In this document: one piece after another, positions 1 to 64,000 of the stretch | Numbering within the stretch: the stretch's first letter is position 1 | How the letters are laid out: each line of letters starts with the position of its first letter | NCBI GenBank assembly: GCA_003194485.1 | Contig: PQXD01000011.1 | Coordinates: 6,093-70,092, forward strand | Source: Deltaproteobacteria bacterium | Lineage (GTDB): Bacteria > Desulfobacterota > Dissulfuribacteria > Dissulfuribacterales > UBA3076 | Length of the DNA: 64,000 bases | Direction: 5' to 3' | Notes under the pieces: generated by a model | What the model was told of the DNA's origin: nothing | Database searches by the model: none | What the model saw: the letters and a program-made list of their open reading frames with translations, nothing else | Position numbers and translations under genes: made by a program

Positions 1-7
1 CTCACTT

Positions 8-3000
8 ATGTTTTCTCACCCTAAAGAGAAATCTGTTGAGTTACTGGCTAATGCAAATATCCCTATAATACGGGCGATCTCTCTCTATAATAAGATTGAG
101 GAGTGGGAAGACAGTTCCCAGGGGGTTGAGCCGTTTCAGTTGGCCTCACAAATATTCCTTCCTGAGTTAAGCGGTCTCATTGAGCCAATTGTGGTGGGTG
201 GCAAACGTATCTTTTTTGATGAGAGGACCGGAGTAAAGATAACAGAGCGGGTCCCTGTTAATGAGCGGATTGAAAAATTGGTCAGAAGGACAAAGTCGTG
301 GCTGAGGCTGAAGAATCTAAGTAACAACAAGAAAAAGATTGCTGTCCTCTATTACAATCACCACACAGGAAAACAGAATCTCGGCGCCAGCTACCTTGAT
401 CTCTTTGCCAGCCTCCAGGTCCTTCTGGAATCCCTTAAGGGGGCAGGCTATTTTCTGGGAAAAGATATTTCCCTGACCAGGGAAATACTCCAGGACATGA
501 TTATTATGCAGGGAAGGAACATTAGCACCAAAGCGCCGGGAGAGTTGGAAAAGCTGGTTAAGACCGGCAGGATCGTCCTGATTCCCATCGAACAGTATAA
601 AGAGTGGTATAGGGAACTCCCGCAGGATTTCAGAAAGGGTGTTGAGCAAAAATGGGGTAGCGTCGACAAGACAACCCTTATGACCTGGGAGGACAAGCAA
701 AAGAAGAAAAAATACATTGTTATCCCGGGGCTTATTTATGGCAATCTATTCCTCGGGCCCCAACCTTTCAGGGGATGGCTTGAAGAATCAGAACACCTTT
801 ACCACGACATAACACTCCCACCCCACCACCAGTATCTTGCCTTCTATCTCTGGCTGAAGCACGAGTTCAAAGTAGATGCGGTTATCCACTTTGGCAAGCA
901 CGGCACCCTGGAGTGGACCCCTGGCAAGCAGGTAGGATTGTCTGAAAATTGCGCCCCTGATGTATTGATGCAGGACATCCCGGATATCTACCCGTATCTT
1001 ATGGATGATGTCGGGGAGGGGATCCAGGCCAAGAGACGCGGCTATGGGGTAATCATCGACCACATGATACCGGCCATAAAGATGTCCGGCCTTTACAAAG
1101 AATATGCAAAGATAAATGAACTTATTCCTCTTTATGAACAGTCGAAGAACCAGACGCCGGCGGTTGCGGAAAAGTATAAAAAGGAGATATTGAAGCTGGC
1201 CAAAGAGCTTGGAATCGGCAAGGATATTGGGATGGAACTCGATAAGGAACATTTCGATGATCTCTTGGATGCGCTCCATGACTATCTCGCTGAGATAAGG
1301 AGCCAGAGCATGCCTTACGGTCTCCATATACTGGGAGTTTCTTTAAAAGGCGAGAGCCTTGTCAGCATGGTGATGGCCATGCTGGGCGTGGAGACGGACA
1401 TCCCGTCCATTCAGGAGATAGTTGCCAGGATCCTGAAGATGGACTGGAAAAATATGAAAAAACATCCGGGTAAATACATTAAGGAGGCGGAAAAGATAGA
1501 TGCCGTCTGTGAGGTTTTGCTAACGAAAGCCATTCTCGAAAAAATACCATTGGAAAAAGCCTTCCCGGAGACCTTGGGTAAGAATTACACCGGCGCTTCT
1601 TCTAAAGAAAAAAGATGGTTAAAAGAGATAATAGACAGAGGAATAAGTTATGCCGAAAAGCTCTGCCAATGTGACCAGGAGATTAAGAGTATTCTTAACG
1701 CCCTCAATGCAGGATATATCCCTCCAGGGCCGGGCAATGACCCTATCCGTGCACCGGATGCACTGCCGACCGGCAGAAACTTTTATGGCTTTAACCCGGA
1801 AAAGATTCCAGCAAGGGCTGCCTGGAAGGTAGGAAAAAAATTAGCAGATGATCTAATCCAGGGTTATCTGAAAAAGAACGGAAGATATCCGCACAAGACC
1901 GCCCTGATCCTTTGGGCTACGGAGACCTTGAGACATCATGGGGTGATGGAATCAAAGGCCCTTTACCTTATGGGTGCAAGACCGGTCTGGGATGGCCGGG
2001 GGTATGTAAAGGGCGTGAAATTGATACCGGAATCGGAATTAAAGAGACCCCGTATCGATATCCTGGTTTCTGCCTCCGGGCTGTACAGGGATGTCTTTCC
2101 CATCCAGATCGGCCTGATTGACGATGCCGTGCAAATGATTATTCAAGTAGAAAAGGAAAAATATGAGAATTTTGTTCGCCTGCATACCTTAGAGGCAGAA
2201 CAGGTATTCAAAGAAAAAGGATATTCGGAAAAAGAGGCCGCAGAATTTGCCCGCTACCGTATCTTCGGTGCACCCAATCAGGGCTATGGCACCGGTCTTA
2301 ATAAGGCAATCCCTGCCAGCGGCACCTGGGAAAAGGATGATAAGCTGGCGAACCTTTACGTTAACCGCATGAATTATGCCTACGGCAGAAACGTTTGGGG
2401 GAAAAAGTCCAAGGATGCCTTCAAAGAGGCGTTAAAAGGGACAGACATGATAGTCCACAGCCGTTCCACCAATCTCTTTGGGGTTCTTGATAATGACGAT
2501 TTTTATCAATACATGGGCGGGCTGGCCATGGCAGTGAGGAATGTTTCGGGGAAAACCCCTGAGTTGTATGTATCCGATGCCAAAGACCCGTCTTCTCCCA
2601 AGATGGTAAACTTTGCCAAATTTATGGGGCTTGAGACAAGGGCCCGCTATTTTAATCCCAAATGGATCACGGGAATGAAAGAACACGGCTACTCAGGGGC
2701 AAGGGAGATGGCAAAATTTGTCGAGCATCTCTGGGGCTGGCAGGTGACCACTCCTAAAGAGGTATCCAAAGAGATGTGGGAGCAGGCGTACCAGGTATAT
2801 GTGGAGGACAAATACGGGATGGGGCTGAAGGAGTTTTTCGAAAAAAACAGCCCCCATGCCCTCCAGTCCATTACCGCCAGGATAATGGAAGTGGAAAGAA
2901 AGGGTTATCAAAAACTGGATGAAAAATTACTGCAAAAGATTGCCGTGGATTATGTTGCCTCTGTTGCCACCCAGGGAATGGCCTGCTGTGAACATACCTG

Positions 3001-3364
3001 CAATAATATTGCTTTGAATCAGTTTGCGGCCAATATTCTTTCCATACCGGGTCTTGTGTCGCCTTCGACGATGCTAAAGTTTCAAAATCAGGTCAAATTA
3101 ACAACTGGTCTTGATATCAAGACGCCTGATTGGGTCAAAGAAGCGGAGGAGAAAGAGGCCGGTGCAGGCATGGCGCCCAGTGAAGTGAAAGATGAGGCCG
3201 GTTCTAAAAAGTTGGAGGATGTAAAGGGCTATGAGATGAAAGAGAAAAAAGATGAGACAGCCACGGACCTTCCCACCTCAGGGGTATCGCTTGTAGCCAT
3301 ATTGATTGTGCTCGGTATTGTTGCGATCATAGGGCGAGGCCTGTGGAAGGGGATGAAGCGGTAA
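8..3364 (+). CDS. cobN: CobN/Mg-chelatase-family large subunit (cobaltochelatase CobN-like). The 5' end is probably cut by the window edge. The C-terminus is an acidic linker plus one TM helix.
   Basis: 1118-aa ORF with CobN-type sequence throughout (e.g. LWATETLRHHGVMESKALYLMGARPVWD, RIDILVSASGLYRDVFP). The tail ends ...TSGVSLVAILIVLGIVAIIGRGLWKGMKR. Confidence 0.85.
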   Translation: MFSHPKEKSVELLANANIPIIRAISLYNKIEEWEDSSQGVEPFQLASQIFLPELSGLIEPIVVGGKRIFFDERTGVKITERVPVNERIEKLVRRTKSWLRLKNLSNNKKKIAVLYYNHHTGKQNLGASYLDLFASLQVLLESLKGAGYFLGKDISLTREILQDMIIMQGRNISTKAPGELEKLVKTGRIVLIPIEQYKEWYRELPQDFRKGVEQKWGSVDKTTLMTWEDKQKKKKYIVIPGLIYGNLFLGPQPFRGWLEESEHLYHDITLPPHHQYLAFYLWLKHEFKVDAVIHFGKHGTLEWTPGKQVGLSENCAPDVLMQDIPDIYPYLMDDVGEGIQAKRRGYGVIIDHMIPAIKMSGLYKEYAKINELIPLYEQSKNQTPAVAEKYKKEILKLAKELGIGKDIGMELDKEHFDDLLDALHDYLAEIRSQSMPYGLHILGVSLKGESLVSMVMAMLGVETDIPSIQEIVARILKMDWKNMKKHPGKYIKEAEKIDAVCEVLLTKAILEKIPLEKAFPETLGKNYTGASSKEKRWLKEIIDRGISYAEKLCQCDQEIKSILNALNAGYIPPGPGNDPIRAPDALPTGRNFYGFNPEKIPARAAWKVGKKLADDLIQGYLKKNGRYPHKTALILWATETLRHHGVMESKALYLMGARPVWDGRGYVKGVKLIPESELKRPRIDILVSASGLYRDVFPIQIGLIDDAVQMIIQVEKEKYENFVRLHTLEAEQVFKEKGYSEKEAAEFARYRIFGAPNQGYGTGLNKAIPASGTWEKDDKLANLYVNRMNYAYGRNVWGKKSKDAFKEALKGTDMIVHSRSTNLFGVLDNDDFYQYMGGLAMAVRNVSGKTPELYVSDAKDPSSPKMVNFAKFMGLETRARYFNPKWITGMKEHGYSGAREMAKFVEHLWGWQVTTPKEVSKEMWEQAYQVYVEDKYGMGLKEFFEKNSPHALQSITARIMEVERKGYQKLDEKLLQKIAVDYVASVATQGMACCEHTCNNIALNQFAANILSIPGLVSPSTMLKFQNQVKLTTGLDIKTPDWVKEAEEKEAGAGMAPSEVKDEAGSKKLEDVKGYEMKEKKDETATDLPTSGVSLVAILIVLGIVAIIGRGLWKGMKR

Positions 3365-3440
3365 TGATTTGGGATTGGAGGAGGTAACAGCATTGTGCCA
3401 CAATGCGTCCTTCCTTTCAAATGAAAAAGATTAAGGAGTG

Positions 3441-3636
3441 GTAAATATTCGGTGAGCCCGTGGTCCACTGTGGAAGTTGCCATCCGTGCCCTGCCGCAGG
3501 AGCGGTTTGCCTTTTGCAGGGTTTTGGGTAGCGGGCCGGATTGCACTGCCTCTCCGGTCTGCGATGAGTGAGCTTTGAAACCCGGAAAAAGGTAACCGCT
3601 TCAAGGCGGGATATAACGGGTTCACCGAATATTTAC
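3441..3636 (-). mobile_element. MITE copy A (196 bp, complete)
   Basis: TIRs GTAAATATTCGGTGAGCCCGT / ACGGGTTCACCGAATATTTAC. Perfect 8-bp TSD AAGGAGTG at 3433-3440 and 3637-3644. Confidence 0.9.
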
Positions 3637-3654
3637 AAGGAGTGTGCGACATTG

Positions 3655-4194
3655 TTACCAACAGTATGGATACCAATAAGGACCGTACCACCAGGGATAA
3701 TGCCAGGAAGGATATGGGCATGGGTAATATATTTCCTCTTTTTTCGGGGGCCAGAGGTGGACTTCCTTGGCGGAGATCAGGGGATAGGTGTATTCGATTT
3801 CACCAAGACGTTGAATCTTCTTGCCCTGAATCTTCCCTGCCACTGTTACCTTTCTTCCCTGGCTATAGATGGCCACATCAAGGTAACCAGAATATAAGGC
3901 CAAGAACCTTCCCTCAGATTCATCCACATCCTTTGGCCTTCCCTGTATGTCAGCAGGCTTTTGAAGCACCTCGATCATTGTCCCCTCTTTCAGATTCACA
4001 GAGCTTATTATCACCCCGCTCCAGAGCACTGTTTCGCCTTTATGAGCCTCCGGGTCTTTCAGTACCACCTTCAAGGTGAGTTCCTCTGATACCTGTTCCC
4101 TCAACTGCTTGGAGATTGGCGGGACACAGCCATTAACAGAGAAAAGACCATAGACCAGAAATGTGAGGGTAAGGAACGTATGCGCAGGTTTCAT
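3655..4194 (-). CDS. slp: Slp-family outer-membrane lipoprotein
   Basis: Signal peptide with a lipobox-like ..VNGC. Body resembles Slp/YeaY (VLWSGVIISS..., GRFLALYSGYLD). Trp/Tyr/Pro-rich C-terminal tail. Confidence 0.7.
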   Translation of the reverse strand: MKPAHTFLTLTFLVYGLFSVNGCVPPISKQLREQVSEELTLKVVLKDPEAHKGETVLWSGVIISSVNLKEGTMIEVLQKPADIQGRPKDVDESEGRFLALYSGYLDVAIYSQGRKVTVAGKIQGKKIQRLGEIEYTYPLISAKEVHLWPPKKEEIYYPCPYPSWHYPWWYGPYWYPYCW

Positions 4195-4201
4195 GCTCCT
4201 A

Positions 4202-4276
4202 AGTCATCCTTAATCAGGGCATTCTTACAAATGGTTCTCAATAACAAGAAGCATCCAATTTGTCAACAAAAAACAG
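4202..4276. repeat. ~75-bp direct repeat, left copy (partner at 6749-6824), bracketing the TA islet
   Basis: AGTCATCCTTAA..CATT..TCAATAACAA.AA.CAT..CAAT.TGTCAA..AAAA.CAGG is shared with 6749-6824, roughly 70-75% identical by eye. Confidence 0.5.
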
Positions 4277-4316
4277 GCCGAACCAGCAATTCTAATTATG
4301 ACGAATAAGGAATTTA

Positions 4317-4557
4317 GCCACAGACCCACGCGAACTGACACGGACGAATCCCCGGCCGACCCCAGTTAAACAGGCTTCGCATTTAACTGGGCCGACTCGG
4401 CCGGCGATTCATGTCATGCCCTTCGGGCAATATTTGCAGTATTATTGCCAGTTTAGAGTTATGAAGCAACACATCTTTTTTCGCGAAGCGACTATATAAT
4501 CTGTTCGGCTGACCAAGCCGAACAGATTGGCTGTGTTCGTCTGTGTGGGTCTGTGGC
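4317..4557. repeat. ~240-bp element bounded by inverted repeats (GCCACAGACCCAC...), with internal hairpins
   Basis: Left end GCCACAGACCCACGCGAACTGACACGGACGAA (4317-4348) against right end TTCGTCTGTGTGGGTCTGTGGC (4536-4557). Inner hairpins CCAGTTAAA..TTTAACTGG and CTGTTCGGCT..AGCCGAACAG. Confidence 0.5.
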
Positions 4558-4599
4558 TGGCACATTATCCCAAAATGAGGATTGCTGAGCAATACGGAC

Positions 4600-4628
4600 T
4601 TGACAAGTTGTAAAAGTAGGGATATCCT
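4600..4628 (+). promoter_or_regulatory. Putative sigma70 promoter of vapBC with an overlapping near-palindrome
   Basis: TTGACA (4600-4605), 17-nt spacer, TATCCT (4623-4628). TAGGGATATCCTA overlaps the -10. AAGGAG RBS lies upstream of the ATG at 4669. Confidence 0.4.
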
Positions 4629-4668
4629 ATTTTGTAGGAAAAGACGCTGAAGTAAAGGAGATGATAAA

Positions 4669-4932
4669 ATGTACGCCAGGATTTCAAAAAAAGGTCAGGT
4701 AACGGTACCTAAGCTGATAAGAGAAAGACTGAAGATAGATACAGAAGGCGGAATATTGTTTTTGATTGAGGATGATGAGGTTAAGCTTAAAGCGGCCCCA
4801 GGTGCACCGGTCGAGATTTTAGCAGGAAGCCTCAAAAAATATGCTAAGGATTATGTTCCTCTGAAAAAAATAAGGAAGAAAATCAAAGGGGAAATTGCAA
4901 ATGAAATCGCCCGAGAGGGTCTATCTGATTGA
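4669..4932 (+). CDS. vapB: AbrB/SpoVT-domain antitoxin (VapB-type)
   Basis: N-terminal MYARISKKGQVTVPKLIRERLKI is an AbrB/MazE swapped-hairpin motif. It overlaps the downstream PIN gene. Confidence 0.8.
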   Translation: MYARISKKGQVTVPKLIRERLKIDTEGGILFLIEDDEVKLKAAPGAPVEILAGSLKKYAKDYVPLKKIRKKIKGEIANEIAREGLSD

Positions 4933-5311
4933 TACCGATGTCATTCTCAGGTATCTTCTGGGAGATCATCCTGAGTTCAGTCCAAAAGCTGAATCATTTA
5001 TGAAGGATGTCTCTGAAGGGAGAAAAAAAGCCGAGATACTGGATGTTGTTACTGTCGAATGTATCTATGTTCTGGGAAAATACTATCAGGTTTCCAAGGG
5101 TGAAATTGTAGAGAAATTAAGTGGGATATTGAATTTCTCAGGGATTGCAAATTCGAACAGGGCGGAGACGCTCACAGCATTGGTAAAATACAGAGACTCA
5201 AATATTGATATCGTAGATTGCATCCTGGCAGCAAAATCTTCTCCATCGAAGCTTATCGTTTCATTTGACAGAGACTTTGAAGAATTGAAAGCGGTTACGG
5301 AAAGCCCTTAA
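4895..5311 (+). CDS. vapC: PIN-domain toxin (VapC-type)
   Basis: VYLIDTDVILRYLLGD, with conserved acidic residues (..ECIYVL.., ..DIVDCILAA..SFDRDF). The start could instead be the ATG at 4901. Confidence 0.8.
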   Translation: MQMKSPERVYLIDTDVILRYLLGDHPEFSPKAESFMKDVSEGRKKAEILDVVTVECIYVLGKYYQVSKGEIVEKLSGILNFSGIANSNRAETLTALVKYRDSNIDIVDCILAAKSSPSKLIVSFDRDFEELKAVTESP

Positions 5312-5316
5312 AAATC

Positions 5317-5607
5317 TCAAAAACTGTATCTCAACCTCAGATAGGCCGTATCATTATCCTCAAATTGGCCCAGGCGGGAATTTTTGGGGCCGATGAAGGT
5401 CATATATCCAGGGGCAATTTGCCAGTGGTCGCCGATCTTGTATTCTGCAAAGATCTCAGCGGCCGCCCCCTCATTCCTGCCTGTGCGTCGCACGCAGACA
5501 GGGCTGGTAAAGTACATACCCCGAAAGCCTGCTGACAGGTCATCATCAAGAAACTTGTCGTTGATCTCAAATGTGATGCCGTGGGTCTTGGCTTGACAAT
5601 TTATCAA
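5317..5607 (-). pseudogene. C-terminal remnant of an outer-membrane beta-barrel protein
   Basis: 96-aa ORF ending ...DTAYLRLRYSF (alternating beta-strand pattern, terminal Phe). It has no N-terminal part or signal peptide and is squeezed between two TA modules. Confidence 0.35.
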
Positions 5608-5629
5608 ATGATAGCATATAATATGCTAT
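5593..5629 (+). promoter_or_regulatory. Putative sigma70 promoter plus a perfect 19-nt palindromic operator of dinJ-yafQ
   Basis: TTGACA (5593-5598), 18-nt spacer, TATAAT (5617-5622). ATAGCATATAATATGCTAT (5611-5629) is a perfect palindrome over the -10. Confidence 0.5.
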
Positions 5630-5656
5630 ACATGAAAAGCTAAAGGAGGCGGTAAG

Positions 5657-5920
5657 ATGGGCACGACAAAAACAAGTTCAGCCAGGGCTTTACTGGACCC
5701 TGAAGTCAAAAAACAGGCTGAAGCCATACTTAAAGAATTAGGGCTGTCAGTTTCAAAATCATTCGAGTTGTTTTACCGGCAGGTTATTGCCCATCGTGGA
5801 TTACCGTTTGAACTTCAGGTGCCAAACGAAAAAACGATGAAGGCGATTGAGAACTCCAGGCAAGGTAAGGGTAAAAAATTTTCTACAGCTCAAGAACTGT
5901 TTGATGATCTCGAAATTTAG
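5657..5920 (+). CDS. dinJ: RelB/DinJ-family antitoxin
   Basis: LDPEVKKQAEAILKELGLSVSKSFELFYRQVIAHRGLPFEL is the typical DinJ RHH fold. RBS AAGGAGG upstream. Confidence 0.85.
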   Translation: MGTTKTSSARALLDPEVKKQAEAILKELGLSVSKSFELFYRQVIAHRGLPFELQVPNEKTMKAIENSRQGKGKKFSTAQELFDDLEI

Positions 5921-5924
5921 TAAT

Positions 5925-6194
5925 ATGAGATCGATCAGGCGTGATACACAATTTAAAAGAGACGTGAAGCGGCTAAAAAAACGTCGTAAAGATATTGAAA
6001 AGCTGAAAAACATCATTCATCGTCTGGTCAACGCGGAAAAACTGCCACCTGAAAACAAAGATCATCCACTAAAAGGAACCTTGAAAGACTGCCGTGAATG
6101 CCACATTGAACCAGACTGGCTACTTATATACCGTATTGAGGGCAGTGAACTTTGTCTTGTTCGTACAGGTAGTTATGCGGACCTGTTTGGTTAG
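5925..6194 (+). CDS. yafQ: YafQ-family mRNA interferase toxin
   Basis: MRSIRRDTQFKRDVKRLKKRRKDIEKL...HPLKG..KDCRECHIEPDWLLIY. The start is set to the ATG at 5925, 4 nt after the dinJ stop, not to the longer track ORF starting at 5847. Confidence 0.85.
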   Translation: MRSIRRDTQFKRDVKRLKKRRKDIEKLKNIIHRLVNAEKLPPENKDHPLKGTLKDCRECHIEPDWLLIYRIEGSELCLVRTGSYADLFG

Positions 6195-6233
6195 CGTAGA
6201 ATCAAAAAAATATCAGGCTGTTTGCTGACCGCT

Positions 6234-6696
6234 TACAAATAGCAGTTGCCGGGCAGTCTTCTAAGGCAGGTACGTCGGGAATTCTTCATACACATAATCG
6301 GTTTGAGGCCGAAATGCCTTGAAAAAGCGGTGGAGAACGAAGGCAGGCTATTATATCCCACCGAGAAAGCCACTTCGGTAACGCTCATCCTCTGTTTTTC
6401 CAGCAAGAGCTTTGCTTGCTCAAAGTGAAGCGAATGTTTCCTGAGACACTGGACCCAAAAACAACTGGTGAATGTTTGAATTCAAAACTGACCGCAATAT
6501 TCTGTATTATCCGGTAGTCCCCTATCCCCAGCATAAGTCCCGGCCTTAACTTGATCATGGTCATAAAACCGTTGCCGATCCCGTCGGGCCACCTCCAGAA
6601 TCCTTCGAAATTTGCTTCAGAGTCCAGGGATTCGAACGCTTCATCCACGTTTCCAAAGAGTTCCTTTCCGTTGATTGTTATTGTCTTTTGGTGCAT
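6234..6696 (-). pseudogene. AraC-family regulator remnant (N-terminal ~95 aa joined out of frame to the last HTH)
   Basis: The 103-aa ORF (6385-6696) stops. A different frame then reads ..LHFEQAKLLLEKQRMSVTEVAFSVGYNSLPSFSTAFSRHFGLKP.., the second AraC HTH. The total is far too short for an intact AraC. Confidence 0.5.
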
Positions 6697-6748
6697 GTCG
6701 ATCTCAATGCTCAGTTAAATGCTCAAATCGTCTCTCAACAATACTACG

Positions 6749-6824
6749 AGTCATCCTTAACCAAAACATTATAAAAACTGATTTTCAATAACAAAAACAT
6801 TTCAATCTGTCAAGGAAAAGCAGG
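6749..6824. repeat. ~75-bp direct repeat, right copy (partner at 4202-4276)
   Basis: See 4202-4276. Both copies lie just upstream of a minus-strand start codon (slp and the AraC remnant). Confidence 0.5.
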
Positions 6825-6941
6825 TTGGATAATCGGTCACATGATTTAGGGAATCAGCAGGGCCTAAAAAATTATTGTGGGAGTAAATCCCAGCCGTCAT
6901 TGCGAAGAGTAACCAACGCACAGATCGCTCTATAAAATCTC

Positions 6942-6969
6942 TTGACACCCCGATTTTTACTGTTATAAA
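6942..6969 (+). promoter_or_regulatory. Putative sigma70 promoter of the TonB2-type cluster
   Basis: TTGACA (6942-6947), 16-nt spacer, TATAAA (6964-6969). Confidence 0.35.
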
Positions 6970-7071
6970 TGTATCTGAGTTGCAATAATAGATCTATAGA
7001 GAGTCAGGCTGGCTTTGGACAAGGAAATTTATGCAGCAAATATTCTGTTCATAGCAGCTAAGTTGAAGTTG

Positions 7072-7893
7072 ATGATTTCCATTTTAAGCAAAAACAAGTT
7101 TTGCAGGCATTTAAGGCCCTGTTGCTTGGCATTAGCCCTTCTTTCCTTCTTCATCTCCTCCTCCTCGCTCCACCCGGCGTGGTCCGCCCCGGCTGAGACT
7201 GGGGCGGACCGTCTGCTGGGTGAAGTTTCGGAAACCATAGAGGTGCGCAAGCAGACCCAGAAGGAAGAGGATGCATGGGCGGGGAAGAAGGCTGAACTCA
7301 TGGCCAGGCTCAGATCCCTTAAGGCCGAGAAGGAACACCTTTCCGAGGTGAAAGACAGGACTGGAAGGGCCATCGAAACCGAAAAGGCCTTGATAGCCGA
7401 GGCGAAGCGTAGGATCAGGGAGGTAGCGCGAATAAGAGAAGGCCTCGAATCATATCTGGGCTCTGTAGTAACGGAGCTTGAGGCATTCATACAACAAGAC
7501 CTCCCTTTCTTAAAAGAGGAACGCGAAGCGCGGCTGGCATCCATCAGCGACACACTTTCCCATCCTGAAAAGACCGCGGCTGAGAAATACCGGCGGGTCA
7601 TGGAGGCCCTCCAGGTTGAGACCGAATACGGCCAGACCGTTGAGGTGTATCAGGAAACCGTGGACATTGAAGGGCAGCCGATCCTTATGGATATCTTGAG
7701 ACTGGGGAGGCTTTCCCTGTTCTGCCAGAGCCCTGACGGGAAAATGGTCGGTCATTACGACAGGACGGCAGGACACTGGATGAAATTGCCTTCCAGGTAC
7801 AGGCATGAAATCAACAAGGCCGTGGATATTGCCCGCAAACAGCGGACCGTAGATCTGGTCAGGCTTCCCATAGGCAGGATCGTGGTGCCATGA
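7072..7893 (+). CDS. DUF3450-type periplasmic coiled-coil protein (TtpB-like)
   Basis: Signal peptide MISILSKNKFC..LALALLSFF..AWSAP, a long coiled coil, and a C-terminal ..GRLSLFCQSPDGKMVGHYD... It is the first gene of a TonB2-type cluster. The track ORF begins at a TTG at 7015. Confidence 0.7.
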   Translation: MISILSKNKFCRHLRPCCLALALLSFFISSSSLHPAWSAPAETGADRLLGEVSETIEVRKQTQKEEDAWAGKKAELMARLRSLKAEKEHLSEVKDRTGRAIETEKALIAEAKRRIREVARIREGLESYLGSVVTELEAFIQQDLPFLKEEREARLASISDTLSHPEKTAAEKYRRVMEALQVETEYGQTVEVYQETVDIEGQPILMDILRLGRLSLFCQSPDGKMVGHYDRTAGHWMKLPSRYRHEINKAVDIARKQRTVDLVRLPIGRIVVP

Positions 7894-9317
7894 GATACGG
7901 TCTGATTCTCATAGGGATTTTTCTCTTTACTCTTTTTACTCTTTCTGCCCATGCACAGGACATGCGTGAAGCCGCCATCAAGGCAAAGGCCGACCGTGAG
8001 GCCGCGCTGGCTGAAGCCGGGAAAAGCGCAAAACGGATAGCCGGCAACCGTGCTTCTCTTGAGAATGAAATCTCCCGGATGGCTGCCGAGGTTAAGGGGC
8101 TCAAGGCCGATATCAAGGCCATGAGCCACCAGCTTGAAAAGCTGCGAAAAAAGAAGGCAGAGCTCGTGCAGCAGCAGTCAGGCGATGAAATGGACATGCG
8201 GGAGCTTGCCGGCACGGTAAGGGTCGTGGCCAGGGACCTGGAGGGCGTGCTTGAACAGTCCCTTTTCACTGCCCGTTTTCCGGAGCGTCTTAATGACGTC
8301 AGGCCTGTCCTGAACAAGGAGCGTTTCCCCGGGCTGGACGACATGAAGGCCCTGACCGGCCTTTTTTTTAAGGAGATGTCTCTTTCAGGGGAGGTGGTCC
8401 TGCGAAGGGATTCTTTTGTGGACCGCAGCGGGACAGTGCAGGAAGGAAATATCCTGACCATCGGGAAATTTACCGCTGCTTATGAAGCGGGCGGCGAGAC
8501 GGGTTTTCTGAATTATTCCCCGGGCAGTCATCGACTCTTTGCCCTGTCCGCACTGCCTTCATGGTCGGTGAGGAAGAACCTTTCGCAATACATAAAGGGA
8601 GAGACAGAGGACGTGACCCTCGACTTTTCCGGCGGGGCAGCGCTCCGGCAAATCACACACAGGCCTACCCTGGTTGAGCGCATAAAACAGGGAGGTCCAA
8701 TCGTGTGGCCTATTCTGGCCATTGGTGTTTTTGCGATTTTGATCGTTATCGAGCGTACTCTTTTTTTGGCCAGAGTCCACGGGAACACCGACCTGATTAT
8801 GGGGAAAGTCAATGAGCATGCTTCAGAAGGAAGATGGACGGAATGTGAGACCATAGTGAGCACCGGCCAGGGGCAGCCCTGCTGCAATGTCCTGAGATGT
8901 GGGCTGGATGCCAGGAAAGAAGACAGGGAGACCCTTGAGAGCATCCTCCAGGAAGGCATTTTGAAGGAGGTCCCTCGGCTTGAGCGATATCTGCCCGTGC
9001 TCAACATCCTGGCCGCAATTGCCCCGTTGCTGGGCCTTCTCGGCACGGTCACAGGAATGATCAGTACCTTTCACGTCATCACCCTTTACGGCACCGGGGA
9101 CCCCCGCATGATGGCAGGGGGCATTTCAGAGGCCCTGGTCACCACAATGCTGGGGCTGGCCGTGGCAATCCCCATTATGCTCGCGCACACATTCCTCAGC
9201 CGCCGGGTGGATCACGTTATCGGAGACATGGAGGAAAAGGCCGTGGCCCTGACCAATATTATAGCACGAAACGGTCACTGCAGAGATCGTCAAATAGTTG
9301 AGTCGTTAAGTCGTTGA
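7890..9317 (+). CDS. Large MotA/TolQ/ExbB-family proton-channel protein (TtpC-like)
   Basis: 475 aa with an N-terminal periplasmic coiled-coil region and a C-terminal ExbB-like channel (LAAIAPLLGLLGTVTGMISTF, GGISEALVTTMLGLAVAIP). The last 12 codons lie in interspersed repeat family 2. Confidence 0.8.
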   Translation: MRYGLILIGIFLFTLFTLSAHAQDMREAAIKAKADREAALAEAGKSAKRIAGNRASLENEISRMAAEVKGLKADIKAMSHQLEKLRKKKAELVQQQSGDEMDMRELAGTVRVVARDLEGVLEQSLFTARFPERLNDVRPVLNKERFPGLDDMKALTGLFFKEMSLSGEVVLRRDSFVDRSGTVQEGNILTIGKFTAAYEAGGETGFLNYSPGSHRLFALSALPSWSVRKNLSQYIKGETEDVTLDFSGGAALRQITHRPTLVERIKQGGPIVWPILAIGVFAILIVIERTLFLARVHGNTDLIMGKVNEHASEGRWTECETIVSTGQGQPCCNVLRCGLDARKEDRETLESILQEGILKEVPRLERYLPVLNILAAIAPLLGLLGTVTGMISTFHVITLYGTGDPRMMAGGISEALVTTMLGLAVAIPIMLAHTFLSRRVDHVIGDMEEKAVALTNIIARNGHCRDRQIVESLSR

Positions 9318-9446
9318 ATCGAAAATAAGCATGTTAAATCAGTATATTAGACCTTCAACTACATCAAGTATCCAATTTTTGTGCAAACGATAAATTCAAA
9401 CAATAATAACCACTTAACTAATCAACTACTCAACCACTTAACGAGG
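9282..9446. repeat. Interspersed repeat family 2, copy 1 (inverted relative to 47544-47666)
   Basis: AGAGATCGTCAAATAGTTGAGTCGTTAAGTCGTTGA ... AATAATAACCACTTAACTAATCAACTACTCAACCACTTAACGAGG. Its reverse complement aligns end-to-end with 47544-47666. Confidence 0.7.
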
Positions 9447-9463
9447 TTTGCACTGAATTCATA

Positions 9464-10054
9464 ATGGAACTCATTTCAAAGACATATGAATATCTCCTTC
9501 AGGGAGGACCGGTCATGGTCCCTCTCATCCTGACTTCCGTCTGGATGTGGGCGTTGATTCTGGAAAGGATGTTCTACTTTCGCCGGATGGGCCGCAGTGA
9601 TCTCAGCCTTGGAGAGGCCATTGAAGCGCTGAAAACACAAGGGGCGCCTATTAAGACCGGAGGGCTTCGCAGCAGGATCGTCAGCAGTTTTCTGAAAGGC
9701 CGTACCGGCAGAAACCGGCTGGATAAGAGCCTCATTGAGCATGGGGCCATGAAGGAGCGTCTGATGCTCAAGCGCAACCTTTCGGTCATTGCCATACTGG
9801 CCGCTGTGGCCCCGCTCTTTGGTCTTTTGGGTACAGTTACCGGGATGATGACCACCTTTGACGTGATAGGCATATTCGGCACGGGTAACGCCAAGGCTAT
9901 GGCAGGGGGCATTTCAGAGGCCCTTATCACCACCCAGAGCGGTCTACTGGTGGCCATCCCGGGGCTGTTTATGAGCGAGATGCTCAATCGCAGGAATAAC
10001 CGCCTGGAAGGCAGCCTGGATGAACTCGTGTTGACGCTCAAGAGGTATGTGTAA
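9464..10054 (+). CDS. exbB: ExbB/TolQ proton-channel protein
   Basis: 196 aa with three TM segments. LAAVAPLFGLLGTVTGMMTTF and GGISEALITTQSGLLVAIP. Confidence 0.9.
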   Translation: MELISKTYEYLLQGGPVMVPLILTSVWMWALILERMFYFRRMGRSDLSLGEAIEALKTQGAPIKTGGLRSRIVSSFLKGRTGRNRLDKSLIEHGAMKERLMLKRNLSVIAILAAVAPLFGLLGTVTGMMTTFDVIGIFGTGNAKAMAGGISEALITTQSGLLVAIPGLFMSEMLNRRNNRLEGSLDELVLTLKRYV

Positions 10055-10477
10055 ATGATCAGCATCCGCAGCAGATTGCATCAGAGGGAGGCAACCGCCG
10101 GTGTCAACATGGCCCCGCTCATCGATCTGGTCTTCCTGCTGCTGATATTCTTCATGGTCACTATCAGTTTCGTAAAGGAGACGGGGGTGGATGTGCAACG
10201 TCCCACTGCCTCCACCGCAGTCCTGAAGGAAAAGGGCAACATCCTTATCGCAGTGGATTCAGATGGCAGGGTCTTTTTTGAGAAAAAGCATATCGACATC
10301 CGGAGCGTGCGTGCCCATATCGAAAGGTCCCTTGCGGAAAATCCGGAAGGGGCAGTCGTGATTGTGGCGGACAAGGGAAGCCGCACCGGCGTGGTAATCC
10401 GTGTAATGGACCAGTGCCGGCTGGCAGGGGCAAAGAACGTGAGCATCGCAGCATCCAGAGGTGAAGGAGATGTCTGA
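10055..10477 (+). CDS. exbD: ExbD/TolR biopolymer transport protein
   Basis: NMAPLIDLVFLLLIFFMVT.. is the N-terminal TM with the conserved Asp. 140 aa. Confidence 0.9.
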   Translation: MISIRSRLHQREATAGVNMAPLIDLVFLLLIFFMVTISFVKETGVDVQRPTASTAVLKEKGNILIAVDSDGRVFFEKKHIDIRSVRAHIERSLAENPEGAVVIVADKGSRTGVVIRVMDQCRLAGAKNVSIAASRGEGDV

Positions 10478-11120
10478 AAGGCCGATAGACGGACTTGGGC
10501 CTGCGGTTTCAATGGCCCTTCTGGTTAACGTCTGCCTGTTCGCCCTTTTGCCCCTTCTGCTTGACAGACACTCAGGTGCCAGGTCCTATGAGGAAATAAT
10601 TCCGGTTAATTTTGTAAGGATCAGACCTGAAATGGAGGAACCGCCGGAAGAGAAACCACCGGAAAGGGAAAAACCGCTGCCCGAGGTACTACCGCTGCCA
10701 AGGTTGAGCCAGCAGGTCCCTAAGCCCAGGCAACTCAAGCTGGAGACACCTGATCTAAGCTTTGAGATAAACCCGAAACTCGACATGGGCATGGCGGTTG
10801 CGCCTCCGGAGCCTGAGCTGGTTAAGGACTTCTTCGATCAGGGCGAGGTGGACCAGCTGCCCATGACTGTCTTCCGGATGAAACCGCTCTATCCTTTCAG
10901 GGCAAAACGGCTCGGCATTGAGGGAAGCGTAAAGGTAAAGTTTCTCGTGGACTCGGCAGGCCGGGTGAGCCATGTAAACATACTCGAGTCAAACCCGCCC
11001 GGGGTCTTTGACGAAAGCGTGCTGAAGGCGCTTCCTTCCTGGAGATTTTCTCCTGGAGAACTCGGCGGCAAGGCCGTAAATACATGGGTGTCTACAGTTA
11101 TTCAATTTGATCTGGAGTGA
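10461..11120 (+). CDS. tonB: TonB-family energy transducer
   Basis: N-terminal TM, a Pro/Glu-rich spacer (EEPPEEKPPEREKPLPE), and a C-terminal TonB domain (YPFRAKRLGIEGSVKVKFLVDSAGRV). Confidence 0.9.
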   Translation: MKEMSERPIDGLGPAVSMALLVNVCLFALLPLLLDRHSGARSYEEIIPVNFVRIRPEMEEPPEEKPPEREKPLPEVLPLPRLSQQVPKPRQLKLETPDLSFEINPKLDMGMAVAPPEPELVKDFFDQGEVDQLPMTVFRMKPLYPFRAKRLGIEGSVKVKFLVDSAGRVSHVNILESNPPGVFDESVLKALPSWRFSPGELGGKAVNTWVSTVIQFDLE

Positions 11121-12322
11121 GAGGGAAGACCGTGAATTCGCAGGACATTACGAAATATATTATTTTGAGCCTTTGTGCTCTTTTTCTGCAGCGCGCTTTC
11201 CTGCCGTCAGCAGCGGCCGTGGGTGAACCTCCCGAGCCCTCCATGGCGGCCCACCGTGCCTTGTATAAGGCCCAGCAGGCAATGGAGCTAAATGACAAAA
11301 CAAAGGCTGCGGAAATTCTGAGGACGTTTATAAGAGAAAATCCGAAGAAAGACCATTATCTGCTGGAATTCCATTTGGCCAACGTCCTGGCCTTGTCGGG
11401 CAAAAGCGGAGAGGCCCTTGCTCATTATGAAAAGACCCTGGCATTGAATCCCGGTTATTCAGCGGCTTGGCAAAATCTCGGGAAGACCCGCCTAGATTTC
11501 GGGAACTATCTCGAGGCAGGGGACGCCTTTCTCAAGGGCTATGAAACCAATGAAACAAAGGATGGCTCCATCCTCTATTATGCCGCGGTCTCCTATCTTA
11601 TGGGCAAAAAGGCAGGTAAGGCCCTTCCCCATCTGGAGTTCCTTGCCTCGGGAAAGGCAGGAAATCCCAAATCCGAATGGCTTGAGGCTTTATTAAAGGT
11701 TTACCTGGATCTAAAACAGGAGGACAATGCCTTCAAGCTCATCCACCGGCTTCTGGAAGAACAGGGGGATGATCCACGCTGGTGGAAGCTCCTTGCCCAG
11801 CTCCATTTGCAAAAAGGCGAATACTCGCATGCCGCAGAGGCGCTAACGATTTATTCCTATTTAACTGTCCCCAAGGAGCAGGAAATAGTGCTTCTCGGAG
11901 ACCTCTACAACGTCATCGGGGTGCCTGTGAAGGCGGCTGTATATTATGAGAAGGCCATGGGCCTTTGCGGAAAGGCCGTCAAAAAGGAAAAACTTGCCTC
12001 GGCCTATATAGCGGCCCACAAGCAGGACAGGGCCATGGAAGTGCTCGAGGAGGCCATCAGCCAAGAGCCGGATGCGAAACTCTGTTTCATGAAAGGCCAA
12101 CTGCTTTATGGCCAAAGAAGCTTTGATCATGCCTATCAGGCCTTTGAAGAGTGCGCCAGGCTCAACCCCGGGGACGGGAGACCGTACGTCATGATGGGCT
12201 ACTGCGCCTTGCAGCAGGACAACATAGAATTGGCCCGGAGGGCCTTTCAAAAGGCAAGCCGCTTTCACAAGCAGAAAAAGGATGCCGAACGGATGCTGGT
12301 GCAGCTGGCCAAATGGAAATAG
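11117..12322 (+). CDS. TPR-repeat protein (TtpD-like, last gene of the TonB2-type cluster)
   Basis: Signal-like N-terminus and multiple TPR units (ALAHYEKTLALNPGYSAAWQNLG.., AYQAFEECARLNPGDGRPY..). Its start overlaps the tonB stop. Confidence 0.75.
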   Translation: MRGKTVNSQDITKYIILSLCALFLQRAFLPSAAAVGEPPEPSMAAHRALYKAQQAMELNDKTKAAEILRTFIRENPKKDHYLLEFHLANVLALSGKSGEALAHYEKTLALNPGYSAAWQNLGKTRLDFGNYLEAGDAFLKGYETNETKDGSILYYAAVSYLMGKKAGKALPHLEFLASGKAGNPKSEWLEALLKVYLDLKQEDNAFKLIHRLLEEQGDDPRWWKLLAQLHLQKGEYSHAAEALTIYSYLTVPKEQEIVLLGDLYNVIGVPVKAAVYYEKAMGLCGKAVKKEKLASAYIAAHKQDRAMEVLEEAISQEPDAKLCFMKGQLLYGQRSFDHAYQAFEECARLNPGDGRPYVMMGYCALQQDNIELARRAFQKASRFHKQKKDAERMLVQLAKWK

Positions 12323-12484
12323 TAACTTGTGATGAAGTACTGGCAACTTCAGCGGATGTGCTGGGTGTGCTCTGCCGCTTTGTTGCTACTACAGGGAAAA
12401 AACAGGTAAAGCCGGACAGGCTAAATGTAAAAAAACGACCTACTTCACAAGTCAGGTATCCTATAGCATTGGGAAACACAACAC

Positions 12485-12527
12485 AAAAAATAAGGCGCTG
12501 GTCAAGATAATGAACCAGCGCCTTTTT
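12485..12527. terminator. Bidirectional rho-independent terminator (TPR gene and porin 1)
   Basis: GGCGCTGGT-caagataatga-ACCAGCGCC (12494-12522), flanked by an A-run on one side and TTTTT on the other. Confidence 0.7.
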
Positions 12528-12561
12528 GATGAATGAAATTATTTAGGATAGATAGCTCTCT

Positions 12562-13809
12562 TTAGAATTCGACAGCTAATTGACCGAAGACCAGATCTCG
12601 CGTGTCTCTGTCATCAGCATCGTTATCATCATACTCGTCATACATATAGCCCACTGACAGGATTGTATTGTCAAAGATTTCCTGGTTGAAGTTGATCCCA
12701 TAACGATCTTCTGGTAATCCCAGGCCCCCGCAATCGCTGGAGCCGGCATACTTAAGGGCGATTTCGAGATTTCGCCACCAGTTGTAATTATACCCAATCT
12801 CAAAGTTCCATACTTCTGGCCTTGCGGCAGCGTTACCGTCACTGCCAGTATACAACTCTCCATGACCAAATTCTTCAGTGGCCGCCATATACTCTGCATC
12901 AAGGAAAATGCCCTGATAGCCAACATGGAAATATGCATCAGCACCGCCCACGTAATCTTCAATGTCGCCTACCAATGCGCCCTCCATACTGCAATCTGAA
13001 TCAGCGATATTGGAAATATATGAACCCCCGATAAGCATGTCTAAACCATAAGTTTCATTTTCAAAGGTATAGTTGGCGTCGAAACCATAACTTTCAATAA
13101 CATTGTCACTGCTGCTATCTTCTTCTACATCACCATTATAGGTGTACGCTGAAACTGTGAAACCTTTCCATTCAGCTCCGATCAACACGGCCTTTTCGAG
13201 TACCTCACCAAGCATCACTGTAAGAGGTGTATCGAGGAAGGGATCATCCGGGAAATGTTCAAAGAGCGCACCAAAAGGCACATACATCTTACCAGCTTTC
13301 AGAAAAGCGGGTATTTTTTCCGTATTTCCAATGGTGATAAATGCCTCGTCAATGTCCACACTTGTCTCGTCGTTGTCAAAGGTCGGATCCTCATAAAGCA
13401 GGACCATTTCCGCATTGACCCAATCATTGACCTCTGCCGCAATTCCGAGTTGAACAGTAGTCATGCAAAGATCGCTGTCCTTTTCATGGCCCCCATCCTT
13501 CATATCAATACTTTGATATGCTACTCCAAACTCAAGCAGGCCATTGATTGTGATGTGGTCTTCCAGGTCAGACAGAAAGCCGACACCTTCGGCACGCGAA
13601 GGTTCCGGGACCGCCTTCATTTCATTGAGTTGCTGTTCTACTTGCTTAAGTCGATCAGCGAGTGCCCGGTTTTGCTGGATCAACTCCTGCACCTGTTGAT
13701 CCAGGTTCCCCTCTCCTGCCAGAGAACTCGATACCCAGGAAACCGCTGCCATGGACACAATGCACAAGCCTAACAACAGAGCTCTCAAGATTTTAAAATA
13801 CATGACCAT
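12562..13809 (-). CDS. Outer-membrane porin with an N-terminal coiled coil (paralog 1)
   Basis: Signal peptide, coiled coil (NLDQQVQELIQQNRALADRLKQVEQQLNEMK), then an acidic beta-barrel ending ..LVFGQLAVEF. Confidence 0.75.
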   Translation of the reverse strand: MVMYFKILRALLLGLCIVSMAAVSWVSSSLAGEGNLDQQVQELIQQNRALADRLKQVEQQLNEMKAVPEPSRAEGVGFLSDLEDHITINGLLEFGVAYQSIDMKDGGHEKDSDLCMTTVQLGIAAEVNDWVNAEMVLLYEDPTFDNDETSVDIDEAFITIGNTEKIPAFLKAGKMYVPFGALFEHFPDDPFLDTPLTVMLGEVLEKAVLIGAEWKGFTVSAYTYNGDVEEDSSSDNVIESYGFDANYTFENETYGLDMLIGGSYISNIADSDCSMEGALVGDIEDYVGGADAYFHVGYQGIFLDAEYMAATEEFGHGELYTGSDGNAAARPEVWNFEIGYNYNWWRNLEIALKYAGSSDCGGLGLPEDRYGINFNQEIFDNTILSVGYMYDEYDDNDADDRDTRDLVFGQLAVEF

Positions 13810-13904
13810 CTTCTCCTCTCATTTAATTTATTATAACTCAATTACAAAATATTTTTTATGATTGGTCAATTATAAATAAAGAATATGAGATATATTATTG
13901 CGAT

Positions 13905-13933
13905 TAAATAACAGTAAAAAGATATTCTGCCAA
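13905..13933 (-). promoter_or_regulatory. Putative sigma70 promoter of porin 1
   Basis: Minus strand reads TTGGCA, 17-nt spacer, TATTTA. It is homologous in position and sequence to the porin 2 promoter. Confidence 0.4.
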
Positions 13934-14044
13934 GACAGAATTTGAAAAAAGTGGGCCAATCTGAACTTCCAGAGAAAACATCGGCAGGAAAACCGACAAA
14001 AATATAGGGAGTTATACACACGGCGCATCCAGCTTATTATGGTG

Positions 14045-14065
14045 GATCTATCGGTCCGATAGATC
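14045..14065. promoter_or_regulatory. Perfect 10+1+10 palindrome upstream of the porin 1 promoter
   Basis: GATCTATCGG-T-CCGATAGATC. Confidence 0.25.
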
Positions 14066-14142
14066 TTCTATTTTATAAGACCAAAATGGCAATTGAAGAA
14101 AGTCGGAAGAGAGAAAGGATGGAGATCAAGATAACACAACAC

Positions 14143-14180
14143 AAAAAATAAGGCGCTGGTCAAGATAATGAACCAGCGCC
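14143..14180 (-). terminator. Rho-independent terminator of porin 2 (a duplicate of the 12494 hairpin)
   Basis: Identical hairpin GGCGCTGGT..ACCAGCGCC (14152-14180), followed on the minus strand by TTATTTTTTG. Confidence 0.7.
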
Positions 14181-14219
14181 TTGTTTGCTGAGTGAAATTA
14201 TTTAGGATAGATATAATCT

Positions 14220-15476
14220 TTAGAATTCGATGGCTAATTGACCGAAGATCAGGTCCCGTGTGTTTCGATCAAGATCATCATCTGTTGCATACTCGTCATA
14301 CATATAGCCCACTGACAGGATTGTATTGTCAAAGATCTCCTGGTTGAAGTTGATCCCGTAACGATCCCTCGGCAGCCTTAAAGATCCGCAATCGTCGGAT
14401 CCTGCATACTGAAGGGCGATTTCGAGATTTCTCCACCAGTTGTAGTTGTATCCCGCCTCAATGTTCCAGACTGTTGGCTTACCTAAATCTTCCCCCTCCA
14501 CATTTACGTGATCAACAGCCGCCATATACTCTGCCTCAACGAAGAGGCCCTGATAGCCAACGTGTAAGTAGGCAGCAGCGCCTTCCGCGTAATCATCAAT
14601 TTCCAAGTCGTAGTGGTCCAGCACTTCCTCTGTCCAGTCGGAGTCGGCTATATTTGAGATATATGAGCCACCGACGAGCAAGTCTAAACCAAGGTCCTCA
14701 TCCTCAAAGGCATAGTTGGCATCGAAACCATAAGTTTCAATAACATTGTCGCCGCCGCCGGCCTCCTCTACGTCACCGTTGAAAACATAGGCTGAAACCG
14801 TGAAACCTGCGTATTCAGCTCCGATTACCAGGGCTTTTTCAAGTGTCTCACCCAGGAGCAGGGTAAGGGGTGAATCAATGCCCATGTCATCCGGAAAATG
14901 CGTCAGGAGTGCGCCAAAGGGCACATACATCTTGCCTGCCCTCAGAAAACCCGGTGTTACGTCTGGATTTGCTATAGTAATAAATGCCTCCTCTACATCA
15001 AAGTTTGTCTCATCATCTCTAATGTCCTCATAAGTGTTTATTGCTCCAGACGGATCTTCAAAAAGCAGAATCATTTCCGCACTTACCCAGTCATTGATCT
15101 CCGCTTCAATCCCGAGTTCAACACTAGTCATCGAAATGTCACTGTCATGTTCAAAACCACTATGGTTCATGTCAGTGCTGTGGTACGCTGCTCCAAACTC
15201 AAGCAGGCCATTGATTGTGATGTGGTCTTCCAGGTCAGACAGAAAGCCGACACCTTCGGCACGCGAAGGTTCCGGGACCGCCTTCATTTCATTGAGCTGC
15301 TGCTCCACTTCCGTAAGTCGATCAGTGAGTGCCCGGTTTTGCTGGATCAACTCCTGCACCTGTTGTTCCAGATTTCCTTCTTCTGCCAGAGAACTCGATA
15401 CCCAGGAAACCGCTGCCATGGACACAATGCACAAGCCTAACAACAGAGCTCTCAAGGTTTTAAAATACATGACCAT
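14220..15476 (-). CDS. Outer-membrane porin with an N-terminal coiled coil (paralog 2)
   Basis: Collinear with porin 1 and ends ..LIFGQLAIEF. The start is set to the ATG at 15476 (MVMYFK.., GGGGAGG RBS), matching paralog 1. The track ORF starts at 15485. Confidence 0.75.
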   Translation of the reverse strand: MVMYFKTLRALLLGLCIVSMAAVSWVSSSLAEEGNLEQQVQELIQQNRALTDRLTEVEQQLNEMKAVPEPSRAEGVGFLSDLEDHITINGLLEFGAAYHSTDMNHSGFEHDSDISMTSVELGIEAEINDWVSAEMILLFEDPSGAINTYEDIRDDETNFDVEEAFITIANPDVTPGFLRAGKMYVPFGALLTHFPDDMGIDSPLTLLLGETLEKALVIGAEYAGFTVSAYVFNGDVEEAGGGDNVIETYGFDANYAFEDEDLGLDLLVGGSYISNIADSDWTEEVLDHYDLEIDDYAEGAAAYLHVGYQGLFVEAEYMAAVDHVNVEGEDLGKPTVWNIEAGYNYNWWRNLEIALQYAGSDDCGSLRLPRDRYGINFNQEIFDNTILSVGYMYDEYATDDDLDRNTRDLIFGQLAIEF

Positions 15477-15538
15477 CCTCCCCATTCACTTAATAAGTTG
15501 TTGTGATTCATTTAGAAAAAACCCAAAACCCGAATAGT

Positions 15539-15567
15539 TACTTAGCAACAGAAAAATATTCTGTCAA
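15539..15567 (-). promoter_or_regulatory. Putative sigma70 promoter of porin 2
   Basis: Minus strand reads TTGACA, 17-nt spacer, TAAGTA. Confidence 0.4.
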
Positions 15568-15681
15568 GACGTATTTTGAAAAAAACCGCGTGATCACCTG
15601 TTTATCTCCGTGGTGAGCTGATACCAGTGAAAATATGCCGTAACTACTTGGGTTCAAAGTTCCGGAGTTCACGGTTCAAGG

Positions 15682-16251
15682 TTAGATTGATGAAAATTGA
15701 ACGGCTATTGAAAGTATGAATTTACTGAACTCGCCATTTTTCCGTTTCGCGCCGGATCTCTCCATCTTTTGCAGTTCGAAACGGAGGCGGCTCAGTTCCT
15801 TTTCCAGATTTTGTGTCTCTTTATGCAGGGCACTCACTTTTGATTGCTGCTTCTTGTACCCTGATTTTAATTCAAGGAGTTTTTCTTCAGCAGCCAGAAG
15901 TCTTTCCAGCAACTTTGCCTCTCCGGGCGTTTTTTGCTTACAGGTTTCAGAACGTATTATCCTGATGTACTGATCCTTGGCCCCGTCAAAGGCAAACAGA
16001 TAAAATGCCGCCCTGCATGCATAATCAGGGTTATCGAGCAATGACTTCAGGTTGGAAATTGCCTCATCAATCCGGCTGTCACTCAAAGGCAGAGTGGCCT
16101 CTCTCCATGGATCAGATATATGAAACTTTTGTTGCAATCCAGTTGTACACCCAGCGGGCAATATCAGGAAGAATATGGCAAAACAGACCAGAAGGCAGCA
16201 CCTTTTCCCGGCAAAACCGCGATATCTTCTGGCAGCGGACTCTCTACCCAA
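15682..16251 (-). CDS. Hypothetical coiled-coil lipoprotein
   Basis: ..[18 protein letters not shown] is a lipobox-like signal, followed by a coiled-coil C-terminal half. The TTG start is uncertain and overlaps the 3' end of the kinase reading frames. Confidence 0.5.
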
Positions 16252-17673
16252 ATCTTACCTCCATGCGCCAGGATAATCTCCCTGGCAATTGCCAGCCCGA
16301 GCCCGGATCCGTCTTTTTCCGTATCGTCTGAATCTGGTAGAATCTATCGAATATCTTTTCTGTTTCAGATTTATCTATCCCGGGTCCGGCGTCAATAACA
16401 CCAATTCTTAACCATTTATTACCATTATTATCGGTGTGATCCAAGACGATCTTTATTTTTCCATTTTCAGGGCTAAACTTCACGGCATTGTGCAGAATAT
16501 TCATAAATGCACGAAATAGTCGTTCTTCGTCAACCGGTATATCCTTTTTAGATCTGATACAGATTCAAGCCCTATGTCAAGATTTTTCTCCAGGGCCATG
16601 GGTTCTAATGTCCGGATGATCTTCGAAAAGATCTTTGTGATGTCCGAAGGGTGTTTTTTAATGGGCTCAAGTCTTGCCTTTAGTCTGGAAAGGCGCAAAA
16701 GTTCGTTTATAAGACCATGAAAGCGGCTCATACTTTCGTTTAAAATAGTTACCAATTTTTGCTGGTCTTCATTTAATTTCCCTATTTGGGGCTCGGAAAG
16801 GAGTTTGGCAGCTTCCATCATGGCGGTTAGTGGAGTTCTCAGTTCGTGGCTCGCCACTGCTATGAAATCAGATTTCAGCTTGTCCAATTCCTTGAGCCTT
16901 GCTGCCATATTGTTAAATTCTTCGGCAAGTTTTCCCAGTTCGTCCCGTGGCCCTATGGTAATGGGTTGATCGAAATGGCCCTGGCCAATGATTTCAGTAC
17001 CGCGGCGAAGCTGATCAATCGGTCTTTTTATATACTTGTAAAGGAACAAAGGGGCAAAAAGGGCAAAGAACGTAACAGCTCCGGTCAGTGCCAATATAGT
17101 TACTTTCCTTGCCTGAGAGCTAAGGGATGAGATCGTTGAAGATCTGAGGCTGATCGTTTGCTGTACGCCTTTTTCCAGATCATCCAGCCCTGACATTATG
17201 GTGGAGATCAGGGTCTTGACTTTTTCTTCCCGCCGGGCCTCAATAGGTGTGATCCCAGACGGTCTGCTTTTAGGTGAACTTGCATTAGCATTCCGGGCCA
17301 GCTTTTCAAGTTCATCAAGGTTAAGCTCAATATCAAGGACAACAGGGACAATCCCTTTGGGAGCATCTTTCTTTACATTGATCAGATTGTCCCGGAAGTC
17401 CTGGATCAGGGACATGAGAGAGTGGTAGGCATCCTCTTTGTATAGAGTTACGAGACGGCGGCCTTCGCCTTCCATTGAAGGCGGTATTGCTTTAAGATGT
17501 TCTATAGTCTTTGATAGCTCTAAGTCGTGCTTGGCTATGCTGGTCGCAAAACGTTCTAACTCTGACAGGTTGTAGATTGACACCACGCAAGGCAGTATCA
17601 TAATGGCAGAAAGTATCAGGTAGCCCAAAAAAAGCTTGTTAAAGAGACTTAGGTCGTTCTTAAGCAACTTCAT
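16164..17673 (-). pseudogene. Sensor histidine kinase (TM-HAMP-HisKA-HATPase) interrupted by two -1 frameshifts
   Basis: Frame a: ..FIAVASHELRTPLTAM.. to the stop at 16501. Frame b resumes DIPVDEERLFRAFMNILHNAVKF...[14 protein letters not shown]. Frame c resumes [31 protein letters not shown].. to the stop at 16164. The shifts are at the + strand T5 run (16545-16549) and near 16331-16333. Confidence 0.75.
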
Positions 17674-17724
17674 AATTTAGGATTTTATCACAACTCAGAT
17701 ATCTCTCAATAAAATAAAAAAGAA

Positions 17725-19184
17725 ATGGGCAGGGAATCCAATATCAGACAGAGTGATAAAAATACGGCCTCAACGCCGCTAATACTCCTGGTAGATGACG
17801 ATGAGAGCATACTTGAAACGACAAAGATGCGTCTCAAGCTCTTTGGTTATGAAGATATCATCACGGCCTCAGATCCTATAGATGCCCTGAGGATATTCAG
17901 AGATCAAGATGGAAGGATTGATCTTCTCCTGTCTGACCACAGGATGAGCGGCATGAGCGGAAAGGAACTCATGGAAGAGTGCCTTAAGATAGATCCTGAT
18001 CTCCAGACTATTATCTTCACAGCCTATGGCACTATAGAGAAAGCAGTCGAGGCGATGAAGGCCGGGGCCTTCTCCTATGTAGAAAAGCCGATAAATCATG
18101 AAGAGCTTGCCTTGAAAATAGAAAAGGCCATTGAGAAGAGAGAATTGTTGAAAAAGGTGGCTTACCTTGAACATATAGTGGAGAAACAATCCCGGTTCGC
18201 GGACATGATCGGCAACAGCCCCCAGATAAAGGCCGTATTCAGGCAGATAGAACAGGTTGCCCCTATCGACAGCACCATAACCATCTACGGTGAATCGGGG
18301 ACCGGGAAGGAATTGGTGGCCAATGCCATACACTTCCACAGCCCGAGAAACAAAGGCCCTTTTGTGGCCGTTAATTGTGCGGCCGTCCCTGAGACATTAC
18401 TGGAAGACGAGTTTTTTGGCCATATAAAGGGAGCCTATACAAATGCCGTAACCGGCAAGGTTGGATTGTTCAGGCAGGCCCATAAGGGAACACTGTTTCT
18501 GGACGAGGTGGGGGAAATGAGCAAGGCCATGCAGGCCAAGCTACTGAGGGTCATAGAGACAGGAGAAATCAGGCCTCTGGGGAACGACCAGATGCACAAG
18601 GTGGATGTGAGGCTGATAGCGGCAACCCAGAAAGATCTCGGTAAACTGGTTGAAGACGGTCACTTCAGGGAAGATCTGTATTACAGGATCCACGTGGTTC
18701 CAATCAATATCCCTCCTTTGAGGGAAAGACCGGAAGACATTCTCCTGTTCATGCAGCATTTTTTAAAAGAATACGGAGCCAAGATGGGTAAAGATATCAA
18801 GAGAATCGAGGGAGATGTCATTGATGGTTTTCTAACGTATAGCTGGCCCGGGAATGTCCGTGAGTTGAAAAACGTGGTTGAATATCTTGTTGCCGTCTCT
18901 ACAGGGAACACCATAACCAGCGCCATGTTTGCAAATACTTCCCTGGCCAATTACTGTCTGCCCCAAAAAAGGTTCCGCTCAGACAGGCCAAAGATCAGTT
19001 CATCAAGAAATATCTGGAAGATCTTTTCAGGATGACAAAAGGGAATGTCAGCAAAGCCGCCAAGTATGCCGGCTACTACCGGGCGGATTTTTACAAACTC
19101 TTTCAGAAATATGATCTGGATCCTAAGAATTATCGCGGCACCAAAAAGGTCGTGAAGACTGAACACATATCCATCAAAGATTGA
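17725..19184 (+). pseudogene. NtrC-type sigma54-dependent response regulator (REC-AAA+-HTH) with one -1 frameshift before the HTH
   Basis: LLVDDD.., GESGTGKELVANAIH, EDEFFGH. The frame ends at 19035, but the -1 frame reads PKKVPLRQAKDQFIKKYLEDLFRMTKGNVSKAAKYAGYYRADFYKLFQKYDL (a Fis-type HTH) to 19184. The shift is at CCCCAAAAAAGG (18961-18972). Confidence 0.75.
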
Positions 19185-19238
19185 TGTCCAGTACTTAGAA
19201 TACAGTGAAATAATCTGCATCTCGTTTGCCAGTTTATA

Positions 19239-19298
19239 CTTTCTTCAAAAAATGTGCGCTATCGAATTGAATACGGATGCTGAAAACGGAAATTCGAA
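19239..19298. repeat. Interspersed repeat family 3, copy 1 (partner at 35357-35417)
   Basis: CTTTCTTCAAAAAA.GT.C..TATC.AATTGAATACGGATGCTGAAA.CGGAAATTCGAA is shared between the two loci. Confidence 0.55.
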
Positions 19299-19526
19299 CG
19301 CCAAATAATCCGCCCTGGATACGCTCTGCCTTCCCGCCTCAATACCATTTTCAACCAATGCCTTCTTGACCGACATGGCTTCATTACGAGGCATTTTAAG
19401 GATAGTCCATAGTACAGCAGTATGGCAGGTATGAACCACTGGAGTAGCCCGAAGACATGACCTGAAATTTTAACGCAAAGATCTACTGCGAAGAAAACAC
19501 CCGAAGTGAGGACGATGGCCAGGTGC

Positions 19527-19695
19527 CCTGCCTTGGAGCGGTTACCTTTTTCCGGGTTTCAAAGCTCACTCATCGCAGACCGTAGAGGCAGTGCAATCCG
19601 GCCCGCGATCGAAACCCTGCAAAAGGCAAACCGCTCCTGCGGCAGGGCACGGATGGCAACTTCCACAGTGGACCACGGGTTCACCGGATATTTAC
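19527..19695 (+). mobile_element. MITE copy B (left ~30 nt, including the TIR, is missing)
   Basis: Homology starts at CCTGCCTTGGAGCGG and runs to an intact right TIR ..ACGGGTTCACCGGATATTTAC. No TSD is detectable. Confidence 0.8.
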
Positions 19696-19729
19696 CGACT
19701 GCCAAGCATAAAGTAAATAATTACAAGCA

Positions 19730-21226
19730 TTACAGGTCCATAAGGGAGAGCAGGCCTGGAATATCCGCATGATCCGAAATCCAGCAGACCAGACGATCCA
19801 ATTGTTCTTTGCGAAAGGCACTGTAAGAAACGACCCTTTTTATTGGTTCAAGGCCTTGTCTCGTACGTAGAAAATCCAGGAAATATCTCCTAAGGGAGTC
19901 ATTTTCGAACATGCCATGGATATATATGCCAATGGCAACCATGTTTTCACTCACAGCCCCGATATCTGCACCGAGACCGGGACCTAAAGGTATAAATGAT
20001 CCCTCGGCGCGGGTTGCCCCCATGTGGATTTCATAGCCCTTGACTGGTAAAGGATCCGGGAAAAGCGGCGGCAGCTCAACCGTGATGTCCGTCCGGGACA
20101 GGCTTTTTTTGCTGTACATCTCAGTGACTACGGGAAGCAGTCCCAGACCTGATGATGACCCTGGTTGTCCTTCCACCCCGTCCGGATCTCTTACCTCTAT
20201 GCCCAGTATCTGGTATCCCCCGCAAATTCCCAAAATTATTGTTCCATTTTTTGCTCTATCGTGAATTGTTGTGTCCCAACCGGTATCCTTCAAGAACTCC
20301 AGGTCGGAGCGGGTATTTTTTGTGCCCGGGATTATCAGACAATCGCATCTGCTTGACTCTTCAGGTCTTTGAGCAAAAGAAAGAGCAACATCTCTCTCAA
20401 AGGCCAAGGGGGCAAAGTCCGTAAAGTTACTGATCCTTGGCAGATGCACTACGGTGATTTTTAAAGGACCGTTATGGTTTTTTCCTGAAACAGCGTTTAC
20501 AAATACACCGTCCTCCTGGTCTGCTACTATGTCGTTGAACCAGGGAAGCACGCCAAAGACAGGAAGGGGTATAATCTGTTGAAACTTGGATATCCCAGGG
20601 CTGAGGAGTGACATGTCTCCGCGAAATTTGTTGATTATAAAGCCTGAAACCCTGGTCCGGTGTCTCTCGGATACAAGGTCATAGGTACCTTTTAGCCAGG
20701 CGAAAACACCTCCCCTGTCTATGTCGCCGACTATGACAACCGGTGCCTCGGCGTAGGCTGCCATTTCCATGTTTACGAGGTCAGTGGCCTGTAGATTGAT
20801 TTCAGCCGGGCTTCCGGCCCCTTCCAGGACCAGCAGGTCAAAATCCCGGGACAGGGAGTCAAAGGCCTGCCTGACTACTTTCAAATTGTCTTGATAGTTC
20901 GAATAATAGGATCGGGCAGCCAGATTTCCTGCTGGTTTCCCCATGAGGATTACCTGTGATTGGGAGTCGCCGGTGGGTTTAAGCAGTATCGGATTCATCC
21001 GGACATCGGGCAAAAGCCCGCATGCCTCTGCCTGGTATACCTGGGCCCTTCCCATTTCAAGGCCGTCGAGAGTGACAAAAGAATTAAGAGACATGTTCTG
21101 TGCCTTGAAAGGTGCAACCCTAAAGCCTTTTTGCCAAAGCACCCGGCAGAAGGCTGCGACAAGCATACTCTTTCCGACACCCGAGCCTGTCCCCTGGAAC
21201 ATGATGCATCTGGTTCTGTTTGCCAT
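19730..21226 (-). CDS. cobQ: Cobyric acid synthase
   Basis: GTGSGVGKS, PFKAQNMSLNS, and a C-terminal GATase (ILGICGGYQILG). 498 aa. Confidence 0.92.
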   Translation of the reverse strand: MANRTRCIMFQGTGSGVGKSMLVAAFCRVLWQKGFRVAPFKAQNMSLNSFVTLDGLEMGRAQVYQAEACGLLPDVRMNPILLKPTGDSQSQVILMGKPAGNLAARSYYSNYQDNLKVVRQAFDSLSRDFDLLVLEGAGSPAEINLQATDLVNMEMAAYAEAPVVIVGDIDRGGVFAWLKGTYDLVSERHRTRVSGFIINKFRGDMSLLSPGISKFQQIIPLPVFGVLPWFNDIVADQEDGVFVNAVSGKNHNGPLKITVVHLPRISNFTDFAPLAFERDVALSFAQRPEESSRCDCLIIPGTKNTRSDLEFLKDTGWDTTIHDRAKNGTIILGICGGYQILGIEVRDPDGVEGQPGSSSGLGLLPVVTEMYSKKSLSRTDITVELPPLFPDPLPVKGYEIHMGATRAEGSFIPLGPGLGADIGAVSENMVAIGIYIHGMFENDSLRRYFLDFLRTRQGLEPIKRVVSYSAFRKEQLDRLVCWISDHADIPGLLSLMDL

Positions 21227-21291
21227 GATTCAATAGATTAGGGTCTGGATATAAAAGTGCAATATTAAAAAACGCTTAAGCAACAGTTTGA

Positions 21292-21486
21292 GTAAATATT
21301 CGGTAAACCCGTTACATCCTGCCTTGGAGCGGTTACCTTTTTCCGGGTTTCAAAGCTCACTCATCGCAGACCGGAGAGGCAGTGCAATCCGGCCCGCGAT
21401 CGAAACCCTGCAAAAGGCAAACCGCTCCTGCGGCAGGGCACGGATGGCAACTTCCACAGTGGACCACGGGTTCATAGAATATTTAC
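21292..21486 (+). mobile_element. MITE copy C (195 bp, complete)
   Basis: Both TIRs are present. Perfect TSD CAGTTTGA at 21284-21291 and 21487-21494. Confidence 0.9.
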
Positions 21487-21616
21487 CAGTTTGACTATCT
21501 CTTCTGTCTTTTATCAGAAATTTTGTGGAGGGAAAATACTTTTATGTGCGTTGACACATTGTACCATGGGAAGATATAGTGATTTAGTTAATCCAAAACA
21601 GGAAGGGGGGATACCC

Positions 21617-21808
21617 TTGGCGATTGTGGTAGAAGTCCAGGAAAACCTGGAAAAGGCCCTCAAGGTGCTAAAGAAAAAGATGCAGCTTGACGGGCTTCAG
21701 CGGGAACTGAAAAATCGTCGCTTTTACGAAAAACCGAGTGTAAAAAAACGACGCAAGATGCAAGAGGCCGAACGCAGACGTCGCAAAGCCCGACGCAGAC
21801 GTCGCTGA
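21617..21808 (+). CDS. rpsU: 30S ribosomal protein S21
   Basis: ..VVEVQENLEKALKVLKKKMQLDGLQRELKNRRFYEKPSVKKRRK.. A TTG start at 21617 follows a GGAAGGGGGG RBS. The upstream part of the track ORF (from 21491) is not S21-like. Confidence 0.85.
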   Translation: MAIVVEVQENLEKALKVLKKKMQLDGLQRELKNRRFYEKPSVKKRRKMQEAERRRRKARRRRR

Positions 21809-21827
21809 TGATCTGATTTAATTATTT

Positions 21828-21854
21828 AAAGAGCCAGACTTGATCTGGTTCTTT
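21828..21854 (+). terminator. Putative terminator after rpsU
   Basis: AAAGAGCCAGA-cttga-TCTGGTTCTTT. Confidence 0.45.
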
Positions 21855-21922
21855 AACTTGACAGCGAATGCTCACACTCCCCGGCAGAAAATGGATATTA
21901 CGACATTATGTTATAATATTAT

Positions 21923-21999
21923 TGGGGTGAGCGATGGGAATCGAACCCACAGCCTTCGGGGCCACAACCCGACGCTCTAGCCGTTGAGCTACGCCCACC
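21923..21999 (-). tRNA. tRNA-His (GTG)
   Basis: Cloverleaf folded by hand. It has the G-1 extra base, acceptor GTGGGCG/CGCTCAC, anticodon loop TTGTGGC, T-loop TTCGATT, and an encoded CCA. Confidence 0.9.
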
Positions 22000-22052
22000 A
22001 CTGATTTTGATACAATATCATATATCTTTTGGGCAAGGAAGAGATCTTGCAA

Positions 22053-22129
<77 letters not shown>

Positions 22130-22369
22130 GCTTTATATATGTTAAGGTACTTTAATTTGGCCGGTATTGATTGTCAAACCTGATCAAATAACCACTCCCA
22201 TATGAATCCTTGCCGCCGGCAGTGGTTCAGTTAAATGTATGGCTTGATCTTTACGGATTATTTGCCTTAGTTGAAAGATTAGGCATTTTGTTATTATATT
22301 GAAAATAGAGACATTTTGAAAAAATAGTGCATCATGCCCTAATGTTTATAATAATTAAGGAGTTAACAA

Positions 22370-23512
22370 ATGGATAAGCGCTACCTCATGGCTCCCGGCC
22401 CTGTTACTGTAGCACCCGAGGTTCTGGCAAAGATGTCAGAGCCTATCATCCACCACAGGTCACCTCAATTTTCAGCGATACTCAACAGGGTCAGGGAGGA
22501 TCTCAAATATCTCTATCAAACGAAAAATGATGTCCTGATCCTGGCATCTTCTGGTACTGGAGGCATGGAGGCATCTGTCGTCAACTTGCTTTCTCCAGGA
22601 GACAAGGCCTTGGTGATACGGGGAGGGAAGTTTGGTGAGCGCTGGGATGAGCTGTGCAATACTTATGGAGTAAATGCGGTAAATATAGACGTCACCTGGG
22701 GAGAGGCCGTTGATCCACAGGAAGTCAAGAAGGTTCTGGACGCCAATCCGGAAGCCAGGGCCGTATTTGTCCAAGCCCACGAAACCTCCACCGGAGTCAA
22801 ACACCCTGTCAAGGAATTGGGGGAACTGATCAGGGAGAGACCGAACACGGTTCTGGTAGTTGACGCCATAAGTGCCCTCGGGGTTTATGAGCTTAAGACG
22901 GATGACTGGGGTCTGGATGTGGTGATAACGGGCTCCCAGAAATCCCTGTCCCTGCCGCCCGGTCTGGCATTTGTGAGTATCAGCGAAAAGGCCTGGGAGT
23001 TTGTAGAAAAGGCGCAACTGCCAAAATACTACTTCAATTTCCTAAAGGAGAAAAAGGCCCTTGCGAAACAGACCACCGCCTTCACTCCAGCGGTCTCCCT
23101 TATAGTTGGGCTTGAAGAGGTACTTCGCAGCATACGGACAGCCGGGCTTCCCGTCCTCTTTGCTCACCACAGGCGTCTTTCAGAAGGTACAAAGGCAGGA
23201 GTGGCTGCCATGGGGCTTGAGTTTTTCTCTATGGCCCCATCCGAGGCCATAACGGTCATCAAGTCCCCTGAGGGAATAGATGGCCAGGATGTGGTTAAGA
23301 TCCTGAGAGAAGAATACGGGATCACCATCGCAGGCGGCCAGGCCCAGGCCAAGGGTAAGATCTTCCGTATTTCCCATATGGGACACTTGGTCGAATGGGA
23401 TATGATTATCGCATTGGCCGCGGTGGAAAGAGCGCTCAAGCAACTCGGTTATTCTATTGAATTGGGGAGGGGTGTTGCTGCCGCAGAGGCGTACTTTGCT
23501 CAAAATAGGTAA
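22370..23512 (+). CDS. Class-V PLP aminotransferase (serine-glyoxylate / phosphoserine aminotransferase type)
   Basis: 380 aa. ..VVITGSQKSLSLPPGLAFVS.. carries the PLP lysine. It lies directly upstream of serA. Confidence 0.8.
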   Translation: MDKRYLMAPGPVTVAPEVLAKMSEPIIHHRSPQFSAILNRVREDLKYLYQTKNDVLILASSGTGGMEASVVNLLSPGDKALVIRGGKFGERWDELCNTYGVNAVNIDVTWGEAVDPQEVKKVLDANPEARAVFVQAHETSTGVKHPVKELGELIRERPNTVLVVDAISALGVYELKTDDWGLDVVITGSQKSLSLPPGLAFVSISEKAWEFVEKAQLPKYYFNFLKEKKALAKQTTAFTPAVSLIVGLEEVLRSIRTAGLPVLFAHHRRLSEGTKAGVAAMGLEFFSMAPSEAITVIKSPEGIDGQDVVKILREEYGITIAGGQAQAKGKIFRISHMGHLVEWDMIIALAAVERALKQLGYSIELGRGVAAAEAYFAQNR

Positions 23513-23563
23513 TGTATAAGTAAAAATATGGTAATTTTACTTTTTTGAAAGGACAGATAATCC

Positions 23564-25144
23564 ATGAAGGTCTTAGTAACTGACCCAATAGCAAAAGATG
23601 GAATTGAGATTTTAAAAGCCGCCGGGCTTAATGTGGACGAGCGTCCCGGCATCTTGTCAGAGGAACTGATCGAGGCCATTCAGGATGCCGACGGCCTTAT
23701 AATTCGCAGCAATACCAAGGTAACCAGGGAAGTAGTAGATGCTGCCAAAGAGCTGAAAGTTGTGGGAAGGGCAGGTACGGGCCTTGATAATGTAGACATT
23801 GCTGCCTGCAACAGGCGGGGTATCGTTGTGATGAATACCCCGGGAGGCAACACAAACTCCGCTGCGGAACACACCATAGCCATGATAATGGCGCTTTCAC
23901 GCCACATTCCCCAGGCAACCGCCTCAATGAAGGCGGGCAGGTGGGAAAAAAAGCGCTTTTCAGGTCAGGAGGTGGCTGGAAAGACCCTTGGGATAATAGG
24001 TATCGGCCGGATCGGGAGTATCGTTTCACAGCTTGCACAAGGTCTCAAGATGCAGGTTGTGGCATATGACCCTCATATACGTCCGGAAATGGCCAAAAAG
24101 CTCGGAGTGGAGTTGACTGACCTTGACAATGTCCTTGCAAGGGCTGATTACATATCCGTACACACTCCCTTGACCGCAGAGACAAGGGGGTTTGTCAATG
24201 CCGAGCTTTTCAATAAGATGAAGGACGGGGTCATGGTGCTTAACTGTGCCCGTGGCGGGATCATTGACGAACAGGATCTATACGAGGCCATGAAGTCAGG
24301 AAAGGTGGCAGGCGCGGCCCTGGACGTGTTTGAAACAGAACCGGCAGACAAAGAACACCCTCTGTTCTCTCTGGACCGCTTTATCTGTACGCCTCACCTC
24401 GGTGCCTCAACCGGGGAGGCCCAGAAAAACGTTGCCGTGGCTATTGCCAGGCAGATCTCAGACTACCTCACAAAGGGAGAGGTGCGAAATGCCGTAAATA
24501 TGCCATCAGTCAGCGGAGAGACCCTGGTTCAGCTCGCTCCCATCCTCAGCCTTGCCGATAAATTAGGGGCCTTTCATGCCCAGCTTGCCACCGCACCCGT
24601 GGATGAACTAACCATTCACTATCAAGGGGATATAGCAGACCTTGACACCAGACCTGTTACCATATCGGTGATCAAGGGCCTCCTTTCCCCGATACTCAGA
24701 GACGAAGTGAACTTTGTAAACGCCTCTATACTTGCTGAGGAGCGAGGTATAAAAGTTACGGAATCCAAAAGCAAGACATCTGAGGACTTTACCAGTCTCC
24801 TGACCGTTACGGTAAAAACAGCCGACGGTACCAATACCCTGGCAGGAACCATATTCGGGAAAAAAGAACCCCGGCTTGTAAAAATCAATGATTTCTGCCT
24901 GGAAGCCGTACCAGAAGGACATATGTTGCTTATTTACAATGAAGATCGTCCAGGTGTAATCGGTCGAATCGGAATCACCCTGGGTGAGGCGAACATCAAC
25001 ATAGGCCAAATGCAAGTGGGACAGGATCCATTTCATCACCGGAATGTCATACTTCTGACCACTGATGAGCTCGTAGGGCGGGATGTCCTTTCTCGTCTTC
25101 TGCAGCAGGATGGTGTTGAAAAGGCCCAAGCCATTGAACTCTGA
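23564..25144 (+). CDS. serA: D-3-phosphoglycerate dehydrogenase (long form with ASB and ACT domains)
   Basis: GRAGTGLDNVD and GIIGIGRIGS. 526 aa with a C-terminal ACT-like region (LLIYNEDRPGVIGRIG). Confidence 0.92.
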   Translation: MKVLVTDPIAKDGIEILKAAGLNVDERPGILSEELIEAIQDADGLIIRSNTKVTREVVDAAKELKVVGRAGTGLDNVDIAACNRRGIVVMNTPGGNTNSAAEHTIAMIMALSRHIPQATASMKAGRWEKKRFSGQEVAGKTLGIIGIGRIGSIVSQLAQGLKMQVVAYDPHIRPEMAKKLGVELTDLDNVLARADYISVHTPLTAETRGFVNAELFNKMKDGVMVLNCARGGIIDEQDLYEAMKSGKVAGAALDVFETEPADKEHPLFSLDRFICTPHLGASTGEAQKNVAVAIARQISDYLTKGEVRNAVNMPSVSGETLVQLAPILSLADKLGAFHAQLATAPVDELTIHYQGDIADLDTRPVTISVIKGLLSPILRDEVNFVNASILAEERGIKVTESKSKTSEDFTSLLTVTVKTADGTNTLAGTIFGKKEPRLVKINDFCLEAVPEGHMLLIYNEDRPGVIGRIGITLGEANINIGQMQVGQDPFHHRNVILLTTDELVGRDVLSRLLQQDGVEKAQAIEL

Positions 25145-25311
25145 GAAAGTCGTGTCAGTTTCTTGAGGTCAACCTCAAGGTCCTTGAATCAGGACAGGAG
25201 AGAACCGATAATGGCAAGGACGTTTAAGGACATCTAAGGTCAGTAGAACAGTGACAGTGGAAGAGATGTGATTTCATCGGAACGTCCTCTCGCTTCCCGT
25301 TCAATGATTCT

Positions 25312-25893
25312 ATGACGACCAGCCGGCAAAATCTGAAATCTATTATTGAGGCCATGTTATTTGTAGCGGACCGGCCTATTGGTTTAAAGAAATTCATCCA
25401 GCTTTTGCCTGAATATGACAGATATTCAATAATCACTACATTAGAGATTATCCAGAGGGAGTACAGAGACGGAAAATGCGGCTTTGAACTAAAGGAGGTG
25501 GCAGGGGGATTTCGTTTTCAGACCTGCAGGAGCTTGCGAAGCTGGGTGCTGAGGCTCAAGAGGTCGAGTCCGGTGAGGCTCAGCAAAGCAGCCCTTGAGA
25601 CACTTGCCCTCGTGGCGTACAGGCAGCCGATAACAAGGGCGGAGATTGAAAGCGTCAGAGGAGTAGACACCAGCGGCACCCTGCATTTCCTGCTCGACAG
25701 AAATATCATCAGGATTGTCGGCAGAAAAGATCTTCCCGGCCGTCCATTGCTTTATGGCACGACCAGGCACTTTCTAGAGGTATTTGAGTTAAAGGACCTC
25801 TCAGATCTGCCGTCCCTGGCAGAAATGGCCGAGCCAGAACGCCGGACAAACGGGCCTCCTCAAATTCCGTTGTTCAGACAGGTCAGGGGTTGA
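25312..25893 (+). CDS. scpB: SMC-Scp complex subunit ScpB
   Basis: IIEAMLFVADRPI.. and ..LETLALVAYRQPITRAEIESVRGVD.. Confidence 0.9.
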   Translation: MTTSRQNLKSIIEAMLFVADRPIGLKKFIQLLPEYDRYSIITTLEIIQREYRDGKCGFELKEVAGGFRFQTCRSLRSWVLRLKRSSPVRLSKAALETLALVAYRQPITRAEIESVRGVDTSGTLHFLLDRNIIRIVGRKDLPGRPLLYGTTRHFLEVFELKDLSDLPSLAEMAEPERRTNGPPQIPLFRQVRG

Positions 25894-25918
25894 ATTTTAT
25901 TTGAAATAAGGAGCAAGT

Positions 25919-26110
25919 ATGTGCCAGTCCACAGTTTATCTAAAAAAGGCCGATACGGAAGAAGAGATATTGCGTGATGCAATCCTGGTAGAACACTGTC
26001 CTGAAGGGGTCAGAATACAGGGATTGTTTGATGCACCTAAAATCATTCCTGCCCGCATTGCCATCGTTGATCTGTTAAAGAACAGGATCATATTGGAGTC
26101 CCGGAAATAG
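25919..26110 (+). CDS. cooT: CooT-family nickel-binding protein
   Basis: 63 aa. MCQSTVYLKKAD...LFD...IVDL... follows the CooT pattern, including Cys2. Confidence 0.75.
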   Translation: MCQSTVYLKKADTEEEILRDAILVEHCPEGVRIQGLFDAPKIIPARIAIVDLLKNRIILESRK

Positions 26111-26179
26111 TACCTTTTCAATCAACAATAGTTTAAGATAATATGTAACTGTTTGCGGATGGAAACTTGAAATTGGAAA

Positions 26180-26582
26180 GTAAATATTCGGTGAACCCGT
26201 TATATCCTGCCTTGAAGCGGTTACCTTTTTCCGGGTTTCAAAGCTCACTCATCGCAGACCGGAGAGGCAGTGCAATCCGGCCCGCTACCCAAAACCCCGA
26301 AAAAAGGCAAACCGCTCCTGCGGCAGGGGGCACGGATGGCAACCGTTCACTGGAGGGGATATTTCTTTGAACAGTTTAACGGAAGCCCCCGTAGTTTTCT
26401 CGGCTTTTGCTGTGGGGAAAACTGCATCGCCTGAGCGCAGCGTAAGGCGAATGCAGAGGGGGCAGGACATCCCCCATGTCAAAGGCCTTAAGAAAACAAG
26501 GGGCTGAAGTGTGAAGTGAAAAGAAATATCCCCTTCCCGTGAACGGTTTGCGGAATGGACTACGGGTTCACCGGATATTTAC
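26180..26582 (+). mobile_element. MITE copy D, 403-bp composite (long) form
   Basis: The outer TIRs are those of the family. Perfect TSD ATTGGAAA at 26172-26179 and 26583-26590. An extra ~205-bp internal segment is bounded by inside-out TIR-like inverted repeats (26343-26365 and 26523-26546). Confidence 0.9.
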
Positions 26583-26627
26583 ATTGGAAATCCGTGTATG
26601 TGAATGAGATTAAGGAGTTGCCATTTA

Positions 26628-26903
26628 ATGACTGATTTGGAAAAGTTGCGTATCCTTCTTCCCCACTGGATTAACCACAACCAGGAACACATAGCAGAGT
26701 TCAAGAGGTGGGCTGAGTTATGTAAAGATTCAGACAACATCCGTCTGGCAGAAGCATTCAAAAAGGCGATAAACACCTCTGAACAGGTAACGAGAGAGTT
26801 GCAATATGCCTTGGATCTGGCCGGAGGTCCCGTTGAGGGTCCGGAACGCCATGGCCATCACTACGGACATGGTCATACTCATCACGAACATGGAAGGGAT
26901 TAA
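26628..26903 (+). CDS. Small hypothetical protein with a His-rich C-terminal tail
   Basis: The ATG at 26628 lies 10 nt after an AAGGAG. The C-terminus is ..PERHGHHYGHGHTHHEHGRD. Its stop overlaps the thrC start. Confidence 0.6.
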   Translation: MTDLEKLRILLPHWINHNQEHIAEFKRWAELCKDSDNIRLAEAFKKAINTSEQVTRELQYALDLAGGPVEGPERHGHHYGHGHTHHEHGRD

Positions 26904-28300
26904 TGAGATACATAAGCACCCGCGGAGGAATTGATCCTGTATCCTTCACAGAGGCCGTAATGATGGGTCTTGCTGCAGACGGAGGGCTGTTATTGCCGGA
27001 TCCCATCCCATCTTTGGATTCCGCGACTATTGACGCATGGAAGGGCCTGAGTTATCCGGAGCTTGCCTTGGAGGTCATGAGCCTCTTTGTTGATGATCTT
27101 TCAGACAAAGAGCTTGGAGCCCTCATCAGCGATGCCTATATCAAATTTGATACGCCTGAAGTCACCCCTGTTGTTAAAGTCGGCAAACACTATATCCTGG
27201 AGCTCTTTCATGGGCCCACTCTGGCCTTTAAGGACATTGCCCTGCAAGTTCTGGGAAATCTCTTTTCTTATCTTCTTAAGGAATCAGGTAAAAAAATGAA
27301 CATCCTCGGCGCCACTTCCGGAGATACAGGCAGTGCCGCTATCTATGGGGTCAAAGGAAAGGATAATATTAACATCTTTATACTCCATCCCCAGGGACGG
27401 GTGAGTAAGATACAGGCCCTCCAGATGACCACTGTGCCGGAGAAAAATGTCTTTAATATCGGAGTGCAAGGCACCTTTGATGACTGTCAGGCCATAGTCA
27501 AGGCCATATTCAATCAGCTTGATTTCAAGGCTCGATATCATCTGGGCTCCATCAACTCCATTAATTGGGCCAGGGTCCTTGCTCAGGTCGTATATTACGT
27601 CTATGCCACGCTGAAAGTAAAAGAGCAGACAGGAGACGAATCAGTCAATTTCTCTGTACCAACCGGAAACTTCGGAGACATCTTTGCAGGTTATATAGCA
27701 AAACAGCTTATTCGACCTAATATAAAAAGACTGATCCTTGCCACGAATGAAAACAATATCCTGACCCGTTTTGTCCTCCGGGGCCGCTATACCAAAAGCG
27801 AAGTGATCCCCACCATAAGTCCCTCCATGGATATCCAGGTCGCCAGCAATTTTGAACGTTATCTTTATTACCTGTACAATCAGGAATCCGAAAGGGTAAG
27901 GCAGGCATTTATCCTTCTCGATAAGAAAGACGAAATTATCATTAGCCAGGAGGAACGGTCCCGGGTGAGAAAGGATTTTGCCTCTGCCTCTATAGATCAG
28001 GCCTCAACCATTGCAACTATCAGGGACACGTATAAGGAGACGGGCTATATTCTGGATCCCCACACTGCAGTAGGGGTAGCCGCGGCTGAAAGGCTGGGCC
28101 CTGATCTACCAAAGGGACCCACTATCTGTCTGGCCACCGCACATCCGGCAAAATTTCCTGAGGCTATACGCAAGGCCATAGGCAAGGAACCAGAGCGACC
28201 GGAATCATTAAAGGGAATTGAAAGCAGGCCCAGCAGATGCGAAATTTTACCTGCAGAGGTAAACGCAGTAAAAAACTATATTGTTAAGCAGGCACTTTGA
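26903..28300 (+). CDS. thrC: Threonine synthase
   Basis: MRYISTRG.. and HGPTLAFKD (PLP lysine). 465 aa. Confidence 0.92.
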   Translation: MRYISTRGGIDPVSFTEAVMMGLAADGGLLLPDPIPSLDSATIDAWKGLSYPELALEVMSLFVDDLSDKELGALISDAYIKFDTPEVTPVVKVGKHYILELFHGPTLAFKDIALQVLGNLFSYLLKESGKKMNILGATSGDTGSAAIYGVKGKDNINIFILHPQGRVSKIQALQMTTVPEKNVFNIGVQGTFDDCQAIVKAIFNQLDFKARYHLGSINSINWARVLAQVVYYVYATLKVKEQTGDESVNFSVPTGNFGDIFAGYIAKQLIRPNIKRLILATNENNILTRFVLRGRYTKSEVIPTISPSMDIQVASNFERYLYYLYNQESERVRQAFILLDKKDEIIISQEERSRVRKDFASASIDQASTIATIRDTYKETGYILDPHTAVGVAAAERLGPDLPKGPTICLATAHPAKFPEAIRKAIGKEPERPESLKGIESRPSRCEILPAEVNAVKNYIVKQAL

Positions 28301-28322
28301 CCGATCAAATTCAGCCAAGCAT

Positions 28323-28805
28323 CTAAACCCCGCTATGACCAAAGCCGCCTTCACCCCTTGCGGTTGCAGGTAATGAATCCACTTCTTGCCAGCTTGCATG
28401 CCAGATCCTGGCAAGGATCATCTGGGCTATCCTTTGTTTTCTTTTGATGGTGACAGTCTCCGGGCCAAGATTAATGAGTCCCACTTTTATCTCACCGCGG
28501 TAGTCGGCGTCAATAGTGCCGGGTGCATTTATTACCGTCAGGCCGGATCTGATGGCAAGTCCACTCCTGGGCCGGATCTGGAATTCATAACCATGTGGCA
28601 GGGCTACTGCAAGACCTGTGGGAACAAGACCTATTTCCCCCGGATGCAGGTGGATGTCGTGTTGGATCGCTGCAGCCAAATCCATACCTGCCGATTGCCT
28701 GGTAATATAATGAGGAAGAGGAAGATCAACCGCGTGGGACAGGCGTTTTATCTGTACGACTACAGGCAGTCCTTCCAGTGATCTGATGGACAGAGATTCT
28801 ATCAC
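28323..28805 (-). CDS. dut: dUTP diphosphatase
   Basis: SAGMDL, RPRSGLA, and GTIDADYRGEI motifs. Confidence 0.9.
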   Translation of the reverse strand: MIESLSIRSLEGLPVVVQIKRLSHAVDLPLPHYITRQSAGMDLAAAIQHDIHLHPGEIGLVPTGLAVALPHGYEFQIRPRSGLAIRSGLTVINAPGTIDADYRGEIKVGLINLGPETVTIKRKQRIAQMILARIWHASWQEVDSLPATARGEGGFGHSGV

Positions 28806-28808
28806 ATA

Positions 28809-30095
28809 TTACTCACGAACTGTCCGCAAAGAATTTGTCAACTCCTCAGACCTCCCGGCCTCTTCATCCGGGACCGGCCCTAAACAAACCAGGGCAGGAC
28901 CTTTTTCCAGGCACCGCGTTGCCATCTGCTTTATTTCCTCAGGAGTAACTGCATTAATTTTGCGGATTATTTCATCATAGGAGACGAATTGGCCCAGATT
29001 TATTTCATTTTTTGCCAGAAGCGTCATGCGGCTGTCCGTGCTTTCCGCAGAGAGCAGCAATCCACCCTTGACGTGATCCCTGGCGGCTTCCATCTCATCG
29101 TATTCAACAGATTGATCCGCGAGCTTTTTTAGCTCTCCGTGCATTAACTCAACCACATCTGAAAGCTGTTTGGCAGAGATGCCTGCATAAATTCCCAGCA
29201 TCCCGGTATCCTGAAACGAAGAGAAAAAGGAATAGACTGAGTAGGCAAGTCCCCGCTTTTCTCTTATCTCCTGAAACAGCCGGGAACTCATGGATCCGCC
29301 GAGGATTACGTTAAGCAACAGAGAGGGATAGCGTTGGGGGTCTGAGGAGCTCGGCCCTTCATAACCCATCAGTACGTGAAGCTGTTCCAGGTCCCTTTGG
29401 TAAAATTTGACCCCGAGGTGAGGTACCGCCCTAGAGCGAGATGAACGGCCATTGATAGACGCCAGGTCTCCAAAAAGTTCGCTTATCTTGGCAACAAAAG
29501 GCTCGTGTTCCAGGTTGCCTGCTGCAGCGACCAGGACCTTTGGACCTACATAGGCATTACTCACAAACTCCTTCAAGGTCTGTGGCCTTATTGCGCTGAC
29601 ACTGTCAACAGTACCGAGAATGGATTGCGCAAGGCTGCTTCCGGGCCAGTAAAATCTGTTAAAAAGTTCGTGAATCAACTCATCCGGAGAGTCTTCAAGC
29701 ATACCGATCTCTTGTATTATGACCTGACGTTCTCTTTCCATCTCCTTGTCGTCAAATCTGGAACGGAGAAAAATATCAGAGAATAAATCCAGCAGCCTGT
29801 CCAGATGGATATCCATTACCTTTGCATGGAAGCAGGTGATCTCTTTGGAGGTAAAGGCATTGGAAAAGCCGCCCATCTGGTCAAAGGCCTTGGCGATGTC
29901 CAGGGCGGTACGCCGTTCAGTCCCCTTAAAAATCATATGCTCGATAAAGTGGGAAATGCCCGAGTTACTGGCATCCTCATCCCTGGCGCCTACAATAACC
30001 CACACACCGACTGATACCGAGCGGACATTGGGTATGCGCTCAGTAAGCACGCGAATGCCGTTTGGAAGGACGGATTTATTGTATTGCTGCTTCAC
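28809..30095 (-). CDS. M16-family zinc peptidase (pitrilysin-like)
   Basis: The HFIEHMIFKGT (HxxEH) motif. 428 aa, and it overlaps the pnp stop. Confidence 0.88.
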   Translation of the reverse strand: MKQQYNKSVLPNGIRVLTERIPNVRSVSVGVWVIVGARDEDASNSGISHFIEHMIFKGTERRTALDIAKAFDQMGGFSNAFTSKEITCFHAKVMDIHLDRLLDLFSDIFLRSRFDDKEMERERQVIIQEIGMLEDSPDELIHELFNRFYWPGSSLAQSILGTVDSVSAIRPQTLKEFVSNAYVGPKVLVAAAGNLEHEPFVAKISELFGDLASINGRSSRSRAVPHLGVKFYQRDLEQLHVLMGYEGPSSSDPQRYPSLLLNVILGGSMSSRLFQEIREKRGLAYSVYSFFSSFQDTGMLGIYAGISAKQLSDVVELMHGELKKLADQSVEYDEMEAARDHVKGGLLLSAESTDSRMTLLAKNEINLGQFVSYDEIIRKINAVTPEEIKQMATRCLEKGPALVCLGPVPDEEAGRSEELTNSLRTVRE

Positions 30096-32200
30096 TTTTG
30101 AACAGCAGCTCCCTGCTCATCCATGGCAGCCTTGCGGCTGAGCTTGATCCTGCCTTGTTGATCTATACCTATGACTTTTACAAGGACTTCGTCGCCTTCG
30201 GAAAGTATATCCTTTACATTTTTCACATGCCTGTTCTCCAGTTGAGAAATATGCACCAGACCGTCACAGCCCGGCAATATCTCAACAAAGGCCCCGAAGT
30301 CCATGATCTTTTTTACGGTCCCGAGATAGATATCTCCGACCTCGGCCTCTTTTGTGAGGTCCTTGATCCTTTTTATGGCATCTTCTGCCGCCTCCTCTGA
30401 AGAGGAAAAGATGTTCACCTCGCCTGAATCATCAACGTCTATCTTTACGCCGGTTTCTGCTATTATGCCCCGTATATGCTTTCCGCCCGGGCCAATAAGA
30501 TCCCGGATCTTTTCCGGATTGATATTGAGGGTGATGATCTTAGGTGCATATGGTGAAAGGTCTTTTCTGGGGTGATCTATCACTTTTCTCATCTTGTCCA
30601 GGATATAGAGCCTTGCATCTTTTGCCTGTATAAGCGCCCTGCTCAAAATATCCCGGCTTATCCCTGAAATCTTGATATCCATCTGCAGGGCGGTAATTCC
30701 TTCCTCTGTCCCCGCGACCTTGAAATCCATATCGCCCATGTGGTCTTCATCCCCCAGGATATCAGAGAGTATGATGACATTCCTATTCTCTTTTATAAGG
30801 CCCATGGCCACCCCTGCCACCATATCTCGAACAGGGATGCCGGCATCCATCATGGCAAGCGCCCCGCCGCAAACGGTAGCCATGGAAGATGAGCCGTTGG
30901 ATTCCAGGACATCTGAGACAATTCGAATAGTATATGGAAAATCGTCCGCAGGAGGTACTACTCCGGCCAGTGCCCGTTCCGCCAGCACGCCATGGCCGAT
31001 ATCTCTTCGTGCCGGACCCCTTAGCGGCCTGACTTCGCCTACGCTGTACGGAGTAAAATTATAGTGCAGCATGAAGTGTTTATAACGTTGTCCTGCAGGG
31101 GATTCAATCCTCTGCTCGTCTTCAGAACTGCCAAGGGTTGCCACAGCCAGCACCTGGGTTTCTCCGCGGGTGAAGACCGCTGAGCCGTGGGTACGGGGGA
31201 GTTCTCCCACAGAGCAGGAAATCGGCCTGACTTCTTCAAAAGTCCTGCCGTCAATCCGGCGCTTTTCTTTTATGATCAAAGTACGCATCAGCTCCTTTTC
31301 AAGGTCTTTCAGGCACTCTGATATCTCATGCTCACGACCGGGATGGTCAGCACCCAACGCCTCCTGAACCTCTGTTTTAAGGCGCTTTATTTCCTTGTTT
31401 CGTTCGATTTTGGAAGGTATCTGTATGGCTGCAAGCATCCTCTCCCTGGCGGATTCCCTGACCCTTTTTATAAGCTCGGGGTCCGAATCGGGTTCAGGGA
31501 CAGTCATCTTGGGTTTACCTGCCTTTTCAACGAGCTCATCCTGGAGATCGAACAATGGCGTCAGTGATTCATGACCGAAAAAAATCGCGTCCAGCACTTC
31601 CTGTTCTGAAAGCACTGCTGCCCAACCCTCTACCATGATTATCGCGCTTCTCGTACCTGCAACAATGACGTTAAAATCAGAATTCGATAACTGGGTCCTG
31701 GTGGGATTGGCTATTAATTTGCCTTCCACCCTTCCTACTCTCACGCCGGCAATAGGACCATCAAATGGTATGTCTGAGATACAAAGGGCCGCGGATGCCG
31801 CGGTAATGGCAACTACATCGGGATCGATCTCTGTATCCACGGAAAGCACCGTTGCTATTATCTGGGTATCGAACGCGTATCCATCGGGAAATCTGGGCCG
31901 AAGCGGACGATCTATCAGCCGTGAGGTGAGAGTTTCTTTTTCACTGGGTCTTCCGATCTCCCTGCGGAAATAATTCCCGGGAATGCGGCCTGACCCGTAG
32001 AACATCTCCTGATAGTCTACCATGAGTGGCAGGTAGTCCACTCCCTCCCGCACTTTACCAGAGGTCACCGCTGTCACCAGGACTACGGTTTCCCCCATTC
32101 TGGCCAAAATGGCACCGTTGGCCTGCTTGGCCAGACGTCCCGTCTCAAGGGAGAAGGTCATGTCATTTATCTGTGTCTTTAATTTTATCATCTCAATCAA
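30092..32200 (-). CDS. pnp: Polyribonucleotide nucleotidyltransferase (PNPase)
   Basis: 702 aa with two RNase PH domains, KH, and S1 (..GDIYLGTVKKIMDFGAFVEI..). Confidence 0.95.
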   Translation of the reverse strand: MIEMIKLKTQINDMTFSLETGRLAKQANGAILARMGETVVLVTAVTSGKVREGVDYLPLMVDYQEMFYGSGRIPGNYFRREIGRPSEKETLTSRLIDRPLRPRFPDGYAFDTQIIATVLSVDTEIDPDVVAITAASAALCISDIPFDGPIAGVRVGRVEGKLIANPTRTQLSNSDFNVIVAGTRSAIIMVEGWAAVLSEQEVLDAIFFGHESLTPLFDLQDELVEKAGKPKMTVPEPDSDPELIKRVRESARERMLAAIQIPSKIERNKEIKRLKTEVQEALGADHPGREHEISECLKDLEKELMRTLIIKEKRRIDGRTFEEVRPISCSVGELPRTHGSAVFTRGETQVLAVATLGSSEDEQRIESPAGQRYKHFMLHYNFTPYSVGEVRPLRGPARRDIGHGVLAERALAGVVPPADDFPYTIRIVSDVLESNGSSSMATVCGGALAMMDAGIPVRDMVAGVAMGLIKENRNVIILSDILGDEDHMGDMDFKVAGTEEGITALQMDIKISGISRDILSRALIQAKDARLYILDKMRKVIDHPRKDLSPYAPKIITLNINPEKIRDLIGPGGKHIRGIIAETGVKIDVDDSGEVNIFSSSEEAAEDAIKRIKDLTKEAEVGDIYLGTVKKIMDFGAFVEILPGCDGLVHISQLENRHVKNVKDILSEGDEVLVKVIGIDQQGRIKLSRKAAMDEQGAAVQK

Positions 32201-32284
32201 ACTTTACTCCAATTGGGGCAAAACCCCTCTGAGTTCATACTCCCAGCCTGCCGGCTTCCAGGGAGCATAAATAGTTAAATCGTA

Positions 32285-32554
32285 TCACTTGCGGATTCCC
32301 AATTCCTTTATAACTTTCCTGTACCGCCCCACATCCCGGTTCTTGAGGTAATCGAGCATTCTCCTTCTCTGGCCCACAAGTTTTAACAGGCCGTGTCTTG
32401 AGGCATGATCCTTTTTGTGGATCTTGAAGTGCTCGGTCAGATAGCCGATGCGGGCACTCAACAGGGCTATCTGGACCTCGGGGGAACCGGTGTCGGTTTC
32501 GTGGGTCTGGAAACTTTCTATTATCTCTCTCTTACGTTCCGGATTCAAAACCAC
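32285..32554 (-). CDS. rpsO: 30S ribosomal protein S15
   Basis: ..[36 protein letters not shown].. Confidence 0.95.
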
Positions 32555-32597
32555 CTGTCTCTTCCTCCTTCACCAAATTACTATTTGATCTCTGATT

Positions 32598-33590
32598 CTA
32601 ATCTGCAACAGCACATTTCCCGGGCCAAATTTTTATAGGGCGCAGGATCTTATGGTTATCCGTTTTCAGCACTGTGGGCCATGTCACTACAGACACCAAA
32701 TCTTTTCCCTGAGATCCTGAACCATTCTTTGAGAAAGGCGCCCTGCAAAGAAGAAGCCGCAGATAAGGCAATTCCGGATCTGACTCATGGTCTTGCGACT
32801 CCATCAGCTCTCTGAGCCTGCTCACTAAAATCGGACGTCCATTCCTTAAATCCGCTGCCATATCAATATCTATCTCAATGGCAGGGATGTGGGCCAGTGC
32901 CTTTTCAACAGGAATAAGAACCCCTGAAGGTCCTTTGCTTTCAAGAATTTCATCAAGGGTCTCAATTTTCAATGCCTGCCCTATGTCAAAAGGCCCGCTT
33001 CGAATCCTTTGCAGGCCCTTTACATGAGCACCACAGCCCAGATCAGATCCGAGCTCATTTACAAGTGACCTTACATAGGTACCTTTTGAGCAGTGCACTC
33101 TGAAGTCCACCTCTGGCAGCCTCATTTCAAGGATCTCGAACGAGAATACCTGCACCGGCCTGGATTCCTTTTGGACCATTATTCCCTGACGCGCGAATTT
33201 GTATAACGGTCTTCCTTTATGCTTGGCTGCAGAGAATGGTGGAGGCGGCTGGAAAAGCCTGCCCGTAAATTTTTTGGCTGCGTTTTGCAAAGAGACCAGA
33301 TCAAGGTCCGAAGGTAAGGGCCTTTGTTCCGTGACCCTTCCTGCTGCATCGTAAGTATCGGTAGTCACTCCCAGAAGCATGGTCCCCTGATATACCTTGT
33401 GACCCGCCATAATGAACCGGACGATCTTTGTTGCACGTCCCAGGCATATGGGCAATACACCTGTGGCAAGCGGATCAAGGGTACCCGCATGTCCGGCTTT
33501 TTTGACCTTAAACCTCTTGCGAACTTCCTGAACCATTTGGAAGGAAGTCATGCCGGATGGCTTGTCCATTACCAGGATGCCATCACGCAT
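32598..33590 (-). CDS. truB: tRNA pseudouridine(55) synthase
   Basis: GILVMDKPSGMTS and GHAGTLDPLATG. The start is set to the ATG at 33590 (MRDGILV..), which overlaps the upstream gene by 8 nt. Confidence 0.9.
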   Translation of the reverse strand: MRDGILVMDKPSGMTSFQMVQEVRKRFKVKKAGHAGTLDPLATGVLPICLGRATKIVRFIMAGHKVYQGTMLLGVTTDTYDAAGRVTEQRPLPSDLDLVSLQNAAKKFTGRLFQPPPPFSAAKHKGRPLYKFARQGIMVQKESRPVQVFSFEILEMRLPEVDFRVHCSKGTYVRSLVNELGSDLGCGAHVKGLQRIRSGPFDIGQALKIETLDEILESKGPSGVLIPVEKALAHIPAIEIDIDMAADLRNGRPILVSRLRELMESQDHESDPELPYLRLLLCRAPFSKNGSGSQGKDLVSVVTWPTVLKTDNHKILRPIKIWPGKCAVAD

Positions 33591-34638
33591 CGGCCGTTTC
33601 CGAGTCCTCAAAACAGGCATTTATTTTTTTCAACAGGACCTCTCTGATCTCGGCTGCTGTCCCGGTCTTACGGAAACCTGCTGCATGAAAGTGCCCTCCG
33701 CCTCCGAATTCCTTGGCCAGTTCTGCTACATTAAAGAACGACTTTGACCGCATGCTGACAGATACCTGCCCGGCATGGACCTCTTTTATGAAAATGGCAA
33801 CTTCTACTGTATCTATGCACCGGACATGTCCTACAAAATCCTCTGTGTCGTACTCTGTTGCACCGCAGATACGAAACATCTCCGGAGTGGCCTGGAGAAG
33901 TCCTATCTTGCCATGTCCCTTTACTTCGAGGGTCCTTAATACAAGACCTAAAAGGCGTTGCCTGTGCAAAGAATAATTCTGATAAAGCTTGCTTGCAACG
34001 GCATAGGGATTTGCGCCGTGTGCCACGAGATCGCCAGCCATCCGGAAAGCTGTCTCGTCGGTATTGCTGTGACGGAAACATCCTGTGTCCGACAGTATGG
34101 CGGCATAGAGATTAGTGGAGATGTCTTCTGTTATGGGCCATCCAAGTCCTTTGATGATCCGCATGACTATGGCACCGGTGGCAAAAATGTCTGGAGATAT
34201 ATAAGTGATGCAATGAGGGTGTTTTTTCCCCCGGTTCCGGGTACAGAACTGGGCCTGGCCCAGATGATGATCAAGAACGACAATAATTGAGGCCTGCTCT
34301 ATCAATCTTTGTGCCTGCTTTCCCATCCTGTCGGGCTCGTTGCAATCAAGGACCACCAGGGTAGTATTTTCAGGCAGCGGATTAGCTACTTCACTGACCA
34401 GGTATTGAGAGCCAGGGAGAAATTGAAGTGTATTCGGCACAGGGCCTTCTACAAAAAGGGTCACATCCCTGCCTGCATCCTTAAGGGCAAGACCCAGGCC
34501 CAACAAAGAACCCAGGGCATCTCCATCCGGCTTGACATGACAGGTCAAAAGCAGACGATCGGATGCATTGACAGCATCCACCACTGCCTTCAGTTTCTTG
34601 GTATCCTTGGGTAAAACCCCGGTCTCAGTTGTCTTCAA
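33583..34638 (-). CDS. DHH/DHHA1 phosphoesterase (NrnA-like)
   Basis: HVKPDGDALGS, VVLDHH, and the GGGHFHAAG motifs. Confidence 0.85.
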   Translation of the reverse strand: MKTTETGVLPKDTKKLKAVVDAVNASDRLLLTCHVKPDGDALGSLLGLGLALKDAGRDVTLFVEGPVPNTLQFLPGSQYLVSEVANPLPENTTLVVLDCNEPDRMGKQAQRLIEQASIIVVLDHHLGQAQFCTRNRGKKHPHCITYISPDIFATGAIVMRIIKGLGWPITEDISTNLYAAILSDTGCFRHSNTDETAFRMAGDLVAHGANPYAVASKLYQNYSLHRQRLLGLVLRTLEVKGHGKIGLLQATPEMFRICGATEYDTEDFVGHVRCIDTVEVAIFIKEVHAGQVSVSMRSKSFFNVAELAKEFGGGGHFHAAGFRKTGTAAEIREVLLKKINACFEDSETADA

Positions 34639-35003
34639 TTTTCTACCTGTTGGCCGGTTCGCACACTGGCAAGGAGTCTCTCAATCTTTTCCTGGTAATC
34701 CAGGCTCCGGTCCAGTTGAAAGCGGATCTCAGGTATCCGCCTCAGGTCAAGGCGGTGTCCCAGAATTTGCCGTATGAAGCCTTTAGCCTTATTCAGCCCT
34801 TCCAGCACAGATTCCCTTTCAGACTCACTTCCAAGAACCGAAACGAAAAATCTTGCGTAACAGAGGTCCTCCGAAACCTTTACCTGCATTATGGTCACCA
34901 ATCCATGTACCCTTGGATCCTTGATTTCACTGAGCAGTATGTCTGCCACTTCTTTTCTGAGGAGATCCTCTATTCTTCTGGAACGTGGGAACCCGTGGGG
35001 CAT
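34635..35003 (-). CDS. rbfA: Ribosome-binding factor A
   Basis: ..RRIEDLLRKEVADILLSEIKDPR.. in the canonical position downstream of infB. Confidence 0.9.
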   Translation of the reverse strand: MPHGFPRSRRIEDLLRKEVADILLSEIKDPRVHGLVTIMQVKVSEDLCYARFFVSVLGSESERESVLEGLNKAKGFIRQILGHRLDLRRIPEIRFQLDRSLDYQEKIERLLASVRTGQQVEN

Positions 35004-35018
35004 GATCCTCTTGTCTCC

Positions 35019-35312
35019 TTATTTTCCCATGTGAATAATCTCGATATTTGTGTCAGTAACCTCTACCGGACAAGTTTTTTCTATGAAATCCAAGATCTTG
35101 TCCAGTACAGAGTTGATTGCCGGACGGCTATTTCCTACCGCTGATATTCCTATCTCTGCATTTTGCCATACATCGTGCATGGCTATTTCTGACACAGCCA
35201 CATTGAAACGACTGCCCACCTGCCCGATCAAACTCTTAACCACGCGCCGTTTCCCTTTCAGCGAATGGTTCCCGGGCATTCTTACCCTGAGCTTGATTAT
35301 TCCTACAACCAT
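35019..35312 (-). CDS. DUF503 (YlxP-like) protein
   Basis: MVVGIIKLRVRMPGNHSLKGKRRVVKSL... In the infB-rbfA interval, as in many bacteria. Confidence 0.75.
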   Translation of the reverse strand: MVVGIIKLRVRMPGNHSLKGKRRVVKSLIGQVGSRFNVAVSEIAMHDVWQNAEIGISAVGNSRPAINSVLDKILDFIEKTCPVEVTDTNIEIIHMGK

Positions 35313-35328
35313 TTATCGGCATCCTTCA

Positions 35329-35344
35329 TTCACCGGATATTTAC
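35329..35344. repeat. Solo MITE terminal repeat remnant
   Basis: TTCACCGGATATTTAC is an exact 16-nt match to the family's right TIR, with no element body attached. It lies 17 nt upstream of the DUF503 start. Confidence 0.55.
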
Positions 35345-35356
35345 CACTGGTTTGCA

Positions 35357-35417
35357 CTTTCTTCAAAAAAACGTACATTATCAAATTGAATACGGATGCT
35401 GAAACTGGAAATTCGAA
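35357..35417. repeat. Interspersed repeat family 3, copy 2
   Basis: See 19239-19298. Confidence 0.55.
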
Positions 35418-35469
35418 ATTAGGCAACATATCTGCATCTTTTTGTTTTCCCCAATTTCAAATTTCACAT

Positions 35470-35873
35470 GTAAATATCCGGTGAACCCGTAGTCCATTCC
35501 GCAAACCGTTCACGGGAAGGGGATATTTCTTTTCACTTCACACTTTAGCCCCTTGTTTTCTTAAGGCCTTTGACATGGGGGATGTCCTGCCCCCTCTGCA
35601 TTCGCCTTACGCTGCGCTCAGGCGATGCAGTTTTCCCCACAGCAAAAGCCGAGAAAACTACGGGGGCTTCCGTTAAACTGTTCAAAGAAATATCCCCTCC
35701 AGTGAACGGTTGCCATCCGTGCCCCCTGCCGCAGGAGCGGTTTGCCTTTTTTCGGGGTTTTGGGTAGCGGGCCGGATTGCACTGCCTCTCCGGTCTGCGA
35801 TGAGTGAGCTTTGAAACCCGGAAAAAGGTAACCGCTCCAAGGCAGAATATAACGGGTTCATAAGAATATTTAC
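35470..35873 (-). mobile_element. MITE copy E, 404-bp composite (long) form, inverted relative to copy D
   Basis: The reverse complement differs from copy D at about 6 positions by eye. Perfect TSD TTTCACAT at 35462-35469 and 35874-35881. The right TSD contains the infB stop codon. Confidence 0.9.
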
Positions 35874-35875
35874 TT

Positions 35876-38659
35876 TCACATTTCTTTCTCTCTGGCATCA
35901 GATATAGATTCTCCGAGGACAGGGGTTTCTTCTCTCATTATATAAGTCTCTATTATGTCCCCTGTCTTTATGTCATTGAACTTTTCAAGGCCTATTCCGC
36001 ATTCATACCCGGCCTGGACTTCTTTCGCGTCTTCTTTGAAGCGACGAAGAGATGCTATCTTGCCTTTATAAGTTACCACGTTGTCTCTTAAAAGCCTGGC
36101 CTTGGCATTTCTTTTGATCAAGCCTTCCAGCACATAGCACCCTGCCACTGTACCGACTTTGCCAATGTGGAAGACGTCACGAACCTCGGCGCGTCCCATG
36201 GGCTCTTCCCTGTAGACAGGTTCAAGCAAACCTGCCATGGCATCTTTAATTTCCTCAATGGCATGGTAAATGACATCGTAGAAGCGGATGTCCACATGTT
36301 CATGTTCAGCTAAGGCCTTTGCCTGTGGGCTGGGCTTTACATTAAAGCCTATGATGCTGGCATTTGAAGCAGATGCCAGCAAGACGTCGGATTCAGTGAT
36401 GGCCCCGATACCGCTCCTGACGAAATTTACCTTTATCTCTTGGGTACTGAGCTTGTGCAGTGCCTCTGCAAGGGCCTCCACAGAACCCTGAACATCAGCC
36501 TTGAGCACTATATTGAGTTCCTTGAGTTCCTCCTCCCGGAGTCTTTCAAAGACATTTTCCAGACTTACTTTGCTGCTCCTGAGCAGTTCCTTCTCTCTTA
36601 TCTTGCGCTGGCGATACTCAGCCACCTCTCTGGCCTTCTTGTCGTCAGAAAGTACCGTGAATTCGTTTCCTGGCTCAGGCACGCCGGAGAGACCCTGGAT
36701 TTCCACTGGCATGGAGGGACGGGCAGCCTTTATCCTTTCATCCTTGTCGTTGAGCATGGCCCTCACTCTGCCGTGATGTATACCACAGACGAGAGCGTCA
36801 CCTATATGCAGTGTACCTTCTGAGACCAAAAGGGTAGCCACGGGACCACGCCCTCTGTCCAGCTTGGCTTCTATCACGTGACCTCTGGCAGGCCGCTTGG
36901 GATCTGCCTTGAGCTCCATCACCTCGGCCTGGAGGGCCATCATCTCAAGCAGTTCTTCTATTCCCGTTTTTTCTTTGGCAGAGATGTTGATGCAAATGGT
37001 CTCTCCGCCCCAATCCTCAAGAACTAATCCCAGTTCAGAAAGTTGCCTTTTTACTTTTTCCGGATTAGCCCCCGGCTTGTCGATTTTGTTGATTGCTACA
37101 ATGATAGGGACCCCGGCTGCCCGGGCGTGATCTATGGCCTCATGTGTCTGGGCCATTACACCGTCATCCGCCGCTACCAGCAGTATCACGATATCAGTAA
37201 CCTTGGCTCCGCGAGCCCTCATGGCTGTGAATGATTCATGGCCCGGGGTGTCCAGAAAGACTACCTCCTGACCAAAGGGAAGTGTGACATGATATGCGCC
37301 TATATGCTGGGTGATGCCGCCTGCCTCCTTTGAAGCCACATCTGCTTTACGGATGGCATCCAGGAGCGTGGTCTTTCCATGATCTACGTGGCCCATGATT
37401 GTGACCACAGGGGGTCTTGGCACAGGCTCGCCCTCCCGGACATCCTCTGTGTGGACCAGGTCCTCAGCCACAGACTTCTTCTCCAGTTCATAGTCAAACC
37501 CAGAGGCCACGATGCTGGCTACGTCGTAATCGACAGACTGATTAACTGTGGCCATTACGCCCAGGTCCATGAGCTTCATTATGACGTCTCCCGCCCTGAC
37601 GCCCATCCGCTTGGCAAGCTCACCCACCTGAATAGTCTCGTATATGGCAAACCTTCGTTTGCCTGCCTTGGGAGGGGCGGTACTGGGCTTAAGGACAACT
37701 TCCTCCTTTTGTGCTGAATCGCCGTAATCCCTGGAAATTTCCTTTTTTTCCCGGCCGGATACTGTTATATCAATCTCCTCCGCAAGAATTTTGTTTATAT
37801 GTTTCTGTTTTTCCTTCCACTTCGGAGTAACCCGGCGTTTTTTGAGCGGCTTTTCCAACTCCGACATCTGGACTACTCTCTTGCCCTTCTTTTTGCTTTT
37901 TTTTTCAGGAACTGCAGAGATATCAATTAAGGGAACCGGCGGTTCCTTAGAGAGTTCATCCGGATGGAGAGGTAATGTGGTCCGGCGAGCATGGCTTTCT
38001 GGTTTATCGTTTTTTTGACGGGAGATTTTAATCCTCGGCAGATCGAGGATCTTTACAAAGCTTTCGGGTTTATCAGCCCTGGTCTTTTTTACAGTCTTGG
38101 GTTTATGGGTGGTCTCGGGCAGAGCAGGCTGTTTTTCAGGTACAGATTCTTTATCTGATCCTGATGCAGTTCCGGTTACCTCCTGTCCGGATTCGATTTC
38201 TGGCCGTTCTCTTTCAATAGTCGGGGCTTCCTCCACGGCCTTAATTTCTTCCTCTTTCCCGGCGACAGGAGCAGCCCCCTGCACCTCTTCTTCTGTTCCC
38301 GCAGCCTTATCCGGTTTATCTGTAGTAGTTTCTGGTTCTGCCTCAACTGGTTTTTCAGCCTCTTTTCTCTGTACCTCGACAATAGTCTCGCCTTTAGTCT
38401 CAGTTGAACGAACGATTTTTTTGAGGATAATTTTCCGGTGCCTGAGACGCACCGTGGTTTTTGGCTCGGCCTCCTGCTTTTTCTTTGCCGCCGCATGCGC
38501 CTCACCCCTCAGTTTGCGGCGGATATCCCGGGCCTCATAGTCCTCAAGTGTACTCATATAATTCTTGATGTTGTAGCCAAGATCAATAATCTTGGCCGCC
38601 ATCTCTTTACTGGCTACCCCGAATTCTTTGGCCAGCTCATGAACTCTGATTTTAGTCAT
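35876..38659 (-). CDS. infB: Translation initiation factor IF-2
   Basis: 927 aa. [18 protein letters not shown], and NKID. Confidence 0.95.
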
Positions 38660-38725
38660 GCCCCTTTTTTAAACCCCCGGCAATATAACTCTTTTAAAAG
38701 AGCCGTTCAGGTCCTCATGAATATA

Positions 38726-40042
38726 TCATGGATCGGCCTGTTCATCTTCTATCGCTTCCGGCTGCTTCACCCCGGTATCTGCCTCTTCAGCATGGACCTC
38801 CTCTTTTCCCTCTTCCTTCAGTTTTTTGGCCTCTTCCACCAATGAGCTGATCAACTCCATGCTCAGGTTGGTCTTCTGCGAGAGTTCATCAGGATCAGCC
38901 TGGGCAAGAAGCTCGAGTGAAGTGGCACCAAGGTCATAGATCTTGTCCGCTATGTTCTCTGTTACAGCAGATATCTTTAATAATGAGTGATAACCAGGAT
39001 CCTGGTAGTGTTGATAGCGGGTCTCACTTATCACATCTATTCTCCAACCCATGAGCTTGGCTGCAAGACGTACGTTTTGCCCTTGCCGTCCGATGGCAAG
39101 AGAAAGCTGGTCATTCGGCACGATAACTTCCAATGACTGGTTGGAATCGTCCACTATAACTCTGGAACACTCGGCCGGGGCCAGGGCATTGTAAACATAC
39201 TTTGCAGGATCAGGGCTCCACGGTACTATATCTATCTTTTCGCCCCTGAGTTCCTGAACCACTGCCTGGACCCTTGATCCCCGCATACCCACACAAGCTC
39301 CTACGGGGTCCACATCAGACTCACTGGCGCTGACAGCGATCTTGGATCTGCTTCCAGGCTCCCTGCTCACTCCCATAATGTGAACTATTCCCTCTGAGAT
39401 TTCCGGTACTTCCAGTTCAAAAAGCTTGACCAGAAAATCCGGATGTGTCCTGGATAAAACGATCTGGGGTTCTTTTTGCGTATCTTTCACTTCAATTATC
39501 AAGGCACGGAGCCGGTCGCCATGGCGGTAGCTTTCGCTGGAAATCTGCTCAAATGCAGGCAGGATAGCTTCTGTTCGACCCAGATTGATTATAATATTTC
39601 CCCTTTCGTAGCGCTGGATAATGCCGTTTACAACCTCGCCTTCCCGACCCTTGAATTCCTCATAGATAAGATCCTTTTCAGCAGTCTTCATCTTCTGGAT
39701 GATTACCTGTCTGGCTGACTGGGCTGCTATTCGCCCCAGGGCTGAAATATCCATTTTGGTGCCGATACAATCTTCCAATTCACATTTGGAATCAAGCTCT
39801 TTGGCCTTTTTCAGAGAAATTTCCGCTTCTTTGTCATGGACTTCTTTTACTACTGTACGATACTGAAATACCTCAATTTCGCCCCGGACATCGTCAAAAT
39901 TGACTTCCAGATCAAGATTGGCACCATAGCGTTTTTTGACAGCCGATTTGATTGCCTCCTCAAGCGCAGCAATAAGAATATTGCGGTCTAACCCTTTTTC
40001 CCTGCTTACCTGATCTATGATCATCTTGAGTTCTGAACCCAT
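38726..40042 (-). CDS. nusA: Transcription termination/antitermination factor NusA
   Basis: S1, two KH domains, and a C-terminal acidic region. In the canonical rimP-nusA-infB order. Confidence 0.95.
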   Translation of the reverse strand: MGSELKMIIDQVSREKGLDRNILIAALEEAIKSAVKKRYGANLDLEVNFDDVRGEIEVFQYRTVVKEVHDKEAEISLKKAKELDSKCELEDCIGTKMDISALGRIAAQSARQVIIQKMKTAEKDLIYEEFKGREGEVVNGIIQRYERGNIIINLGRTEAILPAFEQISSESYRHGDRLRALIIEVKDTQKEPQIVLSRTHPDFLVKLFELEVPEISEGIVHIMGVSREPGSRSKIAVSASESDVDPVGACVGMRGSRVQAVVQELRGEKIDIVPWSPDPAKYVYNALAPAECSRVIVDDSNQSLEVIVPNDQLSLAIGRQGQNVRLAAKLMGWRIDVISETRYQHYQDPGYHSLLKISAVTENIADKIYDLGATSLELLAQADPDELSQKTNLSMELISSLVEEAKKLKEEGKEEVHAEEADTGVKQPEAIEDEQADP

Positions 40043-40086
40043 ATTTTGTTTTATTCCTTAAATTTGCAATTTCTGGATCAACGGAT

Positions 40087-40560
40087 CTAAATTATGTCTA
40101 ACCTGGCCTTGGCTACAAGTTCAAAAGGGATATTAAAGACCGTTTTCTCTGTGGAAACAACTATAAAATTTTCCCTTGTCCCATGCAAAATGCCTCTGAA
40201 ATTTCTACGGCCATCTATTGGTTCTCTGGTCTTGATCAAGACCTTCTGACCAGCGAAACGTTCAAAATCATCCCTCTTTTTTAGCGGTCGATTAATCCCT
40301 GAAGAAGATACCTCCAGATTGTATGATCCCGGCACAAAATCCTTCGCGTCCAGAAGGTCACCTACCAGCCGGCTTATGTCCGCGCAATCATCGACTGTCA
40401 CTCCATCCGGTTTGTCTATGGTGAGCCTCAGGACAGTGCCTGAAGGCCCGCGGCCATATTCCACATCAACCAATTCCATGCCTGTATATACCACTACTGG
40501 TTCAATAAGTGCCCTTACAGCTTCCGCTTGTCGGTCTCTATTTTTTCTGTTAAGCACCAT
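40087..40560 (-). CDS. rimP: Ribosome maturation factor RimP
   Basis: 157 aa located upstream of nusA. ..LEVSSSGINRPL.. Confidence 0.9.
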   Translation of the reverse strand: MVLNRKNRDRQAEAVRALIEPVVVYTGMELVDVEYGRGPSGTVLRLTIDKPDGVTVDDCADISRLVGDLLDAKDFVPGSYNLEVSSSGINRPLKKRDDFERFAGQKVLIKTREPIDGRRNFRGILHGTRENFIVVSTEKTVFNIPFELVAKARLDII

Positions 40561-40713
40561 AAAAAAATAAAGTGGGCCAAGCCCACTTCATTAGCAGAGT
40601 ATTATTGATATTTGTACGTTGCTACTTAAACGCCAAAAAACCCCACTAATTGAAGTAAAATCCTCTCATGCGACTAAATGTCAACATGAGCAGGTACAAA
40701 CCTCAAAAAGGGT

Positions 40714-40789
40714 TGGAGCGGGCGACGGGGTTTGAACCCGCGACCCCAAGCTTGGGAAGCTTGTACTCTACCAACTGAGCTACACCCGC
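40714..40789 (-). tRNA. tRNA-Gly (CCC)
   Basis: Acceptor GCGGGTG/CGCCCGC, anticodon loop TTCCCAA, T-arm GCGGG-TTCAAAC-CCCGT, and an encoded CCA. Confidence 0.9.
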
Positions 40790-40907
40790 CTGTAATCTGT
40801 ATTATATTAAGAATAAAATAAAAAATGTCAAGAATTTCGAGAAGGTAACGCCCGGAAATCTATTTTATTTAAGTGCTCATTATTTCAACAATAACCGTTT
40901 ATGATCC

Positions 40908-41088
40908 ATAAATATCCGGTGAACGGTTGCCATCCGTGCCCTGCCGCAGGAGCGGCTTGCCTTTTTACGGGGTTTTGGGTGGCGGGCCGGATTGCACTGC
41001 CTCTCCGGTCTGCGATGAGTGAGCCTTGAAACCCAGAAAAAGGTAACCGCTCCAAGGCAGGATATAACGGGTTCATAAGAATATTTAC
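40908..41088 (-). mobile_element. MITE copy F (181 bp, a short variant)
   Basis: One TIR is ATAAATATCCGGTGAACGG, and the arm lacks the ~18-nt GGTCCACTGTGGAAG segment. Perfect TSD TATGATCC at 40900-40907 and 41089-41096. Confidence 0.88.
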
Positions 41089-41104
41089 TATGATCCATGA
41101 GAGG

Positions 41105-42901
41105 TCATTCGTATATCTGATTGTCCTCCAGATTTACAATAACGGAAGAGACAAAACGGCCATCTATTGATACGTCTTCCGGTAAATCTCTCCATTCTTT
41201 ATAAAGCGGCGTCAAGGATTCCTTTACCATTGAATAGAGCTTTTTGCGCGCAAGTCCCGTCTGCTTTGCAACAGGTCGTAAGGCCTCTACACAACGCCTG
41301 ATTGTCTCTGGTGGTGGTTCATCAGGTCCTGAAGATTTCTTTTTCCCACTGAATGAAGGAATCATGCTATCCGGGAACCATATGCTTCTCAAGTAGTTGA
41401 GTTTCTCAGCCGAAATGGGATAAACCTTCAATTCTCCACCCAATGTCTTTTGGCCAAGGGCGGTCAAAAGGGCCTGGGGCAAAACAAGTTCGTTCGGATG
41501 CCCCAGGTTGGTTGAGTTCCAGGGTATCTCACGTGTCCAATTTTCATGCTGAGGTAATATACAGGCCATTAGGAGCGCCCATTCACCTACGGTGGTTATA
41601 AGATTTTCCACCGAGGTGAGTTCCGTCATATCACAAAATGGTCTATATTTGCTCAGGGCCGGGTCCCATAACATGGGACGTTCAGACAATAGCCCCTTTA
41701 AGGTATCTGCCCACGCCTCTGGCAGGTGGAGGAAATCCCTGGATACCAAGCCGGAGCTTACCAGGCTGCGGGCCTTTGCAGCCAATCTTCTGATCGCGGT
41801 ATTGGCAAGCCTTATTATGTCTTCTATCACACCTGACTTCAGGACCTCCTCCGGGGACCTGCCTTCCGTTCTCCCTGCAACCTCCAGGCCCAAATTGAGA
41901 AGGGCTGCCACCTTTAAAAGGGAGTCACGCAAAGCTTCAGGATCATCGAGGTCAACTTCATCTACCATAAGGATCTTGTTTGCAGCGCCTGCCCATTCAT
42001 GAACAACTCTTTCCATGATCCTTGTACCTGACAATTTTTCAATGGCAGTTCGGAGGACCGGATAGCTTCCCATGTATAGAGTAGGCACAAAGGCCGGCAG
42101 CGTGGTGTCAGGCCATTTTTCTTCTTCGGAGAAGGAAATTTCAACTTGTCTGACATAATTACCACGCAGAGGGGCGTAGATATCAAGGGCGTCATAATAG
42201 TCTGGAAGACCCCAATCTCCTATACGGGAACGCCGAAGACGAAAGGCATTTTCCAGGTTTTCGGCAGCACTCTCACCGATAATGGTCTCCAATACATCTC
42301 TATACAGACCGGGTGACACATCCAGGATCTTCACGAGAAAACGGTCCCAGATCGGCTGCAATGCATCCTTTTGGAAAGACACGAAATACACATTATCCAA
42401 AGTAAACAGGGGAAGCATGTCCTTGGCTTCCTGTATATCCATGTCATCAGGCCGCTTGTAAACCTGAATAAACGGCCTCAAAATGGCGGGGAGAAGTGTC
42501 TCATCCTTTTTTTTCAGCCACTGTAGCCAGGAAGCCATCGCATCTTCACCGGCTTCAAAGAGAAGCAATATCCACGTTGCTATTTTCTCAGGCAAGAGTT
42601 CAGCCTTATGCCACCAATCCAGATCGAAAATGAACTGCAACTGTTCTGCATTTGCTAAATTCAAAATGTGAACAGCATCCTGAGGTCCAACCGCCTTAAC
42701 AGTCCAGAATAATTCCTCAACCGGCAATCCCTGCACAAGGGCCCTGCTCTCCCGGGACAGTATTATTATTTCCTGACGCCTCTCCCATGGGGCCATCAAG
42801 ACCAAAGAGGCCTGTTCAGCAAGAGGCAGATCATTTATAAGTGCCTCGGCTTCAGCCGGGGGCAGGGTTAAAATTGAATGGGGTTTAATAATAGCCATCA
42901 A
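41105..42901 (-). CDS. Large conserved hypothetical protein
   Basis: 598-aa uninterrupted ORF. I recognise no catalytic motif. Confidence 0.6.
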   Translation of the reverse strand: MMAIIKPHSILTLPPAEAEALINDLPLAEQASLVLMAPWERRQEIIILSRESRALVQGLPVEELFWTVKAVGPQDAVHILNLANAEQLQFIFDLDWWHKAELLPEKIATWILLLFEAGEDAMASWLQWLKKKDETLLPAILRPFIQVYKRPDDMDIQEAKDMLPLFTLDNVYFVSFQKDALQPIWDRFLVKILDVSPGLYRDVLETIIGESAAENLENAFRLRRSRIGDWGLPDYYDALDIYAPLRGNYVRQVEISFSEEEKWPDTTLPAFVPTLYMGSYPVLRTAIEKLSGTRIMERVVHEWAGAANKILMVDEVDLDDPEALRDSLLKVAALLNLGLEVAGRTEGRSPEEVLKSGVIEDIIRLANTAIRRLAAKARSLVSSGLVSRDFLHLPEAWADTLKGLLSERPMLWDPALSKYRPFCDMTELTSVENLITTVGEWALLMACILPQHENWTREIPWNSTNLGHPNELVLPQALLTALGQKTLGGELKVYPISAEKLNYLRSIWFPDSMIPSFSGKKKSSGPDEPPPETIRRCVEALRPVAKQTGLARKKLYSMVKESLTPLYKEWRDLPEDVSIDGRFVSSVIVNLEDNQIYE

Positions 42902-43120
42902 GTCTTTATTCCTTTTTACCGATAAAGCAGTAGTATATAACAGCAGAACATACTATGGAGTCAACAATGACAATAATCATATCGGACAAGTCTCACAAGC
43001 AGGGGTTTATTTTAATTGAAAAGACAAAGCGGATCAGGCCGGAGCACCAGAAAATCATGGTCCGGAGGAATTTTTATTTAAGTAATCAAGCCGACCCATT
43101 CAAAGGAACATAGAAAAACA

Positions 43121-43939
43121 ATGGGCAATATCCGGTTCCTGGAACATCTTTTTTATAGCTGCTTTCAAAACAGCAAGATCGGACATCTTGCTAAGGGCAT
43201 CGTTCACAATTTAAATGGCTTTATGCAGATCTTCTCCATGAACATTGAAATGTTAAAAATGGATATCGAAAAGGATCTGAAGGCCATTGAACTTACTGAT
43301 TACTCCGGCCTGCCGGACATTGCCGCCAGCCGGCTGAAGAATATCGCAGACAACCTTCAAGAGAGATTAAAACGATTATCGCGGATGGAAGAATCGCTGA
43401 CCAATATGGAAAACATGATCAACATAATTACTAACAGAAGCCAAGATGGGGAAGACAGGCAGAGACCTGTAATTCTCAGACAAGTGGTTGAAGAGGAGCT
43501 GGATTTTTGGAATGCAGACCTCTTTTTCAAGCATCAGATAGAGAAACATTTGTCTCTACCCGGTACTCCAACCCTGATCGTAATCAATGAAAGATACCTT
43601 CGCGACTTGATTGACGGCTTGCTGGATGCCTGCATAAAACAGATGCGAGAAACTGAGGAACGTTATCTGAAATTAACATTATACCAAAAAAACGGGGCTA
43701 CATGGTCTTTAGAATTCGAACATACGGGAAATGCCTTTCCGGCTGGCTGGGATCAAGATTTCAGCAGATATCCGCTGGAAGCAAACGAGTATACACAGAA
43801 GTCCTCTGGCGATCTCTTTCTTATCCTGGCTCTCAACCTGGCAAAGGTCAGGGCAGAGCAAATTGGAGGGGTGCTGAAAATAGAGCCGCAAAAGGCTACC
43901 TGCCTTATACCAAATGAAAAACAACCGGCTGTTGAATAG
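43121..43939 (+). CDS. Hypothetical protein, possibly a degenerate histidine-kinase-like protein
   Basis: GHLAKGIVHNLNGFMQ resembles an H-box. The C-terminal ..EQIGGVLKIE.. resembles the end of an ATPase domain. There is no TM or sensor domain. Confidence 0.5.
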   Translation: MGNIRFLEHLFYSCFQNSKIGHLAKGIVHNLNGFMQIFSMNIEMLKMDIEKDLKAIELTDYSGLPDIAASRLKNIADNLQERLKRLSRMEESLTNMENMINIITNRSQDGEDRQRPVILRQVVEEELDFWNADLFFKHQIEKHLSLPGTPTLIVINERYLRDLIDGLLDACIKQMRETEERYLKLTLYQKNGATWSLEFEHTGNAFPAGWDQDFSRYPLEANEYTQKSSGDLFLILALNLAKVRAEQIGGVLKIEPQKATCLIPNEKQPAVE

Positions 43940-43970
43940 CCGGCACACACCGGCTTCATATAAATCGAAA

Positions 43971-44171
43971 GTAAATATTCGGTGAACCAGTTATATCCTG
44001 CCTTGGAATGGTCACCTTTTTCCGGGTTTCAAAGCTCACTCATCGCAGACCGGAGAGGCAGTGCAATCCGGCCCGCTACCCAAAACCCCGTAAAAAGGCA
44101 AACCGCTTCCGCGGCAGGGCACGGATGACAAATGCAAGGCACAGTGGACCTCGGGTTCACCGGATATTTAC
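43971..44171 (+). mobile_element. MITE copy G (201 bp, complete)
   Basis: Perfect TSD AATCGAAA at 43963-43970 and 44172-44179. Confidence 0.9.
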
Positions 44172-44309
44172 AATCGAAATAGCCCTGAAACACCTGATGA
44201 AAGTCCCCCCCTACGGACAATATTGTTGTGGCCGTATTCGTATGATTGCAGCCTCCACTGACCATGCCCGACTGCGAAGATGATCTCTCTCGCCCAAAAA
44301 AATAATATG

Positions 44310-44397
44310 CTATTGAGTTAGCTCCGCTTTGATATATAGTCTTTGATTACCCAATAATCCGTTACAATTAGCATATGATGCGGAGCTAACTCAATAG
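44310..44397. repeat. 88-nt hairpin with perfect 18-bp arms upstream of feoAB
   Basis: CTATTGAGTTAGCTCCGC (44310-44327) pairs with GCGGAGCTAACTCAATAG (44380-44397). The flanks are A/T-rich. Confidence 0.6.
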
Positions 44398-44529
44398 TCA
44401 TAAAAAATAAACGAGGCTGTCGAATTTGTTAAATAAATATGTTAATTATAAAAAGTTTTGTAGCGGACCCCCCAAGTCCCGCCAGGTTGGAACAGACAGA
44501 GGGAATCATCACGAATCGAGGTAGTTTCT

Positions 44530-44757
44530 ATGCTGTTAAGCGAAATGAAAGAAGGCCAGGCCGGAATAATTGCCCGAATAGGTGGAAACGGTGTCCTGCG
44601 CAAAAGGATACTTGAGATGGGTATTCTTAAGGGTACGGAGATTTACATAGAAAAATATGCACCCCTGAAAGATCCCCTTGAAATGATAGTCAAAGGCTGT
44701 CATCTGTCACTTAGGGTTGAAGAAGCTGCGCAAATAACAGTCGATAACGTGAAATAG
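44530..44757 (+). CDS. feoA: Ferrous iron transport protein A
   Basis: 75-aa SH3-like FeoA (..LSEMKEGQAGIIARI..LRKRILEMGILKGTEI..). Confidence 0.9.
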   Translation: MLLSEMKEGQAGIIARIGGNGVLRKRILEMGILKGTEIYIEKYAPLKDPLEMIVKGCHLSLRVEEAAQITVDNVK

Positions 44758-44767
44758 GAACGTCTTG

Positions 44768-46948
44768 ATGCATCAAAAAAGCCTTACGATCGCCCTTGCG
44801 GGCAATCCCAATTCAGGCAAGACGACAATATTCAACAATATTACAGGCAGCAGGCAAAAGGTCGGGAACTGGCCGGGTGTAACAGTTGAAAAGAAAGAGG
44901 GGATTATTAACAGATACGGATATGAGCTCAGGATCATCGACCTTCCCGGAACTTACAGCTTAACGCCTTTTTCCATGGAGGAGATCATTGCACGGGATTT
45001 TGTTCTTGAAAAATCCCCGGATGTTGTAATCGATATAATCGATTCCTCCAACCTGGAACGGAGCCTTTATCTTGCAACCCAGTTGAGGGAAATAGATTGC
45101 AAGGTCTTATTCGCCCTCAACATGGCCGATATTGCGAGTTCGCGCGGGATCAAAATCAATGCGGAAAAACTCTCTGAGCTCTTAGATCTGCCAGTAGTAT
45201 TTACGGTCGGAAACAGAAACCAGGGCATAGATACACTTCTGAAAAAGGCCGTAGAACTTGCGGAATCAAAGGTAGATACAAGGGGAGAGCGTAAAGTAAG
45301 ATATAACAGGGATATTGAAGAATCCATCTCGAAGCTCCGCGGTTTTCTCGATAGCCGAATACAGAAACCACTGCCTTACAATATGAGGTGGACGGCAATA
45401 AAGCTCCTTGAAAATGACAAGATCGTAAAGGAACGTATTCTCCAAAGGGCAGGGGATAAGAGTCAAGATTTACTTCAGGAAATCCAATCACAACGCACGC
45501 ATCTTGCGAGCCGCTTCAACGACGATCCGGAAATAGTAATGACGGATGAGCGGTACGGCTTTATAGCAGGAATCATAAAGGAAGTGGTTACAACCTCTGC
45601 AAAGCAGCGCGTCGACATATCCCGAAACATAGATCTCGTGCTGACAAACCGGTTTTTAGGATTTCCGATTTTTATCTTCTTTATCTGGCTCATGTTCCAG
45701 TTAACCTTTTCAGTTGGAGACTATCCAATGCAGTGGTTGGATAGCGGTATCAACTTGCTTTCAACATCATTAGGCGGTCTTCTCCCGGACGGCCTCATCA
45801 AAGATCTCCTTTTAGACGGGATAATTGCAGGAGTGGGAAGCGTTATAGTCTTTTTGCCGAACATACTGATACTTTTCTTCTGTATAGCGCTCTTTGAAGA
45901 CACGGGATATATGTCAAGGGCAGCTTTTCTTATGGATAGGATAATGCATCTTATCGGGCTCCATGGTAAATCTTTTATACCCATGCTTATGGGATTCGGC
46001 TGCAGTGTCCCTGCCATCATGACTACCCGTACTCTTGAAAGCAGAAAAGACCGCGTTCTTACTATACTTATTACTCCCTTTATGTCCTGCTCGGCCAAGC
46101 TGCCGATTTATATTTTACTTGCAGGCACTTTCTTTAATGCCAGAGCCGGAACTGTTATTTTTTCCATTTACCTTGCCGGTATTGTCTTTTCCGTTATAAC
46201 AGGCCGCCTATTTCGTTCTACCCTCCTGAGGGGAGCCGATGCCCCGTTTGTCATGGAACTGCCTCCATACAGGGCCCCAATGATAAAAAGCCTGATAATT
46301 CACATGTGGGACCGCGGCAAGATGTTTCTCAAAAAAATGGGGGGCGTGATACTTGTCGGTTCCGTTGTAGTGTGGGCACTTTCATCGTTTCCCCGAAACA
46401 TAGAATATTCTTGCGATTATGATGCTGAAATCAATAAGGTCGATGCTTTCTATAGGGCCAAAACTGCATCTGCCAGTGGATCTGCCGGGCAGCGGCTTGA
46501 GAAGGAACGAGATGCTGCCGTTGCAAAGCTTTTAATGTCCCAAAGATCAGAAAAAGTGGAAAAATCTTTTATGGGGCGCATCGGGAAGGCTCTTGCCCCC
46601 ATATTTGCTCCCATAGGCATAGACTGGCGTGGCAGCGTGGCCCTTCTTACCGGTTTTGTTGCCAAAGAAATCGTTGTAAGCACCTTGGGTGTACTCTATT
46701 TATCTGAAGAAGAAGGAACGGATAATCTTAAGAACGCGCTTTTATCATCCGGCATGACGCCACTCAGTGCCCTGGCAATGATGATCTTTGTGCTTTTATA
46801 TCTGCCGTGCGTTGCAACAATAGCAACCATTAACCAGGAAACCGGCTCCCTTAAGTGGACTCTTTTCAGCATTACATACAATACCTCATTAGCATGGGTG
46901 ACGGCCTTTTGTGTCTATCAGGCGGGAAAGGCCATAGGTTTTGGATAA
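44768..46948 (+). CDS. feoB: Ferrous iron transporter FeoB
   Basis: N-terminal G-domain (GNPNSGKTT and DLPGTYS) plus a polytopic membrane domain. Confidence 0.95.
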   Translation: MHQKSLTIALAGNPNSGKTTIFNNITGSRQKVGNWPGVTVEKKEGIINRYGYELRIIDLPGTYSLTPFSMEEIIARDFVLEKSPDVVIDIIDSSNLERSLYLATQLREIDCKVLFALNMADIASSRGIKINAEKLSELLDLPVVFTVGNRNQGIDTLLKKAVELAESKVDTRGERKVRYNRDIEESISKLRGFLDSRIQKPLPYNMRWTAIKLLENDKIVKERILQRAGDKSQDLLQEIQSQRTHLASRFNDDPEIVMTDERYGFIAGIIKEVVTTSAKQRVDISRNIDLVLTNRFLGFPIFIFFIWLMFQLTFSVGDYPMQWLDSGINLLSTSLGGLLPDGLIKDLLLDGIIAGVGSVIVFLPNILILFFCIALFEDTGYMSRAAFLMDRIMHLIGLHGKSFIPMLMGFGCSVPAIMTTRTLESRKDRVLTILITPFMSCSAKLPIYILLAGTFFNARAGTVIFSIYLAGIVFSVITGRLFRSTLLRGADAPFVMELPPYRAPMIKSLIIHMWDRGKMFLKKMGGVILVGSVVVWALSSFPRNIEYSCDYDAEINKVDAFYRAKTASASGSAGQRLEKERDAAVAKLLMSQRSEKVEKSFMGRIGKALAPIFAPIGIDWRGSVALLTGFVAKEIVVSTLGVLYLSEEEGTDNLKNALLSSGMTPLSALAMMIFVLLYLPCVATIATINQETGSLKWTLFSITYNTSLAWVTAFCVYQAGKAIGFG

Positions 46949-47016
46949 GCACCGATTTTCACAGATACAAAATAAGGCACCAGGAGCAATTTGCGTCAGG
47001 CTTTTGAATGTCGCGA

Positions 47017-47211
47017 GTAAATATTCGGTGAACCCGTTATATCCTGTCTTGGAGCGGTTACCTTTTTCCGGGTTTCAAAGCTCACTCATCGCAGACCGGA
47101 GAGGCAGTGCAATCCGACCCGCGATCGAAACCCTGCAAAAGGCAAACCGCTCCTGCGGCAGGGCACGGATGGCAACTTCCTCAGTGGACCACGGGTTCAC
47201 CGAATATTTAC
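47017..47211 (+). mobile_element. MITE copy H (195 bp, complete; reference copy)
   Basis: TIRs GTAAATATTCGGTGAACCCGT / ACGGGTTCACCGAATATTTAC. Perfect TSD TGTCGCGA at 47009-47016 and 47212-47219. Confidence 0.92.
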
Positions 47212-47251
47212 TGTCGCGAAACATGGAAAAATAAAAGGAGATTATACGTTA

Positions 47252-47536
47252 GTGAAGATAACTGTCTCTCAAATTGAACATATGGCCCACTTGGCACGGC
47301 TCAGCTTTAACCCATCTGAAATTGAGGACTTCAGCAAACAACTGAACGACATTTTAGGATATATAGGCAAATTAGAAGAACTGGATACCAGCCGGGTTGC
47401 ACCTGCTACTCATGCCCTGGAGTTCACGAATGCCTTTAGAAGAGATGAAGTAAAACCCTCATTGCCGGTTGAAAAAACGCTCTCTAATGCACCGGAACGG
47501 GAAAGGAGGGGGTTTGTGGTGCCAAAAATTATCTAA
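47252..47536 (+). CDS. gatC: Asp/Glu-tRNA amidotransferase subunit C
   Basis: GTG start after an AAGGAG. ..IEHMAHLARLSFNPSEIEDFSKQLNDILGYI.. Confidence 0.9.
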   Translation: MKITVSQIEHMAHLARLSFNPSEIEDFSKQLNDILGYIGKLEELDTSRVAPATHALEFTNAFRRDEVKPSLPVEKTLSNAPERERRGFVVPKII

Positions 47537-47543
47537 TTACAGC

Positions 47544-47666
47544 CCTCGTTAAGTGGTTGATTAGTTGATTCGTTAAATAGTTATTATTATATAACTTCTC
47601 AATAAGTTCGGGCAAATCATATTTTCCGACTCAACGACTCAACGACTTAACTATTTGACGATCTCT
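47544..47666. repeat. Interspersed repeat family 2, copy 2
   Basis: CCTCGTTAAGTGGTTGATTAGTTGA ... TCAACGACTCAACGACTTAACTATTTGACGATCTCT. It fills the gatC-gatA spacer. Confidence 0.7.
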
Positions 47667-47684
47667 GAATTGAGAAAGTGCAAA

Positions 47685-49148
47685 ATGCAGAATCTGATTG
47701 ATCTCAGCATACATGAACTCTGCGGTCTCCTCGGCAAGAGAGAGATTTCAGCAGTCGAGGTCACAAGGGCCTATCTGGACAGGATAGGTGAAGTTGATCC
47801 AAAAATCAGGGCCTATCTGACAGTAACTGCCGACCAGGCCCTGATGCAGGCGGAAGAAGCCGACAAGCGCCTTAAAAAGGCCTGTGATGTTACCCCTCTT
47901 ACAGGAATTCCTCTGGGCATTAAGGATGTTATCTGCACAAAAGGGGTGAAGACCACCTGTGCCTCAAAGATACTTGAAAACTTTGTGCCACCCTATAATG
48001 CAACAGTAATGGAGAGGCTCGAGGCCCATGGAGCGGTAATGCTGGGCAAATTAAACATGGATGAGTTTGCCATGGGGTCATCCACTGAGAACTCCGCCTT
48101 TCATCCTACCCGTAATCCCTGGGACCTTGAACGAATCCCCGGCGGATCAAGCGGTGGTTCGGCAGCATCTGTTGCTGCCAGGACCTGTGCAGGTTCGCTG
48201 GGCTCGGATACAGGCGGATCGATACGTCAGCCGGCCTCACACTGCGGTGTTGTAGGCATGAAACCTACCTACGGCATGGTATCAAGGTTCGGCCTTGTGG
48301 CCTTTGCCTCCTCACTTGACCAGATAGGACCCATCTCAAGGGACGTTACCGATTGCGCCCTGCTGTTAAACGCTATATCCGGCCATGATACCAGGGATTC
48401 CACTTCTGTTTCCGGAGAGGTACCTGATTATACCGGCTTCCTGATGCCGGGTCTCAAGGATTATACGTTAGGAATTCCCAGGGAATATTTTATTTCAGGT
48501 CTCGACCCGGAGGTGGAAAGGGCCGTTAGACATGCCGTTTCCGCTCTGGAATCTCATGGGGCCAGACTGGTGGAGGTAAGCCTTCCCCACACAGAGTATG
48601 CTGTTGCCGCATACTACATTATCGCTCCTGCCGAGGCCTCTTCCAATCTCTCACGTTACGACGGAGTAAAATACGGATTTCGTGCTTCTGGCTATAAAAA
48701 CCTCATGGATATGTATAAAAAGACCAGATCCCAGGGTTTCGGCCCGGAGGTCAAGAGGAGAATAATGATCGGGACCTATTCCCTTTCAGCCGGGTACTAC
48801 GACGCATATTATAGAAAGGCCTCCCAGATACGGACCCTTATCACACAGGACTTCAAAAAGGCATTTGGACAGTGTGATGTGATCGCCGCTCCTGTTGCTC
48901 CGACTCCGGCGTTCAGGCTTGGAGAGAAAGCAGGCGACCCGCTTCAGATGTACCTGTCCGACATCTTCACAATCCCGGTAAACCTGGCAGGCATCCCCGG
49001 GATTTCTGTGCCCTGCGGCTTGAGCAGCAGCGGGCTTCCCATAGGAATTCAATTAATAGCAGAACACTTTGAGGAGGCGAAGCTCCTCACTGCTGCATAT
49101 AACCTGGAGCTGGCCTTAGGCCGCCGTGAGGACTGGCCTATACCCTGA
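47685..49148 (+). CDS. gatA: Asp/Glu-tRNA amidotransferase subunit A
   Basis: Amidase signature GGSSGGSAA. The start is set to the ATG at 47685 ([12 protein letters not shown]..). The track ORF starts at a TTG inside the repeat. Confidence 0.93.
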
Positions 49149-49962
49149 CATTCCCCCCCCTGGCCCGCCAGATGATTATTCCAAGCGCAAGGAGTGCCAG
49201 GCTCAACAACTGCCCCATGGTTACCCAGTTCAAAAAGACATAGCCCAGCTGTGGATCCGGTTCCCGAAAGAATTCGACTGCTATGCGGCATACGGCATAG
49301 AGGACCAGAAAAAGTGCCAGCTTTCTCCCATATGGCCAGGCCCTATGGCGAAGGGTCCACAGGATAATAAAGAGCAAAAGCCCCTCCAGCAGGGCCTCGT
49401 AAAGCTGAGACGGGTGCCGTGGCACCGGCCCTCCTCGCGGAAAGACCATGGCCCACGGCACATCTGCGGGACGGCCGAACAGCTCTCCATTAATAAAATT
49501 CCCTATACGTCCCATACCGAGGCCCACCGGCGCTGTGACCGCAAAGCGATCAGACCACTTCCAGAAATCCAGATCATGTCTCTTGCAATATATCCATCCG
49601 AAAAAAACAACTCCTGCCACTCCTCCATGAAAGGACATGCCTCCGTGCCACACGGCAAATATCTCTGAAGGATACTCAAGATAGTAGGAAAGGTTGTAGA
49701 ATAGTACATAGCCCAATCTGGCTCCCAAGATGATTCCTAAAATCAGAGAAAATAGGATCCCCTCCAGTTGACTCAATTGAGATGCTACGGAAGACCCCTC
49801 ATATCTGGATACGGAGAGGGTGTTTCGACACTCCTCAATAATCTGCTTTCGCACCAGCAGGTAAGAGGCCCCGAAACCGAGCAGGTACATAAGACCATAC
49901 CAGTGGATACCTAAGGGACCAATACGGATTATTACCGGATCAATATCCGGAAAAGCAAGCAT
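49138..49962 (-). CDS. lgt: Prolipoprotein diacylglyceryl transferase
   Basis: ..[12 protein letters not shown].. and ..HGGMSFHGG.. 274 aa. Confidence 0.92.
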
Positions 49963-49967
49963 TGATC

Positions 49968-50405
49968 CTATTGTCTCCCCTTGCGATCGCTTAGAGCAAT
50001 GACCCTTGATCCGCCAGTGGGCTCAGGCCGGTCCGGTCCCTGGTCTTTTGTGGTTTTCCCGACTGAGGTAACATCCCGCTTGAGTAATACAGACTCCAGC
50101 AGATCATGATACTGCTGAATCAGCTTGGGATTAATGTCTGACTCCAGGACAAAAAAGGATACCCGGCTCCGTTGTATCCGAATAGAGGATACAGTCATGG
50201 CTGTGAGAACATGGGGGCGGACAACAGGACCGCGCTCCTGATCATATAACACGGCACACGGGAAGTAGAGATCAAAAAAGGCCGCCTTTTCCAGGGCAAA
50301 GAGAACGGTCTCGGTCTGGCGGTTGTATCTGATTTCGCCTAATATCAACCCAAGCCCATCTACTTCTATCAAGACCAGCTCTTTGGCATTTTGACGCAAC
50401 TTCAT
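49968..50405 (-). CDS. Hypothetical protein
   Basis: 145-aa ORF tightly packed between pcnB (4-nt overlap) and lgt (5-nt gap). Confidence 0.55.
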   Translation of the reverse strand: MKLRQNAKELVLIEVDGLGLILGEIRYNRQTETVLFALEKAAFFDLYFPCAVLYDQERGPVVRPHVLTAMTVSSIRIQRSRVSFFVLESDINPKLIQQYHDLLESVLLKRDVTSVGKTTKDQGPDRPEPTGGSRVIALSDRKGRQ

Positions 50406-51817
50406 ACGCGGACCTCCTCAGATTCTGAAATTAAACGCCTGACACGCTGAGAACGTCTCTTCCTTTTGCCGGATTTCTTTAAAGGCTTTGGCCCCGGGCG
50501 GAGATGCGGGTCAGGACCAATGACCGGTTGCCCCAAGACCTCCTGTACTAAATCATAAAGCATGACAGATTCCCGGAACGCGGCTTTGTTCCAGACACGC
50601 TTAAACCACTTGCCCTTTGCAAGACATATGGAGATATTCCACTGACTGGACAGGATCTGAACCGCCACGTCTCTTACTGACCTCCTGAAGTCATACGGAA
50701 GGAAAATCTCGCTCAACATGGATCTCACTTCGTAAGTAGGCCACTTCAGACGCCCGACCTTTAAAGCCTGCCACTCCGGTGTTACACATAGCCGGGGGTA
50801 TGCAAAAAGGGCCAGCATAAGGGCATCACTGACTTCGGCACCGTCATTTACCATGCGATCAAGATGGCCCAAAAGCCCGAAAAGCAGCTTCCGAACCAGG
50901 CCCTTATCCTCACTCTCAAGGGCGGAAACATAACCAGGAAAGACCGAGCCAAACAGTCCGCTCTTAATCATAAGCTCGGCCCATGGCCTGCTGTATCCGG
51001 AACGTAAATCCTTTAGCCACTCTTCCCTTACCCTCGAAATTGCACAGAGACGAATTTTATCGCTGTGCTTCAGCAGGCCCTCCCATGTATTAGCCTCAAT
51101 CGTAAAACCTGTCCTGGCCGCGTGCCTTACAGCACGCATCATCCTTACGGGGTCCTTCAGGTACCTGTGTTCCGGATCGTCACCTATGACCCTGATGATT
51201 CCCTGTTTTAGGTCTGCCATGCCCCCTACGTAATCAATTATACTGAAGTCCGCTATATTGTAGAAAAGCCCATTGATGCTGAGATCTCTGCGAAAGGCAT
51301 CCTCCCTGGGAGATCCGAAGATATTGGCATCCCCGATCCCGTTGCCCGCGGCTTCCCGGTCATCGTGTTCACTCCGGCATCTGAAGGTTGACACCTCAAT
51401 TATTTTGCCGCCCCGAAAATATACGTGGACCAGTCTGAAACGCCGGCCTATGATCCGGCTGTGGCGGAAGAGCTTTTTCAATTCCTCCGGCCTGGCGTTG
51501 GTTCCGATATCAAAATCCTTCGGACGCTTGCCAAGAAGCAAGTCCCTTACACTCCCGCCGACAAGATAGGCCATGTAGCCATTATCCTTCAGGCAGTAAA
51601 GGACCTTCAATGCCTCCCTATCTATATCTTTCCTGCTGATGCAGTGTTCCGGGCGGGGAATTATCCTGGGATGGAGTCCTGGACTCCCGAACAGATCGGC
51701 CTGCTCGGCAGGTAACCGTTGGGCCGGCTGTACAGGCGCAGGGGATCTTTTTTTGTAGAACTTCTTTTTGCGCCTGTATTTATTGGCTTTTGATGAAGAT
51801 GTTGTCATAAATGACAC
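50402..51817 (-). CDS. pcnB: Poly(A) polymerase / tRNA nucleotidyltransferase-family protein
   Basis: ..AYLVGGSVRDLLLGKRPKDFDI.. and ..RRDLSINGLFY.. with a basic N-terminus. Confidence 0.85.
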   Translation of the reverse strand: MSFMTTSSSKANKYRRKKKFYKKRSPAPVQPAQRLPAEQADLFGSPGLHPRIIPRPEHCISRKDIDREALKVLYCLKDNGYMAYLVGGSVRDLLLGKRPKDFDIGTNARPEELKKLFRHSRIIGRRFRLVHVYFRGGKIIEVSTFRCRSEHDDREAAGNGIGDANIFGSPREDAFRRDLSINGLFYNIADFSIIDYVGGMADLKQGIIRVIGDDPEHRYLKDPVRMMRAVRHAARTGFTIEANTWEGLLKHSDKIRLCAISRVREEWLKDLRSGYSRPWAELMIKSGLFGSVFPGYVSALESEDKGLVRKLLFGLLGHLDRMVNDGAEVSDALMLALFAYPRLCVTPEWQALKVGRLKWPTYEVRSMLSEIFLPYDFRRSVRDVAVQILSSQWNISICLAKGKWFKRVWNKAAFRESVMLYDLVQEVLGQPVIGPDPHLRPGPKPLKKSGKRKRRSQRVRRLISESEEVRV

Positions 51818-51840
51818 AAGACCTTTTCAAAGTTTTTTCC

Positions 51841-52638
51841 TTAAGAGCTAAGCCTCTCATGTATCAATTCAGCCACCTTTTCACCGGACAATAGCATGCC
51901 CCCGAAAATCGGCCCCATACGAAACGAACCAAAGGCGGCGTTAGCTGCCATGCCGGCGACAAAGACGCCCGGATAGGCCTCCCTGGTATTTTCCAGCGTG
52001 GTATTCTCGGCAACCTCTGCCCACATGGAGCGCTCCCCCATTATTTCCCCGGTATCCGTGAGAAGCCTGGTGCTTGTTTTATTCTGTATTACTTTGAGGA
52101 CCTCTGTGTCATGACCGGTGCTCTCTACAACATATCCGGACCTGACAGCCATGGGGTCCACGTGGAATCCTGCCATATCCACGGCAGTCCAATTGATTAC
52201 GAGTCCTGTGACCCTGTTCTCCCTGACCATTACGTCTTCTACACTCATCAGATTGAAGATTCTGGCACCGGCCTTACAGGCAAGACTGGTTAATGTTGAA
52301 GTGCACTCTACGGAGTCGGCCGTGTAATATCCGTCTCCTGCATCCTCTATGGAGATGCCGAGGTCCCTGAGGATTACAGCCCCTTGCTCTTGAACTACTA
52401 TTTCGTTGAACATCATGCCGCCGCCCCACATTCCTCCACCAATACTGAGTTTCCTCTCAAATACAGCCACCTTATGTCCCTTCCGGGCCAGACACAGGGC
52501 TGCCATCAGGCCCGATGGGCCCGCGCCGACAATCGCGACATCCAGTTCAAGACAGTCAGAAAATTTGGCCATAAAACGGCTCAATATAGCGCGGCTGATC
52601 TTAATTTCATCCAAAGACATTATATTGTGATCCTCCAT
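51841..52638 (-). CDS. thi4: Thi4-type thiazole synthase
   Basis: ..[31 protein letters not shown].. Confidence 0.88.
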
Positions 52639-52931
52639 GAACTTATTTACCAGGGCACATTACTGTAATACGGCAAATATTCAACTTTGGTGTATGCCCC
52701 ACGGTTTTTTGCCCTGAGTGTATAGATCGCAAGAACAGCTTGGTAAGTCGGGTTGGACTCTTTGCCAAGGATATTGATTATATGATATTATAATTTTTAA
52801 ATTTTAAAAGTGCGGAAGCTACTTATCAGGACTTTTTTGCTTTGATTCATCCGTCTTGGGTAACGTATATTTTCAATGGTCGTCAAGTAAACGGTTTTTT
52901 TTGGATAAACTTATCCGGAAAGGAGTAAAGA

Positions 52932-53945
52932 ATGAAAGGGCTAGGCATCACTGTTACTGAACATCTGTTGATTCACCAGAAAGAATCCCCTGCAGCCACA
53001 GGCCGGCTGACAAGACTCCTGCAGGAGCTTATTTTCGCGGCAAAAATTATATCCCGAGAAGTCAACAAGGCAGGGCTTGTGGACATCCTGGGTCTCACAG
53101 GTGATATCAATATACAGGGGGAACGGGTACGCAAGCTGGATGATTTTTCAAACCACGTAATTATTTACAGGATGGAGCGTGCCGGCGTGATATGTGCCAT
53201 GGCCTCCGAAGAAAACGCCGATATCATACCGGTCCCGGAAGACATGCCCAAGGAAGACTACATCCTGATCTTCGATCCCCTGGATGGCTCATCCAACATA
53301 GACGTAAATGTCAACATCGGCACGATCTTCTCAATCCATCGAAAGGTAAGTGACAGGCCCTATGTCACCCTTGATGATTTCCTCCGCCGCGGGTCGGAGC
53401 AGGTGGCGGCAGGCTACTTCGTTTACGGGCCCAGCACAATGCTGGTCTATACGACAGGCAAGGGCGTAAATGGCTTTACCCTTGACCCGTCAGTAGGAGA
53501 ATTCCTCCTCTCTCACCAGAATATCACGATCCCTGAAAGGGGAAAAGTCTATTCTGTCAATGAGGCATATACCTGTTACTGGGACGAGAGAACGAAAAAG
53601 GTGGTGGATTACTTCAAGAGCCCTGAAAATGAGAGGGGAAAGCCTTACGCAGCCAGGTATATAGGTTCCTTTGTGGCCGACTTTCACAGAAACCTCCTCT
53701 ACGGCGGTATATTCATATACCCGGCTGACAAGAAAGACCCTGCAAAGCCGAGGGGCAAGCTGCGCCTTTTGTGCGAGGTTGCCCCCATGGCCTTTATATT
53801 GGAGCAGGCGGGCGGGGCTGCCACAGATGGCGAACAGAATATTCTGGACATAAAGCCCTCAGCCCTCCATGAGAGGGTGCCGGTTTTTATTGGCAGCAAA
53901 CTGGATGTAGAAAAGGCTACCAGCATCATGCAAGGCAAGGCTTAG
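52932..53945 (+). CDS. fbp: Class 1 fructose-1,6-bisphosphatase
   Basis: ..[12 protein letters not shown].. and ..[21 protein letters not shown].. Confidence 0.93.
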
Positions 53946-54034
53946 AGGCCGCCTGAAAAAATACCAACCCCTTGCCTTGAGATGAGAAAATGACCATATT
54001 AAAAAAATAATTCTACGGAGGATCTTTAAACATC

Positions 54035-54904
54035 ATGTATAATATGTTTAAGACGTTCATTTTTTTAGCCGCCCTTACGGCTCTCTTCCTGTTCGTCGGA
54101 GGGGCACTGGGCGGCCGCTCAGGCATGACAGTGGCCCTGGTGATGGCTGCCGTGATGAACTTCTTTGCCTACTGGTACAGTGACAAGCTTGCACTTAAAA
54201 TGAGCGGAGCCAGAGAGGTCTCTGAGGCGGAGATCCCGCAGCTCCATTCCATAGTGGCAGGGCTTGCACAGAGGGCCGGGATACCTAAGCCGAGGGTTTA
54301 CGTCATTGCCCAGCAGACCCCTAATGCCTTTGCCACTGGGCGGAACCCGGATCACGCTGCGGTCGCGGTCACAGAGGGTATCCTGCAACTTCTCAACCGC
54401 GAAGAACTGGAAGGGGTCCTGGCACACGAATTCGCCCATATACGTAACAGGGATATACTGATAAGCTCCGTAGCTGCTGTCATAGCGGGTGCCATAAGCT
54501 ATATCGCCACTATGGCCCAGTGGGCCATGTTGTTCGGGGGCTTTGGCAGTTCCGATGACGATGATGGCGGCGGAATCGGTCTGGCAGGGGGGCTGATCAT
54601 GATGATCATAGCGCCCATAGCTGCCGGCCTCATTCAGATGGCCATATCCAGGAGCAGGGAGTTTCAGGCCGATGCCACGGGGGCAAAAATATGTAACCGT
54701 CCGATGTCCCTGGCCAGTGCCCTCAAAAAACTGGATGAATGGAATCACCGTGTACCTATGGAGGTAAACCCGGCAACTGCGCAGATGTATATAGTCAATC
54801 CTCTCACATCCGCATCGGTTGCAAAGCTGTTCAGCACCCACCCTCCCATCCAGGAACGTATACGCAGGCTTTATTCCATGGCCGGACGCCGGGAAGGGAC
54901 ATAA
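54035..54904 (+). CDS. htpX: Zinc metalloprotease HtpX
   Basis: The HEFAH motif, 4 TM segments, and ..[10 protein letters not shown].. Confidence 0.93.
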
Positions 54905-54922
54905 GAATATGGAAACCAGCGG

Positions 54923-55840
54923 GTGAACTGGTTTCCCGCAGCCCTCTTGACTGCTTTGGCCACTGCCACAGGGGATACTATCCTGAAGGCCCGGTTTGCT
55001 CATCTGTCCCCAGGTGGTATGGCCATAGTGAGATCCGCCGCCCCCATGCCCTTTTTGCTGCCCTTGCTTTTCGTGATATCCTGGCCGGAGACCGACCCGG
55101 TTTTCTGGCAGACCGTGGGCCTTCTGGTCCCTTTTGAGATACTTGCCTTGCTTCTGTATATGCAGGCACTCAGGGTCTCTCCGCTGTCCCTCAGCATACC
55201 CTTCCTCGCCTTCACCCCTGTATTTATTGTATTGACCGGCTGGCTGATTCTGGATGAAAAGGTCACCTTGGCAGGACTCATGGGTATACTGTGTACTGTA
55301 ACCGGTGCCTATGTACTCCATATCAAAGCCAGCAGAAAGGGGTTTCTTGAACCGTTAAGGGCCATTGCCAGAGAGCAGGGCTCAAGGCTTATGCTGGTAG
55401 TCGCCGGGATATACAGCCTTACTTCCGTACTGGGGAAAAAAGCGATTCAACACTCTAGTCCGGTATTCTTTGCCTGTTTTTATTTTGTATTATTGGGAAT
55501 GCTCACTCCGTTGTGCATCTGGGCGCTATACCGCATAACCAATGGGTTTTCTGCAAATAATAAGCAATCACGTCCTCTGTGGCCTTTTCAAAAAAAGGCC
55601 GGTCCGAATCCATGGGGCGCCTGGTGGGCGGTCGGCCTTGCCCAAACCATAATGGTGCTCAGCCACATGTGGGCAATTCATCTGATCACAGCGGCATATA
55701 TGATTGCTGTAAAAAGGACCAGTCTGATCTTCAGCGTCATTTACGGAAAGCTTATATTCAAAGAGAAAGAGATCCCCCAACGCTTAGCCGGAGCAAGTCT
55801 AATGGTGCTGGGTGTCGGGCTCATAATTCTGGCAGGTTAA
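54923..55840 (+). CDS. EamA/DMT-family transporter
   Basis: 305 aa with ~10 hydrophobic segments arranged as two EamA-like halves. GTG start. Confidence 0.75.
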   Translation: MNWFPAALLTALATATGDTILKARFAHLSPGGMAIVRSAAPMPFLLPLLFVISWPETDPVFWQTVGLLVPFEILALLLYMQALRVSPLSLSIPFLAFTPVFIVLTGWLILDEKVTLAGLMGILCTVTGAYVLHIKASRKGFLEPLRAIAREQGSRLMLVVAGIYSLTSVLGKKAIQHSSPVFFACFYFVLLGMLTPLCIWALYRITNGFSANNKQSRPLWPFQKKAGPNPWGAWWAVGLAQTIMVLSHMWAIHLITAAYMIAVKRTSLIFSVIYGKLIFKEKEIPQRLAGASLMVLGVGLIILAG

Positions 55841-55842
55841 CA

Positions 55843-56664
55843 ATGAAAAACACGGATAAACAGTCTTGGCTTGATGAACGGAAAGACCTTTTTGTGAAGA
55901 ATGTATTGAGAGACTTTATCAATTCATATGCTTTTTTCCTGAATATCGAAAAAAAATTCAAGGAAAAAGGTATATCCTATGAAGGTCTGGACAATTGGGT
56001 GGGCACACAGACAGACCGGGGGATGCTGTGGATATTAAAGGACAACTGCCACCGCCTCTGGAAAGATATTGACTCCGGCAGTCAACCAGAACCTTTTTTC
56101 TTCGACTGGATGGTCGGGGCGATATTCCATGAGGCCATGAAGCTGAAGGAAAATATCTACATGGCAGATCGTTATCATCCCGCCTTTCAGGTTGTGTCGA
56201 CCGCCACCAGCGCTCACAGCTGCCGGCAATTCTTTAAAGAGACACTGGAAGACATACAACGGGGAATGAATAGGCTTGGAGAGCTTTTCATGTATGCTGC
56301 CGAGCACCTGAAATCACTGCTCTTGACAGAGCGAGACAATTCCTTACTGGTACGATTTATGCTCGAAAATAAGTCAGAAATAGACAAGCTCTGGCAAAAA
56401 AGCGGCGGGCTGGATCAGATGCTCCATACCATGTTTCCTGAAGGCCTTGACGAGGCCTACTGCATGGCAGGGGAAAATTACATGGAAGGCAGCTGGTACG
56501 CAGAAGCCCGGATGGCCTTTCTTGAGGCACTTAAGATAAATCCGGAATGCAAAAAGGCAAAATCAGGACTGGGAATACTGGAAAAGCGCCTTGAGGAATT
56601 ATCTCATATGTTGGAGATGGAATATACTTTGGCAAATTCGAATCAAGGCCTGGACCAGATGTAA
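55843..56664 (+). CDS. Hypothetical protein with a TPR-like C-terminus
   Basis: The ATG at 55843 lies 2 nt after the transporter stop. The track ORF's 88-aa N-terminal extension only overlaps the transporter gene. Confidence 0.55.
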   Translation: MKNTDKQSWLDERKDLFVKNVLRDFINSYAFFLNIEKKFKEKGISYEGLDNWVGTQTDRGMLWILKDNCHRLWKDIDSGSQPEPFFFDWMVGAIFHEAMKLKENIYMADRYHPAFQVVSTATSAHSCRQFFKETLEDIQRGMNRLGELFMYAAEHLKSLLLTERDNSLLVRFMLENKSEIDKLWQKSGGLDQMLHTMFPEGLDEAYCMAGENYMEGSWYAEARMAFLEALKINPECKKAKSGLGILEKRLEELSHMLEMEYTLANSNQGLDQM

Positions 56665-56688
56665 TGGCTGCAAAATCGGAATATAGAA

Positions 56689-56762
<74 letters not shown>

Positions 56763-56892
56763 GATGAGCTGATAGGAATCGCTTTTTGCGATTTGGGCCG
56801 AAGAGGCACTCCCAAGCACCACACACTGATTTCTATAGCATTATTGGAAACTCCGGGTCAAGAAAAAAGTAAGGAATATCTGCAGTGTCTGT

Positions 56893-57063
56893 GTAAATAT
56901 CCGGTGAACCCGTTATATCCTGCCTTGAAGCGGTTACCTTTTTCCGGGTTTCAAAGCTCACTCATTGCGGACCGGAGAGGCAGTGCAATCCGGCCCGCGA
57001 TCGAAACCCTGCAAAAGGCAAACCGCTCCTGCGGCAGGGCACGGATGGCAACCTCCACAGTGG
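56893..57063 (+). mobile_element. MITE copy I (right end decayed or truncated)
   Basis: The left TIR and body are intact up to ..CCACAGTGG. The following sequence is only vaguely TIR-like up to ~57108. No TSD. Confidence 0.8.
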
Positions 57064-57227
57064 GCTACCGATTCCGGCATCAGGCGGGATTTGGCGATAT
57101 TATTAAACAGGGCATGCGAAAAAAATCAAAAAAAAATCCGTTAAAAGATTAAAGTATGTATAATGTTTTGCCGAAAAATAAAATACCTCCTTAGAATGGC
57201 TTCTCAAAGCCCTTCTTCTCCTCTTGT

Positions 57228-57266
57228 AGGGCCCTGGCTTAAACAGGTCAGGGCCTTCTTTTCTTT
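57228..57266 (+). terminator. Plus-strand-oriented rho-independent terminator with no annotated plus-strand gene
   Basis: AGGGCCCTG-12 nt-CAGGGCCT followed by TCTTTTCTTT. Confidence 0.4.
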
Positions 57267-57283
57267 ATGTCAGCACATCAGCC

Positions 57284-59068
57284 TTAAAACAGTTTTTTCT
57301 GCCTCGGTCTTCGGAATGCCTTGGATTTTTTGGTCTGTTCTCTTGCCAGAAATCTTTCAGGAATGTCATTTAGAAAGGGGCTTGGGCCTCCATGCATCAT
57401 CTGCCCGAAGAGCCTTCTGTGTTTCGCATGGCTTATGTATATTTCTTCGGACGCCCTGGTAAGGGCCACGTAAAAAAGTCTCTTTTCTTCTTCCATATCC
57501 GCTTCTTTCCATGGAAGTATACCGGCCTCACATCCGACCAGGAATATTACCGGGAATTCAAGGCCCTTGGCTGCATGGATCGAAAGCAGGGACACGGCTT
57601 CCGTGTTGAGATCCAGCATGTCGGCCTCGTTGCGAAGCAGGACTGCAAGGGAGTCCACATGCGGATGCCTGTTGACGGCATTCTTCAAGGCCCTGAGAAG
57701 AGGCCTGTCTGGTTCAAGGTCAAGAATATCGATTATGTAACTCAGGAGTTCGGGCCCGTCTTTGACCTGGAGGCCCGGTTTTAAGTCCGAGTATTTTCTG
57801 CTCCACAGATTTTCACCACCTGGGAGTTTTGCCAGATGATACCTGACAGCCCGTCCCTTCACGGCCTCCCAAAGCCGCCATATCAGGCGAAGTTCTCTTT
57901 GGGCAAGCGGATCAGGGGTGTCTGCCCGCTGAAAGGGTATTCCCTGGTTCAAGAGTGCCTCAATAACCTGGTTTCCCAATGCTTTGGCCCGGAATAGTAT
58001 TGCCACGTCTGAAAGACTTCTCAGTGTGTGACCGCCGGCCGTGCCGCTGTCAAGTGAAGCAAAGCTGAGCCCCCCCACTATCTGCTCAACGGTCCTTGCC
58101 ACCCACTTTGCCTCTGCTCCGGGATCTTCAAAGGCTTTGATCCTGATTTTCGGCATCCTGCCATTGACAGATTTCAGACGGACATCCGATCTGTTTTTTA
58201 TGATGCTTGTTGCAGCATCGAGAAATATCTGGGGGCACCTGTAGACAGTATCCAGGACTACGGTTTTTACGTACTCAAAATCCATGCTGAAACGATCAAT
58301 GAACTCAGGGCTTGCGCCCCTGAACCCGTAAATGGCCTGGTTGGGATCACCTATTACTGTGATATTTCCGTCTTTTCTTGCCATTGACTTGATCAGTGCA
58401 TACTGGGCAGGACTTATGTCCTGGAATTCGTCCACCAGGACAAACGGGAAATCCCTATGAAATTTTGCTTTGATTTCAGTATACTCCAGAAGTCGCAGGG
58501 CCTCCATGAGAAGGTCGTCATAGTCCCAGAGACCGTATTTTTTAAGGAGGCCATGATATGCCCGGTACAGGGCCTCCAGGTCTTTATCTCCATTTATCGC
58601 AGGGGGAAAATGCTGTTTGGACTTTGAGATACGCTCATAAAGTCCTTGCGCTTTTGTATTTGATAATCCTGATTCCCTTGCCGCCTCTCTGCAAAGATCC
58701 CGGGCATCTTTCTCATCTATGGGAAGACGTGCCTCTTCACCCAGGGTCTCTCTTAAAAATCCAAGTGCCCAACTGTGAAATGTACTTACTCTGGGAGTTA
58801 TTTGCCCATCTGGTCTGCGCCCTGCGGAAATTTCGCCGCATAAGAGCCGGGATACGCGCTCTGAGATCTCCTTTGCCGCCTGGTTGGTAAAGGTCATGGC
58901 AAGTATCTGGTCGGGTCTGGCGGTGCCTGTTTCTACCAGGCGTCCGATTCGGTAGCTGAGGACCCTGGTCTTGCCTGTGCCGGGTCCTGCAACAACAAGA
59001 AGCGGGCCGGATATGTGTGTTACGGCCTCAAACTGAGCCGGATTAAGATCTGAAGACCAGTCAATCAT
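57284..59068 (-). CDS. UvrD/Rep-family ATP-dependent DNA helicase (short form)
   Basis: GPGTGKT (Walker A), VDEFQD, and ..SIHAAKGLEF.. 594 aa. Confidence 0.88.
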   Translation of the reverse strand: MIDWSSDLNPAQFEAVTHISGPLLVVAGPGTGKTRVLSYRIGRLVETGTARPDQILAMTFTNQAAKEISERVSRLLCGEISAGRRPDGQITPRVSTFHSWALGFLRETLGEEARLPIDEKDARDLCREAARESGLSNTKAQGLYERISKSKQHFPPAINGDKDLEALYRAYHGLLKKYGLWDYDDLLMEALRLLEYTEIKAKFHRDFPFVLVDEFQDISPAQYALIKSMARKDGNITVIGDPNQAIYGFRGASPEFIDRFSMDFEYVKTVVLDTVYRCPQIFLDAATSIIKNRSDVRLKSVNGRMPKIRIKAFEDPGAEAKWVARTVEQIVGGLSFASLDSGTAGGHTLRSLSDVAILFRAKALGNQVIEALLNQGIPFQRADTPDPLAQRELRLIWRLWEAVKGRAVRYHLAKLPGGENLWSRKYSDLKPGLQVKDGPELLSYIIDILDLEPDRPLLRALKNAVNRHPHVDSLAVLLRNEADMLDLNTEAVSLLSIHAAKGLEFPVIFLVGCEAGILPWKEADMEEEKRLFYVALTRASEEIYISHAKHRRLFGQMMHGGPSPFLNDIPERFLAREQTKKSKAFRRPRQKKLF

Positions 59069-59077
59069 TATAGAGTA

Positions 59078-60814
59078 TCATTTATCAGTTACGCGAAGTT
59101 TGAAAAGGTGGCGCTTGATCTTTCTGATAGATGTCTTGGGGAATTCTTCATCCATCAGAGTGAAGGACACCACTCTTTTGAAAGGAGCCAGCATCTTGTT
59201 TGCTTTTTTGACCTCTCTGGAAATGAGCTTATTTATATCCTGATCGCTCTGGCGTTTTCCAGAAGAGTACCCGCCAATGGCCTCGTAGTCCGGAACTATT
59301 ACTGCACGGACCTCTTCTCCAGCCCCTTTATTATATCCATAGACCATTGATTCCAGGACAAAGGGACTCCGGTTGATACAGGCCTCTATCTCTTCAGGAT
59401 AGACGTTTTCCCCGGCGGGGGTGACAATGAGGTTCTTGACCCTGCCGCAGATGTATAGATAGCCTTTCTTGTCCCGATATCCCAGATCCCCGGTCTTCAG
59501 CCAGCCGTCCGGGTCCAGCACCTCTTGCGTGGCCTCAGGGTCTTCATAATAGCCCTTCATAATCATCGGTCCCCTGAATGCAAGTTCCCCAACGCCGTTC
59601 TCGTCCGGTTCAAGTATCCTTACCTCTACTCCGGAAAGTGGTTTGCCTATGCTTTCATCCACTGGTTCATCCACGGGATTGATGGTAAGCACGGGACTTG
59701 CCTCGGTAAGACCGTAGCCCTGAAGCATTTTGACTCCCAGCCACCTGAATTCCCTGGAAATTTTTGGCATAAGCGGAGCGCCCCCAACCACCAGAAAGCG
59801 AAGGGAACCGAGCCCGGCCAGCTCTCTGAGATTTCTGAAGAAGTGCATGCCCAGGTTCTTCATGCCCAGACCTTCACCTGTCTTGACCGCATTCATAATT
59901 ATGTGAAATATCATTCGCTGCGCGGAAGGCATACGTTTAATGCCCCGATGAATTCCATCCAGCATCTTTTGGAACAGCAGGGGGACACCGATCATCACGG
60001 TGGCACGGCTGGCCTTCAGGTCCTCCAGTATGCTGCGCGACTTCAGGCTCCGGGCAAAAGTGATTGCGGAACCACTGTATATGGGAAGGAGAAACCCGGC
60101 GGTACACTCGAGTGTGTGATGCATCGGCAGGATCGAGAGGAAGCGCTCCTGCCCGAATTCCATTACCTGATAGCAGGCGGTTATATCCGAAACTATATTG
60201 CCGTGGGTCAGCATGACGCCCTTGGGCCTGCCAGTCGTCCCTGATGTATAGATTATGGCGGCTATATCTCCGGGATCCCTGTTTGGTAAAGGGCGCCGTG
60301 TTCGTTGTCCATGCCTGAAGAGTTCTTCAAAGGGCATTACATTTCTCGGGATGCCTTTGGTATCCAGGGTCAGGACTATCACATGTTTTGGTCTTGGAAA
60401 GCCCCTGGAGGTACTGAGCACGCGGTCCAGGAATTTGGGAGCCACAAAGGCCATATACACCTTGGCGTCAGCCATCAGATGCAGTATCTCGTTTTCGGTT
60501 AATTGAGAGTCTATGGGTACACAGATTCCGCCGGCACAGGTGACAGCCAAATAGGCAATGGCCCATTCAGGAGAGTTCGGCCCAAGTATCGCGCATTTTC
60601 CGTTCTTTGGTAAGCCATCGGCTATCAACCCTCTGGCCAAAGATTCAACTTTATTGCCAAGCTCGCCAAAGGTGATAACCCTGTCTCCCCGAGGTTGCCT
60701 CGCAATAAGTGCGGGCCGGTCTCCAAACTCGGCAACCGAGTGCCTGACCATCTCAGGCAGGGTCGCTATTCCCTTGTTATTCTGCATGGCTGCTGCCTCT
60801 ATCCGGTTTTCCAT
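59078..60814 (-). CDS. Long-chain fatty-acid--CoA ligase (AMP-binding family)
   Basis: YTSGTTGRPKG and ..GYGLTE.. with ..GWLKTGDLG.. Confidence 0.88.
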   Translation of the reverse strand: MENRIEAAAMQNNKGIATLPEMVRHSVAEFGDRPALIARQPRGDRVITFGELGNKVESLARGLIADGLPKNGKCAILGPNSPEWAIAYLAVTCAGGICVPIDSQLTENEILHLMADAKVYMAFVAPKFLDRVLSTSRGFPRPKHVIVLTLDTKGIPRNVMPFEELFRHGQRTRRPLPNRDPGDIAAIIYTSGTTGRPKGVMLTHGNIVSDITACYQVMEFGQERFLSILPMHHTLECTAGFLLPIYSGSAITFARSLKSRSILEDLKASRATVMIGVPLLFQKMLDGIHRGIKRMPSAQRMIFHIIMNAVKTGEGLGMKNLGMHFFRNLRELAGLGSLRFLVVGGAPLMPKISREFRWLGVKMLQGYGLTEASPVLTINPVDEPVDESIGKPLSGVEVRILEPDENGVGELAFRGPMIMKGYYEDPEATQEVLDPDGWLKTGDLGYRDKKGYLYICGRVKNLIVTPAGENVYPEEIEACINRSPFVLESMVYGYNKGAGEEVRAVIVPDYEAIGGYSSGKRQSDQDINKLISREVKKANKMLAPFKRVVSFTLMDEEFPKTSIRKIKRHLFKLRVTDK

Positions 60815-60891
60815 CCGGAAATGGATCGTTCTCTCAAATAAAGATTGTATCTATTTAAAATATATACAATACAGGTCAAGTTGAAGTATTT

Positions 60892-61845
60892 TTAAAAGAT
60901 AGCCAGGGAGATAACATACGCACCATAAGACAGGAGCAGGGCCGCTCCCTCCCATCTGGTTACTTTCATCCCGGTCCTCATGACGGGCAACAGGATAAGG
61001 CTGAAGGCCATCATCACGGGAAAATCCCGGTAGAGCAGGTCCGGGTTTATTCCGATCGGGGTGATAAAGGCCGTGACGCCGAGCACGGCACACAGGTTGG
61101 ACAGATTGCTTCCCACCACGTTTCCCAGGATCAGATCTGTCTGGCCCTTACGGGCCGCCGCCAATGTCGTGGCAAGTTCGGGCAGGGAGGTCCCTACGGC
61201 TGTCAGGCTCAGGCCCACTATGAGTTCGGGTACGCCCAGATGCACGGCAATTCTTTCAGCCCCCCAAACCAGTGATTTGGAACCGATAACCAGTCCTGTC
61301 AGGCCAGCTATAACCAGTGCGATGTCAAACCAAAAGGAATTCCTGTTGTTGACAGACTTTTCGAATTCTATTTGTATTATATATGGTTCTTTCCGGCTGT
61401 GACGATACAAGGTCAGGCAATAGGCCGTGAAGATGATGAGTAATGCCAGGCCTGACAGACGCCCCGGATGGCCCATTATTGCGGATGCCCAGAGAACCGT
61501 GCTTACTACTACCAGTAAGGGTATCTCTATTCTGAGCATCCTCAGTCGGACAGGCAGCGGAGTAAGCAGGGCCCCGAGCCCCAGAATCAATCCCGTATTG
61601 GCTATATTGCTTCCCAAGATGTTTCCCATGGTGATATCAGGCTTGCCGGAAAGGGCTGCAGACAGTGCCACGCCCATCTCAGGGGCTGATGTGCCGAAGG
61701 CTACAACAGTGAGACCGATTACAATGGGACTCATTCTCAAAAGGCGGGCCATGCGTATGGCTCCTTTAATGAGAGCTTCGGCCCCGCTGGAGAGGATGAC
61801 CAGCCCCAGTATGAATGCTGTGGCAGATAGTACCCAGGACGGCAT
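60892..61845 (-). CDS. CaCA-family Na+/Ca2+ exchanger (YrbG-like)
   Basis: Two alpha-repeats, GTSAPE and GTSLPE. 317 aa. Confidence 0.88.
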   Translation of the reverse strand: MPSWVLSATAFILGLVILSSGAEALIKGAIRMARLLRMSPIVIGLTVVAFGTSAPEMGVALSAALSGKPDITMGNILGSNIANTGLILGLGALLTPLPVRLRMLRIEIPLLVVVSTVLWASAIMGHPGRLSGLALLIIFTAYCLTLYRHSRKEPYIIQIEFEKSVNNRNSFWFDIALVIAGLTGLVIGSKSLVWGAERIAVHLGVPELIVGLSLTAVGTSLPELATTLAAARKGQTDLILGNVVGSNLSNLCAVLGVTAFITPIGINPDLLYRDFPVMMAFSLILLPVMRTGMKVTRWEGAALLLSYGAYVISLAIF

Positions 61846-61851
61846 GAATGT

Positions 61852-62559
61852 TCAGGGATCACCGTTCAGCATGGAGGAAATGCTCTCCCGCACCTCTTTT
61901 GTCACGATATCCTTGTGTACAGGGCCTTTTGGGCCCACGGTCCGGACAGGGGGGCCGATGGTTACCTTTATCCGGCCCGGGCGTACCCTGAGGCTTCCCC
62001 TGGGGAGTACATTGTGACTGCCGCTTATGGCTACAGGCACTATAGGGCATCCGGCCCTGACCGCAATCAGTATTCCTCCCGTCTTAAAAGGCCCCAAACG
62101 GCCGTCAGGGCTGCGGGTACCTTCCGGGAAGATGATTATGGATCTGCCCATTTTTAAGCTCCCGACAGCCTCTTGCAGGCTGCGCAGGGCCGCCTTGCCG
62201 CCGGACCTGTCAATAGGTATGTAACCTGCGAGACGCATGGCAAGACCAAGGAAGGGAATCTTGAAGAGCTCTTTCTTGGCTACAAAACGAAACTGTACGG
62301 GCAAGGCCTCATACAATATCAGTATATCAAACTGGCTTGCATGGTTACACGCGAATACTACCGGCCTTCCCATGGGTATATTGTCGCGGCCTTCAACATC
62401 TACCTTGATGCCTGATGCCCTGATGATAGTCCTTGCCCAGAGCCTTCCCAGCCTGTGGACCCGGTTCCCGGAATCATCGATAAGGCCGGCTATTATGGCT
62501 GCGGGAAAAAGAATTATAAAGGCCGATACAACTACTATGGGAGTTAAAAAACCTGTCAT
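61852..62559 (-). CDS. plsC: 1-acyl-sn-glycerol-3-phosphate acyltransferase
   Basis: NHASQFD (HX4D) and FPEGTRS motifs. Confidence 0.88.
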   Translation of the reverse strand: MTGFLTPIVVVSAFIILFPAAIIAGLIDDSGNRVHRLGRLWARTIIRASGIKVDVEGRDNIPMGRPVVFACNHASQFDILILYEALPVQFRFVAKKELFKIPFLGLAMRLAGYIPIDRSGGKAALRSLQEAVGSLKMGRSIIIFPEGTRSPDGRLGPFKTGGILIAVRAGCPIVPVAISGSHNVLPRGSLRVRPGRIKVTIGPPVRTVGPKGPVHKDIVTKEVRESISSMLNGDP

Positions 62560-62579
62560 AATATCTTCAATTAACAGCT

Positions 62580-63257
62580 TTACGGGATCGGCATCGGTTT
62601 AAGATGCAGTCTTCGTCTTATGATATGCCCTGCAAGGTCGAAAACTCTGGCAGAACGGTCTATGATTATCGAATCCGCACTTGCCTTGATACCTTCAAGC
62701 GCCAGAAGAAATGATTCAGGTCTGGCGGCCGTAGTGACATCCCCTTTGATTTTTGAGTATTTCATCCACTGTCTGATTCTTGCCGCAAGCTCCCCGCTTT
62801 TGGGAAGCGGGGCATCAAGAAGCACTGTAACATGGTACGGCGGATAGTCCGAAAGGAGCCCCTCAACAAGATTCCAGGCGGACTTTGTGTGATCTGTGGG
62901 CCTGAAGCGTCGAAATATGCGGCTGATGTCCCGGACGAAATTGTCGTCTGCCAGTAGCAAAGGCCTGTGTTTTATGGCACTTTCAAGAGTAATAAGTACA
63001 TTGTGCCCGTCTATAATCAGTTTCTCCCCCTTGATTTCTCTTGCGCGCACTATCTTGGCATGACGTGCCATGCTCTGTCTCCTTGTGAAGACCCCGCGAT
63101 AGAGCAGGTCCCGCTCGTCTTGATGGAGCTGGAAGTGGTCTCCTACAAATAAAAGAGCGGACTTTCTCGGGTATCCGCGACTTAAAAGGAAGCGGAAGTC
63201 CCGGGCTGCAGGTCTCAGAAGATCTTTTCTAAAGGTGTAAGCTCTCATAATATCCAA
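62580..63257 (-). CDS. DUF434-type hypothetical protein
   Basis: 225 aa. ..FLLSRGYPRKSALLFVGDHFQL.. is the N-terminal DUF434-like motif. Confidence 0.55.
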   Translation of the reverse strand: MDIMRAYTFRKDLLRPAARDFRFLLSRGYPRKSALLFVGDHFQLHQDERDLLYRGVFTRRQSMARHAKIVRAREIKGEKLIIDGHNVLITLESAIKHRPLLLADDNFVRDISRIFRRFRPTDHTKSAWNLVEGLLSDYPPYHVTVLLDAPLPKSGELAARIRQWMKYSKIKGDVTTAARPESFLLALEGIKASADSIIIDRSARVFDLAGHIIRRRLHLKPMPIP

Positions 63258-63303
63258 AGTAGTACTTGCCCGATCAGCCTGCAGACCTTATTATTTTGTC
63301 GTT

Positions 63304-63807
63304 ATGAAGAAGATACTAATCTATCCACATGAAATATTAAGGCAAGAGGCCAAATCGGTTAATAGAATAGACGGGGAATTCCAGGGCCTGATCGACCAGA
63401 TGCTGGAGATTATGTACAAGGCCAAAGGGCTGGGCCTTGCAGCAAACCAGATAGGCGAGCTCAAGCAACTGGTGGTCATGGACATAACTCCTTCTGAAAG
63501 AGGACCAAATCCTATAGTATTAATTAACCCTCGTATCACAGAATGGGAGGGAGAAGAAGCGGGTGAGGAGGGCTGTTTGAGCGTTCCCAATTATTCAGCC
63601 CCTGTAAAACGGGCCGCCAGGGTGCAACTTGTGGGCTACGACCGGAACGAAAAGGAGATCAGACTTGAGGCCGAAGGACTCCTTGCCCGGTGCATACAGC
63701 ATGAATTGGATCACCTTAAGGGTATATGTTTTGTAGACCGTCTGAGTCCTGCGAGAAAGCTCCTCTTCAGGAAAAAGTGGGCGAAGATCCGCCCCAAAGA
63801 GGAGTAG
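63304..63807 (+). CDS. def: Peptide deformylase
   Basis: GLGLAANQIG, EGCLSVP, and HELDHL. Confidence 0.95.
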   Translation: MKKILIYPHEILRQEAKSVNRIDGEFQGLIDQMLEIMYKAKGLGLAANQIGELKQLVVMDITPSERGPNPIVLINPRITEWEGEEAGEEGCLSVPNYSAPVKRAARVQLVGYDRNEKEIRLEAEGLLARCIQHELDHLKGICFVDRLSPARKLLFRKKWAKIRPKEE

Positions 63808-63875
63808 CAGAGCATTTTTGGAATAACATTTTGGGTAACCGGTCACAGGGCGAGATCTTCTTTCAACATGCTATC

Positions 63876-63992
63876 GCCCTTTGTTTTATAAAGCTTTTGC
63901 AGCGGGGGATTCCTGCCCCCTCCCCGTTCTCCTTCGCTTCGCTCCGGAGCCGGGGTTTCCCCCGCTGCAAAAGCCGATAAAACTTACAGGGC
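63876..63992. repeat. ~117-bp palindromic element next to the window edge
   Basis: Perfect 17-bp arms GCTTTTGCAGCGGGGGA (63893-63909) and TCCCCCGCTGCAAAAGC (63958-63974). Imperfect pairing extends outwards (GCCCTTTGTTTTAT.. against ..ATAAAACTTACAGGGC), and there are nested inner stems. Confidence 0.55.
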
Positions 63993-64000
63993 TAACGCAA

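Follow-up and report, generated by a model that had tools for sequence, protein, structure and literature searches.

The locus studied here raises the question of why two copies of a small palindromic repeat contain an additional internal block, and what that block is. The original prediction was that two adjacent MITEs had captured about 150 bp of unrelated DNA and had been mobilised together with it from their outermost ends, as in a composite transposon. Our analysis of the window (the whole 64-kb stretch of DNA) and of related contigs points to a different answer. We consider it likely, with a probability of roughly 0.8, that these copies, D and E, represent a MITE made of two nested parts, in which P1, a member of a second family, sits in the right arm of an element of the family that we call MITE-1, and that the two parts have been amplified together.

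Nine MITE-1 copies (A–I), with the ends GTAAATATTCGGTGAACCCGT and ACGGGTTCACCGGATATTTAC and 8-bp target duplications, lie in the 64 kb:

3441–3636, minus strand: copy A, short MITE-1 of 196 bp, duplication CACTCCTT.
About 19499–19695: copy B, truncated.
21292–21486, plus strand: copy C, short MITE-1 of 195 bp, duplication CAGTTTGA.
26180–26582, plus strand: copy D, 403 bp, with identical duplications ATTGGAAA at 26172–26179 and 26583–26590.
35462–35881, minus strand: copy E with its duplications, the same nested composite; the element itself at 35470–35873 (404 bp), P1 at about 35502–35713.
40908–41088, minus strand: copy F, 181 bp, an in-situ deletion derivative of the long form, duplication GGATCATA.
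43971–44171, plus strand: copy G, short MITE-1 of 201 bp, duplication AATCGAAA, variant right-arm junction.
47017–47211, plus strand: copy H, short MITE-1 of 195 bp, duplication TGTCGCGA.
About 56893–57075: copy I, degenerate.

The elements are small (181–409 bp) and non-coding; only short, mechanically called open reading frames overlap them, and the copies differ by indels of 1–3 nt that would break any reading frame. The terminal inverted repeats of D and E are common to dozens of further MITE-1 copies. Across related metagenome contigs totalling about 1 Mb, at least about 65 distinct complete MITE-1 loci were found, and among the matches listed an 8-bp duplication with at most one mismatch flanks the element at no fewer than 45 non-redundant loci, being perfect in 33 of the 45. 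The target sites are AT-rich (34% G+C). In size, absence of coding capacity, terminal inverted repeats, fixed-length target-site duplication and dispersed copies, MITE-1 is a MITE. A BLAST search revealed uninterrupted paralogous targets for MITE-1 copies that sit in other repeats, P among them; for neither D nor E did a BLAST search of related contigs yield an orthologous empty site.

Direct reading of copy D divides it as follows:

26172–26179, plus strand: left target-site duplication of D, ATTGGAAA.
26180–26338, plus strand: MITE-1 left arm and core, with the left terminal inverted repeat GTAAATATTCGGTGAACCCGT, terminating in ..GCACGGATG.
26339–26550, plus strand: nested MITE of family P, subfamily P1, about 212 bp, with the ends GCAACCGTTCAC... 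and ...GTGAACGGTTTG (canonical GTAAC...GTTAC).
26339–26368, plus strand: left terminal inverted repeat of P1, originally described as the left inner repeat.
26369–26519, plus strand: interior of P1, a long imperfect hairpin, originally described as the passenger.
26520–26550, plus strand: right terminal inverted repeat of P1, originally described as the right inner repeat.
26551–26582, plus strand: rest of the MITE-1 right arm, CGGAATGG, then the right terminal inverted repeat ACGGGTTCACCGGATATTTAC.
26583–26590, plus strand: right target-site duplication of D, ATTGGAAA.

The left arm and core of D align with the eight further copies in the window and with at least 193 matches in about 1 Mb of related metagenome contigs. 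The heptanucleotide CGGATGG stands to the left of P1, and CGGAATGG to its right is possibly a degenerate copy of it. Copy E is flanked by TTTCACAT at 35462–35469 and 35874–35881, a perfect 8-bp duplication, the right-hand copy of which includes the stop codon of the IF-2 gene; E lies within a conserved operon, the infB operon. The sequence reading confirms the descriptive part of the original prediction: D and E share the outer terminal repeats, each has its own perfect 8-bp duplication, and both contain the same extra internal block. The inner repeats of D, CCGTTCACTGGAGGGGATATTTC at 26343–26365 and GAAATATCCCCTTCCCGTGAACGG at 26523–26546, with the perfect 14-bp inverted repeat GGGGATATTTCTTT/AAAGAAATATCCCC, are also as had been reported.

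The nature of the block becomes apparent outside MITE-1. A weak repeat match tied the interior of E to positions 63894–63934, where there is a diverged copy of the whole inner block, terminal repeats included, with no MITE-1 around it:

63835–64000, minus strand: stand-alone P element, subfamily P2, cut by the window end.

A complete copy of this element is present at locus L104, with the flanks CAAAAATG/CCAAAATG. Matches of the P core pattern in the window were exactly three, namely D, E and the P2 at its end, and bacterial contigs taken as one genome per species yielded six stand-alone matches (L007–L012), all intergenic, five of them in MAGs labelled Seep-SRB2 and one in a deltaproteobacterial MAG. 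The stand-alone elements extend from GTAACCGTTCAC to GTGAACGGTTAC, with GTAAC..GTTAC ends, and have 8-bp duplications of their own: AGAATTAA on both sides at L011, AATTCCAG/AATTTCAG at L008, CTATGAAT/CCATGGAT at L007 and AAGAATTT/GAAAATTT at L012. The P1 sequence is 84% identical to the elements at L010 and L011. Because P stands alone elsewhere with its own 8-bp duplications, we read the block at 26339–26550 as a complete member of a separate MITE family. The search for a source of the passenger outside a MITE context, which had been proposed as a check, recovered the interior elsewhere only together with the P repeats, as stand-alone P.

Insertion of P into MITE-1 can also be seen at other loci. 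Elements of subfamily P2 are nested in the MITE-1 right arm with clean duplications, CAGTGGAC on both sides at L070 and CAATGGAC/CAGTGGAC at L027; therefore, nesting of P in MITE-1 by transposition does occur. The G-type right-arm junction is the kind that hosts the P2 insertions at other loci. Subfamily P1 (at least 87% identity) was never found outside MITE-1 among the matches listed in about 1 Mb from this species, each copy adjoining either a MITE-1 core or a contig end, and it seems that in this organism P1 has spread solely by being carried within MITE-1. The left arm of MITE-1 is host to a third nested MITE, Q (ends TTATCCCAAATTATGCA).

A search of metagenome contigs with the MITE-1 core pattern gave at least 118 loci in about 1 Mb. 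For the locus counts below, redundancy was removed by comparison of flanks and both outer ends were required; the counts rest on short-read metagenome contigs that break at these repeats and come from more than one strain.

Standard short form, 194–197 bp: at least 39 distinct loci.
Odd short form: at least 3 distinct loci.
Long form with P1 in the orientation of D, 395–404 bp: at least 17 distinct loci.
Long form with the P1 interior flipped (L128): at least 1 locus.
Long form with P2 nested a few bases further right, 378–409 bp, plus multi-nested forms of 538, 602 and 708 bp: at least 4–5 loci.

The comparison of long and short forms that the original prediction had called for thus gives at least 17 P1-long loci against at least 42 short ones, and the long form, an old, major subfamily, accounts for roughly one third of the MITE-1 copies. 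At nine or more of the P1-long loci the element is flanked by perfect 8-bp duplications that differ from each other; therefore, the composite has transposed many times, and the claim that the long form moves as a unit bounded by the outer terminal repeats is upheld. The pairwise divergence among the 17 long copies is the same in both parts, 6.9% for P1 and 6.9% for the core, from which it follows that the nesting is as old as the present diversity of the family. The short copies differ from each other by 5.1%.

We next consider which of the two lengths came first. All short copies listed read ..GCACGGATG GCAAC TTC CACAGTGG ACCACGGG.. across the junction, whereas the long forms at L122 and L077 read ..GCACGGATG, then P1 (GCAACCGTTCAC...GTGAACGGTCTG), then CACAGTGG ACC..; in D and E, P1 ends in ...GGTTTG and is followed by CGGAATGG ACT.. 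The GCAAC kept in the short forms is the terminal pentamer of P1, with the same T-to-C change from the canonical GTAAC, and both flanking repeats, GCACGGATGG and CACAGTGG, are kept as well. No short copy lacking GCAAC and both flanking repeats was found among the matches listed. The approximate direct repeat formed by CACGGATGG and CACAGTGG or CGGAATGG looks like a decayed duplication from the entry of P1. From these junctions, it is rather likely that the short forms arose when long forms lost the palindrome. It should be noted that the direction from long to short is one that we infer, because the duplication flanking P1 in MITE-1 is only approximate: CACGGATG and CACAGTGG agree at 5 of 8 positions, and CGGATGG and CGGAATGG are one indel apart.

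One such change can be observed directly. At L033 a long form of 397 bp occupies the same site as copy F; its flanks are those of F, and it too has the duplication GGATCATA. Relative to it, F has lost 216 bp between GTTCAC in the left repeat of P1 and GTTCAC in the right end of MITE-1. The terminus of F, ..GGCAACCGTTCACCGGATATTTAT, is as had been described, and its junction occurs a single time in about 1.08 Mb among the matches listed. The outcome named in advance as contrary to the original prediction, a long ancestral form with short forms as internal deletions of it, is therefore realised in F and is the more probable history of the standard short form.

A possible, though clearly less probable, alternative is that the short form is the original one and that P1 entered it once; the long form would then be an old subfamily but a derived one, and the standard short copies would never have held P1. 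The short copies are about twice as numerous among the matches listed, the nested P2 elements show that such insertions happen, and the G-type junction GGCAACTTCAAAGCACAGTGG would require two deletions if it came from the long form. This alternative has difficulty in accounting for the GCAAC that short copies have exactly at the P1 terminus together with both copies of the flanking repeat, for the absence of short copies without these features among the matches listed, for a diversity of long copies that equals or exceeds that of the short ones, and for the change documented by F and L033. The tree of the core decides little here; it is poorly resolved (160 nt, about 5% divergence) and blurred by recombination, with long and short copies interleaved.

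It is unlikely, in our estimation, that the relation between the two families is the reverse, the long two-hairpin element being original and stand-alone P being its inner hairpin, escaped with the bounds GTAAC..GTTAC. The age of the long form, equal to that of the family, would fit such a history, as would the degenerate duplication around P1, the relationship of the P ends to the MITE-1 ends, and the fact that P1 is never alone in this species among the matches listed. However, P is present in at least three other genomes, where the sampled flanks contain no MITE-1, and is more widespread than its host element; furthermore, the clean 8-bp duplication around nested P2 demonstrates its insertion into MITE-1. 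Improbable as well is the speculation, prompted by the inside-out alignment of the P ends with those of MITE-1, that the P family was born from DNA between two MITE-1-like ends and became mobile from subterminal GTAAC sites, its interior possibly being a functional RNA or single-strand DNA signal that rides in MITE-1, including into the infB operon.

Folding of the block was another of the checks proposed, and P alone folds with z = −8.7. In the fold of the 403-nt strand (z = −8.3), two hairpins stand next to each other and the outer repeats close the structure. In an alignment of 22 diverse copies the P interior takes the form of a single long hairpin, with 97% of cells paired. Both sides are altered in 16 of 38 pairs, a value that none of 500 shuffles reached, and slid controls gave four such pairs at most. 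These data argue that the P interior is a conserved hairpin of the family, unlike the unrelated DNA that had been proposed.

Strong compensatory covariation with a conserved loop sequence is also what one would see if the hairpin block had a function as a structured RNA or DNA signal, for example as terminator, stabiliser or small RNA, and were spread by selection and not by selfish transposition; on one strand G-U cells outnumber A-C cells by 44 to 11, and copy E does lie in a conserved operon. We nevertheless regard this explanation as very improbable. Counted by columns, the strand bias is 16 to 9 and not significant, and the target duplications and terminal repeats suffice to explain the spread. 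In the whole window, no Rfam family besides four tRNAs reached its gathering score, and the best sub-threshold match in a sensitive scan of 26100–26660 was 26 bits against a cut-off of 36. The variation in the central hairpin is also modular: among P1 copies the stem CTGCATCGCC..GGCGAATGCAG is found at 11 loci and CCCCGGCTCC..GGAGAACGGGG (variant B) at 5, and variant B is identical to the P2 module. Central-hairpin variants common to P1 and P2 as whole modules suggest exchange between copies, and independent compensatory mutation was set aside as the origin of the two P1 variants.

A rearrangement of P1 in place was found at L128, where the interior is inverted between asymmetric termini, GCAAC at the left end and GTTAT at the right end, that have not moved. 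This points to an inversion between the 30-bp repeats of P itself. A separate insertion was rejected as the origin of the flipped interior, since the termini stayed while the interior alone inverted.

We can now return to the model of two adjacent MITE-1 types, a short element like F and a 63-bp mini-element, that trapped about 150 bp of unrelated DNA and moved as a composite transposon. Two of its observations are sound. The unit is indeed bounded by outer repeats and an 8-bp duplication, and the inner repeats do resemble the outer ends inside-out: the 28-nt P ends align locally with the inverted MITE-1 ends as CACGGG..CA..GGATATTT, a score equalled or beaten by 2 of 2000 shuffles. The likeness is real but modest, and the repeats in question are the terminal repeats of P itself, not inside-out family ends left by adjacent MITEs. 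None of the three supposed parts survives comparison with other loci. The F-like short element is a one-off deletion at a single locus that holds the long form in L033. The right-hand mini-element (a TIR-like end plus the right terminal repeat) was never found on its own in about 1.08 Mb among the matches listed. The supposed passenger is conserved across species with compensatory changes and, together with its repeats, forms a free-standing family with its own duplications. In a composite transposon one would expect two independently competent flanking elements and ordinary passenger DNA that occurs elsewhere without the flanking ends; D and E have no such pair of elements, and wherever else their interior was found, it had its own terminal repeats and was flanked by duplications. 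We consider joint mobilisation of two adjacent MITEs very improbable, and the nested arrangement of P1 in MITE-1 the better description of D and E.

The close similarity of the two copies needs a separate explanation. In the window, a repeat comparison shows the arms of D and E to be 99% complementary over 400 nt. In L001, L002 and L003 both copies are long, but they are only about 92–94% alike (6–8% different), and D has a right junction of its own, GGTTACGTGAGACC; over 19 kb, L001 matches the window at 99.86% identity. Because of the lower similarity of D and E in these assemblies, the 99% identity is no sign of recent transposition. In the window, the first 110 nt or so of D are D-specific, and the remainder (the right three-quarters) is E-like; the same E-like allele is attached to the unique flank of D in L004, an independent ENA assembly, so that two D alleles exist across assemblies. 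The near-identity has the look of gene conversion between the two copies, which lie 9 kb from each other in inverted orientation, the alternative being a repeat collapse in both assemblies.

Exchange is evident beyond this pair. F and L033 occupy one site with different core haplotypes, and the core haplotypes ..GCGATCGAAACCC.. and ..GCTACCCAAAACCC.. are both present in both length classes. On this reading of the alignments, the history of the family is blurred by recurrent exchange between MITE-1 copies. That an assembly error doubled one locus, the other outcome named beforehand as fatal to the original prediction, has next to no chance: the identity between D and E reaches 99% in the window and short-read assemblies break at exactly these elements, but the unique flanks and duplications of the two differ, both loci recur with those flanks in independent JGI and ENA assemblies, and in L001, L002 and L003 the copies are 6–8% apart.

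Taken together, these results are consistent with the following mechanism. The host element would be a MITE-1 of about 195 bp with the ends GTAAATATTCGGTGAACCCGT / ACGGGTTCACCGGATATTTAC, in the right arm of which P1, a palindromic MITE of about 212 bp, became lodged. A transposase supplied in trans would recognise the outer MITE-1 ends, and P1, carried passively, would have multiplied in this genome only in this way. Deletion within the unstable palindrome would convert long forms to short ones, as documented for F and as is probable for the standard 195-bp form. Exchange by gene conversion would shuffle the variants among copies and may have made D nearly identical to E in the window.

Mobilisation in trans by a DDE transposase making 8-bp staggered cuts is inferred, and the putative enzyme is probably of the IS66 type, an assignment made because of the GTAA ends and the 8-bp duplications, and of these alone. 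The terminal repeats of IS66 elements are 20–30 bp long and start with GTAAGCG, and their target duplication is 8 bp (PMC11946415). The 8-bp duplication is found in both MITE-1 and P, and both have GTAA (GTAAATATT and GTAACCG); they differ from IS66 in lacking the GCG that follows, and their membership is that of candidates. In 40 window proteins scanned with Pfam, only housekeeping genes were recognised and no transposase domain. Neither a transposase nor a longer element with these ends turned up in the window or across related contigs of about 1 Mb, a sample that is biased and in which insertion sequences break the short-read contigs. A search for an autonomous partner, as pairs of MITE-1 ends or GTAA-type inverted repeats 0.6–4.5 kb apart with matching 8-bp duplications, returned only nested MITEs, and an all-against-all comparison for dispersed repeats of 0.45–6 kb gave only a duplicated multihaem-like gene and conserved genes common to related genomes.

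The MITE-1 and P sequence families had no match in Rfam, in plasmid and phage records or in viral contigs; literature searches turned up neither a paper on repeats in Seep-SRB2 nor a prokaryotic review in which nested MITEs are mentioned. The two families are undescribed, and the case is an ordinary one of nested transposons that involves no new mechanism. For annotation, the long and short repeats should be treated as one family plus a nested second family, with no gene capture, and recent activity should not be deduced from how closely D and E match. The MITE-1 and P repeats also explain why short-read assemblies break at these sites. The uncultured syntrophic sulfate reducer studied here, a relative of Seep-SRB2, has an unusually dense set of interacting MITEs, which insert into one another, move jointly, shed palindromic inserts and replace one another's sequence through gene conversion, and which constitute a natural data set for the turnover of bacterial MITEs.

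Among known systems, BIMEs, REP clusters and REPINs are similar in being mosaic palindromic arrays that fold into hairpins. However, REP-type sequences are short G+C-rich palindromes moved by RAYT that have no target duplications, while in MITE-1 8-bp duplications are the rule (33 of 45 perfect among the loci listed). In plants, MITEs of the Tourist and Stowaway types insert into other MITEs, and a preference for related repeats yields multi-layer composites; here the host is bacterial, the composite is a major transposing subfamily, and the nested part is apparently only a hitch-hiker in this genome. The closest bacterial counterparts are Nezha of Anabaena/Nostoc and Chunjie of Geobacter uraniireducens, which like MITE-1 and P are small, non-coding and palindromic, with terminal inverted repeats, fixed-length duplications and many dispersed intergenic copies (PMC3184786). 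Like copy E, Chunjie is found inside an operon without breaking a gene (PMC3184786). The present case differs from both in that a MITE holds a second one and the two are amplified jointly, and in its very high density of 9 MITE-1 copies in 64 kb. Composite transposons and MITE-flanked cassettes, such as the MITE-flanked integron of Acinetobacter (PMC3184786), share with D and E a unit whose two outer ends can serve a transposase, but in D and E there are no two flanking elements and no captured host DNA, and the inner block is itself mobile.

The window holds nine copies of MITE-1, the host family, and one copy of P2, a subfamily of the second family (P), within 64 kb, a very high repeat density of about one per 6–7 kb in a housekeeping chromosome. 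The interiors of the two long MITE-1 copies with nested P1, D (26180–26582) and E (35470–35873, minus strand), are the start or end points of the short-read contigs L002–L006 from the same region. Copy E lies next to the following gene.

35876–38659, minus strand: ORF of the IF-2 gene (infB), with the E insertion exactly at its stop codon

The TGA of IF-2 falls within the 8-bp target duplication of E (35874–35881; partner copy 35462–35469), and therefore no reading frame is broken by the insertion, while the 404-bp element separates infB from the DUF503, rbfA, truB, rpsO and pnp genes. The far-side duplication of E (35462–35469) reads ATGTGAAA in the window and in contig L001; at the ends of contigs L002, L003 and L004 it reads ATTGGAAA, which is the duplication of D. 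A conversion tract between D and E may extend a few bases into the flank.

Near E, an isolated run of 16 nt at 35329–35344 (TTCACCGGATATTTAC) matches the right end of MITE-1; it lies 17 nt upstream of the start codon of DUF503 and may be what is left of a further insertion. Two intergenic sites, 19232–19298 and 35350–35417, adjoining MITE-1 copies B and E, respectively, share a conserved sequence some 68 nt long with the pattern ..TTCTTCAAAAAA.GT.C..TATC.AATTGAATACGGATGCTGAAA..GGAAATTCGAA (85% identity between the two); weaker relatives are found in contigs L125 and L069.

At the spot where the long forms hold P1, the short MITE-1 forms have a mini-hairpin (for example, 47017–47211 in the window, and in L016, L020 and L106). 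Its versions TTCCACAGTGGA and TTCCGCAGCGGA represent a compensatory A-T to G-C swap, and intermediate versions such as CCACAGCGG are also present among the short copies.

On the displayed strand, the P hairpin has 44 G-U cells against 11 A-C cells (alignment A2, which includes 26381–26503 of the window), and counting by pair gives 16 versus 9, which is not significant as counted. The G-U excess may hint that one strand is under selection, as RNA or single-stranded DNA.

Other repeats also occur in the window. A porin-like outer-membrane gene is tandemly duplicated together with its downstream terminator-like region (12475–13809 and 14133–15485; repeat families D2–D9, 74–98% identity, spacing of about 1.65 kb). 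An inverted-repeat pair at 9275–9446 and 47544–47673 (arms of 51–54 nt, 85–88% complementary), composed of short AACGA/TTAAG-type motifs, probably represents a further small family of repeats.

The search for insertion sequences turned up a 397-aa cysteine- and histidine-rich protein, which is not a transposase and is possibly a multihaem cytochrome. Its two copies (L099:6731–7924 and L058:160–1684) share 99% DNA identity in different contexts.

The third repeat family, Q, and its related loci are as follows.

Q: about 260 bp, ends TTATCCCAAATTATGCA / TGCATAATTCGGGATAA
L039:2256–2560: Q-related locus
L070:3367–4074: Q-related locus
L046:1937–2474: Q-related locus

Q stands alone at many loci and is also nested immediately inside the left end of MITE-1; a single site, with the duplication AAGGAAGC, carries a multi-nested element of 708 bp in L070 and 538 bp in L046.

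Follow-up and report, generated by a model that had tools for sequence, protein, structure and literature searches.

An IS66-type MITE at the infB stop codon within stacked repeats of a Seep-SRB2 translation operon

The Escherichia coli operon metY-rimP-nusA-infB-rbfA-truB-rpsO-pnp is transcribed through infB into rbfA-truB-rpsO-pnp, and its long transcript carries RNase III sites; its processing hairpins are leader structures native to the operon, not transposons, and the operon has no DUF503 gene. The source genome studied here has the same gene order, but tRNA-Gly(CCC) stands upstream of rimP instead of tRNA-fMet, and a DUF503 gene is present between infB and rbfA.

Several small mobile or repetitive elements are close to what is found at this operon. 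The recently active MITE Chunjie of Geobacter uraniireducens Rf4 (about 200 bp, dozens of intergenic copies) has one copy inside an operon whose structure is unbroken, as a review describes it (Chen et al. 2008, Genetics 179:2291, per PMC10969869). By that description, it resembles the MITE at infB (copy E) as a recently active element in a Desulfobacterota-type genome with an operon-internal copy, and differs in belonging to another element family, copy E being a nested 404-nt form atop older repeats. Correia elements (CREE) of Neisseria are co-transcribed, form hairpins, are RNase III-cleaved or -protected and can alter the expression of adjacent genes (PMC2649163; PMC10969869). Like copy E they are small inverted-repeat elements between genes, but they measure about 100-150 bp and have TA duplications, outward promoters and an IHF site, whereas copy E has no convincing outward promoter and its cleavage is only predicted. 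ERIC sequences at gene 3' ends in Yersinia, inserted right after the stop codon as copy E is, change how stable the mRNA upstream of them is, in a manner that depends on their orientation (PMC10969869); they act via an RNase E site. The ISBst12 group of the IS66 family, e.g., ISDge4, shares two hallmarks with copy E, termini that start with GTAA or GTGA and an 8-bp direct repeat (PMC12898284), but ISDge4 encodes a 449-aa transposase and copy E encodes nothing. In Streptococcus pneumoniae the small repeat families BOX, RUP and SPRITE share intergenic sites, where they form clusters and lie nested within each other (PMC3049150; PMC10969869); their sequences and host are unrelated, and the infB cluster lies within a core translation operon. 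Finally, REP sequences are insertion targets of IS elements (PMC1525189), which is similar to a MITE in the arm of a pre-existing small palindromic repeat (X, below), although the enrichment of MITE ends at heptamer arrays is weak in the source genome (2/61 vs. 0.3 expected).

The window (the whole stretch of DNA that was analysed, 64,000 nt) comes from a fragmented metagenome-assembled genome of 87 contigs and 2.55 Mb. The features of the locus, and the nearest partner of copy E, are as follows:

26180-26583, plus strand: copy D, inverted and nearly identical to copy E, flanked by duplication ATTGGAAA (sequence comparison)
35019-35312, minus strand: DUF503 (YlxP-like) gene, the first downstream of the spacer (Pfam PF04456; ORFs)
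35313-35875, minus strand: infB-DUF503 spacer, 563 nt (sequence)
35313-35403, minus strand: Y, hairpin-forming module whose inverted ends are GCATCCGTATTCA / TGAATGAAGGATGC, about 7 copies in the source genome
35329-35344, minus strand: solo MITE terminal repeat, TTCACCGGATATTTAC (GTAAATATCCGGTGAA on the coding strand; sequence)
35404-35469, minus strand: X, palindromic module with GAAAYTN heptamer arms, about 18 copies in the source genome, a long hairpin in the predicted fold
35462-35469, minus strand: left copy of the target-site duplication, TTTCACAT (sequence)
35470-35873, minus strand: MITE copy E, 404-nt long-form nested IS66-type element with GTAA termini and 8-bp duplication
35506-35709, minus strand: second hairpin element nested within copy E, CCGTTCAC...GTGAACGG (comparison with short copies)
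35874-35881, minus strand: right-hand target-site duplication of 8 bp, TTTCACAT (read as ATG-TGA-AA on the coding strand; sequence)
35876-38659, minus strand: infB (IF-2), 927 aa (ORF list; Pfam IF-2, GTP_EFTU, IF2_N)

The infB product ends in ..AREKEM, with the last codon ATG at 35879-35881 and TGA at 35876-35878, and DUF503 is followed by rbfA, a DHH gene, truB, rpsO and pnp (ORFs). The original prediction had given the spacer 563 nt and had placed in it a 404-bp MITE which starts 2 nt beyond the infB stop and whose right-hand duplication contains the last sense codon and the stop; the coordinates agree on every point, as the spacer runs from 35313 to 35875, copy E ends at 35873, the TGA begins at 35876 and ATG-TGA-AA occupies 35874-35881. 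The comparison with an orthologous spacer that lacks the insertion, which had been proposed as a check, is provided by the congener G017, where an empty site holds a single TTTCACAT. Searches with Rfam found only tRNAs in the window at the gathering score, and no family between 35250 and 35950 at E ≤ 1.

Copy E lies in the forward orientation relative to operon transcription and ends in GTAAATATCCGGTGAACCCGT and ACGGGTTCATAAGAATATTTAC; its terminal inverted repeats start with 5'-GTAA (GTAAATATCCGGTGAACCCGT and GTAAATATTCTTATGAACCCGT), and the 8-bp duplication is perfect, with TTTCACAT on both sides, both as in IS66-type elements. It is small, non-coding (its sole ORF, of 117 aa, has no Pfam match) and multi-copy, the inverted copy D being 98-99% identical (98.3%), and it has the empty site in a relative that is expected of a MITE. 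By these sequence features copy E is an IS66-family-derived MITE. The family has forms of 400 and 195 nt, the difference being the nested hairpin element, which was delimited by comparison with the short copy at 19499-19695; short copies align solely to positions 1-35 and 240-404 of copy E.

A BLAST search with the MITE on the whole genome returned 286 HSPs in about 220 clusters, and 334 MITE-type ends of two variants were counted. Perfect 8-bp duplications flank 39 of 75 paired copies, and 57 of the 75 have at most one mismatch, with a target consensus that is generally just nTTTnAAAn. A general preference for ATTGGAAA was ruled out (copy D alone has it among the 334 ends). Heptamer-array targeting was set aside, the enrichment given above being only weak. 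The 'odd' terminal repeat GTAAATATTCTTATGAACC, present at 71 ends, was rejected as an orthology marker. An autonomous parent IS with matching ends was not found in the fragmented assembly: DDE_Tnp_IS66 matches are two fragments, at the end of C54 and the start of C27, without MITE-like ends nearby, and the fragmentation may leave an autonomous IS unassembled. A 2306-nt TIR pair on C22 was discarded as an autonomous element, its interior consisting of ordinary genes.

With such numbers, a landing exactly on a stop codon is no more than chance yields in the source genome. Genes with their stop inside a MITE duplication number 7, vs. 3.7-4.9 expected from a simulation of about 170-220 insertions (P of at least 7 = 0.08-0.21), and the insertion at the infB stop is an expected event given about 200 such elements in the genome; a further 13 genes end within a MITE terminus. 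Because two of the three frames of the family's termini contain stop codons, landings on gene ends are harmless, and at infB the IF-2 protein is unaltered since the target was duplicated as ATGTGAAA. Operon-internal MITEs are also common, as 41 copies lie between co-directional genes with a remaining spacer of ≤ 300 nt. Copy E at infB is an ordinary MITE insertion with some tidy details.

The spacer between copy E and DUF503 is occupied by XY, a palindromic repeat unit of about 135 nt of which each of 18 congeners has 7 to > 40 copies. The copies sit for the most part 6-80 nt away from the ends of genes. Its many dispersed, hairpin-forming, intergenic copies are those of a small dispersed palindromic repeat (REP/MITE-like). 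A third repeat family had been predicted at 35357-35417; the repeat is real but is merely the middle part of XY, and its supposed accumulation did not take place in the source genome, as X stands at the infB site in 8/18 genomes of the genus, and seven other congeners have XY in that position. With this larger unit, essentially all 563 nt of the spacer are repeat-derived and not about 480 nt as estimated, and the pile of several families that had been proposed was recovered as MITE, XY repeat and solo terminal repeat. The last of these, TTCACCGGATATTTAC, was indeed found at 35329-35344 and is specific, within the genus, to the source species: none of the other species with Y has its net insertion of 14 nt (35336-35349). 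The length of this footprint would fit a MITE that inserted and was then deleted between two GGTGAA. In congeners with XY at the infB site the 5' arm of X provides the infB stop codon, and the Shine-Dalgarno AAGGA of DUF503 (35322-35326) sits in the 3' arm of Y. RNAalifold gave no consensus structure for 13 Y copies; in a hand-drawn three-helix model 84% of the cells are paired vs. 20-42% in slid controls, and 6 pairs are changed on both sides, which lends the model moderate support.

Of 31 genomes of the order, most have an infB-DUF503 junction of -32 to 39 nt, and within the genus 10/18 genomes have one of 0-3 nt. Copy E is missing from the other species of the genus, which have 0-2 MITE copies each vs. 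at least 41 in the source genome. An exact search of metagenome contigs for the source genome's infB-end allele gave 0 matches, and the informative contigs were recovered when a conserved Y motif served as the query. All 6/6 conspecific contigs that reach the MITE and the footprint contain them, so both are fixed and tolerated. Conspecific metagenome contigs carry ATTGGAAA in both duplication copies at the infB site; in this haplotype the infB TGA is lost and the MITE's own TAA terminates the gene. Between the two conspecific haplotypes (ATGTGAAA vs. ATTGGAAA, each in both copies) the flanks are 99% identical and the MITE interiors differ by 6-7%, with the same 8-bp target and the same orientation, and the older MITE footprint lies 120 nt off. 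An inversion between copies D and E behind the swapped duplications was ruled out, synteny being unaltered in L113. A MITE is found in an arm of X both at the infB site and at C22:36512. It is tempting, if speculative, to see the first arm of XY at the infB stop codon as a recurrent landing pad, with structure- or array-directed IS66-type targeting; were this so, a cleavable RNA rod may also be selected for, since it would uncouple the synthesis of IF-2 from the downstream ribosome-maturation genes.

Copy E is predicted to fold at -177 kcal/mol (z -8.1) and the 563-nt spacer at -219 kcal/mol (z -7.5), with a near-perfect RNA duplex of about 200 bp. In silico, a stable long sense-strand hairpin in a host with an RNase III gene (C39:337-993, 246 bits) is shared with RNA-active MITEs (Correia/ERIC); the outward promoter of such elements was looked for, and no sense-strand promoter with ≥ 9/12 matches was found. 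Under relaxed criteria the best matches reach 8/12; the MITE holds one and Y the other, and both lie away from the MITE edge. No terminator-like site (G+C-rich hairpin followed by a U-run) was detected on the minus strand between 34900 and 36100, and one is present on the plus (antisense) strand at 35728-35741. Long-form copies between co-directional genes are oriented 19 forward to 5 reverse (p = 0.0066; 13 vs. 2 in tight spacers), a bias that is based on crude ORF-based gene calls for 24 copies and which replication direction may underlie instead of transcription. Short-form copies are evenly split (24 forward, 24 reverse); they also have the antisense terminator-like motif, though without orientation bias. 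Of the processing site, attenuator or new internal promoter that had been suggested for the transcribed insertion, the latter two are spoken against by the missing sense-strand terminator and promoter, as far as sequence can tell, while the predicted rod-like fold and the RNase III gene keep a putative processing site open.

The locus was probably built in steps. Starting from a junction of almost zero length, the ~135-nt XY repeat, of a family present throughout the Seep-SRB2 genus, would have arrived first, and would now be the source of the infB stop codon and the DUF503 ribosome-binding site. An IS66-type MITE would then have entered near the 3' end of Y and been nearly all deleted between the two GGTGAA, leaving the 14-nt footprint, and at last the 404-nt nested MITE would have entered the first arm of X, during a burst limited to the source species, with duplication of ATGTGAAA. 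In its orientation copy E would present RNA polymerase with no hairpin plus U-tract, so that the nusA-infB transcript would probably read through into DUF503-rbfA-truB-rpsO-pnp. Transcription of the MITE would yield a long double-stranded RNA rod that RNase III could plausibly cleave, which makes a processing or stability point likelier than a terminator or promoter. On balance, copy E would seem to be a tolerated passenger on stacked repeats, its rod acting, if at all, at the level of processing or stability.

It is doubtful, in our view, that the MITE and the older repeats are transcribed through in silence, with no measurable consequence for RNA ends, RNA stability or the expression of downstream genes. 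The distribution of the roughly 200 copies (3 within genes, 72 between co-directional genes), the unaltered infB and a sense strand without terminator or promoter are all compatible with such silence; a near-perfect duplex of this length left uncut would, however, be unusual in an RNase III-encoding cell, and the 19 to 5 bias of the long form suggests that the RNA or DNA strand matters. We regard it as improbable that the structured spacer blocks or attenuates transcription (intrinsic or Rho) and that DUF503-rbfA-truB-rpsO-pnp use a promoter located within Y or at the edge of the MITE. Such a split would accord with the 91-95% identity of Y to its orthologous copy in G017, G001 and G015, vs. 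69-74% at 4-fold sites there, with its position directly upstream of start codons at infB-DUF503 and at least one other locus, with the weak match GTTTCA-17-GATAAT in Y and with the loss, in the source genome, of the translational coupling of the 10 genus genomes with a 0-3-nt junction. Yet this sole promoter-like match reaches just 8/12 and has a -10 that differs in orthologues (GATAAC, GATAGT), on which grounds a sigma-70 promoter in Y was rejected; the sense strand has no terminator-like site; and the conservation of Y may stem from homogenisation within the family, since XY is multi-copy and is matched as closely by paralogues from other species as by the orthologue. An assembly artefact, with the MITE misplaced via a collapsed repeat, is scarcely credible: the MAG is fragmented and copy E is 98-99% identical to other copies, but both junctions and the perfect duplications lie within one contig, and the filled site is also present in independent assemblies from JGI, ENA and Logan.

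The locus offers a base-by-base record of how a tightly coupled junction in a core translation operon, which close relatives keep at 0-3 nt, probably grew to 563 nt by successive mobile-repeat insertions alone, with no gene lost. If cleavage or attenuation at the rod is true, an uncultured bacterium that partners methane-oxidising archaea would offer a natural case in which a transposon has re-partitioned the nusA-infB / rbfA-truB-rpsO-pnp transcript.

Two side observations concern transcription across the spacer. A 563-nt untranslated, translationally uncoupled stretch could trigger Rho-dependent polarity, which would count against read-through, and the conservation of Y well above the synonymous-site level, with a possible promoter or regulatory role, would count against a dependence of the downstream genes on read-through.

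The infB gene lies in a minus-strand run, with a tRNA-Gly(CCC) upstream of rimP, in which the following genes were assigned from ORF calls and Pfam:

40087-40560, minus strand, rimP
38726-40042, minus strand, nusA
35876-38659, minus strand, infB
35019-35312, minus strand, DUF503/YlxP-like gene
34635-35003, minus strand, rbfA
after rbfA in the same run, minus strand, a DHH-family gene, truB, rpsO and pnp

The infB-DUF503 spacer measures 563 nt (35313-35875), and every other junction of the run is overlapping or ≤ 84 nt long. The spacer holds copy E, a 404-nt MITE at 35470-35873 with the termini GTAAATATCCGGTGAACCCGT and ACGGGTTCATAAGAATATTTAC, flanked by TTTCACAT at both 35462-35469 and 35874-35881. 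On the coding strand the right duplication copy reads ATG-TGA-AA, thus the last codon and the stop codon of infB are inside the duplication and the element ends 2 nt past the stop; the original prediction of a MITE sitting on this stop was correct in its coordinates, and is confirmed and extended here. Among the congeners, G017 offers a clean empty site for copy E: its spacer is 157 nt long, and one TTTCACAT stands at the MITE position. A partial MITE copy is also present at 40927-41089, between a 598-aa gene and the tRNA-Gly(CCC) preceding rimP, therefore the upstream edge of the infB operon was struck as well.

The DUF503 locus was additionally taken from 30 relatives. Most of the resulting 31 genomes of the order have a spacer of -32 to 39 nt, and the 563 nt found here are the maximum. 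In 10 of the 18 genomes of the genus it has 0-3 nt (TGA-TAA-ATG), which implies that the two genes would be translationally coupled there, while the other 8, including the earliest-branching genomes of the locus tree, carry a 96-157-nt insert that corresponds to the non-MITE part of the spacer. This insert is itself a repeat, here named XY, with two modules:

35404-35469, X, palindrome with GAAAYTN heptamer arms
35313-35403, Y, hairpin with inverted ends and the Shine-Dalgarno sequence of DUF503 in its 3' arm

This genome has 15 XY copies (among them C8:4292-4404, C22:36399-36511, C44:110062-110174, and C19:7533-7644), and copy numbers range from 7 to > 40 across all 18 congeners, with copies often located 6-15 nt 3' of a stop codon. 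A repeat had been proposed at 35357-35417; it is indeed repetitive, but the extent given covers the X/Y boundary of the larger XY unit. In congeners with XY the infB TGA falls inside the first arm of X, thus XY itself rewrote the infB end. Paired cells amount to 84% in the Y hairpin vs. 20-42% for slid controls, and in 6 pairs both sides have changed, giving moderate covariation support to the predicted fold. At this locus Y shares 91-95% identity with its orthologues, compared with 69-74% at 4-fold sites; its paralogues in other species are as similar as the orthologues, so that locus-specific selection on Y is inseparable from homogenisation within the family. A second Y copy at 19232-19298 immediately precedes the start codon (19220, minus strand) of an 89-aa ORF, so that the window has two loci where Y comes right before a start codon.

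Within Y, GTAAATATCCGGTGAA (35329-35344) represents a net gain of 14 nt; all conspecific contigs have it, and no other species compared at this locus does. Its length exactly fits a MITE insertion with the duplication AACNNGTG followed by a GGTGAA-to-GGTGAA deletion, and we infer that a MITE was inserted here and then deleted between the GGTGAA of its terminal repeat and that of the flank. XY (~ 135 nt), this footprint (14 nt), the MITE (404 nt), and one duplication copy (8 nt) together make the entire 563-nt spacer repeat-derived, instead of the ~ 480 nt originally estimated.

Copy E belongs to a genuine mobile repeat family. A BLAST search with it against the genome (2.55 Mb, 87 contigs) gave 286 HSPs in about 220 clusters, with two size forms (195 nt and 400 nt). 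Of the 75 copies with paired ends, 39 have perfect 8-bp duplications. The 400-nt form consists of the 195-nt form and a second hairpin element nested in it (35506-35709). GTAA termini and 8-bp duplications, hallmarks of the IS66 family (e.g., ISDge4, PMC12898284), are common to the MITE and this family. No autonomous partner IS was found in the assembly. All that it has are transposase fragments where two contigs end (C54:2784-3334 and C27:1-690); these contig ends overlap each other, and the fragments are the halves of an IS66-type transposase gene, with one in-frame TGA and no MITE-type ends nearby. Scored copies number at least 41 in this species' genome, and the 17 other congeners have 0-2 apiece; the burst is specific to this species and the family almost confined to it. 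The single 96% copy at a contig end of G005 (C196:8-203) could be a transfer or bin contamination.

Landing on a stop codon is not special: by gene calls that are crude but locally accurate, the stop of 7 genes genome-wide lies within a MITE duplication, vs. 3.7-4.9 expected by random placement (P(≥ 7) = 0.08-0.21). According to the same crude calls, the MITE terminus provides the stop of 13 genes in total, as TAA at terminus bases 2-4 (G-TAA-AT) in 6 and 7-14 nt into the terminus in 7 (e.g., TGA at bases 13-15); examples are C3:53182, C11:142676, C11:221163, C13:1000, C33:54655, and C87:66426, with seven more. Two of the three reading frames meet a stop early in the terminus, which makes insertions at gene ends cheap.

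Conspecific contigs from other metagenomes, with 98.8-99.0% identity across 8.7-11 kb, form two haplotypes; every one of them has the footprint and, in the position and orientation seen here, a long-form MITE. The first (this genome, L118, L121) has the duplication ATGTGAAA and the second ATTGGAAA, on both sides in L113 and L117 (L113:8898-9470 vs. window 35462-35881) and readable only in the DUF503-side copy in L119, which begins within the MITE. In L113 and L117 the infB TGA is lost, and the frame reads ..EKEIGK and then the TAA of the MITE terminus. MITE interiors differ by 6-7% between haplotypes and flanks by ~ 0.7%. Point mutation after a single insertion could not have altered both duplication copies by the same 2 nt. 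This leaves either two separate insertions into one 8-bp target, or ectopic conversion in which copy D, the inverted copy 8.9 kb away at 26180-26583 (98-99% identical to E), overwrote the element ends. A hotspot is disfavoured by the family's only weak preference (nTTTnAAAn) and by the lack of any further ATTGGAAA target besides copy D. Copy D has ATTGGAAA on both sides here and at least on the right in L113; conversion is disfavoured by the second-haplotype element being just 85% like its own D. Sequence comparison shows that MITE copies do undergo gene conversion among themselves: D and E of this genome share 98.3% identity, whereas the orthologous D of the 99%-identical strain L113 (L113:1-178), whose right-hand duplication and flank are unchanged, is ~ 85% like either, which points to E-to-D conversion between the inverted copies.

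In silico, the predicted folding energy is -219 kcal/mol for the spacer RNA (z -7.5) and -177 kcal/mol for the MITE by itself (z -8.1). On the sense strand a consensus scan found neither terminator-like nor promoter-like sites; on the antisense strand it found a single terminator-like site. The genome encodes RNase III. Genome-wide, 72 MITE copies lie between co-directional genes and 3 inside genes; between co-directional genes, long-form copies (~ 400 nt) are forward to transcription in 19 cases vs. 5 reverse (p = 0.0066), or 13 vs. 2 if only copies with ≤ 300 nt of spacer left are counted, with no bias in short-form (195 nt) copies (24 vs. 24). Because of the stable folds, the lack of consensus terminator-like and promoter-like sites on the sense strand, the RNase III gene, and the orientation bias, we favour a reading in which the operon transcript would read through a structured, probably RNase III-cleavable spacer, over the spacer being a silent passenger or splitting the operon by a promoter in Y. 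For the latter, a relaxed scan reached 8/12 matches at best, and the sole such match in Y has an unconserved -10. The original interpretation is supported in part: its structural reading is correct, and of the processing site, attenuator or internal promoter suggested, processing would be the more likely. Read-through of a structured, RNase III-cleavable repeat is known from Correia elements, and Chunjie in Geobacter is consistent with read-through of a structured spacer (PMC10969869, PMC2649163). Copy E has the favoured orientation; in a reversed MITE, as read from its sequence, UUUU would come after the apical hairpin of the nested element.

Follow-up and report, generated by a model that had tools for sequence, protein, structure and literature searches.

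A dense family of non-coding foldback MITEs with IS66-type termini in a 64-kb stretch of Desulfobacterota DNA

The repeats that punctuate the 64-kb stretch of DNA analyzed here (the window) represent a real, dense family of non-coding MITEs of ~195 and ~400 bp, very probably mobilized in trans by an IS66-family transposase. Nine copies and one solo end are present, and seven of the copies are complete, with lengths from 181 to 404 bp. At 9 copies per 64 kb, or about 1 per 7 kb, the density is high and comparable with that of other MITE-rich bacteria. The elements are small and carry no transposase coding sequence, they are bounded by terminal inverted repeats (TIRs) and by target-site duplications (TSDs) of fixed length and variable sequence, empty sites are found, and their termini are held in common with autonomous insertion sequences. 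As judged from sequence comparison, the ends of the window MITEs match IS66-family termini, and the corresponding type of partner was seen only in other organisms, the host sequence covered being the window and 911 kb of listed MITE-bearing contigs.

Structure and coding context of the repeat in the window

A sequence-only reading of the window had proposed nine copies and a solo end. Full-length alignment and BLAST recovered all nine with the lengths and orientations given in that reading; extraction and alignment called for one small correction, the copy that begins at 56893 ending near 57074 and not at 57063. The solo end, which had been counted without a position, was also located (Table 1). 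The TIRs are 20–21 nt long and form a perfect inverted repeat, GTAAATATYCGGTGAACCCG(T). Matches to the 21-nt terminus number 13 in the window when up to three mismatches are allowed, versus 0 expected from 100 shuffles. The copy at 47017–47211 is a 195-bp unit that starts with GTAAATATTCGGTGAACCCGT, ends with ACGGGTTCACCGAATATTTAC and has TGTCGCGA on both flanks. Every complete copy in the window (7/7) is flanked by a perfect 8-mer that is different at each site, and these are exactly the 8-mers that had been proposed.

Table 1. Copies of the repeat in the window
Feature	Coordinates	Strand	TSD (positions)	Remarks
Complete short-form MITE, 196 bp	3441–3636	-	AAGGAGTG (3433–3440, 3637–3644)	CobN-like gene on one side, Slp lipoprotein gene on the other
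Short-form copy, left terminus gone (first ~26 nt)	19527–19695	+	Not scorable	
Complete short-form MITE, 195 bp	21292–21486	+	CAGTTTGA (21284–21291, 21487–21494)	
Long-form MITE, 403 bp	26180–26582	+	ATTGGAAA (26172–26179, 26583–26590)	Nested ~205-bp module at 26343–26548
Solo terminus, TTCACCGGATATTTAC	35329–35344	.		Within 14 nt absent from the orthologous spacer of relatives
Long-form MITE, 404 bp	35470–35873	-	TTTCACAT (35462–35469, 35874–35881)	infB stop codon on one side, DUF503/rbfA on the other; TSD includes the infB TGA stop
Apparent derivative, 181 bp	40908–41088	-	TATGATCC (40900–40907, 41089–41096)	Long-form junction GGCAACCGTTCAC joined to right terminus; 119 bp upstream of tRNA-Gly
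Complete short-form copy, 201 bp	43971–44171	+	AATCGAAA (43963–43970, 44172–44179)	
Complete short-form MITE, 195 bp, perfect 21-nt TIRs	47017–47211	+	TGTCGCGA (47009–47016, 47212–47219)	Between feoB and gatC
Copy with left terminus intact, right terminus lost	56893–57074 (about)	+		131 bp upstream of tRNA-Gln

In the long form (~403 bp), a palindromic module of 205 bp is nested within the short form, ~35 bp from the right end. A subfamily variant, GTAAATATTCTTATGAACCCG, forms the left terminus of the copies at 35470–35873 and 40908–41088, and the latter appears to have arisen from the long form by deletion. The most diverged short form in the window is the copy at 43971–44171, which is 87% identical to the copy at 47017.

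The 195-nt unit is a strong foldback, both as DNA (-51.4 kcal/mol, z = -7.6) and as RNA on each of the two strands (z = -7.9 and -9.2). The very stable RNA fold is one feature expected of a structured RNA, either a multi-copy gene or a cis-regulatory element such as a terminator or riboregulator, that is kept for its fold rather than for mobility. We regard this explanation as highly improbable, although it can also draw on the position of three window copies 119–440 bp from tRNA genes and on orientation: among copies located between co-directional genes, 20 lie in the orientation of the genes and 9 in the opposite one (crude ORF calls). The 20:9 trend is mild and not significant, and leaves room for secondary effects on transcription. 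Signs of selection on an RNA helix are absent from the alignment of 49 copies, for which RNAalifold gives a covariation term of -0.01 and in which a double change is seen at only 3 of 64 pairs. Polymorphic Y/R positions of the termini pair at random (UG 13, UA 12, CG 12, CA 12); since the T/C at left-end position 9 combines randomly with its right-end partner, the ends are not co-selected as a helix. Diverged copies show substitutions that break pairs, scans for promoters and terminators remained at chance level, and Rfam covariance models gave nothing at the gathering score, with chance-level hits only at E values up to 1. No Rfam family matches the element, in agreement with the earlier claim that it is not a conserved RNA gene. 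In addition, the TSDs and the empty sites described below require insertion.

All window copies are intergenic, as had been claimed, and on this point ORF analysis and the gene calls on matching metagenome contigs agree. The ORFs that overlap copies are short, without similarity to IS66 transposases, and recur because the repeat itself recurs; the family thus explains the recurrent spurious ORFs in annotation, which the sequence-only reading had also noticed. The remaining ORFs of the window encode housekeeping functions (cobN, an exbB/tonB cluster, an infB-rbfA-truB-rpsO-pnp operon, thrC, feoAB, gatCA, lgt and uvrD). Among the window ORFs, Pfam detected no transposase of any family and no Y1/RAYT gene, and tblastn found no IS66 match in the window.

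Insertion sites, empty sites and age of the family

Copies beyond the window were collected by searching metagenomes for a 26-nt motif from the interior of the element, which returned at least 147 motif hits on at least 119 contigs (911 kb) and at least 64 further distinct insertion sites with both ends present. Among the 64 further sites listed, the flanking 8-mers agree at 8/8 positions at 29 sites, at 7/8 positions at 12 and at 6/8 positions at 7, so that 41 of 64 have a TSD with at most one mismatch. Elements at these sites fall into two size classes, 194–197 bp and 395–404 bp (about 195 and about 398), indicating spread of the short form as well as of the long one. No target consensus beyond A+T richness was found. 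The family accounts for the breaks that interrupt assemblies of the host every few kilobases, many contigs ending inside the repeat. The hundreds of copies per genome that had been suggested are an extrapolation from the density in the window, against about 70 distinct sites documented.

Empty sites were recovered in relatives, as the sequence-only reading had recommended looking for. The infB|DUF503 site is unoccupied in two groups of relatives: in L137 and L138, whose DUF503 protein is 85% identical, the two genes lie 3 bp apart, and in L139–L143 (81%) they are separated by a 129-bp spacer homologous to that of the window without the element. A second orthologous empty site corresponds to the element at L261 8339–8736 (TSD ATGCCAGA), which is missing from L142 and L143. 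A paralogous empty site is provided by TTGAATGT, which flanks the element on both sides in L191 and is represented by a single CTGAATGT in L217. The element in L202 is inserted into a member of another repeat family, that of the palindromic module, many other copies of which are uninterrupted. Synteny with the 81%-identity relative extends only from rimP to the dUTPase gene, with the sites at 26180, 40908 and 43971 falling outside this comparison. Taken together, the TSDs at the 7 window sites and at 41 of the 64 further sites and the orthologous and paralogous empty sites require insertion and bear out the earlier diagnosis of a transposition signature.

The solo end coincides with a 14-nt insertion relative to the spacer of the relatives. 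This would fit an old insertion followed by a deletion with its endpoints in two GGTGAA microhomologies, one in the terminus and one native, a route proposed from the comparison with the relatives.

The element at the infB site has one position and orientation in two strain groups that differ in its TSD. The 8-mer is identical on both flanks in the window, L121, L133 and L192. One group has TTTCACAT, on both sides of the element in the window, L121 and L133 and on the left side only in L136; the other has TTTCCAAT, on both sides in L192 and on the left side only in L122–L124 and L134. Reverse complementation turns TTTCCAAT into ATTGGAAA, which is the TSD of the second long-form copy of the window, located 8.9 kb away in inverted orientation. 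Identity between the window copies at 26180 and 35470 is 98.8%, and that of either to the copy at the infB site of L192 is ~95%, which suggests gene conversion between copies. The two TSDs may stem from a joint change of both flanking 8-mers or from two hits on the same 8-bp target. Insertions lie within conserved operons, one of them at the infB stop codon, where the stop codon of one strain group is provided by the element, and they may therefore affect expression.

The evidence for gene conversion (98.8% identity between the 26180 and 35470 copies, as against ~95% to the copy that occupies the 35470 site in L192), combined with the palindromic structure, intergenic location and high copy number of the element, could be taken as pointing to a REP/BIME-like or recombination-spread palindrome, dispersed by gene conversion or by an enzyme of the RAYT (IS200/IS605) type and not by cut- or copy-and-paste transposition of a TIR element. 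This is barely credible. REP elements measure 20–40 nt, have no target duplication and rely on a Y1 HUH enzyme, features that count against such an origin, as do the 8-bp TSDs at most sites, the single 8-mers at empty sites and the lack of a Y1/RAYT gene in the window. The presence of TIRs and TSDs and the absence of a RAYT-like gene from the window thus sustain the earlier statement that the repeat is not a REP element, and we return to a TIR-bounded MITE as the preferred reading.

Sequence divergence was evaluated for 49 short copies, whose mean pairwise identity is 93.8%. They differ from the consensus by a mean of 3.8% (range 0.5–9.3%), with 326 transitions versus 37 transversions, and from this mean divergence the proliferation looks old. 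Contigs that are 98.8–99.9% identical to the window (JGI 3300022552 and 3300025156, several ENA assemblies and NCBI GCA_029935835.1) carry the same copies, and no strain-level insertion polymorphism was found among them. There is no sign of present-day mobility; strains of at least 98.8% identity have all insertions in common.

The host is probably an uncultured Guaymas-type member of the Desulfobacterota from hydrothermal or seep sediments. Two GTDB MAGs, B4_G9 (QNAY01, Thermodesulfobacteriota, with scaffolds labelled Guay9) and GMC6_bin_6_sub (JAOZQV01), are 99.1–99.9% identical to MITE-bearing JGI contigs. In the NCBI protein search, the closest named organism for the window DUF503 protein is Dissulfurirhabdus thermomarina (69% identity), and the identical NCBI protein is annotated 'MAG: Deltaproteobacteria bacterium'. 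No paper citing the sample accessions was found in the searchable literature. A Seep-SRB2 MAG (L033) carries a 202-bp copy with 84% identity to the window family and TSD GGACAGTC, and the family can therefore serve as a lineage marker.

Transposase-encoding elements with the same terminus

To identify sequences bounded by the window terminus, 185,579 species-representative genomes were scanned with GTAAATATYCGGTGAACCCG, which gave at least 120 stretches containing the identical 20-mer. The 120 listed stretches belong, by record title, to Beta-, Gamma- and Alphaproteobacteria, Bacillota, Elusimicrobia, Spirochaetes, Acidobacteria, Brocadiaceae and Desulfobacterota, and in about 70 of them a gene for TnpC and/or a DUF4338 protein lies directly inside the terminus. 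Two layouts were delimited. Termini 1799 bp apart enclose a single 560-aa ORF (the 1.8-kb element), and termini ~2.68–2.70 kb apart enclose a 583-aa ORF together with a 362-aa ORF (the 2.7-kb element). Both large ORFs are IS66-family DDE transposases by Pfam (PF03050, E = 2e-57 and 1e-54) and by the NCBIfam model NF033517 'IS66 family transposase' (281 and 290 bits, cut-off 180). The 362-aa ORF matches the Pfam DruA/DUF4338 family at 3e-42 and, weakly, the PADLOC DruA model; DUF4338 has been read as a GNAT-like domain (PMC10853773). A search for solved structures of TnpC or the DUF4338 protein returned none.

Perfect 8-bp TSDs flank 7 of 13 complete transposase-encoding elements scored (L005, L014, L019, L063, L102, L062 and L104), and all ends of these seven begin with GTAAAT. 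The tnpC-only 1.8-kb form is represented by six intact copies, five of which have perfect 8-bp TSDs; the transposase is identical in four of the six and 99.6% identical in two. Short elements with the same terminus and 8-bp TSDs also exist elsewhere, in Sulfuricellaceae (132–133 bp), Elusimicrobia (136 bp) and Desulfofundulus thermosubterraneus (107 bp). The transposases of L005 and L012 are only 40% identical, yet the two elements have the same terminus. Because the search used an exact 20-mer, the identity of termini across elements is partly a matter of ascertainment; a shared terminus in spite of 40%-identical transposases is still notable. No exact match to the terminus was present in 2.9 million viral contigs.

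The sequence-only reading had named IS66 as the mobilizing family from the GTAA ends and the 8-bp duplications. The assignment has now been tested and is borne out, since the same 20-nt terminus bounds elements that encode PF03050/NF033517 transposases and make 8-bp TSDs. The branch concerned is divergent: tnpA and tnpB are absent from the TIR-sharing elements, which have TnpC alone or, in most cases, TnpC plus a DUF4338/DruA-like gene, a layout that points to an ISBst12-like or new subgroup rather than to the canonical three-gene IS66 group. Against plasmid IS66 members with ISfinder-based names, the best identities of the TIR-sharing transposases are ~28% (ISKpn24, ISEc22 and ISSfl3). These relatives, as classified by their sequences, make up a divergent IS66 branch. 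No paper joining IS66 with DUF4338 and no paper containing the terminus sequence was found in the searchable literature.

We considered whether a different family with 8-bp TSDs (IS1595, ISL3, IS6 or IS256) moved the MITE, the match to IS66-type ends being coincidental or convergent. Several IS families make 8-bp TSDs according to the ISfinder family tables, and no IS66 transposase was detected in ~1 Mb of host sequence (the window plus the listed contigs). Both points count in favor of such a mobilizer, which we nevertheless judge very unlikely. Identity of both termini over 20 of 20 nt to elements whose only transposase is of the PF03050/NF033517 type cannot be due to chance, given that window shuffles yield 0 expected terminus matches even at up to three mismatches. 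In about 70 of the 120 listed terminus loci, moreover, the terminus is directly followed on its inner side by TnpC and/or the gene of its partner. The searches of the host favor no other family either, as tblastn with IS66 TnpC gave no transposase in the host sample and Pfam found none of any family among the window ORFs. The readings as an RNA gene, a REP-like repeat or a member of another IS family were all rejected; the last two are contradicted by the TSDs and empty sites together with a terminus that matches TnpC elements exactly.

In keeping with the earlier view of the element as non-autonomous and of the window as free of transposases, tblastn queries with two IS66 TnpC proteins and the DUF4338 protein matched nothing in the window, nor in the listed MITE-bearing contigs (911 kb). 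Every terminus in these contigs leads into one of the two end sequences of the MITE itself. The longer transposase-encoding elements with the same termini that the sequence-only reading had proposed to look for do exist, as the 1.8-kb and 2.7-kb forms, in other phyla and not in the host sample. The MITE interior has no similarity to these coding elements and matches only L040, L033 and L023, which are MITE copies. The absence of a host transposase, an interior unlike that of the coding elements and insertions common to strains lead us to take the family as non-autonomous and mostly old, with a partner that may be rare, lost or foreign.

Proposed route of spread and comparison with known systems

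With an IS66-type partner as the preferred reading, the following route is proposed. A TnpC-type DDE transposase, provided in trans, would bind both termini and move or copy the element; the target would be cut with an 8-bp stagger, and repair would produce the 8-bp duplication. Selection would spare only insertions into short intergenic gaps. Several sublineages may have spread to many sites in this way, among them the ~195-bp short form and the ~400-bp long form with its nested palindromic module, and later decay through point mutation, terminal loss and microhomology deletion could have generated the truncated copies, the 181-bp derivative and the solo end. The biochemical steps are modelled on general knowledge of DDE transposases and would apply to the MITE by analogy. 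A transposase of IS66 type presumably acted in this host, and its activity was probably mostly ancient.

A broader, tentative reading, to which we give less credence than to its opposite, joins these observations. The terminus would mark an undescribed, cross-phylum IS66 branch in which a DUF4338/DruA-like (GNAT-like) protein accompanies TnpC in place of TnpA and TnpB, with ends that stay identical while transposases diverge to ~40%. This branch would have spawned MITE families independently in at least four lineages, and the swarm in this Guaymas Desulfobacterota (~1 copy per 7 kb, without a resident transposase seen) would have been moved by a transient, horizontally visiting transposase. 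If the TnpC + DUF4338 branch is real, the Druantia signature protein DruA would share ancestry with a transposon accessory protein.

Classical IS66 ends are of the GTAAGCG type, from which the terminus GTAAATATTCGGTGAACCCG differs. Relative to canonical IS66, the TIR-sharing transposases are distant (~28% identical), tnpA and tnpB are missing, and a DUF4338/DruA-like second gene is present in most elements. The ISBst12 group of IS66, with its single transposase, comes closer: it has GTAA ends and 8-bp TSDs like the window element, the coding elements with the window terminus pass both PF03050 and NF033517, and a tnpC-only 1.8-kb form exists. The window element differs from that group in having no gene at all. 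Within it, ISDge4 (ISBst12 group, IS66 family) has GTGACT/GTAACT ends and an 8-bp direct repeat and transposes experimentally, and the mechanism of IS66-type transposition has been described as insufficiently characterized (PMC12898284). The present family links a MITE cleanly to this poorly understood IS family, and its two 20-bp ends offer a minimal substrate for the study of IS66-type transposition.

Described bacterial MITEs (Correia, RUP, Nezha, MITEPsy1/2 and the Cardinium MITE) have partners of the IS630, IS5 or IS200/IS605 type or unknown ones, and TA or other TSD lengths. The window element differs from all of them in its probable mobilizing family, IS66, and no IS66-linked MITE was found described in the searchable literature. 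In other respects the likeness is close: the MITEs of Neisseria (Correia), pneumococcus (RUP) and cyanobacteria (Nezha), MITEPsy1/2 (PMC3189936) and the 240-bp Cardinium MITE (PMC9769881) are likewise 100–400 bp long and intergenic, with TIRs and TSDs of fixed length, and they share the foldback structure, the tens to hundreds of copies, the subfamilies and the nested or composite forms. REP/BIME elements with their RAYT enzymes are similar as abundant intergenic palindromes that break assemblies; they differ in being much shorter and in lacking the TIR-plus-TSD architecture, whereas the window family has TSDs and empty sites. The MITE swarm does not overturn current understanding and is of use for annotation and as a minimal IS66 substrate. 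We conclude that it adds a well-documented case to a known kind of element and is neither new biology nor surprising in principle.

Insertion sites in the window and in close strains

The long-form MITE copy located between the infB stop codon and DUF503/rbfA exists in two TSD versions. One strain group carries TTTCACAT (window 35462-35469 / 35874-35881) and the other TTTCCAAT (metagenome contig L192, 9049-9056 / 9457-9464). The 8-mer matches on both flanks in the window and in contigs L121, L133 and L192, and the remaining contigs cover one flank only. TTTCCAAT is also the TSD of the adjacent long-form copy in inverted orientation. The infB TGA stop is absent in the TTTCCAAT group, where infB would be predicted to end at a TAA within the GTAAAT terminus of the element. 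The spacer between infB and DUF503, which is conserved in the related species L139-L143, contains the second of two occurrences (87% identity) of a 52-nt intergenic sequence, a candidate regulatory or leader motif.

A second site differs in metagenome contig L127, in which a long-form-like copy (3640-3960) occupies the position of the window's 181-bp copy (40908-41088). The divergence from the window begins inside the element, and the difference comes either from rearrangement mediated by the repeat or from a chimeric assembly.

One MITE copy each precedes tRNA-Gly and tRNA-Gln, 119-131 bp upstream (window 40714-41088; 56689-57074), and a third is ∼440 bp from the tRNA-His/Arg pair (21292-22129). 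Insertion at 3441 (3433-3644) duplicated an RBS-like AAGGAGTG. Among the matches listed, element orientation followed gene orientation at 20 of 29 sites between co-directional genes, as judged from crude ORF calls.

Other repeats in the window

The palindromic module nested in the long form is a repeat family distinct from the MITE, with its own inverted ends (CCGTTCACTGGAGGGGATATTTC...) that resemble the MITE terminus core. Stand-alone copies are diverged (70-78% identical), and in metagenome contig L202 a short-form MITE sits within the module. A third small repeat has the inverted ends CCTCGTTAAGTGGTTGA... / ...CAACGACTTAACTATTTGACGATCTCTG. Its copy between gatC and gatA is missing from L127, which is 99.3-99.8% identical to the window, and we therefore conclude that this is an insertion polymorphism among close strains.

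A 76-nt direct repeat (75% identical) flanks a small toxin-antitoxin island, in which the toxin ORFs are of the PIN-domain and YafQ/ParE types. The same 53-nt terminator-like sequence follows each member of a tandem paralogous gene pair (74-86% DNA identity), one of which weakly matches porin O/P.

Features and their locations (window positions unless preceded by an L number, which denotes a genome stretch carrying the exact 20-nt MITE terminus)
Feature	Location	Size or property
IS66-type elements with MITE 20-nt ends	L012:3340-6019; also L030, L062, L091, L104, L086, L119	2.65-2.80 kb
IS66-type elements with MITE 20-nt ends	L005, L008, L014, L019, L063, L102	1799 bp
Short elements with MITE termini	L011:1066-1198, L053:3803-3935, L064:2250-2381, L042:338-473, L069:7092-7227, L103:12-147, L087:3474-3580	perfect 8-bp TSDs
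Palindromic module, nested in long-form MITE	26343-26548, 35504-35709	∼205 bp
Palindromic module, separate from MITE	63876-63984	cut by window end
Third small repeat	47535-47668, 9275-9446	∼130-170 bp; mutually inverted
52-nt intergenic sequence	19247-19298, 35366-35417	
Tandem paralogues	12475-13809, 14133-15485	
Toxin-antitoxin island	4202-6824	
Island direct repeats	4202-4277, 6749-6824	

Elements with the same termini in other genomes

Independent short elements of 107-136 bp carry the MITE termini, all with perfect TSDs, and their hosts among the matches listed include Sulfuricellaceae, Elusimicrobia and Desulfofundulus thermosubterraneus. Given the shared termini and duplications in three host groups, we conclude that MITEs have repeatedly arisen from this terminus type.

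The same 20-nt ends bound coding elements with an IS66-family transposase, TnpC. In most of these, TnpA/TnpB are replaced and a DUF4338/DruA-like ORF lies beside TnpC, overlapping the tnpC 3' end by ∼200-240 nt; a single proteobacterial MAG among the matches listed holds six near-identical tnpC-only copies. The pairing of TnpC with the DUF4338/DruA-like ORF ties a Druantia signature domain to a transposon. These TnpC transposases are only ∼28% identical to plasmid IS66 members, and the elements may represent an undescribed IS66 subgroup.
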